Assembly: GCA_951406725.2 (NCBI GenBank) | Contig: OX597815.1 | Location: 100,440,001 to 100,504,000, forward strand | Reading direction: 5' to 3' | Length of the DNA: 64,000 nt | DNA from: Octopus vulgaris | Taxonomy: Eukaryota | In this document: piece by piece, positions 1 through 64,000 of the stretch | How the letters are laid out: each line of letters begins with the position of its first letter | How positions within the stretch are numbered: the first letter of the stretch is position 1 | Notes under the pieces: model-generated | Told to the model about the DNA's origin: nothing | Seen by the model: only the letters and a program-made list of their open reading frames with translations | The model's database searches: none | Position numbers and translations under genes: made by a program

Positions 1-109
1 AATTATTTAAATGCTAACTTCATTCTTTGCAAAGGAAAACGTTTTTTTTAAAAAAAAAGGTGACAAGGAGTATTAGTTCAAGGACTTAAACACTAGTTAG
101 CACATTAAG

Positions 110-302
110 AGGTTGTTACTCAGACCCAAATGAGCTCTGATCCATCAGATCTGATGCAAATTGCTCCAGTCATAACCATTTTCCTAAGACTACACATCTA
201 TTGTATCCTTCCATTTTCAAGATAGCAATATATTCATTTATAGAGATTTGGCTGCTATTTTTCAGCGGGTCGATCGATCACGTAGAGGCTCCCTTTTGTC
301 TT
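110..302 (-). mobile_element. ~220-bp repeat, minus-strand copy (others at ~5150, 5420, 5938, 6245, 10203, 10378, 14370, 15640, 18780, 19089, 22035, 22185, 29575, 30095, 30232, 30530, 31060, 34515, 34625, 34745, 42715, 48320, 55150, 60695)
   Basis: + strand reads GAGATTTGGCTGCTATTT..CAGC..GTCGATCGATCACGTAGAGGCTCCCTT, the reverse complement of the ribozyme-like head. Confidence 0.8.
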
Positions 303-1762
303 TCAGATGAAATTTCAGTATTTTAATATTCATAAACATAAAATTAGCCATTTTGTATGTACATCCATAATTTTCCAGAATAAGAGGACTATATATTACC
401 ACTGACATTGAAAGCATTTGACGAACATAAGATTTCCTTTCGTCTACTTTTTAAAAAACTAGATTAAGTCTACTCGAAATGGTGTTTTGATTCGTCAACC
501 TCTTATTTATGATAATGATATTAAAATTATAAAAGTGACCTAGAATGGAATTAGTACAACACAGAATTTCAAGAAACATCACTTGATAAGAATAATTCTT
601 TTATGTTACTTCAAAAATAAACAAATCACGACATAATAATAGTTGAGATAAATTAAACTGTTAACAATTCAGTAATTAATAAATTTCAAAAAATAGGATT
701 TTAAAAAAGTCACTATATTTGACATTTCGGGAACATTCTTTAGAATCCAAAAGAATGACTGGAAAAATTTTTGCTTCTTAAATCAATTACTCAAAATGCT
801 GAGTTACGTTGGCCGAATCCGATTATTTAAACTTCTACGAACCGGAGGTGAAAATGAAACGTGTGACCTTAAAACTGCTGTCGTCCCAGTGAAGCCTTCT
901 TTATTTCCTAAGTCAATGGTGTAGACATAACCTTCTGTAAAAGGTGTTGCTTTCACCGAACAAAAAGGTCAAATGAGACAACAAACGCAGTAGGTCAGGT
1001 AGTAAATATACACATTTAAATCCTAGAATTATGTTGAAGGATAATTAAATATAATGACCACGTTCAGTAGAGTGAACACAGGAGTTGATGGCTGGTACAA
1101 TAACCAATAAGCAAACTAAATGTATAGGAGGAGTAGTAGAATTGTAAGATTGTTCTTTCATTTAGTGTCGTCAGTTTCGAAGACTTCCTGCCCCACTTCC
1201 ATCACCACCAGTAGTAACAAACTCAACAGCCATTATTTCATCTAGCATCAATATCTTAACATGCAACATATTAATAAAGGTCAAAACGCTAAAGTTGGTA
1301 CCTGCACGTGCAACTACAGAAGCAGCTATTTCTAACCTCAGCTGCTCTCTCATACAAACCAAGGGCACAACAGCTTACTAAGAAACAGGCATTCAAAACC
1401 TATTAGTAACCCACATTTAAGTGCTTAGTTTTACCTTCAGGTCACGGCAAAGCAGAAAAACGGATCTCGGAAAATGAAACAATATGAAACGAAATCTTTT
1501 TAAAACCCAGCCAACGACAGTTTTACATTTCCATACATTAAGAGAGATTAATACAAATTAATACCGAGTTGGCAGTTATTGATTACTGCACTAGCTGGAA
1601 AAATATAAATGTACCGATATTTTTGGTTCTTCTAATGGCCTCATTGAATGAAAATTAAAAATTCCGGGTTTTACAACCAAGCCTATTCCTACATTCCAAA
1701 AATATAACCTTTCCTATATCCTGAAAACTGTTCTAGACGAAAGAACATCGTCTTATATAAGG

Positions 1763-1827
1763 GAATCAACGAGGGAGCATCCACATTGCTGATCGTTCGA
1801 CCTGCTAGAAACCGCAGCCAATTTCTC
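1763..1827 (+). ncRNA. Putative HDV-like self-cleaving ribozyme (decayed copy)
   Basis: P2 GAGGGA(1771-76)/UUUCUC(1822-27); P3 GCA/UGC; L3 UCCACAU; J1/4 GA; P4 CUGC/GCAG; J4/2 CCAA(1818-21); P1 imperfect, GAAUCA/UGAUCGUUC. Confidence 0.55.
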
Positions 1828-1966
1828 TCAAATCACACATTCTACCGTCCAAAAAGAGAAAGGATACACTCGGCAATGCAGTCCTGGAGACACAAAACGA
1901 CGAGATGGTCACAACTGACACACCCTTGATCAAAGATTTGATTAGTGTCGACCTCGGGTTAAACAA
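1763..1966 (+). mobile_element. ~220-bp abundant repeat, representative copy with an HDV-like ribozyme head
   Basis: Consensus RAGCCAACAAGGGAGCCTCTACGTGGTCGCTCGACCTGCTAGAAATAGCAGCCAAATCTCCCTCAAATCACACC...GGATGGTCACRGCTGGAATG..TTTGATCATAGGTCTG..GACCTGGGGCTAAACAAC. No pol III A/B boxes seen. Same orientation at ~2553, 7470, 8670, 14150, 20070, 21958, 26960, 27212, 51668 and 59290. Confidence 0.8.
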
Positions 1967-2817
1967 AAAACTATAAACGAAAGGGAAGGTGTGACCTCTT
2001 GCCTACCAATCAATTTATATTCCAAACAATGTTCAATGAGGTAAATTTAGATATTAGTTGTGTTTTGAATCACCTTAAAGAATAACCTCTGTAGTCAGAA
2101 ATATCGATTTTAATCAAAGGTCTTTAAAAATAACGACATATTAAAATGATTATATAAGAACCAACAAAGGTTGTTTCAAATGCATCTCCAATTTCACACT
2201 GAATAGTGTCGGTAGACTTCTTAAAACCTTTTATACCCCGCATTCATCATAAAAGGGGCTGGTAAACAGAAGAATAGTTAGTAGAAAGTGTAAAGCCCCA
2301 ACGTGGAAGAGATTTATGGGAAATGAAGGAGTGAAAGAGAGATTCAAGGTATGCATGGTGCTTCAAAAACTGTGTCCGATGTGTCCTTGAGACAAGGAGT
2401 AACAGGCATAAGACAACCCAAGAGCACTGACAGATTTTTGTACAGATTTTTTTTTAGTATATATTTATATATATATATTCACATACAGACACGCGTATAT
2501 AGTTAAATCAGACAATATATAAATAGAGTAAGAGCATATCTGCTATATGAACGAGCCAATGGGGGAAGCCTCTATGCCGTCGAACGAGGTGCTAGGAATA
2601 ACAGTCAAATATCCTTCAAGTCATATCTTCACCTCTTAATGAAGGACACATTGAGTAACGTAGTCCAGGATATGTATATCCTGAATAAAGTCTGGGATTG
2701 TGATGATGGCTAGAATGCATTTCATAACTCTCAGTTCAATACTGACTTAGAACAAACTTAGAGGATTTGACCGAGCTAAAAAAAAAAAAATTTTTACATT
2801 TTAAAAATGCCTTTCTG

Positions 2818-2819
<2 letters not shown>

Positions 2820-2858
<39 letters not shown>
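2820..2858. repeat. (AT)n microsatellite (one of many AT/CA/CT arrays, e.g. 21527-21565, 37025-37066, 37380-37490, 51605-51656)
   Basis: Direct inspection. Confidence 0.95.
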
Positions 2859-2862
<4 letters not shown>

Positions 2863-4241
2863 TCTGAATTTATAAAGTCGAAAATACAGAATAATATGCA
2901 TGCATGTTGATGCATAGGTTCTATGTTTTAATGCTATGTACGAATGAATGTGTGTTAATGTTATGTATATGTTAATATGTACATACACGTGTGCTAATAT
3001 ATAATACATGCGTGTTATGTATGTGTGCAGAAACCTGTATCTTTCACCATGAAATATTCCACATTCTTATTAAAGTGCTATCATGAAATCCAATCTAAAA
3101 GTACATCTAACACTCAACCAATTCTCTCCTCCATCCACCTATTCCACGGAATATTTCAGTTCGGCGATTTTTAATTCCAAATAAGAAAAAAGACTAGATG
3201 GCTAGATTAAACGTTTCTCTGAAGATATTTAATATATGACATTGCTCAGGAAAATAAAACACTTAACATCATTAATAGAACATATTTGGCCATCTTTCGT
3301 TTAAATTTTCTTTTAATGTTTTGCGTGTAACATTTCATTAGAGAATTTTTACATGAAATGGATGTTTTCTAAATGTAGAAATTTTAGTTTATTATCAGAA
3401 ACTTTAAAAATAAAGCATATTTTAAATAATCCTTGTGTTTATGAGCGGTGTATGCAATTTTATAAATGAAGTTCCAGCTTTCAGAGATATGAAGAGACAG
3501 GGATAATTTGTGAATGTAAAGCACACATTGGTTTTAAATAAAAACTAGTGAAGTGTCAATGTGGCTGGAAGTATTAATAATTATATTTTACAAGATGTGC
3601 ATTTTCACACCCAAAATCATGCATGTCTAGTGATAAAAGCTGATCAATGATATAAATGAAGGAAGGACACGAACAATGGCTGACGCTTTCTTACGCTAAA
3701 CTAGACAGACCTTCACATGGTTCGACAGTGAAAATTTACAAGATCGTCACAATCACTGTCATGGTTAGATTTTGTAAAACATGATAAGATGAGAAGGAAG
3801 CTTCAATGAAAATACAAGTATGAAATGCAACAGAAGGAAATATATTTAAAAGTGAAGAGTGTAACGAGAAAGCAAGGAAGAGAGAGAGAGATAAAATAAC
3901 CAACCTTACGACTGCCAACGATGTAGCCTCTACGAACTTGAAGGTCAGAGAGAGAAAGAGCAGGATTGCGGATGTGCAGTTAGAAAATGACGACACTTCC
4001 CGAGCACTGAAAACGTAAATTGACTGCTAGCAATTAACTTACTGCTAAACGTTTCAAAACAGATATTTATTTTTTGTTTTATGTTTATATTATATGAAAA
4101 AAAATTTAAATAGATAAATAAAACTGGAAAAAAAATTTATTCGTTTATTAATTTTAAGAAAAAAAATTTCCCCCCTCCCTCAATTCTGTAGTATAACGGA
4201 CATAGAATTTATTTCCCGACAGCCTCTTGCATGACATAATG

Positions 4242-4254
4242 AGGTCAAAGGTTA
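4242..4254 (+). promoter_or_regulatory. Nuclear-receptor DR1-like element AGGTCA-A-AGGTTA
   Basis: 12/13 match to the DR1 consensus, about 100 nt upstream of the candidate start codon at 4357. Confidence 0.3.
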
Positions 4255-4356
4255 CAGAGACAATTCCTCTGTCGTCCCCTCCCCTTTTAAAAAGTCAGAA
4301 ATATGAATTGCTACTATGAAAACTCAGAAAGATAAAATGATTATTAGAAGGTAGCA

Positions 4357-4363
4357 ATGCCTG
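4357..4363 (+). other. Candidate coding end of a first exon (ATG CCT G|gtgagt), in frame with SMSr exon 46865
   Basis: Strong donor CTG|GTGAGT. Phase 1 matches the open phase-1 start xAT GAA TAT TTA AGA GAG ATG at 46865, giving [14 protein letters not shown]. In-frame TAG upstream at 4345-4347. Linkage over 42.5 kb is inferred only. Confidence 0.35.
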
Positions 4364-7300
4364 GTGAGTGATTATATATTTATATGCATATATATATATA
4401 GTATATTTATTTGATTGTTTAATTCTTGTAATCATAATCAATATTATCATTGATATGATAAATATATATATAAATTGTTAATTTACTCTGCCAATTCCAG
4501 TGTCGGATTCAAAGATTCTTGCAACGTGTTTCTTTCAGATAAACACTCCCATCACATTTATGTTGTATTAATATTTCACACACCACTCAACTATATTTTC
4601 CAATACGTTTGTCCCCCGTTACCTTAGAGATACGAGCGCATTTTTTTAAAATCTTTCTAATAATTATTTTATTTCGATTCCTACATAAAATATCTTTCTA
4701 AGTTAAAATATTTTTGTTTTAAACCAAAGATCCATTTTTAATACTGTTCTAATATCATTACTTTTCGTCTGCTTTTTTTTTATTTTGTCAGCGATCTTTC
4801 TAGAAGATCTGACTTTTGAAGCAATTACAGAAAATACTTCGCTAAAATATATTACAGTCAGTTGCTGTTGCTCCAAAGTAACTTTTAAGTAATAATAATT
4901 TCTTGCATAGGCACAAGTCCTGACATTTGAGCGGTAGGTACATTTGATCGAATTGTTTCTATCACTTTACTGATGTTGGGCTTACATCAGGTATCCCTAG
5001 AAAACTTTTCTTCTTTTTTTTTTCCAGTAATATTACGACGGAGTTTCGGATTAGAAATCTCGAGGAGAATACGCGATTCCTAATCCGAAATTCTGCTAAT
5101 ATTTCATTGATATAGGTAGGAAGATTGTTTATGTTATTATTTATCACCATGGTCGAGGTGACTTTTTGATCAAGGCATTCCAGCTATGACCATCCCGTTT
5201 TTTTAAGCATGTATCAATGAGTTCATATCTCAATGCTTTTTCCTTTTTGATAACCACGTGAGTTGGCTATTTGGCTGCTGTTTCTAATTTGTTATTTAGT
5301 GATGACGCAACATTTCTTTTACTTGCTTTCATTCAAATTGTCACAGACTGCTATTAGCACTTCTTGAAAACTGAACTTTTAATCTAATGTTTGTCCCATC
5401 ATTCTCTCGATTATTGCGTCTCTTGGACAACTTATTATCCAATATATTCTTCCCTTTTCAGTGCGGTTGGTGTGATTTGGGGGAGATCTAGTTACTATTT
5501 CTACCACGCCGTGCTACTACACAGAGGCAAGCTTCCCTGTGGTACTACTTATAATTGAAAATTGAATCAGCTTATAAAATACCACCTAATCCTGCAAATA
5601 CACTAGTCTAATAATAAATATATAATCACAACACTGTCAAATTTAATAGTCAGATTCTTGAAAGAAATGTATGAAATAGCGTATACGCGCACACACGTGC
5701 GAGTGTGTGTACCTTTAGTCCATTGATAAACAACTCGTAACCAGCCCAGTTTTTCACTTCTAGTTTGTAAGTTATTGATGTCGTTTAATATACATCACTA
5801 TTATCCCTGAAGGAGTGATGAACGCCATAGCTTATATTGCCCATTCTAATAGATTTTTTTTTTTGGTATTCTTTTGGTCTTCATTTTTCTAACGGAAAAC
5901 AAAAACTGCCAAGCCACTTTCATCTTGACGGGTGTAAATGTCGTTTAGCCAGCCCCAAGTCAACTGTGATCGAAGCAGACCCATGATCAAAGGTATTATT
6001 TCTAAAATGATGATATAGTCTTTTTAGAGTGAATCTACGTTGTTTAACCTCCTGTCAGTTCTATTCAAGATTTAAGATCAATGACGTTGCAGTTCCAGCT
6101 ATTCTGTTTTTATACACATCCAAAATTATATTGTACAACGTGTCCGAATTTTGGTTTTAATATGAATATTTGGCTGTTATTTCTAACAGGATGAGCCTCC
6201 ACAAAGAGGCTTCTTTGTTAGCTTCTGTGTTCCCTAGTTTAAGATTGTAGGATGTGAGTTGTGGGTGATTTGACAGCTATTTCTAGCAAGCTGAACGACC
6301 ACTTAGGGGTTCTCTCGTTAATGTGTGTGTATGTATGTATATATATACATACAGTAAAGAATACGTACACTCGGTGTTTAGGGTTAGGATGTTTGTTACG
6401 CCGAAAACAGGTGGTGAACGTATTCTTTACCTATGCAATACGATCAACTAAAATTATCCAAGTAATTAGTAAAACAAAAATTCCATCAAGAAATGTTTAA
6501 AATGTTGATAAAAAAGCACTCAGCAAGATCAATTTATAGTAATTTCTGAAGAAAGTAGATTAGAGTGGATCTGGTCTTAAAAAGTAACCGATGAACCACT
6601 GGATGTGTTTCGGTCTTATCAAGCCTCCTCGGTGAAACCTACTCACTTGGTAAGTTAATGTGGAATATCAGGATTGTAATGCCAAAACACGTTCGTTGAG
6701 CCACTATTTGGCTTTAAAGACCGGGGCCATTTCAAGCTGTATTGTCTAAAACAACGGTTCTCAAACTGATAAATACCACCCCCGCTCTAAAAATATTAGT
6801 GAAATTTTGGATCTGTTAAGTTTGACTCTCAGATTTAAAAAATTTTTTTTTTTTTAATCTTTCTCTCTCTTAGTTTATGAGAAGACAAAATAAAATTTGC
6901 ATCCGCATACTTTTCTTCGCCATAGTACTTGCCTTTAAAGCGTCTGAAATTAACTAAACAGTTTGTCCACTCCGTTTAATCCTCTCAGCTAGCACTACCA
7001 CCACAATTCAGAAGCACTGGGCCGAAAATTTCGATCAGCTGATCTTGTTGGATTTATTTCCCATATTTGTTTTTTAGATCTTTAAACAGCTTTCCATTGA
7101 TGGAGTTTTAAACTACTAATTGCTTAGATAATCTCAGTTGATCGAAAGTTTTCAACTCGCTGGCATGTGATATCCTTTCTTAGTATTTAGTACACATCTG
7201 ACTAAGGTTTACTCTGTGAGACAGACATTTGTAGGAGTTTATTTGTTTACACTAGTTGCTCATTTGTTTTAGTTTATATTGTAAACTTGCGAGACTGAAA

Positions 7301-7975
7301 AAGAAATAAATCCATCTTTTCGTTAAATCTATTGAACTTTAAAAAGAAAAAAAAAGGTTGCTGCCTCGATTCGCTATATCTTTTCATCGTACCACTGTTG
7401 ATAAATAAGTACCAGTTATATACTGTAGGTTTATAGAACTTACTCGACTCAAATAGTAATAGAATGCAAGCCGTACATGCTAGAAACAGCAGTCACTCAA
7501 ATCACATCCTACCGTCTTTAAAAAAAAATAATAATAATGGAAGGATATATTGAACAGCATTGTTTACGATATAAAAAGATAGAACTGGTGATGAGAACGC
7601 TTTCGTTTAACTATATATGTATAGGCCACTTTATGTACATCCCCCATATTGGTGATGAGGTGGGGTGGGGTTCATCTCCACTTAAACGTCCCTAAAGCGA
7701 AAGATCTCCATGTGTGTAAATTCCTTTTTGAAATAAAACTTTTATTTCTAAAGTAATAGTTTCTTATCAAACGAAATATGGTTACTGCAGGTTAAAGTTA
7801 CCCATAAAAAAAAACTGTAGAAGTTGGGTGGAAATGATAGTCCATATTTAATCTCAACAGTTAAAGATAATCATTTATCAGTTGTACTAATACGACAATC
7901 ACTCTTCCTACATGTCACATGTGTTGTTATCGTCAATTAGTCCTCTATTGCTGTACTTGTTTGTATAGGAACGCT

Positions 7976-8182
7976 TATATAAAAAAAAAACTCGCTTCTA
8001 TTCAGTCGCAATTAGTAACTCAGTTTAATTTAGTTATCATTGGAAGTGTCAAAGTACTTGTTTAGATATAACTTGAATTCACACTTCACTTTTACGATTT
8101 GTAAAAAAAATAGTCCGAACTATTTAAGAGATTAATATTGTGGAATAATTTATTTTGTGCTATACACGGGAAAATGGTGAGT
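7976..8182 (+). promoter_or_regulatory. Candidate TATA + Inr core promoter and first exon (~8004-8176)
   Basis: TATATAAA at 7976-7983 and TCAGTC initiator with A at 8004 (28 nt after the first T of the TATA). Consensus donor ATG|GTGAGT at 8176/8177. Lies in the CpG-retaining part of the window. Confidence 0.4.
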
Positions 8183-9198
8183 AATAACTTCGATCGATCC
8201 TGTATGATTCATATTGGATATCACTTATACTTTCAAGATGAATGTTTTGTTTTCAACGTATTGTTAGCGAATATTGGTTTCAGTACTAGAAAGTCTCTTA
8301 TCCCAATCAGTATATAGATACCTTATGCTTTTATTTTCCCTATCCAACTTTTGAGAGAGAAAAAAAACCTTAATGTGCTCGAGCCAAGTGAACTTCTATG
8401 CCAGGGATCAGCAATTTCTTTTTGTAATTCCCCGCTTTTTATTTTTTTTTTTATCACATCAACCCATAGCTCACATGTATATCTTGCATTTAAAAATATC
8501 CCGCGCATCTACCCCCCTGCCCTACTTCCACTTTTATTTTCTGGTCATGCCTCTGTAAGCAAAAATTACAAAAGTCATGCAAAAAAGAAATGAAAGCCAC
8601 GAACTGTTCAGTGGTCCAGAAATACACTAAGTTTGAGAAGTTTTTAAGAAAAGTTCTGTTGCTAACCCCACTCTACGCAGCCATCTGGCATTCAAATATA
8701 ACATCCAAATCACACTCGACCGCCTTGCATAAAGGGCAAGTTATATAATGTTTTACTAACTTCAAAAAACGAGATAGTCGTGATTGAAATGCTCTTAATC
8801 AGGTCTACTCTGTCGTGGTTGACCTGTTGCTAAACAACCACCTTAGTTTTGCAAATATAGTTATGTTGTCATTTCCCTCGCCAATTCCTGCATTAAATAT
8901 GTTAAATACTGACTTAGCTACTATTTTATTTCTCTTTCGTTTTGGAGTTTAACTGAATGACCAGTATTTCTGACATTCATAACAATTATTTGTTTACGAG
9001 AGAGAAGTAATAACGTTTTGCGTATATGTGTGTGTTATACATCTATGTCTGTGAATGTATTTGTGTGTGCATACTGTTAGATCTAATTACCATTTATCTA
9101 AATCTTGATAATATACCCATCTTTATATGCATTTTAAAACTAATCTTATTTATGAGAGGAGCACTTGGTATTCATCGCCCGCATAAGTGTTTGCTTTC

Positions 9199-9222
9199 TC
9201 AATGGTGATGCTTTGTCCTATA

Positions 9223-9291
<69 letters not shown>

Positions 9292-9432
9292 ATGGTGATG
9301 CTTTGTCCAATATGTGTGTATATATATATATCAATGGTGATGCTTTGTCCAATATGTGTGTATATATATATATCAATGGTGATGCTTTGTCCAATATGTG
9401 TGTATATATATATCAATGGTGATGCTTTGTCC

Positions 9433-9465
<33 letters not shown>

Positions 9466-9639
9466 CTCAATGGTGATGCTTTGTCCTATATGTGTGTGTA
9501 GATTAATCAGCCGAAATTGCGAAGATGATCTGGTTCTTGACTGATGACTGAGAGCTTCGAAAGTCCCGTCTGTGTGTTTTTTTGCCGTCTTCAAAATGTT
9601 TCACGTTCTTGTCCCAGTTTGTGTTTTTTTTAACGTTTA

Positions 9640-9674
<35 letters not shown>

Positions 9675-9706
9675 ATGGTGATGCTTTGTCCTATATGTAT
9701 ATATAA
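9199..9706 (+). repeat. Compound minisatellite: 7 x TCAATGGTGATGCTTTGTCC(T/A)ATATGT.. separated by variable (TA)n, with an unrelated ~140-bp insert before the last unit
   Basis: Units start at 9199, 9289, 9331, 9373, 9413, 9467 and 9672. Confidence 0.92.
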
Positions 9707-10860
9707 TTTGCTGAGAGGCTTTAACTTCCTCATGAAAAATAGTTATTTATCCTCTCCTTACCCCGACATGCACTCTATTTAAACTAATAACTATAAGCTC
9801 GTACTATATACTGTGAAATTGTAGAATCTGGAAGAACTACTGACGTTCTGCGTTTGCAAATAGGAATATAAATAAACTCAAAAGTGGAACTGAATTTTAT
9901 GCTGCAAGATTCTAGTTGAATCATTTGTAATAATATGAGTGTTAAATGTTGGTCAATTTAGAAATACCAGTTATGAATTTCTCCACTTTTTACTTCAGAT
10001 ACAAAGAAGTTTAACAGAAGTATTGTTGTTGTTGTTACTGTTGAGTAACGTCTATCAATCTTGCTTGAACTGATCAAACAGTAAAGAGGCAGCTGATCAA
10101 CTGTTAGGAAATAATCGATCGGTTGGTGTAGCAGCCTAGATTCAGTATGCATTTTTCAGTTGTCTGGAATCACGTGGCATTCACTCACCCTACAGCATTT
10201 AGCTGTTGTTGCTTAGCCCTAAGGCATATTGAAACGTTCCAGACAAGATCATCCCCCGCTTGTGTTTCAAATAATTAATTCGGGACTACAATATTCAATG
10301 TGTGGCTTGAGAGAAAACCGGCTGCTCTTTCAAGCAGATCAAGCGACTGTGTAGTCTTTTTCCTTGATTTCATGCAATGTTTAATCTAGAGTCAATCCTG
10401 ATGGAGTGGACAGAACTATGATTAAAGGCCGTCCTGACTATACAGTCATTTCTTCTAAAATACTGTACTCTGGACATGATTATATTGTGTGCCCTTTAAT
10501 AAGACGGTAGGGCGTGGTTTGTGAGGAATTTTTATTTAGTTTGGTGCTGAAACTATCCCCACATTTTTACGACGATAACTGACATAGATAACAGTGAGTT
10601 CTTTTCAGCGCGTGGTAGTTTACTTAATTTGTTGAATCTGTTAGTGTCGGATGGGGTAGCACACACACACACACCGCGGAGTTTGGATTTAGTGTTGTGT
10701 TTACGATAATTGAGTGCTTAACGCATCTATTTCTTCAGTGTTATGAAGATTTTAACGTGTTAGATTCTATCTTATTATTGTTGGCTGGTTATTAGAGTTT
10801 TGGTCGCATTAGCATTTACGATAATTAAGTCCACAATGAGCTTAGAGCGGAAATTATATT

Positions 10861-11474
10861 TGAAACGAACTTAGTGTGAGTGTCTATCCTCGTGGACTTT
10901 TGGGGTGCACAAAGCAATCTCTCACTAGCCGTTACTTTAATAATCCAGAATTCTACAAGTCAGAAACAACAAGACGCAGACGACAAATATATATATATAT
11001 AACTACTTTATTCTCTTTCTTGGTAAACAATAACAATAAGTGTGTTATCTGATGTCCTTGATTCTGGGCGCGCAAGGCTGAAAGTTCATAGATTGTAATA
11101 TTTACAATGTCCAGCCGATGAAAACAGAAAGGGTCCAAGATGGCGTCGAACAATGGAGACGATGTTGGTCTGCAACAATTTTGGTTAAAAGTCTTCGGCC
11201 AAAGGACTGCTAGAATCTAATCCTGACGGAGAGAATATATGCGTGACCGCCGCCTTCAATCGCTGGGTCCCAAGTCACCGCTTGCTGGACGCTAGCGGTC
11301 AAACGTTCTACGACCCCCTTGCCTCGCTAACTGCTACGTAGGCAATAGGGTCGTGCTACCGGTGGTTCGCGCATGCGCGAGAGGGCCTTCCTTTCTGTGC
11401 CTTGGTAAAGGCACCAACACGCGCGAAATACAAATGGGCGGTGCGCGAGCGCGCGCCGTTGTCGGATCACTACA
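10861..11474 (-). repeat. 3' LTR (614 bp)
   Basis: Preceded on minus by the PPT GGAGGGGAGCC (11475-11485). Contains palindrome TCGCGCATGCGCGA (11367-11380), YY1-like CAAGATGGCG (11136-11145) and a minus-strand AATAAA (11007-11012) followed by a GU-rich tract. Confidence 0.93.
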
Positions 11475-13003
11475 GGCTCCCCTCCAGTGCGTACGCACGA
11501 AAGGAAACTTATTGTAGTGACTGCAAAACTCAAGGTGGACACCAGATAACCAAATAGCACACAAATAATATAATGGCAAAATTTATAACATACACAAGAA
11601 ATTTACTAAAGGAAAAAGAGAAAAAATACTCAATGAGCAAAAATCAAGAGTGCATGCATGAAAGTGTATACGTCACAAAGTATAGAGCCTTCCGCTGAAG
11701 GGAGCGAAAGAAAAGGCAGAACTCACTGTTAATGAACCTAAACGAAATTAAAATCCAACTTCTCTAAAGGTGGTTGATCCTGCAAAATAGCAGTTAAATC
11801 AATTGCTGCAGGAGAGGAAATGGAATTGACAGAAGCTCGCTAGTAACACAAAAGGCAAAAGTGCAAACATGCTGGTGTGATGCGCGACACAGATAATTTT
11901 CTGTTAATTACGTGACCAACAGTGGTCTAACAGGGAAAAATAATTACGCCTATAAATCGGCGCAGCGCATTTGAACATCCGACGTCTTATGAGTCGGGAA
12001 AAACTAAGCTAACGCAAACGTATTGCAAAAACAAGGCAAGTACACGTGCGAAGCAAGGCGCATGAAATGCAATAAGGGCTTGCCAGACCGAAAAAACAGC
12101 AATGAATATGCCAGTGGTTAAGCGATTATATGCCTCGTTCGTACAGGAACAAAGGTATGACATGCTGGCGCGTTATAATGAACAAACAACCCTCTCTATG
12201 TATACGTGACCAACCTAGGGTCTATAGAAATGAGGGGTGTCCACAAAAGGCAAATTTAGCATGGAACAAAACAAGCGAGAAAAGCACGTGTGACGTATGT
12301 ATGTGAGAGAGAGCAATTATGTGTGTGTACGTGTGTGCGACAGAAATACATACAAGGTGAATGCGAGCAAAATACAAAAAATACAGCGCATAGAAAAAAT
12401 GTCTCTCGGGCTATTCCAGACAAGAATTAATTTACCAGTCTGTAATAGCCTGATGTACAATAGCAGTTCGTTCTGTAACAGAAATGTTGAAATCACAAAA
12501 TGCAGATGCCGGTTGAACACATATCGTGTAACGGTTGTGGCTTCGATGCTGTGACAGGTTAACTGGAACAGAAGAATCTCGTAGATAGTCGGTGCTGTGA
12601 ATTCTTGGTGTGCTAATGCACAAACGGCAAGTGGACCAAACTTCCGCGAGTTGCTATGTACATCTTGGTGGAGGTCGACGGTGTTGAAAGGCGACGTTGG
12701 TGGTGGAAGGTGACTGTAGTGGACTTGGGACAACATCGTTCTTAGTGATGATGGCGACGAAGATAGCGACGACGTGAAGTAGACAGACGACGATGGTGAT
12801 GACGAAGGCAGAGAAAAAGCATCGATGAATTGATGGCGTTCGTCATCATGGCTGTAGAATAAGAAAAGAGGCTCCTTCTACAACTGTTTGTGGTGGCCGG
12901 AAACAAATCGTCGTAAGATGAATGCGTAGAGTTAAATCGTGTTCCGACTTCGCAGAAAAACTGGATTTTTTTGTTGATAAGTGATCTCTGGTTTTAGACC
13001 AGA

Positions 13004-13021
13004 ATCACGTCGGGGTCACCA
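13004..13021 (-). other. Primer binding site complementary to the tRNA-Trp 3' end
   Basis: Minus strand TGGTGACCCCGACGTGAT, 1 nt after the 5' LTR. The + strand ATCACGTCGGGGTCACCA equals the 3' 18 nt (including CCA) of animal tRNA-Trp as recalled. Confidence 0.88.
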
Positions 13022-13022
13022 G

Positions 13023-13626
13023 TGAAACGAACTTAGTGTGAGTGTCTATCCTCGTGGACTTTTGGGGTGCACAAAGCAATCTCTCACTAGCCGTTACTTT
13101 AATAATCCAGAATTCTACAAGTCAGAAATAACAAGACGCAGACGACAAATATATATATATATAACTACTTTATTCTCTTTCTTGGTAAACAATAACAATA
13201 AGTGTGTTATCTGATGTCCTTGATTCTGGGCGCGCAAGGCTGAAAGTTCATAGATTGTAATATTTACAATGTCCAGCCGATGAAAACAGAAAGGGTCCAA
13301 GATGGCGTCGAACAATGGAGACGATGTTGGTCTGCAACAATTTTGGTTAAAAGTCTTCGGCCAAAGGACTGCTAGAATCTAATCCTGACGGAGAGAATAT
13401 ATGCGTGACCGCCGCCTTCAATCGCTGGGTCCCAAGTCATTGCTTGCTGGACGCTAGCGGTCAAACGTTCTTGCCTCGCTAACTGCTACGTAGGCAATAG
13501 GGTCGTGCTACCGGTGGTTCGCGCATGCGCGAGAGGGCCTTCCTTTCTGTGCCTTGGTAAAGGCACCAACACGCGCGAAATACAAATGGGCGGTGCGCGA
13601 GCGCGCGCCGTTGTCGGATCACTACA
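13023..13626 (-). repeat. 5' LTR (604 bp)
   Basis: Starts TGTAGTG on minus, immediately followed by the PBS. Differs from the 3' LTR by 3 substitutions and one 10-bp indel by eye. Confidence 0.93.
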
Positions 13627-14580
13627 TATTAAAGCCGGTTATTTGGTGCACACCGCATTCTGAGTTTCCTCGTAACTTTCTGAAGAATACATTTTATTCT
13701 TATGAAATTTTGCTGACGTACATCTTTTGATAGTGCAGATTAAATTTATTAAAAAGATTTGAAGTAGGGAATCATCCGAAACTCACCCTAGAGTTATATG
13801 GAAGCAAAATCGGGAAGTGGTCCGAAACTTTTTTTATTTTTATTCTATCAACGTAATTGTATCGAAAATGTCTCTACAAAATCTCATTTTAAAATAGGCA
13901 TTTTTCTGAAAGTCGGGGTGGGGTGAGGAATAGGACACCAAACTGCAATTATGTCGGTATAAATTTGTCTACATCATATAGTAGTGACAGGGAGTTTTAA
14001 AATAATGTAGATGTTATGTTCTCATTTATTAACTAATGCTCTTGCTTAATCATAGCTAAACTTTGATCAAACACTTAGGATTAAGTCATGACCATACTGC
14101 CTTTATGAGAAGTGGGGTATCTTTTGTGTCAGTGATGAAGGCACGAACATCATGAAAAACGTGATCACTTATTAGAAATCTAGTCGAATTTCCCTCAAAT
14201 CACACCTAACAGTCTTTAAAAACGGAAGATCCATGGTACATTTAGAACTACAGTCTGCTATATCTGAATTAAGATGGATGATCACGGCTGGAATATTTTC
14301 TGTCATAGGTTTCCTCAATCCTTGGCAGACTTGGAACTTAACAATAACAGATGTAAAATGCTATCTTTCCCTTTAAGATACTAGAGTATGGAACAAAGGT
14401 GGTTTGCTACTATTTCTAGCAGGTCTAGCAAACCTCTAGAAGCTTCTTTGGTTCAGGATGTGTGATATGTGTTCTTTTATTTTATTCTTTCACTTTATTC
14501 AGTCATTGGACTACGACTCTGCTGGGGCACCACCTTGAAGGGTTTGTTTTGCTTTGTCCAGTCAACTCCAGTCTTATCTT

Positions 14581-15215
14581 ATATAATAATAATGAAATTA
14601 TTGTATACAGTGCTCAGGTGCACCACAACTTGTCAGAAAGTGCATATAAAGTACATGCAGTAATGTAGAAATGTCTGGAAAGCGAACAATGTATGAGTCA
14701 GATACATGCTTGTGTGTGTATGGAGGGGAGAAAATCAAGTGTAGTGTTGGCGAATCTCAGGAAGCATGGAAGTTTTGAAGGATGCAGTGCTCCGACAACT
14801 AACAACTGATGCCGGCAGTTTGTTCCATGCTTCAGCAACTCTCAGCGTGAAAAAATGTTTCCTGAAGTCATGGGAGCTGTGCTGTTTTCTTACTTTGTAA
14901 ATATGTTCAGGATATGGCAAATGACTGATGGAGGGTATTCTTTTGGTTGCACGTCGCTGAACAGCTTCCAGACGATTGATATCCTGGGCAAGATAGGGGT
15001 TCCAGACCGGTGATGTAAATTCCAGGTGAGGTCTTACCATAGCTATATAAAGCTGCAGATAGATAGCCGGAGAGCGGCTCACAAAGGATTTGGTGAGTGA
15101 TGCCAAGACACCCTCAGCCTTCTTGACAATTTTAGCGATGTGTTTTGTCCAACGCAAATCACTGTCGACAATAGCACCCAGGTCACGTTCACATGAAGAC
15201 TTTTTGAGACTAGTG
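14581..15215 (-). mobile_element. CR1-clade LINE 3' fragment with an internal deletion
   Basis: ERDLG..W..HI, LYIAMVRPHLEF.SPVWNPY, LEAVQRRATK and FFTLRVAEAWNKLP motifs. The RL..L.L..L..RR block is missing after LPYPE. Short (TAT)n tail. Confidence 0.88.
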
Positions 15216-16084
15216 TTATCAAACTGCTAAGTTTCAGGGATGTAAACAAACACTGATTGTGAATCAGTGACAAATATGTCCTATAGAAATATCTAACTGT
15301 AACTCTTTAATAATAGTTTTGTCTCTTTAGTAACCTGACAGGTTGAAGCAATGTGACCAATCATAATAATTGAGCTCTTTCAATGTAGCTACTTTCCCTA
15401 CACAGATATTGTTGGTACTCTACCTAGCTTCTGTAATCATCTGTTTCAAAGTTCTCTAGTTACTATGGAATTTATCTTCACTCCCTATATGTCTAGAATA
15501 AAATTGTGAAGATAAATATGACAGTATTAAGAGTGAGTATTTCTCCTATTTAAATTTAAATATTTTGGCTTTTGATACCTCAAAAGTATAAAAACATAAC
15601 CAAGGTATGTCCCTATTATTATTTCTAATATATATATGCTATTGTTTAGCCCCAATGATCAAAGGAGTCCAGCTGTGATCACCCTGACTTATTTGTAGTA
15701 TGTCAAGGATGATATTATCCAATGTGTCCTATATATTTCTAACTTAGACAGAAGTCCACACTTATTTTGAGGAGAGGTATAGTAATTGAATCACCAGTGC
15801 TTTACTGGGAAATATTTCGTTGACTTTAGAGATATGCAATGCAAAATTGACTTTAGATCTGGTTTCAGATTTTGGCACAAGGCCAGCAATTTCAGGAGAA
15901 GGGGTAAGTTGGTTACATTGACACCAGTATTCAACTGGTACTTATTTTATTGACTCTGAAAGGCCAAGTCAAATTCAACAGCATTTCAATGAAGGATGTA
16001 AAGATGGTTGAAATGCAGCTAAGCATTTTGCCCCACATGCTGACAATTCTGTCAGCGCTCAGCCTTAGAACATCTCTAAATATT

Positions 16085-16299
16085 CTTTTCTACTCTAGGC
16101 ACAAGGCCCGAAATTTTGGGGGTGGAGGACCAGTCGATTAGATCGACCCCAGTATGCAACTGAGTCTTAATTTATCGATCCTCAAAGGATGAAAGGCAAA
16201 GTTGACCTCGGCGGAATTTGAACTCTGAACGTAAAGACAGATGAAATACCGCTAAGCATTTCGCCCAGCATGCTAGTGTTTCTGCCTGCTCGCCGCCTT
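16085..16299 (-). mobile_element. SINE with a Meta/MESC-like core (young copy; older copy adjacent at ~15862-16065)
   Basis: tRNA-like head (GTTCAAATTCC B-box) plus GCCTTTCATCCTTT..GATAAATTAAG core. 15/16 TSD AACATC(T/A)CTAAATATT at 16069-16084 and 16300-16315. Confidence 0.85.
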
Positions 16300-17305
16300 A
16301 ACATCACTAAATATTACAAGATGTTTTGTATGACTCCACTCTTTCCACTATTATGACTACCCTGCTATTTGTAATATGACTCAGAATTAAGTAAAATTTG
16401 TTTTAAATTAAATTTGTGAATTTAGACTCTTAAAGAATTTTAGGTGACCCATAGTATAATTTTATAGATGTAATGGGAAGGAGTTGAAAATTATGGTACA
16501 GTACTGAGAGATTACTAAGGTTAGTTTTTGTTGTTTAGCACCAGTCAGACTTGATTATGATCAGACATTCCATTCAGCTGTGATGAGCCATGATATTGAC
16601 TCAAATACTAATGGTTAAATCAAATCAGTAAGGTATTAGACAATTAGCTGAAGGGTTACTTAACAATTATGTCACAGACACTGTCATTTCAGTAACCAAG
16701 ACAGACTTGTAATGGCTGGGTGTGTCTAGCTGTAGGTATCCACCATAGGATGATAAGGTTCACCATTATAAACAATGTCAATATTATGAAATAGTTCATT
16801 AGTGTACAGTGCTGAGCTATTTTTCCGATATCTTTTCCTGCTAGAAGTTCAATTCTGCCAATAGGAAAAGATGATACCTGCAGTAGGTCTGCAACCTATC
16901 TAGACGATTTAATTCTCCACTTAACACCATGGAAATCAGAAATAAACACTGCTCTGTGGACCTTCATGATTTTGATGAATATCATCTCCACCTAGGCCCA
17001 GTTCACATATCTGTCTCTAATCCCCTGATCACTCCAGCCCTTCACTAAAAATTTCCTCTCAAATCAATTATGTTAATTCTCCGGAATTCTCTTCCTGCAG
17101 AAGTAAACTTACAGTTGTTCAAACTGAGCATCAACCATGTCTGTATCACATATCTGATATGCCTTACACAGGTCATAGGCATTGAACCTGGATGGAGAAA
17201 AAGTTGAAGCCCACCCCACCAAAAAAGCATCAATGATAGCTCCTTACTATTTGTCTTATAACTATTTCTGAAATTTTGTTTTATGATGTGAGTCCTAATT
17301 CAAAA

Positions 17306-17550
17306 TTAACACTTTGAACCCTTATGTACACTTAAGTACATGCAATTTCATTTGTCTATAGACAAATGAAATTGGAAAACACAAAAATCATGCAGCCACA
17401 AGGTTGTGTGTTTACCACTGAAAATAATGTTTCTACCAATTAACAAACTGTAAAGACAAAACCATGTAGCCACCCACTTTTGCATCTCCCAAAGGTATAG
17501 TCAAACGAAATCATGCCTGCTAAAGTGTACTCACAGGTTCAAAAGGTTAA
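17306..17550. mobile_element. TTAA MITE with an internal 32-bp perfect palindrome
   Basis: ~28-bp imperfect TIRs TTAACACTTTGAACCC / GGTTCAAAAGGTTAA; palindrome at 17343-17374. Confidence 0.72.
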
Positions 17551-17789
17551 GAAGTTGGACAGGCTAGAAAATATAACTGTAAAAATAGTTAATCAACAAT
17601 AAGATAATGCTCAACACTACAAAACTCTTCCTACCATGCTATCATGGACAGAAATATCTCCACTTAAATTAATGTTGATGTCTGGCAGACCTATAATCAA
17701 AGATGTTCCACTTATAACCTTCCCATTTTTATCTCGGGCATTACTAATCAAAGATGACATTGTCTAATGTGTTCTTCAGCAGTGAAAGT

Positions 17790-18262
17790 GTTGGTAAAGT
17801 TTCAGAACTATTACTTTTGTTGGCAATGAAGGATTTCCTCACTCTGAGTGAAAGGCAGATCATACAACACTTGTGAAAAACACAATGCCACAAGGTAGTG
17901 GAACATGGACATTGAATGAAAGGGCTGAAAAGAAATATGGTGAGCTTGCTCAATTGGTTGTGTAATGTCAGCATGTATAAATGACAGAGCACAGCTGAGC
18001 TAAGAAAATGAACAAGTACTAAGCTGTAATGTGCAAGAGGGAAGACTGCAATTGTATGGATGGATATGAAGGCTGATAGTTGGGTGAAGAAAGTCAAACT
18101 ACCAAAATTAGGAGTCTGATGAAAGGATGTTGGAAGTGATCTCAGAATGCTGAACCTTATAAAGAGGATAAGAGATTGTAACATATGGCAAGACTATACT
18201 GTAGTGTGGATACATCCAAACCATACTGGATGGAAAATAAAAACAGGTATAATGTGATGATG
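17790..18262 (+). mobile_element. Old RTE 3' fragment
   Basis: Degenerate match to the WAKFRELLPLL / VKGRLY / GSETW / CNVS region and to the 3' tail. Confidence 0.65.
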
Positions 18263-20725
18263 GCTATTTTTATTAAGCTGTGAGCTAGCAGAATCATTAG
18301 CACACCAGGCATTTCATCTGTCCTTATGTTCTGGGTTCAAATTCCACTGAGGTCAACTAGCCTTTCATCCTGTCAGAGTCAATGAAATAAGTACTGAAAA
18401 TGCACTTGGGGTCAATATAATAGACTAGGCCCCTCCTCCAGATATTAGGCCTTGTGCCTATAATAGAAAGGATTATTATTTACATTCTGATTTCAAATCC
18501 TGCTGAGGTCATCTTTGTTCATCCTTCCTGGGGCAATAAAATAATGTACCAGTCAAGTACTGGAGTCATTGGTATCAATATAACCCCTTCTTCTCAAAAT
18601 TGCTGGCTTTGTACCTAAATCAGAAATATTTCTCAATTACCCAAGCAGTAAAGTGTCTGGAAATCTGGAGTTGTTGTTGTTTGTGAGAAGAGAAGAAATT
18701 TGTAAGATTAAAAATAATGTTAGTTCAGTTCACAGAAACTTTCTGACAAGAGAAGCAATAAGTATGCTAATAATCTTGATGATGATTTGAAAGATTTTGG
18801 CTGTTATTACTAACAGGTTGAGTGACCAGGTAAAGGCTACTCCTGCAGGCTTGCCATTGAGATTTTGCTAACAGCTGCACTATTCGTAAGCATCTTTTAT
18901 TCGCTTGTAGTAATTAAGTTTACATTATATTGGGATATAATGTCTTTTTGTTTTCTTTGTAAATAACTTTCATTACTGTCAATATTTAAATATACTAAAC
19001 AAAACAATTTACCACTAATATACTATTTATATTATGATATTGCCAGTGTAGATCTTGGCTATCAAACTGGAGAAAGAGTTGATGCCATTGTTGTGTAGCC
19101 ACTGGCCTATTCTCATCAAATAGACCTGTGACCAAAAGCATTCTAAGTGAAACCATCCTATCTTTTTAGGAACATTATCCAGTGTGTTCTCTCCTTAAGA
19201 CACTAATAGGTGATTTGAGGGAAATTTAGCTTCTATTTCTAGCAGGTTCAGGAACAACATTGAGGTTACGTTAATAGTTTGTGAGGAAAAGGTTTCACTT
19301 TAAGGTATATTTTTCTACTAGTAGAAATAGAATGACCAAGAGAAGGAAGTATTATGGTTACTTATTGATAGGTCATAAGTTCAAATTCAGTGTGTGTCCT
19401 TGTTTCTTTGACTAGAACACTTCATTCTACATTGTCTCACTTGTGTTGTCTTGGGTCTGTTGTGATGAAGCTGATATGTAGCACACAGTCAACCAACTAA
19501 CATAGTGTGACTCACAGACCTGATGTTCAGCTATGCCAGGATGCTGCCTAGCTGAGGACTTCACTGTATATGTTACTATATGATGCTAAATTGTTTGTGA
19601 TGCAGTGTAACTGTCTGGGCATATTGTTGTCTTTGTCTCTCTTGCTCTCCGCCCCCCCCTCCCTGTCCAGTCTATTTCTTTATGCCTTTAGATTCTGGAG
19701 GTATCTGGGGCAGAGGCAAGTGAGGTGAATACACTCAGTGTGACAGTTCTGTTCCTCTGTACTTTTGGTGGTGTGTATTCTCATTGGAAAGGTATTAAAT
19801 CACTAAAGAATGTGTCCTGCATTAGTTTACTGTCTTATCCAATGTGATATTCATTTCTCATTTACTTAAAACTGCAAAAACCAAAGACAAACACTGGCCC
19901 TTTAAAAACCCTCAAGTTATCTAAGGATTTACTATGCAATCATTTGGCCCATTAAGAAATCTCCCTAAAATCACTCTATAATATCTTTAAAAATGACAGA
20001 TATATTGGATTATGTAATCTGGGGTATGCTAGTTCTACTACCAACTAAAACAATTATATTATCAACAAACCAACAATGGAGGCCTCTGTGTAATTATTCA
20101 ACCTGCTAGCAATAGTGGTCAAATCTCTGTATTCACACCAAACTTTCTCAAAAGAAAACACATTTGCATAATTTGGTCCCAGATGTACTGTGCCTGAGAA
20201 AAGATTTGATCATGGCTGGAATACCTTTGATATCTCGTTTGCTCAAATAAATCTAACTCATGGCTAACAACAATGACAGTACTAACAATGTAAGCCTGTA
20301 TGTGGACTAACTGTTAGAAATATCCAAATCTCCCTCAAATCAAACTTAGTAACCTTTAATAAATAAAAGGCTGACCTTATAAAACAACAATACTATAAGA
20401 AAAAGAAACTGTTGGGTCCTTTTTTGACATGAACTTCAGGGAAATACTTTGACAAGATAAAATACTTGAATTATGCAAAAGGAAACTGATTTTTAAAGAG
20501 AGAATTTGTATGTGAAAATGATTTCTTAGGGAGATACAAAGCTTCAGTTATGTGAGGGAAAATGTAGGGATTTGAATAGACTTCATATCCTTCACATTAA
20601 TAATTCTGATAATTTACTCACAGAGTCAGCCTGATTCCCAAATGGTATGATATGTTGGGCTATGGCCTCTAGGAGTAAAGTTGAAAAAGTGTGACACACA
20701 TTCACATTTATTATATATATATTAA

Positions 20726-20944
20726 GGCGACGAGCTAGCAGAATTGTTAGCATGCCAGATAAAATACTTAGCAGTATTTCATCTGCTGTTAGGTTTTGAG
20801 TTTGAATTCTGCTGAGGTTGACTTTGCTTTTCATCCTTTTGGGGTGGATAAAATTAGTACTAGTTACATACTGGGGTCGATGTAATTGACTTAATCCCTT
20901 TCCCCAAAATTTGAGACCTTGTGCTTCCAGTAGAAAGGATTTAT
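20726..20944 (+). mobile_element. Meta-core SINE (others at ~18276-18630 +, 49225-49370 -, 50060-50185 +, 58187-58378 -)
   Basis: Same consensus as 16085-16299; flanked by a ~40-bp imperfect direct repeat. Confidence 0.85.
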
Positions 20945-22492
20945 TAAAGTTGCAAAAGTGTGATTCACTGACATTCACATTTATTATATGTTTAATTTTG
21001 GGGAAATTTTATTTCAATTAAAGTATATTTTATGTGTGTATGTATGTATAGAGTGTTGGAAGTGGTGTACAGATATTGAATATTGAGAAAAGAGGAGCTT
21101 TTGGGGGGAAAAATTTTTATTTAGTCATTATTATTAGTGATTTCTTCTAACATTTATATAAATCAGGTTTCTTTTTTTCTTTTTTTTTTAAAGAGAACAT
21201 TGGGTTTTTTGTTTTTTGGGGTGAGGTTTCAGGACAATGGAGATGGATAGACAGACAGATAGATAGGTAGTGTGATGGAGGGGGGATTTCTTTTCAATTT
21301 GGAATTCGTTTTACCATTGTGTAGCTACTGGCATGAGACATGAGTTCAAGGATGGGGTGTGGCCATCACTAAAAGCATTTTTTTTCTTAAGGTGCCAAGA
21401 AGGAAGGTTTCTTTTAATTTCAAGATTTTGCATGAACAAACATTTACACAATATTTACATATTAGAAAAATAAAACCCACTGTTATATGGATGAGTATCA
21501 TGTTAAATATTGGGGAAGAGACAACATGCATGTGTGTGTATATATATATATGTGTGTGTGTGTGTGGTGACAGGAATTTCTCTCTCAAAGAGACATGGTT
21601 AAACAAAGTTGTACATTATCTCCCTCTTTCTCTCTCTCTCTCTCTCTTATTACTCCCACTGCCACCATCAACACTACTACTCTTAATAAAACATCATCAA
21701 CTCTCCCTAAATTTCTTTCTCTCTCTCTCTCTTTGCCACTGCCCTCACTGTCTCTATGCCTACTATTACTCTCACACCAACACAAGGAATAGTAGAAGTG
21801 TTGTTGAATAGTGTGACACACTGACACACAAAAATTTGGTTTTGCATTTTTTATATTAGAAGATGGCCTCAGATGAGTTGATGTCAGAAGATTGAAAATA
21901 GTGAGGAACTATGTTAATTATACTTTCACTTTCCTGAAAACCCAAACAATTCAAAATGAGCCACTGAAGAAGCCTTTGTGTTTGACTTGTTAGAAATAGT
22001 TGTCAAAACTCTCAACACACAGCTATTTTTAGTGGGGTATTATTTGAGGGAGTTTTGGTTATTAATTCTAACAGATCAAGCAACAATGTAGAGGCTACAC
22101 TCACTCATGCATCAAAAGCTAGGAGATCCCTTTAACAAAATTAAGTTTTTGATACATTATCCTTTACACTTCAAATCTAAGCTATGCTGTCTTAGCCCCT
22201 GAGTCAGTCCTGTTCAAAGAAACCTATTATTAAAACCATTCCAGTCTTGACCATACTCTATAATTTTTTTTATTATTTAAACTTTAAGCATTTGTATCCT
22301 TCCTCCTTTAAAATATGGTAGGATGTGTGATTTGTGGGAAATTTGGCTGCTATTTTTGCCAATCTAGTGATTTTCCCCGTTGGTTAATCAGCAGTTCTTG
22401 TTTAAACAGAAATCAGTTCTGATCCAGCAGACTTGTGTTCTAAAGTATTGCAACTGTGGCCATCCGATCAGTGTCTCTGGGATTATTATATA

Positions 22493-22981
22493 CAGGGGTT
22501 GGACAAAATAATGAAAACACCTTAAAATTTCAAACAAATTTATTGTAATATGAGGTAGGACTGCCTTTGGCAGTAATTACAGTTTGAATTGTTTCCAAAA
22601 GAATTTTGTCCATTCTTCAGCTAAAACAGTCTCCAGTTCTTGCAGTGATGATGGTGGAGGATATCAACTCCTTACTTATTTTTCTAAAATGCACCAAAAA
22701 TGTTCAATAATATTGAGATCTAGGGACTATGGTGGCCAGATAAGATGTTCAACTTCACTAGAATGTTCTTTGTGCCGACAATTTGACCTCTTTGAAAGTT
22801 CGATAGATCTGTCATTTTAATGAATTTTTTCTGATATCTGAAAAGAAACAGTAATTTTAGCAAAACATATTAAGCAATACTAATAATAAATCAAAAGACA
22901 AAAATAAACAAGCTTTTGATGGTTTTATAGATATTTCAAAAGTATGATTCTAGGTGTTTCCATTATTTTGTCCAACCGCTG
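22493..22981 (-). mobile_element. Tc1-family internal-deletion derivative (489 bp)
   Basis: 29-bp TIRs CAGGGGTTGGACAAAATAATGAAAACACC / GGTGTTTCCATTATTTTGTCCAACCGCTG with left TA. Relic WPP*SLDLNIIEHFW...LQELETVLAEEWTKI. Confidence 0.87.
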
Positions 22982-24116
22982 TTATTATCATGTGTGTGTG
23001 TATATATATATATATATATACACACACACATACATACATACACACAAGTGTGGCTGTGTGGTAAGAAGCTTGCTTCCCAACCACATGGTTCCAGGTTCAG
23101 TCCCACTGCATGGCACTTTAGGCAAGTGTCTTCTACTATAGCTTCAGGCTGACCAAAGCCTTATGAGTGGTTTTGGTAAAAGGGAAACTGAAAGAAGCCC
23201 ATCGTTTACACACATATATATATATGTGTGTGTGTGTATTATCATTGTAATATAAGGTAGTAGGTTGTGATTTGAGGGGGGTAAAAATAGCCACAAAATC
23301 TCCATCACAACCTATGCTACATTGTTTTTTGTTTTTTAAATAATTTCCCTCTCGTGAGAAAGTAGGTGTTAATCATTATAAATAGATTAGTTCTCAAAAC
23401 ATTAAATTATAAAAGACCTGCTTGATCTGGGCTAACCTGTTGCTAAGCAACAAGATCCCATGACAACTTGGAATTTGAAGCATTGGGGATAATGTGTCAA
23501 AAACCCTATTTTTGTTGATAAAGGAATCCCTTTCATAACTTGGAAACATTAGCTTTTGATGCATGAATGATTGTACCTTCAATGATACTACTATTCAGTA
23601 TATAAATCAATCTCCCCTGGCAACAGTGTTGCTATGGGTGAAGACATTTATCTACTCAGTGAAGATATTTAGTTAAATGCTATAGTCAGAATAATGTCCT
23701 ATTCATTGGCTGAAGGGCTTGAGATACAAAAAAATTAATAAGAATGACTTTTCTGATAAATCATATTCCACTTCAAAGATGAGACATCTACAAACATCTA
23801 ATGATTTGTAAACATCTAATCATTAAAGTGGAAAATAATTATCAAAATTATTCTTCATTTTTTTTTTCAAACATACATTACTATACCAAGGATTTTCTAT
23901 TTCACTCTGTGTGTGTGTGCGTGTGTGTATCTCATTATCATCCCTTAACATCCATGTGTATATATATAGATAGATAGATATTGGAGTAACAGCATGTTTA
24001 TATCTGGCCAGTAATATTATGTTGTATCTCTATCAGAGTGATGTTGTTTTCTAAATTCATTGCTAAATAGACTGAATCTACCTAGCATTGAATAGTGCCA
24101 CACACACACACATAAA

Positions 24117-24390
24117 GGTGCATGGATCAGTGGTTAGGGTGTCAGACTTACAATCGTGAGGTTGTGAGTTTGATTCCTAGATCAAGCTCTGTGTTGTGCT
24201 CTTTACACTACTCCAGTTCACTCAGCCTTTTGCCTTTCCTTTGGACAACATTGGTGTGGAGAGGGGAGACTGGTATGCATGAGCGACTGCTGGTCTTCCA
24301 CAAACAACCTTGCCTAGACTTGTGCCTCAGAGGGGAATTTTCTAGGGGCAATCCCATGGTCATTCATGACCAAAGCAGGGTCTTTACTCT
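24117..24390 (+). mobile_element. tRNA-derived SINE family 3
   Basis: tRNA-like head TGGATCAGTGGTTAG...GAGTTTGATTCC followed by a non-tRNA body; inserted after a (CA)n run. Confidence 0.6.
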
Positions 24391-24589
24391 CCCCTCCCCC
24401 ACCACACACGCAGAGATCATTCACCATGACCACAGTGACTTTACATCAAACTTACATTTCTAACAAATAAATGCTCAATTAGATGTCACAGCTGAACTTA
24501 AAACATATGAACTTGTAAAAAGGAATTACAAACTGTTTTGACAAATCGTCTGGCATATACACTCAAGGAAATGTTCATAATACAGTTTT

Positions 24590-24783
24590 TTAACCCTTTA
24601 GCATTTAAATCAGTCATATCAGGCCCTAATATGCTATCTTTTTTATGCCCAAACCAGTCTCTCATACCTTCCCTACAATGTCATACTAAAAATAATCACA
24701 ATCTTGAAGTTACAAGATTAATTCAAAACAATATAAATAAACAAGCATCATATTTGACAATAATCTGAATGCTAAACGGTTAA
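24590..24783. mobile_element. TTAA (piggyBac-type) MITE family A (other copies 26149-26373, ~34255-34460)
   Basis: TTAA-CCCTTTAGCATT...AATGCTAAACGG-TTAA. Confidence 0.8.
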
Positions 24784-25440
24784 ATGATTTATAATTTTTA
24801 ATGTGTTTTTAATATATTTTCAATGCTTTATAATTGACAAAATTCTTAAGTTTAAAAAAATCAGAATTGCCTAGAACTTATTTTTACTTATAATATATCG
24901 ATAGTCTCTACTTAATTAGTTACCAAATATCCTATATATTTCCTTTTCCAACAGTTGCAATCATCCACTTCAATATTTTGATATCAGTTCCTTTGTCCAA
25001 CACTCAAGCTATGAGCAAACCTGCTTTTCTCCATTATTTAAAACTATAAATATTGTCCCTGTGATAGGATATCATGTGGAATCCGCAAAACCAATATAGA
25101 TTCCATACACACATAAATACCAACACTGCATTGTACAGTAAAACTGATCAACTGAGTGATTAAACCATTAAATCATTTAAAACTAAGTCTTGTGATTAGC
25201 ACAAAACTCATGAATTTATGTGGCTATGTGAAGCAATCCGCTTCTATCAAGAAATTCCACTCAATGGAATGTCTGCTCTTTGGGTGTAACTTTCATGCCA
25301 TAATGCTTCAACTATTAGTCATTTTAAACTCTGAAGTCACTCCTTAGTCAAACATCATTCATTAGCAGCAGCCATTTCTGATGGCAAGAGAAATGTTGGT
25401 ATACTTTCAAACATTGTTTTGGTTTAGAAGTCAGAATTGT

Positions 25441-26482
25441 TTGTTACTAAACCAGATATCATTTCTATTGAAATGCACTGGCTTTGTCCCAGTTAATTTT
25501 GAAAATAACTAAGAATTTAGTCACATAACTTTGTCATTATTAATTTGGTATTTGGAACATAAATTAACAGGCGCAGGAGTAGCTTGCTTACCAACTACAT
25601 GGTTCCGGGTTCAGTCCCACTGCGTGGCACCTTGGGCAAGTGTCTTCTACTATAGCCTTGGACTGACCAAAGCTTTGTGAGTGGATTTGATAGACGGAAA
25701 CTGAAAGAAGCCCATAGTATATATGTATATATATATATATAATGTGTGTGTCTGTTTACATCCCCCGTAACTTAGCAGTTCGGCAAAAGTGACCAATAGA
25801 ATAAGTACTAGGCTTACAAATAATAAGTCCTGGGGTCGATTTGCTTGACTAAAGGCGTTGCTCCAGCATGGCCACAGTCACATGACTGAAACAAGTAAAA
25901 GAGTAACATGTAATTTTGATTAAAAGGTTTTAATTTGAATCACTTTAAAATGTAAATTTTATACCAGAACCAAGGCCAGTCTCAGGTAGATTGGTATCAA
26001 AAAGGTTAAAGGGGTTTTAACCCTTTTGTTACCTTTTTTTTTTTTTTTTTTTTTTTTGTAATATACACTGCTCTTGTTCTTATTACTTTTGAAAATAATG
26101 AAGAATTTAATAAAATAACTTTGTTGTTATTAAGCTGGTGTTTTCAACTTAACCCTTTGGTATTTAAACTGGCCATATCCAGGTCAAATACTCTACTTGT
26201 TTTAAGTTAAAACTGGTCATATCTGGCCTCTCACACCTACCTACCATGTCATTCTAAAAAATAAACAATCACATCATGATATCAAAGCTACAAGAAAATG
26301 CATGATTAATTCAAAACAATGTGAATAAATAAGCATTACATTTAATAGAGTAATCTGAATGCTAAAGAATTAAATATACATAAAATTCTGATGGAAGGGT
26401 TTAATTTAGATCACTTGAAAACAAGAAACTTGTATCATGGAGCTAGGTGCAGTCTTGGGTGCATTGGAATTAAAATGGTTAA
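25441..26482. mobile_element. Two tandem TTAA MITE family B copies, each carrying a nested insertion
   Basis: Copy 1 (~25441-26009) is interrupted by a tRNA-SINE with TSD TAACA. Copy 2 (26017-26482, TTAACCCTTTTG...AAAATGGTTAA) is interrupted by MITE A at a TTAA. Confidence 0.78.
25570..25903 (+). mobile_element. tRNA-derived SINE family 2 (others at ~23048-23205 +, 26640-26780 -, 39060-39160 -, 42031-42420 +, 45255-45525 -, 47615-47780 +, 52405-52540 -, 55560-55670 -)
   Basis: GGTTCAGTCCC B-box, GGCACCTTGGGCAAGTGTCTT core, internal (TA)n/(TG)n and a GAAACAAGTAAAAGA tail; TSD TAACA. Confidence 0.85.
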
Positions 26483-27279
26483 TCAATTATATGTGCTCCT
26501 GTAGTAATTAGTTTGGTGCACATTTTATCAGTCTTCTTTATCAAGTGGTTAACTTACATACCTCTTTCAGTCAAATTCCCTTTAATGACACATCTTTTAA
26601 GATATTTACAGTGTTATACACAATATAGATATTTACAATGGGCTTCCATGTAGTTTTCTGTCTACCAAGTTTTAACCCCAGGATGTTGATCAACCTGTGA
26701 TTATAGTAAAAGATGCTTACTCAAAGAACTACATAGTGGTATCAAACCAGGAATCACGTGGCTGTGAAGTGAACTTCTTCCATCCATTTTGATTTTATAC
26801 TTAATTATTATTATTATTGAGAATAATAATGTATAAAATGTAAGGCATCAGTTTCTGGTTACTAATTAGTTATTTCATGAAATTTTTTTTTAATCTCATA
26901 CTTTTTAACTTTGAGTATCCATCCTACTTGTAATTATAACAAGCAAAAAAAGGAAATTCCAAATGCTTGCTGGTCTGCCAGAAATAGCTGCTAAATCATA
27001 ATCTGCCATCTTAAAAGCAGGAACACATCAGATAATGTAGTCTTAAATACTCATAAAAAAACCAGATGGTCACTTTGATCATAGATTTGTTTCAGTATAT
27101 TTGGCCCGGGGCTAAACAACACTCCTTAAAATAATAAAGCTAGTGTAAAGGAAGGGGCTGAACTAAAGTCTGTCAAATCAGAATGACGTGAGATAATTCA
27201 ATTGAGTTTTCAAGCTGACAAGGGAGTTTCTATATGGTTGCTTGGCCTGCTGGAAATAGCAGCTAAATCTCCTTTAAAC

Positions 27280-28218
27280 ATCACTGTTTGTAAGCTTTGG
27301 ACATATAAGAGGTGTAGCAGTATCACAGGAAGGTTAACTGAGAAAATGACCTTTATGTGTGGGTACAATAAGCACTAAAAATATGCAAATAGACTCTCTC
27401 AAATGCTTGGGTGTGGGATCATTAGAAGTTGTAGATAGCTTCTGTTCCTAGGCAACTAAGTTAGCAGTAGGGGAGGAAGTTGCTAGAATAAGAACAGGCT
27501 GGGCAAAGTTCAGAGAGCTTCTACCTTTGTCGGTAACTAAGGGCCTCTGCCTCAGAGTGAAAGGCAGATTGTATGATACCTGTGTATATATAGCTGTGTT
27601 ACATGGCAGTGAAGCATGGGCTTTGACTACAGAGTATTTGTGAAGGCTTGAAAGAAATGAAGCTAGCATGCTCTGCTGGATGAGCAGTGTCAGTGTGCGC
27701 TCACAACAGCGTGTAAATGATTTAAGAGGAAGACTGGGTATAAAACGCATCAGATATTGTGTGCAAGAGAGAAGACTGCGCTGGTTTGGTCAGGTGATGC
27801 CTATGGTCAATGACAGTTGCATAAAGAAGTGCCAAGCTCTAATTGTGGAGAGTACCTGTGGAAGGGGTAGAATGAAGTGGTGAGAAAGGATTTTCAGATG
27901 CTGGGCCTCACAGAGGAAATGACAAGGGACCGGGAGTTGTGGCAATTTGCTGTACTTGAGGAGATATGTCAAGCTAAGTAAAATTGCTGTCAACCATACA
28001 TAGAGCTTCCCTTTACAGGTGTCAGTGCCACATAAAATGCACCCATGCCAGTAGCACATAAAAAGCACCCAGTACACTCTGTAAAGTAGTTGGTGTTAGG
28101 AAGGGCATCCAGCCATAGAGACATGCCACAAGAGACAGTTGGAGTCTGGCCAGATCTAAGTCAAACTGTCCAATCCATGCCAGCATGGAAAACGGATGTT
28201 TGATGATGATGATGATAC
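27280..28218 (+). mobile_element. Decayed RTE 3' fragment (same family, includes part of the PHD finger)
   Basis: CKLWTYKRCS, LEVVDSF, WAKFRELLP, RRLRWFG and LGLTEEMTRDRELW; shared 3'UTR and GAT tail. Confidence 0.88.
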
Positions 28219-31200
28219 ATTATTGGATAATGTAATCCCCAAATGCACTGTATTTGAAAATCAAACAAAAAATAAGCTGATCAAAACTGGAATGTTTTTT
28301 GATGATAGGCATTCCAGCCAATATAGTTATACTTAACCATTTCATTATGATGACTTATTAACACATTTCCTTCAATAATGTCAGATTTTTAAACAACAGC
28401 AGTAATACATTGCTCTCTGTATTTGAAATTTTATTGGTGATAAAAGAATTCAGTTCATTTAGAAGAGTTGTTATTTATTTGAATACAGCATAAACACTGC
28501 TCTTATCAAGAATACAGCTTTGCATCTCGCCCCATGAGGAGCACATAACTACAGCCCTTGCAAAGACAATAAACGTTAAGCTCAGTATCACTGACAATCT
28601 CTTCTGGTGAACAAGCATCCCTAATATAGCTAAGATTGTAACCTAGCCTTTCATCATCATCATCGTTGTTAAACGTCCATCTTCCATGCATTCATGGATA
28701 GGACAGTTGACAAGACCCGGCCATGTAGAAAATTAACCCAAGGCTACTGTATCTGTTTTGGCAAGGATTTTATGGCTGAACGCCCTTCCTGACACCGACC
28801 ACTCCACAGAGTAGACTCAGTGCTTTTTTACATGGGACTAGCACAGGCAAAATTAGTTTGGGCAAGATTTTTACAGCTAGATGCCCTTTCAGATGCCAAC
28901 CACATTACAGTGTGGACTGGATTCTTTGAACATGGCATCAGCAGTGGCTGGGTAGCCAGGTAATTCACAAGACAAGGAATTGTGAGACAAGCAAGACACT
29001 TGTGTCAGAGGATGAAAGTTAGTGTGATAAAGAGACAAACACAGAAGTAGGTGTCTTGCCACAACAGAGGGGGCATTTTCTCTTTAGAAAATTACTGGTC
29101 TTTTACAAGGTTCAAATAAACTTCCTACTTCTGGAATGGTGCTGCTTCTATGCACAGACATCTTACAGTGCATCCAGGGAACAGTTACTGATTTGCATAA
29201 AATCACTCACAGATCCTCTCTCTGCTTATTGGAGCCAACTGTGTTGTACCACCTACACTCAGTTATTTTCAGCCTCACTCATCTTGACTTGTCACCTATG
29301 TTGTGTACAACCTCTCCCCAGGTCTAGCACTATCCACCCCATCCAATCCTTTCTCCTCAAAATGTAAAAATTTTCTGGCGTTCCCTCCTAGCAATTGTCT
29401 TTTCTGCATATGTTGACTTGCAACAGTTTCATAGGAACATTTTACTACTGAATCAATCTTGCCAATCTGTGTGTACACGTGTGTGTGTGCATGCACATGC
29501 ACACACACTCACACATACACACACTTGAAATGTTCCTAATCAGTCAGTGACCAAATTCTCCTTGTGTGTTCTTATTTATCCCAGGTAGTCTTGATCATAT
29601 CAAGCAGGCCCACAAAGGTGCTACAGCTGTGATAATCCCGGCTGATGAGTGATTTTTTTTTCTGGTTTTGCTTCTATTTAAAACAGTTTGATATGAGGGT
29701 GATTTAGCAACTATTTCTATCAGGTCAAATGACCATGTAAAGGCTCTCTTTTAGCCATAACTTAATTATACAAAACTGAGATGAATATCACGAAGGAAAG
29801 GATAAATAATCCAATGTTTTTCTCCTCCTCCTCCCTCCTTCCACATTGTTGCAACCAAATCATGTCTCATCAAATAAGATATTCACTGAGTTGTTGCTGT
29901 TGATAATGAATTGAATATTGGATGGACTCTAACACATGAATCATCATACATAAACCATTATCAACCAGCAGGGTTTTACAATATGATATAGTGTCAGCAC
30001 TTTCTGTTTCTTCTTCAGGTCCAGAAGTTGAAGTCAGAACTGCAAGATAATGACTCACTGTTAATTATACAGCGTTGTTGTTGCTTTCCCCGTGCACAAT
30101 TTATCTAGGACTATATCATCCAATGGTTTTTTTTAAGGTAGTTGGTGTGATTTGAGAGAAATTTGTTTGCTATTTCTAGCAGATCAAGTGATGACATTTT
30201 GGCTCCCTTATTCACTCATAATTACTTGATTGTTGTTATTAACCCCAGGTCAACTGGGGATTGAGTAAACCTGTCACCAAAGACATTCCAGTCAGTACCT
30301 TCTCTTTCACATTAGATATAGTTTAGAAATACAATTACCGATGATGATAATGTGGTTTGAGGGATATTTGGCTGCTATTTCAAGCAAGTAAAACAACTAA
30401 GTAATGACTCTTTGGGTTATAATAGTCTGAACCAACTAGAGTGAAGTGTCTTGGCCATTTGACAAAACATGACACCAGTAACAGAATACAAGTGCTATCA
30501 CATTTTAGTTACTGCAATGTTGTTACTGATTAGCCCAGAGTACTCCTCATTGACCAAACCAATAATCAAAGCATTCCAGCTGTGACCACTCCATTGAAGT
30601 GAGATATGACAGCTATTTGTTACAGATCAAACAACCTCATTGTGGCTTAGGTGTGTGAAAATTTACACTTAAATCTTTTCAATCATGTATGCCAGTTTCA
30701 CAGAATGAAATGCATATTTGTCTGCGTAATGTTTCTTTTAAAGCCAGATATATTTCTGGATATAACTTGCTATGATGTTAGTGGTTTCCTGTTACATCCT
30801 CTAGTACCACATAAAAAGCACTGGTGCTAGTGCCATGTAAAAAGCACCCAGTACACTCTGTAAAGTGGTTGGCATTAGGAAGGGCACCTAGCTGTAGAAA
30901 CCAAGCCAAACCAGACAATGGAACCTGGTGTAGCCTCTGGTTTTACCAGCTCCAGTCAAGCCATCCAACCTATGCCAGCATGAAACAGACATTAAATAAT
31001 GATGATGATGAATTAAATGAAAAACTTTTAATTTTTAATTGAAATAAGAATTGTTTTCTTGTTAGGTTAGCTCTGTGATCAAAAATATTCCCAATATGTT
31101 CTTATTGAAATATTTTCTCCTTTTTAAAACGGTAGTGAGATTTGAAGGAGATTTGGCTACCATTCCTAGCAGAATGTTTGACCACAAAGAGAATAAATGA

Positions 31201-32089
31201 AGTGATATTCATCCCATTACCAAGAGCTTTTGTTAGCAACATAAGTAATTTAGCTAGCTAACTTCAGCAGCCAGGTAGTTCACAGGTAATTAAAACTAGG
31301 TTGCAGACAGGTCTGGGGAGAGAGAGAGAGCTAGTCTGTAGTGTATGCTCCCTATAGAGGATGTTAGATTCCTTAAATGTCTGATAATCTGTTTCACTAA
31401 CACAACTGTCAAGCAGATGTTCACTGAGCTAACTTATTTACTTTCACAATATGAATGTTGGCAGATCTATCTGCTTTCACTTGCCACAATTAGGTATATC
31501 TCAACTACACATGTTAATAGGAGTAGAAATATTGCTGAGAAAATTGCACCTCTATATGTGTTAAATTTTGCATTCATTATACATTATTGATTTGTGTCTT
31601 AATTTCAAACCCATAACAGATTACATTACAAAAATATACTCAGAAGTTCATATTTTCAGAAATAAACATAAATACTCAAAATGTACTATAGATACATAGA
31701 TATTGACACACATGTGACATGTGTACATGCATGTGTGTAGATGTATATTTTCGTGCATTTGTGAATATGTGTGTGTGTGATCATCATTTAACATCTGTTG
31801 TCCATCTATTTATGTATATAACATGGGAAAATTCTCCAGGGATGCCATCTTTCTACACAGAGAAAATGTTAAGTGGAACTACAATATTCACTGTAATGGC
31901 CCAAATATTATTTTTGTCTGTTAAAACAACAATCCTAACAAAATGCAAAATTATTAGTCATCATCATCATCAGACAAGGAGAACCTTCTGAAATTCAAAT
32001 TGATTGAGGATGCACAGTGGCAAGTGAGCCTGATCTTTAGTATACATGGAAGCTACTTTGAGCATGTTTCAGTGTGTTTGTGTGCATAT

Positions 32090-32380
32090 GATACATGGGC
32101 TACTATAAAGAGGGAAGAACATTGATTGGCTATGACACAAAGGGCCATAGAAAGATTCATGTTTGGAATATTAGTGTAAGAGTATGTCTGAAATGAGGTA
32201 ATTCAAGAATAGAGCAGAGTGAACATGTCACATGCCAAGTAGTATCCAAGAGATGAGAAAAGGCCACTCAGAACAATGGAAAGATGATTTTGTTAAATGA
32301 TTTGGGCCAATATGGAAAAGAAGAGTACACTCATGAAAGAACTAGAAGCACATTGTGACCAGTGGTGTATAACAACATCC
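32090..32380 (+). mobile_element. Very old fragment of a different RTE-type LINE
   Basis: TWAT..LAMTQRAIERFMFGI...NEVIQ resembles the RTE post-RT domain; many stops. Confidence 0.45.
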
Positions 32381-32994
32381 TATAGTTTGGTCAATAGCCT
32401 AAATATACACACACAGCTAAGGCTTCTGTCTGTTACCACTAACTTTTAGGTTCCCATTGTATAATAATTATGGGTCATGTTAAACAAAGGAAATTTGAAA
32501 CTAGCTTTAAATAAATATATGAACTCTATATAATGTTTTTTGTTTCCTTTTCATTAAAATGTGTGTGTGTGTGTATATGCATGTAATCACATTTTGCCAC
32601 CAAATATTTAGCACTGTCATACAATAATTTATATTATAAAATAAGCTATTGTAAATTAAGGTTAAATACTTTCTTTTAAAAAATCAATCATAACATAAGT
32701 GTGGATTTCTCTGCTTGCTCTTTCTACCATTATTGAATAAAGTTGACCTAGAGAAGAGCTGTGCAAGGATAGATAATGGGGTATTAAAATGATTCTAGAA
32801 ATTAGGAGTTAGATTTTTGAACTTATAAGTTCAACCAAACATTTTTTTTTTTTCTGGAAATATACAGAATAGATATAAATCATTTGTTTGTGAAGGCAAT
32901 CAAGCTAACCAATTTTAAAAAGGTTTTTTTCCCTTTAATCAAGAAAATATACAGAAATATTTTCTGTACTTTTGATAAGTTTTTAATGCGATAT

Positions 32995-34126
32995 TTAACC
33001 CTTTACCTGGTCAAAGCATTTCCACATATTTAAATATCCATGCCTGTTTCGACTTTTAATTAGCCCTTCTTTCATATGTTGTAAGTAATACAAAACTTTC
33101 CTTTCATAAGACCCAAAGTATTCTGATGATTGAAAAAAGATTGGTAATGTGTACCAACATGGGCCATGACTGCTGAGGACATACATAAGCTTGCAAGGAA
33201 TGAAGCCAGTATGCTCAGCTGGATGTGTAGTGTCAGTGTGCATGCACAACAGAGTGTAAGCGCCCTGAGAGATAAGTTGAATTTAAGAGACATCAGATGT
33301 GGTGTGCAAGAGAGATGACTGCACTGGTATGGTCATGTGTTGCGAGTGGATGAGGACAGCTGTGTAAAAAAGTGTCACACTCTAGCAGTAGAGGGAACCT
33401 GTGGAAGAGGTAGACCCAGGAAGACCTGGGATGAGGTGGTAAAGCACAACCTTTGATCATTAGGCCTCACCAAGGCAATGACAAGTGACTGAGACTTTTG
33501 GAGATATGCTGTGCTTGAGAAGACCCAGCAAGCCAAGTGAGACCATAACCGTGGCCTATGCCAGTGCAGCATAACCAGCCCATTTAAGAGTACCCTTCAA
33601 TCATTGGGTAATAAACTGCACTTGCGAAGACCTGTTAAGCCAAGTGAAATCATTGTCGTGGCCAATGACTGTACTGCCTGATTGGCACGTTAAAAGCACT
33701 ATTCGAGCGTGATCATTGCCAGTGTCGCCTGACTGGCTCCTCTGCTGGTGGCATGTAAAAAACACCATTCGAGCATGGTCATTGCCAGTGCTGCCTGACT
33801 GGCTCCTGTGCCTGTGGCATGTAAAAAGCACCATTTGAGTGTGGTCGATGCCAGTACTGCCTGACTGGCCCTTGTGCCAGTGGCATGTAAAAAGCACCCA
33901 CTAAACTCTCAGAGTGGTTGGCGTTAGGAAGGTCATCCACCTGTAGAAACTCTGCCAGATCAGATTGGAGCCTGGTGCTGCCTTCTGGCTCGCCATCCCT
34001 CTGTCAAACCATCCAACCCATGCCAGCATGGAAAGTGGACGTTAAATGATGATATGATGATATGATGCATGGACACCTGGGAAAATGTCCTGTGTATCAT
34101 GATACTTAGGACAAGGAAAGGGTTAA
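32995..34126. mobile_element. TTAA MITE split by an RTE insertion
   Basis: TTAACCCTTTACCTGGTC ... GACAAGGAAAGGGTTAA; CATGG on both sides of the RTE. Confidence 0.7.
33158..34066 (+). mobile_element. RTE 3' fragment with tandem 3'UTR units, inserted in a TTAA MITE
   Basis: High similarity to the reverse complement of 39171-40110; GATGATATGAT tail. Confidence 0.9.
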
Positions 34127-37032
34127 TGTTCATTTGTTTTTTAATATATCAGTTGGGACATATTTACTTCATTTTGGATGTTGTTTAACCTCAGGTGAAT
34201 TATGTTCCAACATTTTAGATGATATGTAGGACTGCAGTATTTTCTTTTCCTATTTAATCCTTTACCATTTAAAGCAGCCATATTCAATCCAAATAGTCTT
34301 CCTGTTTTATATTCAAACATAATACAAGTAGATTTGGCCTCTCACGCCTACCTTACAATGTCCTTTTGAAAGTAAATATAAGCACATCATTGAAATCTTA
34401 AAGCTACAAGATAATGAATGTTTAATTCAAAGCAATGTGAATAAATAAGCAATATATTTTCAGAATGATAGCAGATCAAGTGGTTTCCTTCTTCTAAAGT
34501 AGGTTTGGAAGTTTGTTGTTTAGCTCCAGGTCAATCCTGGTCAAAGTGACTTATGATTATATACATTCCAGCATGATCTTGCTGACTTTTGTAATAATGG
34601 TGAGCTGCATTGTAAAATTAGCTGTTGCTATTTAACCCTAGGTCAGCCATGGGTGAGCAGACCTATAATCAAATGTCTTCTAGCTGAACCATAGTATCTT
34701 TTGTAAAAACAGTAGACAAAGCGTTATTTAATTAGTCAAATTAGTTGTTGTTATTTGACCACATGTCATCTCTGGTCAAGCAGAAGAATGATCAAATGCA
34801 TTCTAGTGTGACCATGTTGTCTATTATTTTTAAGACTGCATCTAAAACTACATTTACGATCTCTCTCTCTCTCTTTTCTTCAAGATAGGAAAGTGTGATT
34901 TGAGGGGTGGTTTGGCTGTTAGTTCTAGCATGTCAAGAGACAGTGTAGAGATATGCTTGTTGGCTTATCCTGAGATTAATTAAATAGTTCACTGAATAAT
35001 TGAAATAAACCAATGAATTTATAAAACAAATATATATTTAAAAGTTGGTAGTGTCTGATGCAGTGATATATTTATATAAACATTTTATGTAAGGAAAAAC
35101 ATGACTTTCATTAGGATTATATTTATATATTTTATATCTTAAACTGCCAAATAATATCTGTCAATAAGGCTGATTAGGAACCAGCTGAAAAGAATAGCAG
35201 CCAAAGTTGTCCGGTTTATGAATTTAGTCATCTATTTAAAGATATGAAATGATCTATAATTGGTATTAAAGTAAGTAATGCTTATAATTAATTAAACTAA
35301 ATTAGCTTTTCAAAAACAACTTATACCATTCACCTGTTCTTTTTCTTATTTTAACCCACTCTCCAACACACTAACACATTTGGATTAATCCTGGACAGCT
35401 ATTCTGTCTTGATACAAATTTCACCCATAAGAGTACAAAGTAGTCTGGCTGCTTTTATAGACTGTGCTACAAAAAAAAAATCTATAGATATATTCTGTAG
35501 TATAGCATAGCATTGAAACAAAACACTGTTAACGCACCAGTAATTCATTAATTGGACTGCCTGCTTTGTCTTCATTCTATCTCTCTCACTCTCATACATA
35601 CATGCTTGTCTTCATTCTATCTCTCTCACTCTTGTACATACACACACATATATATATTCATTGCAAATGTGTGTTTAATTTCTCTACCTCCATACAGCTA
35701 GCTTAGATGGTATTATGCTGTAATTCTGCTCAAGTGTTGGTGTATACTTAATAGTAAACCTGATTAATGTTCTTAATAGATTACTTGACTGAATACTTAA
35801 ATAATCAGAGCTTATATATATATATATACACACACACACATACAATATATTCATGCATATATTGTGTGCCTGGTAGACTTAATGATGACTTGGTTTAACT
35901 ACTACTACTTCTACCTGACCCTTATGTACTTTTAACAGAGACCACTCTGTAGCAAGCCTTCAGGTTAGGTCTTGAGTTTAAGGACAAATTCCTGCTTTCC
36001 TCTAACCTGTCTTAGAAGTCTGGTAAAAGGTCATCCCATGATTAAGTCATAAAGAAAATCATAAACACACATACATTTTTTGCCACTATCTTTTATATTA
36101 TTCAACAATCATAAACCCTCTTCAACAAAGCAATTACGATTATTAGGATTTTCCTATTGATATTTATGTAAGACCATATTAGTCCAGCTATTAGTCCATT
36201 AGTACACTAACAGCCAATTTCTGCTGTTATGCTTGCTTTCAGGGATTTTTGTGAAAGGGAAGATATTTTGCTTTACATCAATATATCTTATAGAAAGTTA
36301 TTGTGGAAATCTTATCGATACATATTGGATTCACATGTATACATATGTATATTGTGAGTTTTTTATCTTAATGTTTTATATATTATCGTCGTCCTCCTCA
36401 TCATCATCATCGTTTAACATCCACCTTCCATGCTGGCATGGGTGGGATGGTTTGACAAGAGCCAGCCAGACAGAAGGCTGCACCAGACTTCTTTAACAGT
36501 TTTGGCAGGATTTTTACAGCTGAATGTTCTTCCTAGCACCAACCACTCAGCAGAGTGGACTCAGTGCTTTTTATGTGGCACAAGCACAAGCAAGGTTTTT
36601 ACAGCTGGATGCCCTTCCAAATGCCAACCACTTTACAGTGTGGACTGCATGCTTTTGACACCTGCACAGACTGGGTCACCAAGTACTTGCAAGACAAAAA
36701 ATATTTCTTTTGAGAGGGGAGTACTGGAGGAGGGGATTTTGTATCGGTTGATGAAAGGTTATAGTGAGACAGTCAGTAACAGGTGTCTTGCTGTAGAGGA
36801 GGTATAATGCTACCTGGCCGGAGAAAGAAAGAGAGAGATCAGGAATGAAAACAGAAGCAGGTGTGTTGCCACAAAGGAAATACATGGTTACCCAACCAGA
36901 GGGAAGTGCAGGAGAAGGTGAGAGACACCAGGTTGGAGATGGTGGTAAAGTGCTGGGCATGGGGGTCAAAATAAAAATGCGATGGTTGAGTAAAGGAAGA
37001 GGGAGAGATAGATGGTGGCAAGTGCCAGGGCG

Positions 37033-37063
<31 letters not shown>

Positions 37064-37066
37064 ATA

Positions 37067-37273
37067 CCGGAGTAAACACATAAATGTGAAACAAGGTGGA
37101 AAAAAGAGTACTCAAATACCAGTGGTAGAGTAATATGCTTTATTTAAAGCAGCAGAAAATTCAACAAAACCTGTTACTCTGAGTTTCCCGTTGCTCTTCA
37201 TCGGACAGTTTTTCTAGCAAAAACTGTCCGATGAACGGTTTTGTTGAATTTTCTGCTGCTGCTTTAAATAAAG
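37067..37273. mobile_element. Penelope-like element remnant with an inverted (foldback) terminal repeat, inserted in (TA)n
   Basis: Arms 37138-37213 and 37219-37273 are reverse complements apart from a ~25-nt deletion in the right arm; carries a minimal hammerhead. Confidence 0.7.
37171..37208 (-). ncRNA. Minimal type I hammerhead ribozyme (stem II degenerate)
   Basis: Minus strand CUGU-CCGAUGA-AGAGCAACGG-GAAA-CUCAGAG-UA-ACAG: stem I CUGU/ACAG, core C(C)GAUGA and GAAA, palindromic stem III, GUA cleavage triplet. Confidence 0.7.
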
Positions 37274-37432
37274 TATATATATATATATGAGGAAAAAATT
37301 ATCAACCACATATATGTGAAGTGTATATGGTTGATAAAGTTTATTACACTAGTGCTGCTTCTACTTCATATTTGAATATATGTATGTTTGTATATGTGTG
37401 TGTATATATATGTATATATATATATAGGTATA

Positions 37433-37468
<36 letters not shown>

Positions 37469-38680
37469 CGTGTGTGTGTGTATGTATGTATATTTGGGTA
37501 AGCCTTTCATGGACAAATAGATTTTTAACATAATTCTTTGGTAGAATCAATGTCATACAGTGTGTAGCAAGGCATCAAATACATGTCTAAAATATGAATC
37601 TGATCCAAGGGATATCTGCACATATCTCAAGTTGAGTACATAAAGATTAAGACTAAGCTTGTGCCCTTGTCTGCAAGCTGATTTGGTTACTTAGCAATGG
37701 GTCATAAGGAGTGTAGATATGACTCCTATGCACAATCCAGTGATTGAACTATCCTATGCATTAAATGCATGTTGGTTAGATACAGATGGTTTCTCTTAGG
37801 TGTAGCCATTTCACTGCTTGTTGAACCTTTCACCTTTATACTAACTAAGGTTTGTTTATTATATTTATTATTAGTATTAGTATGTTTTATTATATTTGTT
37901 ATATTTAAATTTTATCAAAATAATTCTTTGATAATATGTTTAAATGTCTGTTAATTTTAGATAAAAAATATTTATTAGTTTGTTGTATAGTATTTTAGAC
38001 AATTGAGTAAATACCAGGACAAATCTTATAGAGGAGACACATTCATAGTTTTAGAAGCTGTGTAGTGACTTCCTTGTACCCTATACATGCTGTAAAGTGG
38101 TTGGCATTAGAAAAGACATCTAGCCATAGAAACCATTCTAAATGAGACAACAGAGCACGATGCAGTCCCGGGACCCATCAGATGCTGTCAAATCATCCAA
38201 CCCGTACCAGCATGGAACAAAGATGGTAAATGATGGTGATAATTTTGTGTGTGTGCACTCATGCTCCATATAATATAAATGATTTGTGTGTGTATTGATT
38301 TTCATCTTTCTATTGTGAATGTTTACTTGAAGCTACTAGACTTTCTATCGTATTATCAATAATTGGTAACGAGTAAGTTAGGTTTTTGTTGGGGAATGTT
38401 GGATAGTTTTCTGACATATATATGCAGAGCATTTCCCTCTATATCTCTTTCTTTCTTTCCCCTCTGTATTTCACTCCTTGTTTTTTCTTCTTTTTTTTTT
38501 TTTACTCTTTCTCTCTATTCCTCTCTCTCTCTCATTCTCACTCTTCCTGTCACTATCTAGTATATATTTTTTTTTTATGAAGACTTGCTCATCATTACTC
38601 TTTCACTTCTGCATTGTATTGAAAGTTTTTACAAGCAAATTGCCCTGGGAGACAAAATAATAGCTATCAAACAGGAATAA

Positions 38681-38775
38681 TATCTATCAAATAATAATAG
38701 TTAGTAGGCAACATTAATAAGCTATCAAACAACATTATCAGCTATCAAACAGCATTAACAGTGATCAGACTAATA
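38681..38775 (+). repeat. Degenerate ~20-bp tandem repeat (AGCTATCAAACA core)
   Basis: Four to five imperfect units visible. Confidence 0.7.
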
Positions 38776-39170
38776 GACTTCTGAGAAGTGAAATGAAATT
38801 CCTAAAACATCTCTCCATTGTCTGAAATATAGGGTCTGTGTTGTTATATCAGCAAAAATATGAGGGGAAGTAGTTGAATAACACTTGCATTTGACTCCAT
38901 TTCTTAATTTATCCATGTTATACAAAAACATTTCACTTTACCCTGGAATTTCTACCTTTATAAGTAGGCTGTAATATTCTTGGCACTATTTATTTTTTCC
39001 TTGTTATTTGTACACATTGAACAAATACACATGCATTTATATATATATATACATACAATGGGCTTCTTTCAGCTTCCATCTACCAAATCCACTCATAAGG
39101 CTTTGGTCAACCCAAGGCTATAGTAGAAGACACTTGCCCAAGGTGCCACACAATGGGACTGTGTCCTATA

Positions 39171-41452
39171 TCATCATCATCATCGTTTAACGTCTGTTCT
39201 CCATGCTAGCATGGGTTGGACGGTTCGACCGGGGATCTGGGAAGCCAGAAGGCTGCACCAGGCTCCGGTCTTATCTGGCAATGTTTCTACAGCTGGATGC
39301 CCTTCCTAACGCCAACCACTCCGTGAGTGTAGTGGGTGCTTTTTACGTGCCACCTGCACTGGTGCCAGGCAAGGCTGGCATCGGCCATGGTCGGATTGGT
39401 GCATTTTACGTGCCACCTGCACGGAAGCCAGTCGAGGCGGCACTGGCATCGGCCACGATTCGGATGGTGCTTTTTACGTGCCACCGACACAGAAGCCAGT
39501 CAAGGTGGCGCTGGCATCGGCCACGATTCGGATAGTGCTTTTTACGTATCTCCAGTCCAGGGGTCCTGGCATCTGCCGGGTGCCAGTCATAGGATTGGTT
39601 CAATTTTGATTCCGAAAGGGGGGTAGGCATAGGTGCCTGTCGTCGGATGAGGTTCGATATCGACTTCGCTTGCCTCAACAGGTCTTTGTGTGTCCAAGGG
39701 AGGAAAGGCATGCATAAGTGGGCTGGACTCACTTGTCCTGTCTGGTCTTTTCACGCACAGCATATTTCCAAAGGTCTCGGTCGCTGGTCATTTCCTCAGT
39801 GAGACCTAAAGTTCAAAGGTCGTGCTTCACCACCTCGTCCCAAGTTTTCCTAGGTCTACTTCTTCCGCGGGTTCCCTCCACTGTTAGGGATTGGCACTTT
39901 TTCACACACCTATCTTCATCCATTCTCGCCACATGACCATACCAGCGCAATCGTCTCTCTTGCACACCACAACTGATGCTCCTTAGGTCCAACATTTCTC
40001 TCAGGGTACTAACGCTCTGTCGAGCATGCACACTGACATTACACATCCATCGGAGCATACTGGCTTCATTTCTCGCGAGCTTACGCATGTCCTCAGCAGT
40101 CACGGCCCATGTTTCACTGCCATGTAGCATGGCTGTTCGTACACATGCATCATACAGTCTGCCTTTTACTCTGAGCGAGAGGCCTTTAGTCACCAGCAGA
40201 GGTAAGAGCTCCCTAAACTTTGCCCAGGCTATTCTTACTCTAGCCATTACACTTTCAGCACACCCACCCCCACTACTGACTTGGTCACCAAGATAACGGA
40301 AGCTATCAACTACTTCTAGTTTTTCCCCCTGGAAAGTGACGGAAGTTGTTTTCTGCAGATTTTCAGAGGTTAATGCTCCCGAGCATCTGCCACATACAAA
40401 AACCATCTTCCTAGTTAGCCTTCCTATGACATTGCTGCACCTCTTATGTGTCCATAGCTTACACTTGGTGCATCTTATAGAGTTTCTACCTACACCTTTT
40501 CTACAGATCGAGCAGGGCCATCTACCTGAAGGCGTTTGTGATTTGTCTACCTTCCTACTTATTACGACTTTGGTTTTAGCTAGATTGACTCTAAGGCCCT
40601 TCGATTCTAAACCTTGCTTCCACACCTGAAACTTCTTCTCCAGTTCTGATAGTGACTCAGCAATTAGAGCAAGGTCATCAGCATAGAGGAGCTCCCAGGG
40701 GCATCCTGTCTTGAATTCCTCCGTTATTGCCTGGAGGATTATGATAAATAGGAGGGGGCTGAGGACTGAGCCTTGGTGGACCCCTACCTCTACCCGGAAT
40801 TCTTCACTGTACTCGTTGCCAACCCTCACCTTACTAGCAGCGTCCCTGTACATGGCTCGCACAGCTCTCACTAACCATTCATCTATTCCTAGTTTCCTCA
40901 TTGACCACCAGATGAGGGATCGGGGGACCCTGTCGAAGGCTTTCTCCATGTCAACAAAAGCCAGGTACAGGGGCTTACCTTTGGCTAGGTATTTCTCCTG
41001 CAGCTGCCTTACCAGGAATATAGCATCAGTGGTACTTTTCCCTGGCACGAACCCAAACTGCATCTCATCTAAACTAACTCTCTCTCTAATTAGTTGGCTT
41101 ATGACCCTCTCTGTAACCTTCATCACCTGATCCAACAGCTTGATACCTCTGTAATTATTTGTATCTAGGGCATCACCTTTACCTTTGTAGCAGTTGACTA
41201 TTATGCTGCTACACCAGTCATTGGGTATGACTCCTTCATGTATCACCTGATTAACTATACGGGTGACTAGGCTATAGCCGACACTACCAGATATTTTGAG
41301 CATCTCTGCAGTGATACCTGATGGGCCTGGTGCTTTCCCTGTCTTCATGCTTCTAATTGCCTTAACTACCAAGGAACTATCAACCCTGATAGCTGGTCCC
41401 TCTGTTGGGTCAACGTTCGGCAGACTCTCTTTATCCCATTCATTTTCTTTAT
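39171..41452 (-). mobile_element. 5'-truncated RTE-clade LINE (RT + PHD finger + C-terminal domain, 3'UTR with tandem ~65-bp units, (GAT)n tail)
   Basis: ORF 39813-41492 has KAPGPSGI, NYRGIKLL, QFGFVPGKSTTDAIF, FVDMEKAFDRV, GVHQGSVLSPLLF, YADD (40674-40685), FRYLG, GSETW and RRLRWYGHV. The endonuclease domain is missing. The tail is a (CAT)n run on + at 39171-39183. Confidence 0.95.
39729..41452 (-). pseudogene. RTE reverse transcriptase ORF, truncated, with a probably premature TGA at 39813-39815
   Basis: The frame continues after the TGA as TLGLTEEMTSDRDLWKYAVREKTRQDK* to 39729. The first ~13 aa of the ORF-track protein come from flanking DNA. Confidence 0.85.
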
Positions 41453-43947
41453 ATGTATGTGTATAATTTCGTGTATACCCACTAGGAAACAAAAAAACAA
41501 AACATGCTTCGAAACAGTAACTTGTGCAATATTTCTTGTCTTGAGCTTAAGTTAGAGACACTCTTGTTACTCACATCATCAGAATTGCAGTTGACCATTG
41601 GTCCATTGGAAACTTGAAACTAATACCTCTATTGTTGATAGAGGTATAAAATGTGTTGTTGCCATCTCTCATTAGTATTCAGTTTTACCTCCCTTTGATC
41701 ATTGTATTACCTACAGCTGTTCTGGTTGTATATTAAGCCTTTCCTTTTCTTGTTGTTTTAAAGTTGTTTCTATCAAAGTTAGCAATGCACTGTGGTGATG
41801 TACTCTCACATTGACTTCCATAATGAGTATTGCATTATATAATAGCATAGGTGGCTGAGTATTTCATAGACATTGAATTTTCATGTAAGCTCAGTGTGAC
41901 ATGACTGAGCCTTTGAATTTCAAGTATCATGTATTATAATATATATGAATGGCTTGATATTTTACTGGTGCTAGTACTTTTAATGTAATCCTCAAACAGG
42001 ATCAGCATGGCAAGACCAATCTTTACACAATGTAGCTGTGCTAAGAAATTTGCTTCCCAACAACATGGTTCCAGGTTCAGTCCCATTATGTGGCACATTG
42101 GGCAAGTGTCTTCTACTATAGCCTCAGGCTGGCCAAAGCCTTAATGGTGGATTTGGTAGACAGGAACTGAAAGAAGCTTGTCACACACACATACACACAC
42201 ATGTGTGTATGTCTATCCATGTGTTTGCCTCCCACCACTGCTTGACAATTGGTGTTCATTTATTTATGTCCCTGTAACTTAGCAGTTTGGCAAAAGAAAT
42301 GAATAGAATAAGTATGAAGCTTAAAATTAGTATTGAAGTCAATTTGTTCAACTAATCCCTTCAAAGCAGTGCCCCAGCATGCTGACAATCCAACAAGTGA
42401 AACAAGTAAAAGATAAAAGGTTAAGATATCCTGCATGCACAGTTTCACCTATAAGCAATGGGTTGACTTGAAATCATGGCAGCAGGTACTTTGCCAAAGT
42501 GGTTTTGCAGCCAGATCACTCCAAAGACACATGATTTTCAACACACTTTCTGTCACCTGTAACTACATTTCAGTAACGGCTTCTATTAACTTTCATTTAA
42601 ATCTACTAATGCTTTTCAAAGTTGTATAGAGACACCCTTACAGATGTGTAGGTAAATTAAAAACACTTGTGTGAAATTGTATCTTCTGCTAAGCTTTACT
42701 TAGTATAAAAATACAACTTGGGTGATATTTGAGGATGATGCTGCTGGTATTTGTAGCAGGTCTTGCATTCACATGGCCACTCTTGTTGACTTGCTTCATT
42801 CATCTATTTAATAAGAACTAAAACAACTACTGTGGTTTATTCCTATATATATTTTGTCCATTGGCTGTTTCACCTTTATTTTTTTCTTATACCTCTATGA
42901 ATATTTATTTTCTTAATTTCTATTATCATTACAGCTTTGTGTGCTTTAAGTATTACAGTGTTGTAGTTCCTTTTTTATTTTTGGGTTTTTCCCTTACATT
43001 TCTAGAAAATAATTAGTGGGGAAACAACAATAAATTCTATATATAAGTTCATTTTCCAACAACCTACATACCACCAAAAGGTAGCTCTGTTGGCCTAACT
43101 ACTGTGCTAATTCAAAGTGGTTAAACAGCAGGGTTTTTTTTATTTTCAAATTTTCATAAAATACAAGTTTGGGACAGTAACACCCACTGAATGAAATAAC
43201 AATGCTCATTTTACAATATTCATAAAAAGGTTTGAGTTAATATGTTGTAGAGGTAGTATTGTGCATTTGGAAAGTCAGTGGTTAATTTGTGTATTTAAAA
43301 AATACAAAGTTCTTTTGTAAGCGTGAATGAGAAATGGTGCTGAGATTACAAAAATGAATGGCAATCAAAATATGCGGTCAGTAATCTGGTGGAATTAAGC
43401 CATGCCAGATCAATGTTCCATTCAACTGAAGACTAGCTGAAACAAGAGTTGAAAACAATCTCTCCATTGATTATTTGTTCTGGTTGAGTTTTGCAGAAAA
43501 GAGAGCAGAGTTTGAGTTCCATTTATGCAGCCAATGCATGTCTCCTTTCGGTTTTTCGTAATGCTTTTCCTTTGAACCTCTCTTTCAGTTATTAACTTAA
43601 CCTCCACTCACTCTCTTCCTTTATTTTCACTGATTCACTAACATACTTCATTATTTCTTCTCTTCCTTGCTCTACATATACAAATATATCTATATAATCT
43701 AAAACAGTTAACAAATGCACCCTTCTTAAGTACATATTACAGAATTACTTAAATTAATTTAAATTTAATTTATTCAATCTCTCTTAATACAGAGAGAATG
43801 TTATATTAGAACACTTAGATATAATTTGATCTAGTTTAATGAATAAAACTCTATTTCCTCCTGAACTTTGGCTATCATGAGGTTAAATACAAATTAAATT
43901 TTATAACCATATCAGGTTTCAACATCTTCCCTTCACTTTCCTTTCTA

Positions 43948-44796
43948 CAGGGTGCATAAGATATTTGCAGTCAGATTTATGGTTATAAAAAATGATAACT
44001 TTATTTATCAAAAAATGCTATGAGAATAAAAATAAACCTTCTTTTCTATAATGTTATTCAATAAAGCCACCTTCAGCTTCAACAACTGCTTCTGTGTGAG
44101 ATCTAAATCATCTACATACTCAAATCAAGTGGTCCTGGTTCATTTTGGACATTACTCTGACTATGGCAGCTTTCAAAGAATCTTTGGTGTTATGGGCATG
44201 TTCATTGACACCTCTTTCAACAACGCTCCACATGTAATAGTCCAATAGATAGAGATCTGGGGAATTAGGAGGCCAAATGTTAGGGGTTGTGTGATCGTGA
44301 AAATTTTCAGCTATCCATTGCTGTGTAACTAGAGCCATGTGTGATAGCGCAGTCTTACTGAAACACATATAGCCTTCCATTGCATACACTGTCTGCACAT
44401 AACCATCTGTCATTTCTTCTGTTAATTTGGTTGGAGTTTTTTTTCATTTGAGAAAATCCAAATCAAATCTTCTTCTGATGGATTTTTCAGTTTGTTTAAG
44501 AGCCTTTTAGATCTGATGTAGTGATTTTCTTTTGCATTTTCTGACAAATTGACCTATCTTCATCATATAAGATTTGTATCTAATGTCTTTGTAGATAAAC
44601 TTTGTAGAGGAAAGATCTGGCAACTTTTAAAAATTGAGATATTTCTAAATATAACCACAATAACAGCATGCCTCTTCATTTCTTGAGTAAACTGGGGTTC
44701 TGCTATTATTATTTTCTGAAACAAAGATTATACAGAGTTAGAAAAATGCAGCAATGACCCAAAAAAGGTATGTTCTTAAATACCTTATGCATCCTG
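43948..44796 (-). mobile_element. maT (DD37D) Tc1/mariner internal-deletion derivative
   Basis: TA-flanked TIRs CAGGGTGCATAAG / CTTATGCATCCTG. Transposase relic FQ*D.ALSH...WPPNSPDLYLLDY has 37 residues between the last two Asp (one frameshift assumed). N-terminal HTH-like relic EMKRHAVIV..FLKVARSFLYKV. Confidence 0.87.
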
Positions 44797-46139
44797 TAAC
44801 ATCATAGTAAAATAAAGAAATAAGCTACCCACACATAAATAATTTCAGTTTGCTTCAGGCCACACCTGTAGAAAAGCATTGAATGAAGGTGCATAACAGA
44901 ATAATGTGGGTTGCATGCACAACTGCACATTCTCTATGTAGCAGAAACACATGTTGTCATTTAACTAATTATGCTGTCAAAATTGAATGAAAAATTTGAA
45001 AATGTACTAATCTCCATATTCTCTGTAATTGCTTTGGATTTACATTCATGAAAATATTCATAATCCGGTGAAGCGGAACCCAGATTTACCCTTCAGAAGA
45101 ATTACAGTGGGATTGCACAGCCTAAGCGATACTTGGTGCTTCTTTCTACTTGATGCAGTTAGCCAGAACCTTGACTATACCTGAGAGCTCTTACAATGCC
45201 CCCCTTAATAATCTAACCCTATACACTCGTCGTGTATGTGTTTTTTTTTTGTTCTTTTGTTTCAGTCACTTGACTGCAGCCATACTGAAGCACTGCCTTT
45301 AGTCAAACAAATCGACTCCAGCACTTATTCTTTGTAAGCCTAGTACTTGTTTTGTTGTTCTCTTTTGCCAAATCGCTAAGTTACAGGGATGTAAACACAC
45401 CAACATCGGTTGTCAGGCAATGGTGGGAGGACAAACACAGACACATGCAAATATATATATATATATATATATATACACGATGGGCTTCTTTCAGTTTCTG
45501 TCTACCAAATCCACTCACAAGGCTTTTATATGTTTCCATCTCCGCTCTTACACTATCTGTTTCACTTTAACTCTTTTTTAACCACCTCTTCCAAAGTATA
45601 ATGACTGCTTGTCTCACAAACTCCTGACCATCTCCATCAGTCTGCCACTGGTCTATTTATCTATCTAATCTACCTATCTTTATAACACTTTCTCTCTCTT
45701 TCGCCTATCACAGCTACTGCTTTTTCCTTCCAGCTTGACAGAAAGAGGGAAGTCAACCAAAACTCTACACATGACTTAGCATTTTATATATTAAGATATA
45801 TATATTTGTAAGTAAATATATATATATGTAAAAATTTGTAAGTAAGTATTTTCTGTGAAAATATTTTTACATTTGACGTCTTTTGTTTACAATTTACTTA
45901 CTGCATGAGCCTGGATTGTTTCCCTTTATTATCATGTTTTCAACAATTTCATGTGAGTTTCTATCATATTACTTGGTGTACATTCACACTTCTAGGTTCT
46001 CATACCTGAGGTGTGTGTACAGTACTGTCTTTTGGAGATGAGGACTTGTTTGTATGCTACATTAGATTTACTTTGTGTAGGTTTTTGATGTTTCTGGTAT
46101 CAGTTTAGTCCTTCTGTTTTGTTGTATTTGCTATCAAAC

Positions 46140-46820
46140 CCCTCCTCCGAAATTTCTGGCCTTGTACCAAAATTTGAAAACCTTGTTGTTGTTATGAATG
46201 TGGCAAGCTAGCAGAATCATTAGCACGCTGGGCAAAATGCTCAGCAGCATTTTATCCATCTTTATGTTCTGAGTTCAAATTCTATCATGATCGACTTTAC
46301 CTTTCACTCTTCTAGGATTGATAAAATAAGTACTCGTCAAGTGCTGGGGTTGGTGTAATCAATTATCCCCTTCCCCTCAGAAACTGGAGGCTTTGTGTCA
46401 AAATTTGGAACCATTATTGTTATTAAGGCAGCAAGCTGGCAGAAATGTTAGCATGCCAGGCAAAACTGCAGCATTTTGTCAGTTCTGAGCTCAAATTCTG
46501 TCATGGCCAACTTTGCCTTTCATCCTTTCATGGTCGGTGAAATAAGTACCAGTTGCATACTGGGGTCAATACAATTTACTAGCCCCTCCCCCCAAATTTC
46601 AAACCTTGTACCTTTAGTAGAAAGGCTTATTATTATTAAGGTGGTGAACACACCAAACAAAATGCTTATCAGTATTTCATCTGTTTTTATGTTCTGAGGT
46701 CGACTTTGCCTTTCATCCTTTTGGGGTTGATAAAGTAAGTACCAATTGAGTACTGGGGTCAATGTAATCAATTTATCCCCTCCCCTGAAATTGCTGGCCT
46801 TATGCCAAAATTTGAAATTA
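46140..46820 (+). mobile_element. Head-to-tail array of three Meta-core SINEs (plus a 3' remnant) abutting the SMSr acceptor
   Basis: Units start at ~46200, ~46425 and ~46640; the (ATT)n tail runs into the polypyrimidine tract at 46848-46864. Confidence 0.82.
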
Positions 46821-46864
46821 TTATTATTATTATTATCATTAATATTATCTTTTTCTGTTTTTAG

Positions 46865-47501
46865 ATGAATATTTAAGAGAGATGGATGTTGCTAAATGGA
46901 ATTGTGTCCAAGTAGCAGACTGGCTTACACAAAATGGCTTTGGTGATTATGTGTATCTACTGACCGAGACTCATCGCATTGATGGGCAGGTGCTGTTAAC
47001 ACTCAGTGAAAATGACCTGAAGCAGGAACCAATAGCAATTCCAGTCCTTGGTGATATCAAACGCCTTATGCTGCATGTACAACACTTACAAGTAACTGCA
47101 GGCAACTCTTTATCAAATTGCAACCATTCCTATGTCCGTAAGGTGGAGAGCAGCAGAATGACTGTACGCCGACGGAATCTGCCTAGTCCTGTAGAAAGCC
47201 AGTCTGATACATCATTGTTTGAAGATTGTGATGAAGTGTCAGGAGCTCAATCACAACATCTTGATCCAGAAATTTGGAAAACAGTTTTAAGTTTTTTCTA
47301 TATATTCACCGTCTTTCTAATTACATCATTTGTGATGGTCATTGTCCATGAACGAGTTCCTGATATGCGTAAATATCCTCCTCTTCCTGATATATTTCTG
47401 GATAATATGCCTTATGTTCCATGGGCTTTTGAAGTCTGTGAAATGATTGGAATAATCCTTGTCAGTATGTGGTGTGCTGTTCTTTTCTTCCACAAACATA
47501 G
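46865..47501 (+). CDS. SAMD8: SMSr / ceramide phosphoethanolamine synthase, exon encoding the SAM domain, linker and first TM helices (ATG at 46882; frame stays open back to the acceptor)
   Basis: Translation [37 protein letters not shown] (SAM domain) and [32 protein letters not shown] is collinear with vertebrate SAMD8. Acceptor tttttag|A at 46864/46865; donor AG|GTAAGT at 47501/47502 (phase 2). Confidence 0.96.
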
Positions 47502-48419
47502 GTAAGTGCTACCTCAGCTTTCTTTGAACACTGTCAGTAAAAGCCTTTATTATCTGAAATCTATGTCCATTTTGCCATTTCAGCTTAAATTTATGTATGT
47601 ATTTATGCATGTAGTACAGATATAGTTGTGTAGTTAAAAAGTCTGCTTGAGGACCATGTGATTTAAGTTTCCTTTCTACTTTTGTGGACTCTGTCAGCTA
47701 GTGTCTTCTACAATAGCCATGGCTTGACCAATTCCTTGTGAATGAAATTTGATTGGTGGAAACTGTAAGAAGCTCTACATCATATATGTGTATGTTCCCC
47801 CTTCTTTGACATATGCATGCTGATTGTGAAAAGTCACCATCCATCCAAACAATGTCATATGGTTACAATCTTCTGCAAATGCATCATCTTCATCTTTGTT
47901 TAATATCGCTTTCCATGCTAGCATGGATGGGACTGTTAGACATGAAGGTGGCTAGCAGGGAGCTGTCCAGACTCCAACTGTTGGTTGTGGTGGCATGGTT
48001 TCTACAGTTGGATATCCTTCCTAATGTATGTCCAACCTAATTATTATTTGATAGACTAGAGGAAATATTACCTCACTTTGAAACAGACAAAATCTGCCTT
48101 CACAAAGTTTTATCTGACTTATTCAAGTATTGAAAAGTACATTATAGCAACAATGATGATGATGATGATGGTAATATTTATATTTTAGTCAAAGGAGAAA
48201 GGGCAGTGTCCATGACCTTTTTCAGTATCTCCAAGACATGTGTAAGATAGGAAAGTCTACTAAATTTCATTAGCAAGGCTTTGGTCAACCTGATGATATG
48301 GTAAAAGAAGTGCAATATATCCAAATCAATGGGTCTTGCTTTTCTAAGACAGTCAGATGATTCAAAAAAGATTTAGTTATTCTTTTCAGCAGGTCATGTA
48401 ACCACATAACAATGGAAGA

Positions 48420-48737
48420 CCATTTTTAGGAAGATCATTGGAGGGGGGAGGCTCTGAAAAGGGTCTCAAGGAGTAACATGCCTGCCTTCCTGAGATAGTT
48501 TTCCACCACATCTCTTAAAAATCATGGTAGAGGCCTTGGTTTCAGGACCACTCATGTCTAGAAACTGAAGTTACGGTTAAGCAAGGTCATGCTCCCCATA
48601 GAAAATCCAGCTCCAAAAAAGCCTCATGATAGCAAAGGAGAATGGGCACCTGCCTACCTCGGTTGCTATGGCATTGAGGTAGATCTGGCCACCCCTGTTA
48701 ATGGAGACAAAACACTGAATGATGATGATGATGATCA
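48420..48737 (+). mobile_element. LINE/SINE 3' end with (GAT)n tail, unrelated family
   Basis: GC-richer block ending in GATGATGATGATGAT. Confidence 0.4.
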
Positions 48738-51615
48738 TCATATTTTCTTGTGTGCCACCGGCGCTGGTACCACAAAGATACAAATTCCATTGATGATGAT
48801 GAAAATAGCAAATATGATATCAGCTAGTTTACCTACTTTTTTCAGTGAACAAGTGAACATAAAACACTCTTGAGGCACTATCAGTGTTGACAAAATTAAT
48901 TAATCTTCAAAAAAAAAATAATTAATTAATCTTTAATTTTACAAAGTTCCAACATATTACTGTTTTAGTCTTCAAGCTTAAATTGTTTTTTTTTTTACAT
49001 ATGAATATTTAGAGATTCCCCAAAAAGGTATAGCAAAATCAAAATATGTCTGAAGTTTTCTCCTGTACTTGTTGAATGAACCAAAATAGTATAAGTAAAG
49101 GACTAGCAATTTTCTGTCTCATTGAATAATTATTTCCATTTAGCTTTTTTTTTTTATTAAATAAGTTCACTGTCAAATACAACCAGTCTATTTTTAACAT
49201 GAGAAAGTAAAAGACAAAATTCTGTTTTTGATATTGGTACTCGGCTACAGATTTATAGTAGGAGTGAGGGTGTAGTTAATTGAAATCAACTTCACTAAAT
49301 ATCTATTACTTGTTTTGTCAACTCCCTGAAAGTAACAAAGGCAAAGTTGACATCAGGATTCATGCTCAGACTCAGAGAGACAAAAGAGTGTCAAATTAAA
49401 TGCTTACAGCATTTAGAAATGACCCTTTACTTTTTGAGATCAACTTTCACTCATCTTTCCAGAAGTCAATATACTAAACAAATACTAGTACCAATTTGGT
49501 ATTCCTATAAACTGTCTGAGATGTGAATGAAATTATAACAAGGAACTAAAACAAATATTATAGTAGCATATAGTGGCATTCTATCTTTTCTATAATTCAA
49601 CTGCCTTGCTTTGATGGTAATAAATGATTAACTATTTTGGTTACATATATGCTCAATATTCCTTTTTGAACTATCAGTTTATGAACATCACCTGATGAAT
49701 TACTTAATAAAAACTGTATTCTTGTCATGAAACTTTCATGTAAGAATACAAAAGTTACATGTCTTTCAAGCATTTTGTTTTGTTTTTTGTTTTTTTACAA
49801 AATACTGTCCTGTTGGTTTAATACAGACAAGATCACAACACCTCCCTAGGCACTCAATGCTAAAAGCTGAAAAAATGTTGTTGAACATTTTGTGCAATGC
49901 CCCAACAGTTCCAACCCACACTTCTGGAGATGTACTTTTACTTTATTGATCCCAGAAAGATGAAATAGATATATTTAGATATACCAGTATAATTATTTAA
50001 AGGGAGATAACTCTATATTTTAATTACTTTTCAATTCAATATATTTAATATTACTTGAGTAGTGAGCTGACAGAATCATTAGCGGCATTTCGTCCTCAAT
50101 AAAATAAGTACCGGTCAAGGATTGGGGTCAATGTAATTGACTTAGCCTGCCCACTAAAATTACTGGCCTTGTGCCAAAATTTGAAGCTAATATATTTAAT
50201 ATCATTTTCTCTCCCTCTCTTTCTTTCATTCACCTTCTCTCTCCCCTCATATGTAACTATAGTTTGATGTGCTGCTACTTTACACACATATATATATATA
50301 ATCCTTGTTTTAACATTAACTTTTTCATATGTGCACATCTATACCCCTGCACCCAATCTGTACCTTTCCTACAAATCATCTTCATAACACTCATCCTTCA
50401 TTAATCTTCTAGATATGGCACTATATCCTTAGTTGCTGTAATTATATGAGACCTGAAGTGCACATACATCATTCCACCAGTTGTCCTCTTTGGAACCACT
50501 TCCCTTACCAGTCATCCCTTACCCCTTTATTTCCACTGAGCACCATCTCATATCTGCCATCAATGCCCTATCTCTGTTATTCTTCAATATCCACTCCTGC
50601 ATGCCTCTGACCTTTGTCTCTTCAACTTCTCTTTCACCCACATTTTACATCATCTCCTTATTTCTCATTTACCTAGTTTTATTATACTATCAGTCTGCCA
50701 CTTTCTTTCACACTCTCGTCAGTCCATTCCTATTTTCCTCACAATCCCCAAAACTGAGATTCACTATCGTCTGCACCTCAATTCATGTTCACCATTCATA
50801 GCATTCATTTCTGTCCTCATCTATACTGTCTGCTACTTTTCTTTCACACTCTCATCACCCTCAAATCTTACTCCCTATTCTCTTTTTATTCTTCTTCTTG
50901 TACCATGAAGCTATGCCCTGACATCTTTTCGCCAGTCTTTCCTCTTTTCTTGCTGATGTAACTATGTATCTCCTCTGTCATACTTTTTAGCCTATCAACA
51001 CCTGGCACAAATCCACCTCCCTTGATACTGACTCCCCTACTCTGTTACAGGAATCTTGTCTTGCCTGTTACTTGGTAACCTCTTTTGCGCTGGTGCCACA
51101 ACGGAAGCACTCAATACACCAATATACTTTGTAAAGTGGGTGACATTATGGAGGGCATCCATCCATAGAAACCTTGCCAAAAACAGACATTGGAGCCACT
51201 ACAGCCTTCTGACTCTTCAAATCCTATCAAACGTCCAACCCATGCTAGCATGGAATATGAACATTGAATGAGATGATGATACATACACACACACTCTCAT
51301 CAGTTATTTTGTGGCACATAATGAGCAAAAATTTTACTCCCTTATGTATGACTGCAAATTTCAGAATTTTACTGATACTTGTACATTTAACACAGTCCTC
51401 ATGCAGAATTTATGACAAGGCTAGGACTTTAATTTGTAAATACAGTCCGGCTGGTAGGGTTCCACACAGTTATTGTTTATTCAGTTTCAGTTAAGTGGCT
51501 AGGGTCAACCCAATGTTAAATGAGAAGACCCTTTTCCATTATCACCTACATAGGTTACAACTTAGAACTTTGACTGCAAAGCAGACTTGTCAATTTACTA
51601 CACTGCACACGTGCA

Positions 51616-51661
<46 letters not shown>

Positions 51662-51964
51662 CCATACAAGCCAGTGAGGGAACCCATAGTGATCACACTT
51701 GAAATAGCAACTAAATCCCTCAAATCATACACTTAAATAAAGAAGTTTACATAGCACAATGTAGTCTTGTATATACAAAGAGATGAGATAATGCCAGCCG
51801 GAATGCTTTTGATGATTGATCTTGTTGATTGGTGCTGACAAGGGATTAAACAACAATGTTAGAGTACTGACCATATGGAGAAAATATTTATGGAAGTTGG
51901 TTTTGCTTAATCATTGACCGCACAGTTCACTTGATTTTTATTAAGTTTTTTATTTCTTTTTCAG

Positions 51965-52082
51965 GTTTATTTTAATGCGAAGAATGTTTTCCCTGATGGG
52001 TACTGTATTCTTGTTACGCTGTGTTACAATGCTTATTACATCACTATCTGTGCCTGGAGTACACCTGCAGTGTGAAGCTAAG
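51965..52082 (+). CDS. SAMD8: SMSr coding exon (R)[39 protein letters not shown], not in the ORF track
   Basis: Polypyrimidine tract plus cag|G at 51964/51965 completes codon AG+G (Arg). Contains the SMS D2 motif [17 protein letters not shown]. Donor AAG|GTATAT at 52082/52083, phase 0. Confidence 0.95.
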
Positions 52083-54955
52083 GTATATTTTGAGTCCTCA
52101 CTTAGAATCCTTTAATTAACCTGTCCAAGTTCCTCAGTTATTTTTTTTAATTCTTGTTTTGCTTTCCTTTTTTTGTTTCGTGACAGGGACCATATTTTGC
52201 AAGACCTCAGAAGCCAGTTGGAGGGAATGGGAAGGAGAAATCATGATTCATTGATTGCTGCAGTAGAAAGCAGCAACACTTGAAGATGTCTAGTTATCCT
52301 CAGAATGAACAAATCCAGTAAAGGCATCCAAGAGCTAGTGCTGGTATTAAACAGAGCAATGGATTAAGTCTAGCACCAAAGAACTGGTACAGTTCATTCA
52401 ATAGGCTTCTGCATAATTTCTATTTATCCAGTTTCACTCACAAGATTTGAGTGGACACAAGACATTTGCCCAAAGTGTCATATAGTGGAATCAAACTGAG
52501 AACCATGTAATTGTGAAGCAAGCTTCTTAACTCCACAGCCCTATCTTTACCTATAGATTTAGCTGACTTCATTTCCCATTCTAACATACTAGGAAGAATA
52601 GTGGAGAGAGAAAAGGTTACTCTTTTAGGCAAAAATATCACTTTTAGATTCCTATTTATCTATTTTAATTAAATGTGTAAATATCCAAAATGAGGTATTT
52701 TCAATAAGTCTGATTTTTCAAACTAACCTCATCTTTAGATCAGGCCTTTTGGAAAGAACATTATTTACCCATACTTTAAAAAATAATGGTTTCTAGCTGG
52801 AATACTCTCATATACTCTGTACATAATCAGTAGTAAAACAGCTAATGATGATTGGGATTTACATTTAATACTGAAAAATCTTTATTATTTCACAAACATT
52901 TCATGTTGGCATGAACAGATTGTGTCTCTCAGCATCTTACTACTTGTCACATAGCTTTTGTCATCTGGCACACAGTAACAGTTTCACACAACTATCTTTG
53001 TTGTACATGTCACTTTTTTGGGAATAGTTATGGTTAGATCATCATTGTCCTTTTAATGTCCACTTTTCCATGCTTGTGCAAGTGATGTACTTTCAATTAC
53101 CAACAACCATTTTACAATGCAGACTTTATGCAGTTTATTATACTAGTGAAACTGAAGAGTATGTCTGCTGTACAGCTAAAGATTCCTCTCTGGTATGAAT
53201 CAGTATTTTTATTTAGAATTACTTTTCTTTTAGATGGGTTACTTGCATTGGGTCTTCTGGAATCCATGCCTGCTTGTCTTCCAAATTCATTCTTTCCTTT
53301 AATGGCATGATTTTTACTCTTGATGACCTTCCTAACACTAACCGCTTTACATTTTATTACACCACCAGAACTAGAAAGGTTATAAACCTAGAAAAATAGT
53401 TTCTGTAATCTCACTTCATCTCTAGGATTTTGGTTGGGGTTTATTCTCATGGCTTTTGCAACTGTATAACTTTTGTTTCCATATAAAATCAGAAATGATC
53501 AACTGAAAAGGCTAGTTTGTCAAATGTAATCATTCTTGAGATGGTTAATTTAATCTGTAATCCTTCTGGGATTCATCTCATTTGAAAGACTTCCAAAATA
53601 TCTAAATCACTCCAGATTTGTCCATGGTTTTGTACCATGCAGCAATACAGAAAATATAAATTTTGGTTTTATGGTCTGTATTTCCAAAGAGCTTGCATGT
53701 TCTGCAGAATTATAGATATCTGAATTAGTTCCACAAAATACTGTCAAATTCTGGCCCCATATATATAGACCAGGCAACCATGAACAATAAAAATTGAAGG
53801 AAAATATAACACCAGTCAGTAAAAGTAACATACTCCCACAAAATAGGGACATTCATTTAGATTTGTCAAAGGAGCTGTTCAATGAAACCATCTTCAGTTC
53901 TGATGCAAAACAAGATTAGGTGGTTCTCATCCACAACACCCACAGCAGTAGTCATCATCTAACCCCCAACAACACTTCTGATGCAGCAGTAGCAATCAGG
54001 GATTCAAATCCAATGAGTTAGCTGACCATGTGATGTTGGAGTCACATGATCAGGTAGTTCTCCTGATTCTTAATGAATGTGAGGCTGTTGTTTCCTTATC
54101 ATGTAGGACAAATACCTGATGTCTTTATGTACCAAAAATCTGATATTGGGCATTGCCACCTTGGTAATGGCTTTCATTAACCTGCTGGGATTGTCCTTGA
54201 TGATGTCTTGGACTTGTTGGATGAGATCAGCCATCCTGACAACTGAGAGTGTATCTTTCTCTTGACACAGTTAATACATCATTGCCAGAGACCCCTGGTT
54301 CTTTCCCAATCTCAAATTCAAAGGACTCAGCTACAAGCTAATATCTTATTCTCTGTGGTTGGTAGCTAGAATATGAGCACAATATGTCAGATTGAAATCT
54401 AGCATGTTGAAGCTGTCAGTACATCTGGAAAAAAAAACAGAAAATAAATTAAAATTTGGTACATTTATGGCTTGTGTTTATAAATACCTGTTGCAGCCTG
54501 TATTGCTCATTGACTAATATTATTTTTCCCTCTCTTCATAATTATGTCCAATTTGCTTTTTAATTTCATTAAATATATTAGAACTAACTTAATCATTACT
54601 TTTCATGCAAACAGAATCTCTGAGTTATTTATTCTCTAAAAAATATTACTAATACTTTTGTATGCCAACTAGTGTACAATATTGTATAAGTGCTTGTTTT
54701 CCTTTCATCACTATTTTGACATGTACAGGGAAATCTATACTTCACTGAGGTTGTCTAATGGGATTGAAATATATCTGGGTTTATTGTCTGTACTCACTGG
54801 AATAATTAAAATAATATTAGTCCTTAACTGATATTGTTTAATATTTATAAGTAGCTTCTTATTGCTAACTGTATATATTTAATACAGTTAAGACTAACTT
54901 AACTATTTTGATTATACATGGTAAATATGTAGATTTATTTCTTTACTTGGTACAG

Positions 54956-55103
54956 GACAATGATATCTGGGCAAAGTTGACACGTACTTTAGAAATTGCT
55001 ACTGGATTTGGTATGACACTCCAAGGTGTACGTACATGTGGTGACTATATGTTCAGTGGCCATACAGTTTGCATCACAATGTTAAATTTTTTCATCTCTG
55101 AAT
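54956..55103 (+). CDS. SAMD8: SMSr coding exon DNDIWAKL...[10 protein letters not shown]...FFISE (catalytic D3 motif)
   Basis: Acceptor tacag|GAC, phase 0. [10 protein letters not shown] motif with the catalytic His. Donor GAAT|GTAAGT at 55103/55104, phase 1. Confidence 0.95.
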
Positions 55104-55939
55104 GTAAGTACTCTACAAATTCTCATTTCATCACTTATATTGTCATTCCTCCAGCCCAAGTCAACTACAATCCAGCATTCCTATAATTGGATGTTTTAGA
55201 TCTGGGCACAGTAGGATGTGATTTAAGAGTGGTTTGGATGCTTGTTCAAACGATATTTGATTATATATCCTTTAAATTAAAAATGGATCTCAGGATTTTG
55301 AACTCTGTGGAGTGGTTGGCATTAGAAAGGGCATCCACCCATAGAAACCACGCCAATCAAACCATCCAACCTATGCCAGCATGGAAAATGGATGTTAAAT
55401 GAGATGATGATGATGTTGGTATGTTCAGTTGTTTAATGAACTAAACTACCAAACTCACTGAATTAGCATATAAATGGTCAAGTATTCCACAGGCATGTGT
55501 ACCTCAAATGTAATTCTCAGGTAGAATCAATGTGACGAGACCTGTACCATTTGTCTGACAGGTTTCTATCCAGTTTTTGTCTACTCAATTTTACTCACAA
55601 GATATGGGTTGACCTGAGGCTGTAGTACAGGACACCTGCCCAAGATGCTATGCTGTGGTATTAAAACTGAGACCTCCTGAACCATTCAACCATACTATAC
55701 TTATGAAGCTTATAAAATGTAAAACCCTACTTTGTCATACAGTGCTTAAGTTACTCAACTTGTGATTGCATACTCAAAAGTTCAAACCTTACTGCAGCTA
55801 TTGTATAGCACCTCTTCTGCTTGCCATAATCTGTCTAGCCAATGATAGGAACCTCTTCTAATTGACACTTGAATAAAAAATTATTTAGAAAATATTTTTA
55901 ATTCAAAGCTATAGCTTGAAAATGTGGAATTAAAAGAGT

Positions 55940-57028
55940 ACCTCCACTACAGCAAGACACCTGTTTCTACTTCTATGTCACACTTTTACCTTTCTTCATC
56001 TGATACAAGATCACCTCCTCCAATGACCACTCCCCTTTCAAATGATCTTTGTCTTGCAAGTTACTTGGTGACCCTCCCAGTGCTGGTGCCATGTAAAAAG
56101 TATTCAGTCCACACTGTAAAGTGGTTGGCATTTAGAGGGGCATCCAGCTGTAAAAACCATTCCAAAACTGACCTCACCTGTGCTTGTACCACATAAAAAT
56201 CACTCAGCCCACTCTGCAGGGTGGTTAATGTTAGGAAGGGCATCCAACCATAAGATCCATGCCAAAACAGACACAGAAGTGTAGTGCAGTCTTCAACCTG
56301 ACCGGTTCCTGTCAAACCATCCAATCCATGCCATCATGGAAGGTAGACATTAAATGATGATGGTAATGACATGGTAAGAGGGACTTTAAATTCTGTTATT
56401 TATTTTCCCTAATTCAGCATAATTTGTTAATGTCTTACACCAGTGATCTCCAAATGGTACATTGCAACATAGTACTGTGTCACCAGATGTGGTTAGGTAC
56501 TCCATACCAAATAAAATTATATTCAAAGGATATAAAAAAATACATGCTTGAGAAGATCCATCAAGCCAAGTGAAATCATTGCTTGAGGAGACCTGTCAAG
56601 TCAAGTGAAATCATAGTCATAGCTGATGCTGGTGTCACATAACTGGCACCCATATCGGTGGCACATAAAAAGCACCTTTCAAGCATTGGAGCTCATAGAG
56701 GCAAAGTGGCTGATGCTGGTAGCACATGAAAAGCTCCTTTCAAGTGTTGGGCTTTATGGAGGCAATGATGAATGACCAAGACCTTTGGCATTATGTTGTG
56801 CTTGAGAAGAAGACCTATCAAGCCAAGTAAATTCGCAGTTGTGGCAGACACTGGTGGCATGTAAAAGCACCCATTACACTCTGAGTGGTTGGCATTAGGA
56901 AGGGCGTTCAGCTGTAGAAACCATGCCAAATCAGACTGGAGTCTGGTACAGTGACTCAGCTTGCCAGCCCTGATCAAACAGTCCAACCCATACCAGCATT
57001 GACGACAAACATTAAATGATGATGATGA
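55940..57028 (+). mobile_element. Cluster of RTE-family 3'UTR fragments in the last SMSr intron (similar tails at ~28650-28930 -, 30800-31010 +, 36390-36800 -, 38085-38240 +, 47880-48030 -, 51050-51280 +, 55300-55415 +, 59695-59875 -)
   Basis: Recurrent GTAAAAAGCACCC..GTGGTTGGCATTAGGAAGGGCATCCAGCTGTAGAAA..CCAACCCATGCCAGCATGGA..TTAAATGATGATG, also present in the 39171 element. Confidence 0.8.
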
Positions 57029-57257
57029 GATAATAAAAAAAGTATACTAGCAAACATACACATCACACCACTCAGTCTCTCCCTCTCTATATTTCCCTGT
57101 TAGATAGTGAGGTGGAAAAGGACAGAAAGTGTATCGTGTCTACAGACTGTCAAAATATATATTTACTTGCCTCATCCTTGTTGAAAACCTGTTCAGAAGA
57201 CTGTTTCCCACACCACTTTCATGTGATAATAATATTGTTGTTCTTTGTTTATTACAG

Positions 57258-57574
57258 ATACATCCCGGCAGCGGTTTTACTACATCCATACTATCACCTG
57301 GGTCTTGAATCTTTTCGGCATCTTTTTCATCCTTGCAGCCCATGAACACTATTCAATTGATGTCTTTATTGCTTTTTACATCACTACCCGTCTCTTTCTC
57401 TACTATCACACATTAGCCAACAACCGTGCTTTAATGCAAAGAGACTCCAAAAGAACGAAAATTTGGTTTCCACTCTTCTCATTTTTTGAATCCAAATGTG
57501 ATGGTATTGTACCAAATGAATATGAATGGCCTCTGAGTTGGCCAAAATTTCTCAGGGAAAATTTTAAAAAATAG
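57258..57574 (+). CDS. SAMD8: SMSr last coding exon (D4 motif AHEHYSIDV, ends ...[11 protein letters not shown])
   Basis: Acceptor ttacag|AT completes T+AT (Tyr). [41 protein letters not shown] matches SAMD8. Spliced CDS from 46882 is 620+118+148+317 = 1203 nt = 400 aa plus stop. Confidence 0.96.
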
Positions 57575-57710
57575 TATATATACAAAAATGCTTTAAAAAT
57601 TTTTTTAATTAAATTTTATTTAACATTTTCATTTGATTTGAATTTCTCTTTTATTTTTATTGTTTTTGATATGTTTTTTAAATTTTCATTCAGTTAAAAA
57701 TTATTTTTCA

Positions 57711-57716
57711 AATAAA
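57711..57716 (+). terminator. Candidate proximal polyadenylation signal of SMSr
   Basis: AATAAA ~140 nt after the stop in U-rich 3'UTR-like sequence. AT richness makes chance hits likely. Confidence 0.35.
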
Positions 57717-60700
57717 AAAAATTTTTGAAATGATTTGAACTGGTACAGAGAAAAGAGTTAAAGAGTAATAATTCAATAGTTTTGGTTAATTAATTCCAGC
57801 AATACAAAACCCCTGTGAAATAATCCCCTTTCATAAATCACCAAGATAAATTATTATAGCATATATCTTTAAGTTTAAAAGAAACTGGCTTATCAAGTTA
57901 GTGTTGACCTCTGACTTATGGAGCTAGTGTGCAGTGGATGGGTAGAATGCTAATTGTTGCTTAACCCTGGTCAGCCCTAATGGAGTAAACCTGTGATCTT
58001 CAGAACCTGAACTAACTCTTTTTGGTGTTTACTTATAACTTATTTCACTTTTATAATTGATGTATTATTGTCACTGAATCTCTGAATTTTTACAACTGAA
58101 TTTTTACACTGAATTTTTACAACCAATATAAAATCTAAAACAGTGTATCAAATTCAGAAACCTACACAAGCATATACATATATAACTATTTCTTTACTAC
58201 CCACAAGGGGCTAAACACAGGGAGGACAAACAAGGACAGACAAACGGATTAAGTCGATTACATCGACCCCAGTGCATAACTGGTACTTAATTTATCGACC
58301 CCGAAAGGATGAAAGGCAAAGTTGACCTCGGCGGAATTTGAACTCAGCGTGCTAACGTCTCTGCCAACTTGCCGCCTTCAAAGCATACATATATAGCATT
58401 ATCATCATCATTTACAGCCAGCTCCTTTGCTGGTATGAGTGATTTCTTGTTCAAAATTTTACCTTTCTTCATCTGATACAAGATCACCTCCTCCAATGAC
58501 CACTCCCCTTTCAAATGATCTTTGTTCAAAATTCCTGCCCAGCTAGACAAGTAAGAAAACCATTTTCTCACTCCTACATTCCATTATGATTTCTATGACT
58601 GGATGTTAACAGAAGTTTACAAACCACTTTACAGAGTATAATAAGAGAGTTTTATTGTGGAACCAACACTTGAGAGGCTGTCTTGTCTTCAACTAGTCTG
58701 AAGGGCATCCTTTCTTGTCTCTTTTTATGCATCAACCACTGTTTTTTGCTTTTTCCCTTGCAAGGTATATTTGATGTCTAGCTTCTCTTTCAGGTATGTT
58801 CTATTGTTCTCTGCTACCCACTTTCTTCCAGTCCTTTGAAGCCTTTTTGTTGTTATAGGTTAGAGAAGGCTGAAAAACAGTCAGCATTGGTGAGATTTGA
58901 TAAATACTGCAGGCATTTTGTCTGATACCGTAACAGTATCAGAACAAAAATGCCAGCAGTGTTTCTCAAGGTAAAGGTAAGTTATGACAATATTATGGTG
59001 GTTATGGGTAACTAGAGAATTGGTTGTAAGTAACAAGTGATTAAACTTGCAATAAAATTCTAATTAAAACTTTTTATATATACACACACACACGCTTTGT
59101 TCATGGAGGAGCACTCTCTTGTTTTGCTTTTTTTAAATCAAAGTGAGGCATAGGACAAAATAGGTTGGAAAACACTGCTCTAATGATTCTGTTAATCAAG
59201 TGACTTTTTTTTCCGCAATGATAGGAATTCTTGGCTTTAAACTAAGGTCAAAATGTTGGCCTAATTCTCTACAATTGTAATGTGACAAGGAATGAGTCCC
59301 TACATAGTTTTTCAACCTGCTAGAAATAACACCCAAGTTTCCCTTACTGTTTTAAAGAAAGAAGGAAATATGGGATAATGTTGTCACAAATTTTCAAAAG
59401 ACAGGATAGTTTTGGCTAGAAATCCTTTTATCATAGTTTTACTAGATTAAGGCTAACCAGAATCTAAACAAGAACATTGAATAATGCAGTCCAAAATGAC
59501 CTTAAACAGAAGGAATGGTCTTGAATGGAACAGCTTTAATCATAGATCTGCCCAAACATCAACTAGACACTATCCACTAAGAGATCTTTCAAGTTCTCTA
59601 TTTTAAATAAATTTCTGTCCCCCACCCTATCCTTTCTGCAAATAATAGAATGAATACAAAGTTACTAGTGCTGATCACTTTATAAGATTCAGAACTCATC
59701 ATCATTGACTTTTAACATCTACTTTCCATGGGTTAGAAGATTTGACTGGAACTGGTAAGTCAGAGTTGCACCAGGTTCCAGTCTGATTTTGGCTTGGTTT
59801 CTACAGCTGGATGCCCTTCCTAATGCCAACCACTCTGAGAGTGAAGTGGGTGCTTTTTACATGTCACTGGCACAGATGTTATGTGTCTATAAATGCTATG
59901 TCTGTATATCATCATCAGATGCCCAACACCTACATACTCATTTTCTTTAAATATAAAATAGCACTTCATACCAAAGATAATACTGAGTCACATTTTTGGG
60001 GGGATTTTTTTTCTTTAATGTCTTCTTCATTTAACAATTCACCATCCTAATCCTACAAACCCACCCACTCCTGCAGTTTACATACGACAAGAAAAAAGTT
60101 GTCTCATGTACAGCACAATTTATTGCATGACTCCTAACATTAGAATCAACTTTAAGGGAAATAAATCTAGCAAATAACAATGATGAATTTTTCATCCTAA
60201 TATCAATTTCCCCACTGAAATGTCTCCATAGAATCCTGAAATTTTTCACCAGGTTAAGAATTATAGGTGTATGAAATCTTAATTTGTTTGGTATATTGAG
60301 AGAAAGAATGACACTGTCCATGACTTTTGCAAGAATATGTGTGACATGTATGGGGAAATGAAGGAGAAAGCAATGACATTACTGCAGTAGGAAACAGCAA
60401 ATTGAGTTTTTTATCTTCAGTTCTAAAAAAAAATATCTGGTTTAAATACATGCAACAGCATGAATGCCATAAAAATTACATAAGAACCAGTAATGTTAAA
60501 CTGGATGATGGATAAAAATATGTTGACAGTCTTTAATAGTTTCTCATCAATTCATAGATTAAGATTACTGAGATAATTGTTGCATCTGATTAAGGGTTAA
60601 GTGAAAATGTAGAGGCAGAAATATAGAGAAATTCAGGTTCACAAATGAATGTTTGTACATATTCCAAAACCTAGGTAGATAGATAAATAGTTGTTCTGTT

Positions 60701-60978
60701 TAGCCCTATATCAGTCCTGACTGGGGTGGCCTACAGTCAAAGACATTCCAGTACTGACCACCTTGTCTTTTCCCCATAAACAATGCCCTTGGGACTAAAT
60801 TATCAAATGTTACCTTCTTTTCTAAGATGAATATAATTTGAGGGAGATTTGGTTCAATGGTCAAAGTGTATTGGGCCCAGGGGCAAATTAGTGGTATCAA
60901 AGCATATTGGGCCCAGGAGTAGGTGGGTACATCAAATAATTCTTAGTGGAATGTCCTAGCCATCAATTATTTCAAATT

Positions 60979-61942
60979 TGTAAATGACCGTATGAAGTGA
61001 GGTGATGAGAATGGCTCCTTTGCACATCACACGACCGATACAATAAATATGAAAAGAATAAATACGTATATGTGCCAGAAGGAAAAGAGAGACACAACCG
61101 GATGGAATGTTTAAGAGAAGATTTTATTTATGTGTTAACGCGTGTGCGTCATATATGCATAATAATAGACAGGCCGTCATGAGAACAAAGTGTGTGTGTA
61201 CAAAGATGGATGTGTGCGATAAGTACAGAGCTTTAAAAGAGTCTATAATATGGTGTTATAAGAATATTCAGACACAAGGATGATAAATACCAGTTCATAG
61301 TCAAAGCACACAATAGTTGAAATGCTGTAGCAAGAAGTTGTGGCAGTAATGTAGAGCTTGTCAAGGTACATGTCGTACGTGAAATCATGGCTATAATGCT
61401 GCTGCCAGTCACTTGTTACAGGAGGTTGTATTTGCTGTTAACCATGGTGAAGTAAATCACGAAGTGTTGTGTTGGAACCTGTGCGAGTGTTGCTGGTTGC
61501 TGTGTACGTAGAGATGATGTTGATGTTAGGACAAATGGTGGCGACAGAGATAGGGAGTCACTGAATGCTGTTGGACGAAGTTAGTGACTGTTGTGTTGTT
61601 GCTGGAGCTGGCTGTATCTTGTGTGGTCAGTGGCTAGACCTTAAAAGGTCTGGAACCGAAAGACCTCAACTTGATGTGAAGCTAGAGTTTTATAGGGTGC
61701 AGTCGGCTCACTGGAGGTTTAGAAGAGACTATCTCACGTGACCTTATCAGAAGGCTGCGATTGGTTGGGTTGCATATTGGCACGCAATAGAGCAAGAGAC
61801 AAGTTCCACCAATACCAACCAATCAGAGTAGGGGACACAATAGGGTTCAAAAAGAGCGGCCAAAGGCTAGCTGTTATTTATTACGTCTGTATTTATGTAT
61901 ATATAACAGAGAGAGAGGAATTTTCCTCAAGGATACGCTACA
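60979..61942 (-). mobile_element. Solo LTR (964 bp) of a second LTR family
   Basis: TGTA...TACA termini with 4-bp TSD AATT (60975-60978 and 61943-61946). Minus-strand CCAAT boxes (61760-61764, 61776-61780), TATAAAA (61688-61694) and AATAAA (61123-61128). Retains CpGs unlike its flanks. Confidence 0.78.
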
Positions 61943-62434
61943 AATTAATGCAAAAGATGACATTAAAAGAGGCCTAAATTACAACATCAGCCCAATAGGG
62001 GTCATGTGGAACCTGGAGATGAATAATGGTGGCTTAGACCCATGTTTTCAACAAGTGATAATACTCAAACGACTTTAACATTCAAGTCAATGGTCCAATC
62101 TGAACCTATTTAGTGCCATTTACTTTCAAATAAAAATTTTCAATTATATTTACATTTTTTAAAAATTAAATTAAATAAAGTGTGGTGTTTATGAGATGAG
62201 AATAAATCCTTTAACATCAGGCTATTTTAGAAATAAAATACAAAAATGATATAAAATTGAACAGAAGTTTATATTATTAACATGAATTATAAAGGCCACA
62301 CCTTCAAATCAGATTCCAAACAGCCCAAATTTGAAGAAAAGCAATATTAATTTGCAAAAAGTGTTTTAATATTTGTGATTAGCATACAAATATTAATTAA
62401 TGCCTGTTGACTTAGAAATTGTCATTCCTCTATA

Positions 62435-62830
62435 TATTTCCACTTGCACAAGATGTTAAATGATGCACATCTCAATTTTACATTGTTACACTTGCACAGT
62501 GGACATGTTTGAACAGGAGCATTTTATTTCAAGATTGACATCTTTTGCTAGTGGTAGTATCATTCAAACTGGAATTAATTTCTTCTCTTTTCCTCCAGAG
62601 GCCTTCCACATGTGTCATTCACTCTCAAATTCTAATACTGGCTTGAATAACAATTCTTTTGAAATGCTCTTCATAGACATCAGTGATTGGGGTACACTCA
62701 GCACATTCCTGATTTTGTAACAAAACATTTTCATTCTCAGAAGTTCAACAATGGAATCATCCATGCAAGATTCATTAGAATACAGTTTGCAAACAAAATA
62801 TACCACAACCTCTTTCAGTTGTAATATGTG
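62435..62830 (-). pseudogene. Decayed ORF with PP.TD...H.KR...QAS and a C-terminal CXC (tesmin/TSO1-like) Cys cluster, probably transposon-derived
   Basis: Manual translation across frameshifts: FVCKLYS..VELLRMKMFCYK..V/PITDVYEEHFKRIVIQASI / W..KLIPV*MILPLAKDVNLEIKCSCS..CKC...LRC..LCK. Confidence 0.6.
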
Positions 62831-63166
62831 TGGAATGCTAGTGGCAGTTCAAATTCTTTGATAAGGTTTGGAATTTTGTCTTAAAACAGTGAAAGTAGAA
62901 CTTTTCATCAAAAAAATTTACCTGAACAGTTAGAGTGAGAATGATGTGAATCAGCACATTTCAACCAATAATAAATAATTTAAGTATCCAGTTAGATAAT
63001 TAGTGGTACTGGTTTCCATAATGTATGCCAATAATATAAATTGGTGCAAGAGTGGAGAGTCCCCTTTAGAGAGTGTTTTGTGGATATGAAGATTTTTGAA
63101 TTCTGCCAGATTTCCAGGTGAATTTTTAGCTAAATGCAAGCCACTATACTGAGCATTTATCCACAT

Positions 63167-63445
63167 GATGGCCTTTGATAGGGCCACAGCACTCTGTACT
63201 CTTGCAATCACTAAGAAAACCAGATGAAGACAATTGGTTTCTAAGAGCCATGCAAGTTATATACAAAGATAATGTCAGCAAAAAGATAACTGGCAATGAG
63301 TTCAACAAGGTATATAGTGTGCAGGTAGATGTCCATCGGAGCTTAATTTTTAGCTCCCTTTTGATAATTATTGTTCTCCAAACCATAACAGAGGAGTTAT
63401 AGACAGGCTGTTAGTGGGAACTCATGTATGCTGATGACCTAATTC
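63167..63445 (+). mobile_element. Decayed internal RTE RT fragment
   Basis: SLRKPDEDNWFLRAMQVIYKD...IIIVLQTITEEL*TGC*WELMYADDL aligns with the 39813-41492 protein. Confidence 0.8.
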
Positions 63446-64000
63446 ACAAGAATGTATGGATGTAAGGTAACAGTTGAATGCAATTAGTAGAGATCTCCAC
63501 TTGTAATGGTTATGATGTAACATGTTAGAGGTCACCAATTGTAACCAGTAGATTGTGGCATAGAGAAGAGGCTGGCTGAGAAAAGGCTGCATTTGAAGAA
63601 AAGCTGCATGTTGCATAATTGAGAGATACTGATGCAAGATAATTTATACTCATTATAGATATTATTCAACAATTACAAAGTTTATCAGAACTGCTACGAT
63701 TTAGAAATACAAATATTAGTTAATAGAGAACCTCTGGTAGGGATTTACTACTGTGTGAAAGGAGAAAGGTAATGGTATAAGGCTACCATGAGGTTTGCCA
63801 TTGCAACATGTTAGTTGTCTACTAGTGGCAGAGAGAAAGAGAGATATGTTATCTCTAAAAGTTGCAGATGGAGAGGGAATAACTATTTTAATTGTCTGAA
63901 ATCTCAGAATGGAAAAAGTTGAGCCAGTCAATGAAGACATGTTGGCTGCGTGAAAAATAACTGAAACAAACTCATAAACATTTAGCTGTAATATTTATTG

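Follow-up and report, generated by a model that had tools for sequence, protein, structure and literature searches.

An old, abundant octopus repeat with a predicted HDV-like ribozyme head and an Ingi-type LINE context

How does a short, non-coding repeat that lacks polymerase III boxes come to be strewn through an animal genome? The question is raised by a 64,000-nucleotide stretch of the Octopus vulgaris genome (hereafter the window), for which a preliminary description proposed that a ~220-bp repeat, present in about 30-40 copies, is a non-autonomous retroelement with an HDV-like ribozyme at its head, which cuts itself out of host transcripts. Here, we follow the repeat through the window and the genome, examine the predicted fold of its head, and compare it with Ingi-type LINEs and with a young family sharing the same fold.

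An old dispersed repeat with a sharp 5' start

A profile grown from the window copies matched the window 43 times and the reversed window not at all; its refined version gave 46 matches, 16 of them near full length, again with 0 in the reversed control. The repeat is dispersed, measures ~215 bp and carries the consensus 3' end GGGGCTAAAC(AAC)n, in agreement with the size, number and ending first proposed. It occupies 6,271 of the 64,000 window bases, with 30 matches on the minus and 16 on the plus strand, and the copies are clustered. Thirty-eight of the 46 lie within window 1-35000, where younger repeats are scarcer, and younger families dominate 35000-64000. Other window families reach a self-BLAST depth of up to 15, a figure obtained by a different method from the 46 profile matches of the old repeat. 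A BLAST search with the copy named in the preliminary description returned only 5 further matches, because the family is old.

Across 49 random 10-kb regions the refined profile found 38 matches covering 4,755 of 490,000 bases (reversed controls, 0), 9 of the 38 lying in the 11 regions kept out of profile training. Extrapolated to the 2.80-Gb genome (227 contigs, the window lying on a chromosome-size one), this corresponds to ~2x10^5 full or partial copies that make up ~1% of the Octopus genome, and exact-pattern counts allow, as a rough hand estimate, a copy number a few-fold lower. The density of the repeat in the window is ~9x the genome average. Long copies (140 measured) differ from the CpG-restored consensus by a median of 31%, the least diverged of them being mostly at least 25% away from it, and a search for young dispersed copies with exact patterns returned old copies alone. 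The old-family copies of today are decayed, neutrally. Target-site duplications were above control in 0 of 30 old copies, as is expected at 30% divergence.

No tRNA gene was detected in the window, and the consensus contains no exact pol III A or B box (one-mismatch look-alikes are present), so that the claimed lack of pol III boxes holds good. A tRNA-derived SINE was considered and ruled out, there being neither a tRNA head nor exact A/B boxes. The main octopus SINEs, given as tRNA-Core and tRNA-Deu in the extract of PMC8967140, are likewise short, abundant and dispersed, but the old repeat differs from them in having no tRNA head or pol III boxes.

From 5' to 3', the element comprises a head of 65 nt, a short segment, a linker rich in A, and a 3' half in which a stem-loop is predicted ahead of GGGGCTAAAC(AAC)n. 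In the named copy these parts are placed as follows:

1762..1969, +: the named copy, ~23% diverged from consensus
1762..1767, +: position of the P1 5' strand; +1 (consensus C, here G) is the predicted cut site
1771..1779, +: P2 5' strand and P3 5' strand
1780..1786, +: loop L3, 7 nt, its conserved G changed to A in this copy
1787..1801, +: P3' (lengthened in this copy by 4 inserted bases), P1' (1794-1799) and J1/4 (1800-1801), in which A1800 is the P1.1 partner
1802..1817, +: P4 hairpin, in the consensus 6 bp with a GAAA loop, in this copy 4 bp
1818..1829, +: J4/2 with the would-be catalytic C (1819), then the P2' strand
1830..1850, +: segment whose consensus form bears a weak resemblance to the 3'-terminal motif of Ingi family A and of the young family, then the A-rich linker
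1934..1954, +: position of the 3' stem-loop predicted from the consensus, decayed in this copy
1955..1969, +: tail, consensus GGGGCTAAAC(AAC)n

Lacking the G in loop 3, with an insertion beside P3 and a shortened P4, the named copy is probably inactive. The predicted 3' stem-loop is likely to be the site recognised by a LINE protein. Further loci, which form part of the 46 refined-profile matches, are:

111..297, -: near full-length copy
2548..2753, +: near full-length copy
5132..6322, -: five clustered copies or fragments (5132-5327, 5393-5535, 5939-6035, 6039-6225, 6233-6322)
10203..10531, -: two neighbouring copies
18781..19284, -: head fragment (18781-18852) and near full-length copy (19087-19284)
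19914..20365, +: three copies or fragments, head-to-tail
21954..22493, both strands: four copies or fragments
26936..27286, +: near full-length copy (26936-27121) and head fragment (27211-27286)
29567..31192, -: five copies or fragments
34513..34970, -: full copy, then two 3'-half duplicates
51665..51857, +: near full-length copy between SMSr exons
59278..59558, +: near full-length copy and 3' fragment

The host gene of the SMSr/SAMD8 exons (46843-47505, ~54950-55120 and ~57240-57574, all +) is recognisable from the first of them, whose protein is 100% identical to the Octopus sinensis sphingomyelin synthase-related protein 1 cluster. Contigs of four runs (several presumed RNA) placed on window 1000-9000 gave no starts or splice joints.

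The 5' end of the element is sharp and coincides with P1. In 56 copies with a 5' junction the flanks are unrelated up to -2, with A preferred at -1, so that homology does not run well upstream of the predicted cut, and the common sequence begins at a CpG-decayed C (C+1). Moreover, 91 of 171 matches start within the first 20 model positions, which is unlike the randomly truncated ends of LINEs. The preliminary description had homology starting at the predicted cleavage site, which is correct as to a sharp start at P1 but not as to the letter: the start is C+1 (window 1762), not G1763. Hence, P1 consists of C1-C5 paired with G30-G34. The L1Tc and SIDER ribozymes, in the extracts of PMC3185411 and PMC4035085, are also cut before C1.

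The predicted fold and its fate among copies

The HDV elements occur in the claimed order in the CpG-restored consensus, and the letters quoted for them are found at the quoted places. The head is predicted to form a nested double pseudoknot in the order P1, P2, P3, L3, P3', P1', P1.1, P4, J4/2, P2'. The reservation about a short P1 was justified, as the stem comprises five Watson-Crick pairs (C1-C5 with G30-G34) followed by a C6.C29 mismatch, a length that lies within the range of R2 ribozymes. P2 joins G10-A15 to U60-C65; P3 is built of two C-G pairs and of G16.U28, the latter in competition with P2; the 7-nt L3 keeps its conserved G; P1.1 is the single pair U21-A35; P4 has 6 bp; and J4/2 contains C54 followed by AAA. 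In another register, P3 shrinks to 2 pairs, P2 grows to 7 pairs and P1 spans 7 positions. At the P2/P3 junction the consensus is one letter shorter than Ingi family B, the young family and the arrays described below, so G16 can serve either P3 or P2, one of them only. According to the extract of PMC3774820, the P1 stems of R2 ribozymes measure 6-7 bp with frequent and tolerated mismatches at the top, one R2 ribozyme is active with a P1 of 4 nt, the L3 G matters, and a C-C mismatch in P1 is the proposed cause of a nearly inactive mosquito ribozyme. A one-pair P1.1 is described for the L1Tc ribozyme (extracts of PMC3185411 and PMC4035085).

An HDV-like descriptor, authored with the fold already known and thus lenient towards the consensus fold, accepts the consensus from position 1 and rejects its reverse strand, while none of 20,000 dinucleotide shuffles passes; the fold is far beyond chance. 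Real dispersed old copies are all rejected (182 of 182), in accord with the earlier caution that most copies are decayed (~30% diverged). When both strands of 2.5 Mb of retrieved DNA were scanned with the descriptor, two separate matches reached a score of at least 14, the better being the head of Ingi family B and the second probably chance. Neither the window nor an array nor an Ingi-B head with a mutated P2 matched a ribozyme in Rfam; this says little about the old repeat, because the last of these, the comparison head, was missed as well. The HDV-like fold predicted for the consensus is credible, with self-cleavage as its putative activity.

In neutrally decaying copies, covariation is not expected. 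Compensatory changes among copies had nevertheless been put forward as support for the fold, and we compared 265 copies with shuffles stratified by divergence, leaving out all arrays and the loci chosen by one head pattern (five loci chosen by another exact pattern, kept out of an earlier covariation run, were in the training set of the profile); the p values are uncorrected. Both-side changes numbered 45 vs 46.0 expected in P2, 19 vs 18.6 in P3, 34 vs 27.9 in P4 (p 0.09) and 60 vs 51.4 in P1 (p 0.03, uncorrected), that is, without significant excess in P2, P3 and P4 and with a marginal one in P1. Paired cells were slightly high in P1 (p 0.04) and P4 (p 0.02), both uncorrected. As to the individual examples, C40 and G49 of the quoted P4 change are unlinked (odds ratio 1.16, p 0.83), and the quoted P3 change GCA/UGC adjoins the 4-base insertion in the named copy, which makes it alignment-dependent; these examples are pairs of common transitions, mostly chance. 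An association between G2 and C33 (odds ratio 4.2, p 0.01) is ordinary among all position pairs and may mark a subfamily. C54 is retained in 130 of 183 copies, the same as neighbouring Cs, and, since it decays like other Cs, it is not under selection now.

Ingi-type LINEs, a young sister family and head arrays

An RNase H search gave 8 matches, 7 of them in three non-LTR families with RNase H and a C-terminal zinc finger. All three of these Ingi-type families end in (AAC)n, and the end of family B, GCTAAAC(AAC)n, is common to the old repeat. The fullest view of family B comes from one locus:

L169:3300-7990 (G000 C10): near full-length, decayed family B LINE with an HDV-like head and an (AAC)n tail

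This copy contains a 2A motif, PHD fingers and an RT, with an endonuclease recognised by eye from motifs; RNase H was found in family B copy L134 and in family A copy L130. By domain content, family B fits an Ingi-like LINE, and the Ingi features given in the extracts of PMC3708506 and PMC13708176, namely one long frame with an N-terminal 2A, an endonuclease, RT and RNase H, agree with the families seen here. The 5' end of family B forms the HDV-like fold in 4 copies, and the old head has the same fold as the Ingi-B head with no sequence match to it. Other family B copies (L168, L170, L172) have inverted 5' ends.

An autonomous LINE sharing both ends with the old repeat was sought through RT, RNase H and Ingi protein searches, and none was found; in particular, none of the three Ingi-type families carries both ends. 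The best RT matches belong to CR1-like and RTE-like families with other 3' ends, and a young, abundant CR1-like LINE (L107-L129, ~950-aa frames, (ATT)n tail) dominates them. Within the window, we take the 577-aa RT frame at 39813-41546 (-) to be RTE/BovB-like and the piece at 14735-15226 (-) to be a CR1-like fragment. Flanks of 36 head-only and 29 tail-only copies share only other common repeats. Beyond its last 13 letters, the old 3' half resembles neither Ingi-A, Ingi-B nor the young family (p 0.38-0.99); there is a weak likeness between letters 66-85 and the terminal motif of Ingi-A (17/20, p ~0.045). The partner LINE has probably died out or decayed beyond recognition.

The search for Ingi-B heads also uncovered a young non-autonomous family of ~205 bp, with at least 2,206 copies, which lies outside the window:

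L290, L291, L297-L329, e.g. L305:1499-1705: young family

Its copies stand a median of 4.5% from consensus (35 copies), and 19 of 29 have target-site duplications of at least 8 bp. At the 3' end it matches the last 26 letters of Ingi family A (25/26, p 0.0005). This tail and the duplications indicate that an Ingi route for short elements operates in this genome. The young head starts at G1 and shares P3 and L3 with Ingi-B; it has no P4, a hairpin-rich J1/2, and a weak P1 at the true 5' end (duplex -4.6 kcal/mol). Its sequence is no more like the old head than expected by chance (p 0.49). Another repeat that carries GGGGCTAAAC, younger than the old one and unrelated to it, occurs at window 58207 and at L306, L312 and L318; in 3 of 30 young-family copies it sits at an identical point, a sign that it may prefer certain targets.

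Comparison of the three heads is more telling than comparison of decayed copies. P2 reads GAGGGA/UCCCUC in the old family, GAGGGC/GCCCUC in the young one and GAGAAC/GUUCUC in Ingi-B; P1.1 is U-A in the old family vs C-G in Ingi-B and the young family; and two extra letters stand between CNAA and the main P2 helix in all three. Read by eye across these three families, the pairing of P2 and P1.1 is kept through both-side changes, and this conservation between families is, as far as aligned letters can tell, the best structural support for the predicted fold.

The head also occurs by itself in tandem. A 30-letter pattern from the head has 92 exact matches, and 87 of them fall on two contigs, C29 and C30, where most stand 107 bp apart:

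L006-L030, L228-L233, L237, L269-L285 (C28-C30): arrays of 107-bp, also 91-103-bp, units, at dozens of loci

The unit consists of the head and a (TATG)-type linker, repeated from a few to at least 66 times, units being mostly ~90-96% alike, and carries one extra letter at the P2/P3 junction. All 191 tabulated units have lost the L3 G and have G.A as the second P1 pair, and 96 of the 191 have a G.G mismatch in P4; some other arrays retain the L3 G, and the units of L277 pass the descriptor. Arrays end anywhere in the unit, several continuing, by eye, into the 3' half of an ordinary copy, and the ribozyme-free 3' half is arrayed on C28-C30 too (L234-L236 and other loci). Tandem arrays of several other repeats (units of 68, 173 and 184 bp) are found on the smallest chromosomes as well. 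At least half of the words of an array stretch are present in 16 runs under 7 organism labels, all of them contigs.

The head-only arrays are probably later, DNA-level satellites, DNA amplification being the simpler reading. Like the non-LTR retrozymes, tandem hammerhead repeats described in the extract of PMC7229834, they consist of tandem units with one ribozyme-like fold each, but they are HDV-type and not hammerhead, most of their cores are broken, their end points vary in position within the unit, and a ribozyme-free 3' half is arrayed on the same chromosomes. With broken cores and ends anywhere in the unit, retrozymes were judged an unlikely identity for the arrays as a whole. That the young 107-bp arrays, at least those like L277 which retain the L3 G and five of the six P1 pairs, give rise to transcripts that are cut to unit length, and that they spread by way of RNA as a delta-ribozyme counterpart of the hammerhead retrozymes, appears to us very improbable. 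If it were true, the arrays, the 10^5 old copies and the young family would together make a natural library of Ingi-type HDV ribozymes.

Origin, rival readings and significance

We consider it fairly probable that the old repeat was a ribozyme-headed, protein-less element, self-released and copied by an Ingi-clade protein. A master copy would have been transcribed by polymerase II inside a longer RNA; this RNA would have cut itself before C1; an Ingi-clade protein would have bound the 3' stem-loop and (AAC)n of the product, and insertion would have followed through target-primed reverse transcription. We infer these steps, namely cleavage, read-through transcription as the source of the RNA, and a partner LINE, from the biology of L1Tc and R2. 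On the octopus side, the analysis shows the repeat, its sharp 5' start, the predicted fold of its consensus, relatives with the same fold and tail type, and neutral decay. The main idea of the preliminary description, a non-autonomous retroelement with an HDV-like fold at its head in place of a pol III RNA gene, holds, and the repeat is well supported as a fossil of this kind; its present-tense cutting is given up, as the family is old and 0 of 182 copies pass the descriptor.

Alternatively, the head could have come down from an Ingi 5' end with a ribozyme that was no longer strong, or no longer working, in the master copy, the start of the RNA being set by an internal polymerase II promoter. 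Pr77 is both ribozyme and promoter starting at +1 (extract of PMC3185411), and the young family spread despite its weak P1 (-4.6 kcal/mol); the old consensus has a short P1 with a C.C mismatch and lacks a letter at the P2/P3 junction. Yet the L3 G, the U-A P1.1, the catalytic C, P2 and P4 are all intact in the consensus, P1.1 was preserved through a both-side change relative to Ingi-B, and a 4-nt P1 suffices in an active R2 ribozyme (extract of PMC3774820). We regard this reading, a vestigial ribozyme with an internal promoter, as unlikely.

It is more doubtful that the element is a hybrid, in which a ~90-nt ribozyme module of Ingi type was joined to the 3' end of another mobilising LINE clade (e.g., RTE). 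Such a composite would match the way the element splits at the A-rich linker into head-only and tail-only copies and arrays of both, and letters 66-85, weakly like the Ingi-A terminus, look as though a first tail had ended there; moreover, R2/R1 hybrid SIDEs are known (extract of PMC3414825). However, GCTAAAC(AAC)n matches Ingi-B, the CR1-like and RTE-like 3' ends seen, which take in part of the RTE families, are (ATT)n, (GATA)n and others, and the flanks of the 29 tail-only copies hold no common LINE sequence. Finally, a chance fold in a decayed repeat, such as a LINE 3' UTR fragment or a pol III SINE, would accord with the missing Rfam match and the unconvincing covariation among copies, but is largely refuted and scarcely credible given that 0 of 20,000 shuffles pass the descriptor, the fold begins at the first shared base, 91 of 171 matches start in the first 20 model positions, and there is neither a tRNA nor an exact pol III box.

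Under the favoured account, self-release followed by copying by an Ingi-clade protein, the old repeat would belong among NARTc, RIME and the R2 SIDEs, a class already described; it is built like a SIDE. In the extracts of PMC3185411 and PMC4035085, NARTc/L1Tc, RIME/ingi and SIDER1/2 resemble it as short, non-coding elements with an HDV-like head from C1, and the trypanosomatid elements (Pr77 head, L1TcRz) share its one-pair P1.1 and Ingi-clade context. The octopus repeat differs from them in residing in an animal genome at ~10^5 copies, in its 5-pair P1 with a C.C mismatch, in ending in (AAC)n and not poly(A), in having no parent found, and in its fold being a prediction only. The Drosophila R2 SIDEs and R2/R1 hybrid SIDEs (extract of PMC3414825) likewise combine a 5' ribozyme with a LINE 3' end and are non-autonomous; they are rare and confined to rDNA, whereas the octopus repeat is dispersed and makes up ~1% of the genome. 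Bipartite non-autonomous LINEs of the RTE, Ingi, Vingi and R2 clades, linked to 5' ribozymes and polymerase II transcription in the extract of PMC5786205, also have two parts and no RNA-gene head; that extract names no octopus family, and in the octopus repeat the head is mapped as a ribozyme fold. A literature search directed at octopus and molluscs gave, among the entries listed, no description of the old repeat, which may be catalogued already in Dfam or Repbase.

The mechanism itself is not new; the old repeat stands out by its abundance and by having a sister family that is still living. To tell release by a ribozyme from a start at a promoter, no case is better suited than this young family, whose copies are intact and bear target-site duplications and which makes a better experimental target than the old one. 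The three octopus heads form a series in which the minimal length of P1 and the function of a U-A P1.1 could be tested. The described examples come from trypanosomes or are rare rDNA inserts. If cleavage is true, a ribozyme-headed element without a pol III promoter would have reached a SINE-like ~10^5 copies in an animal.
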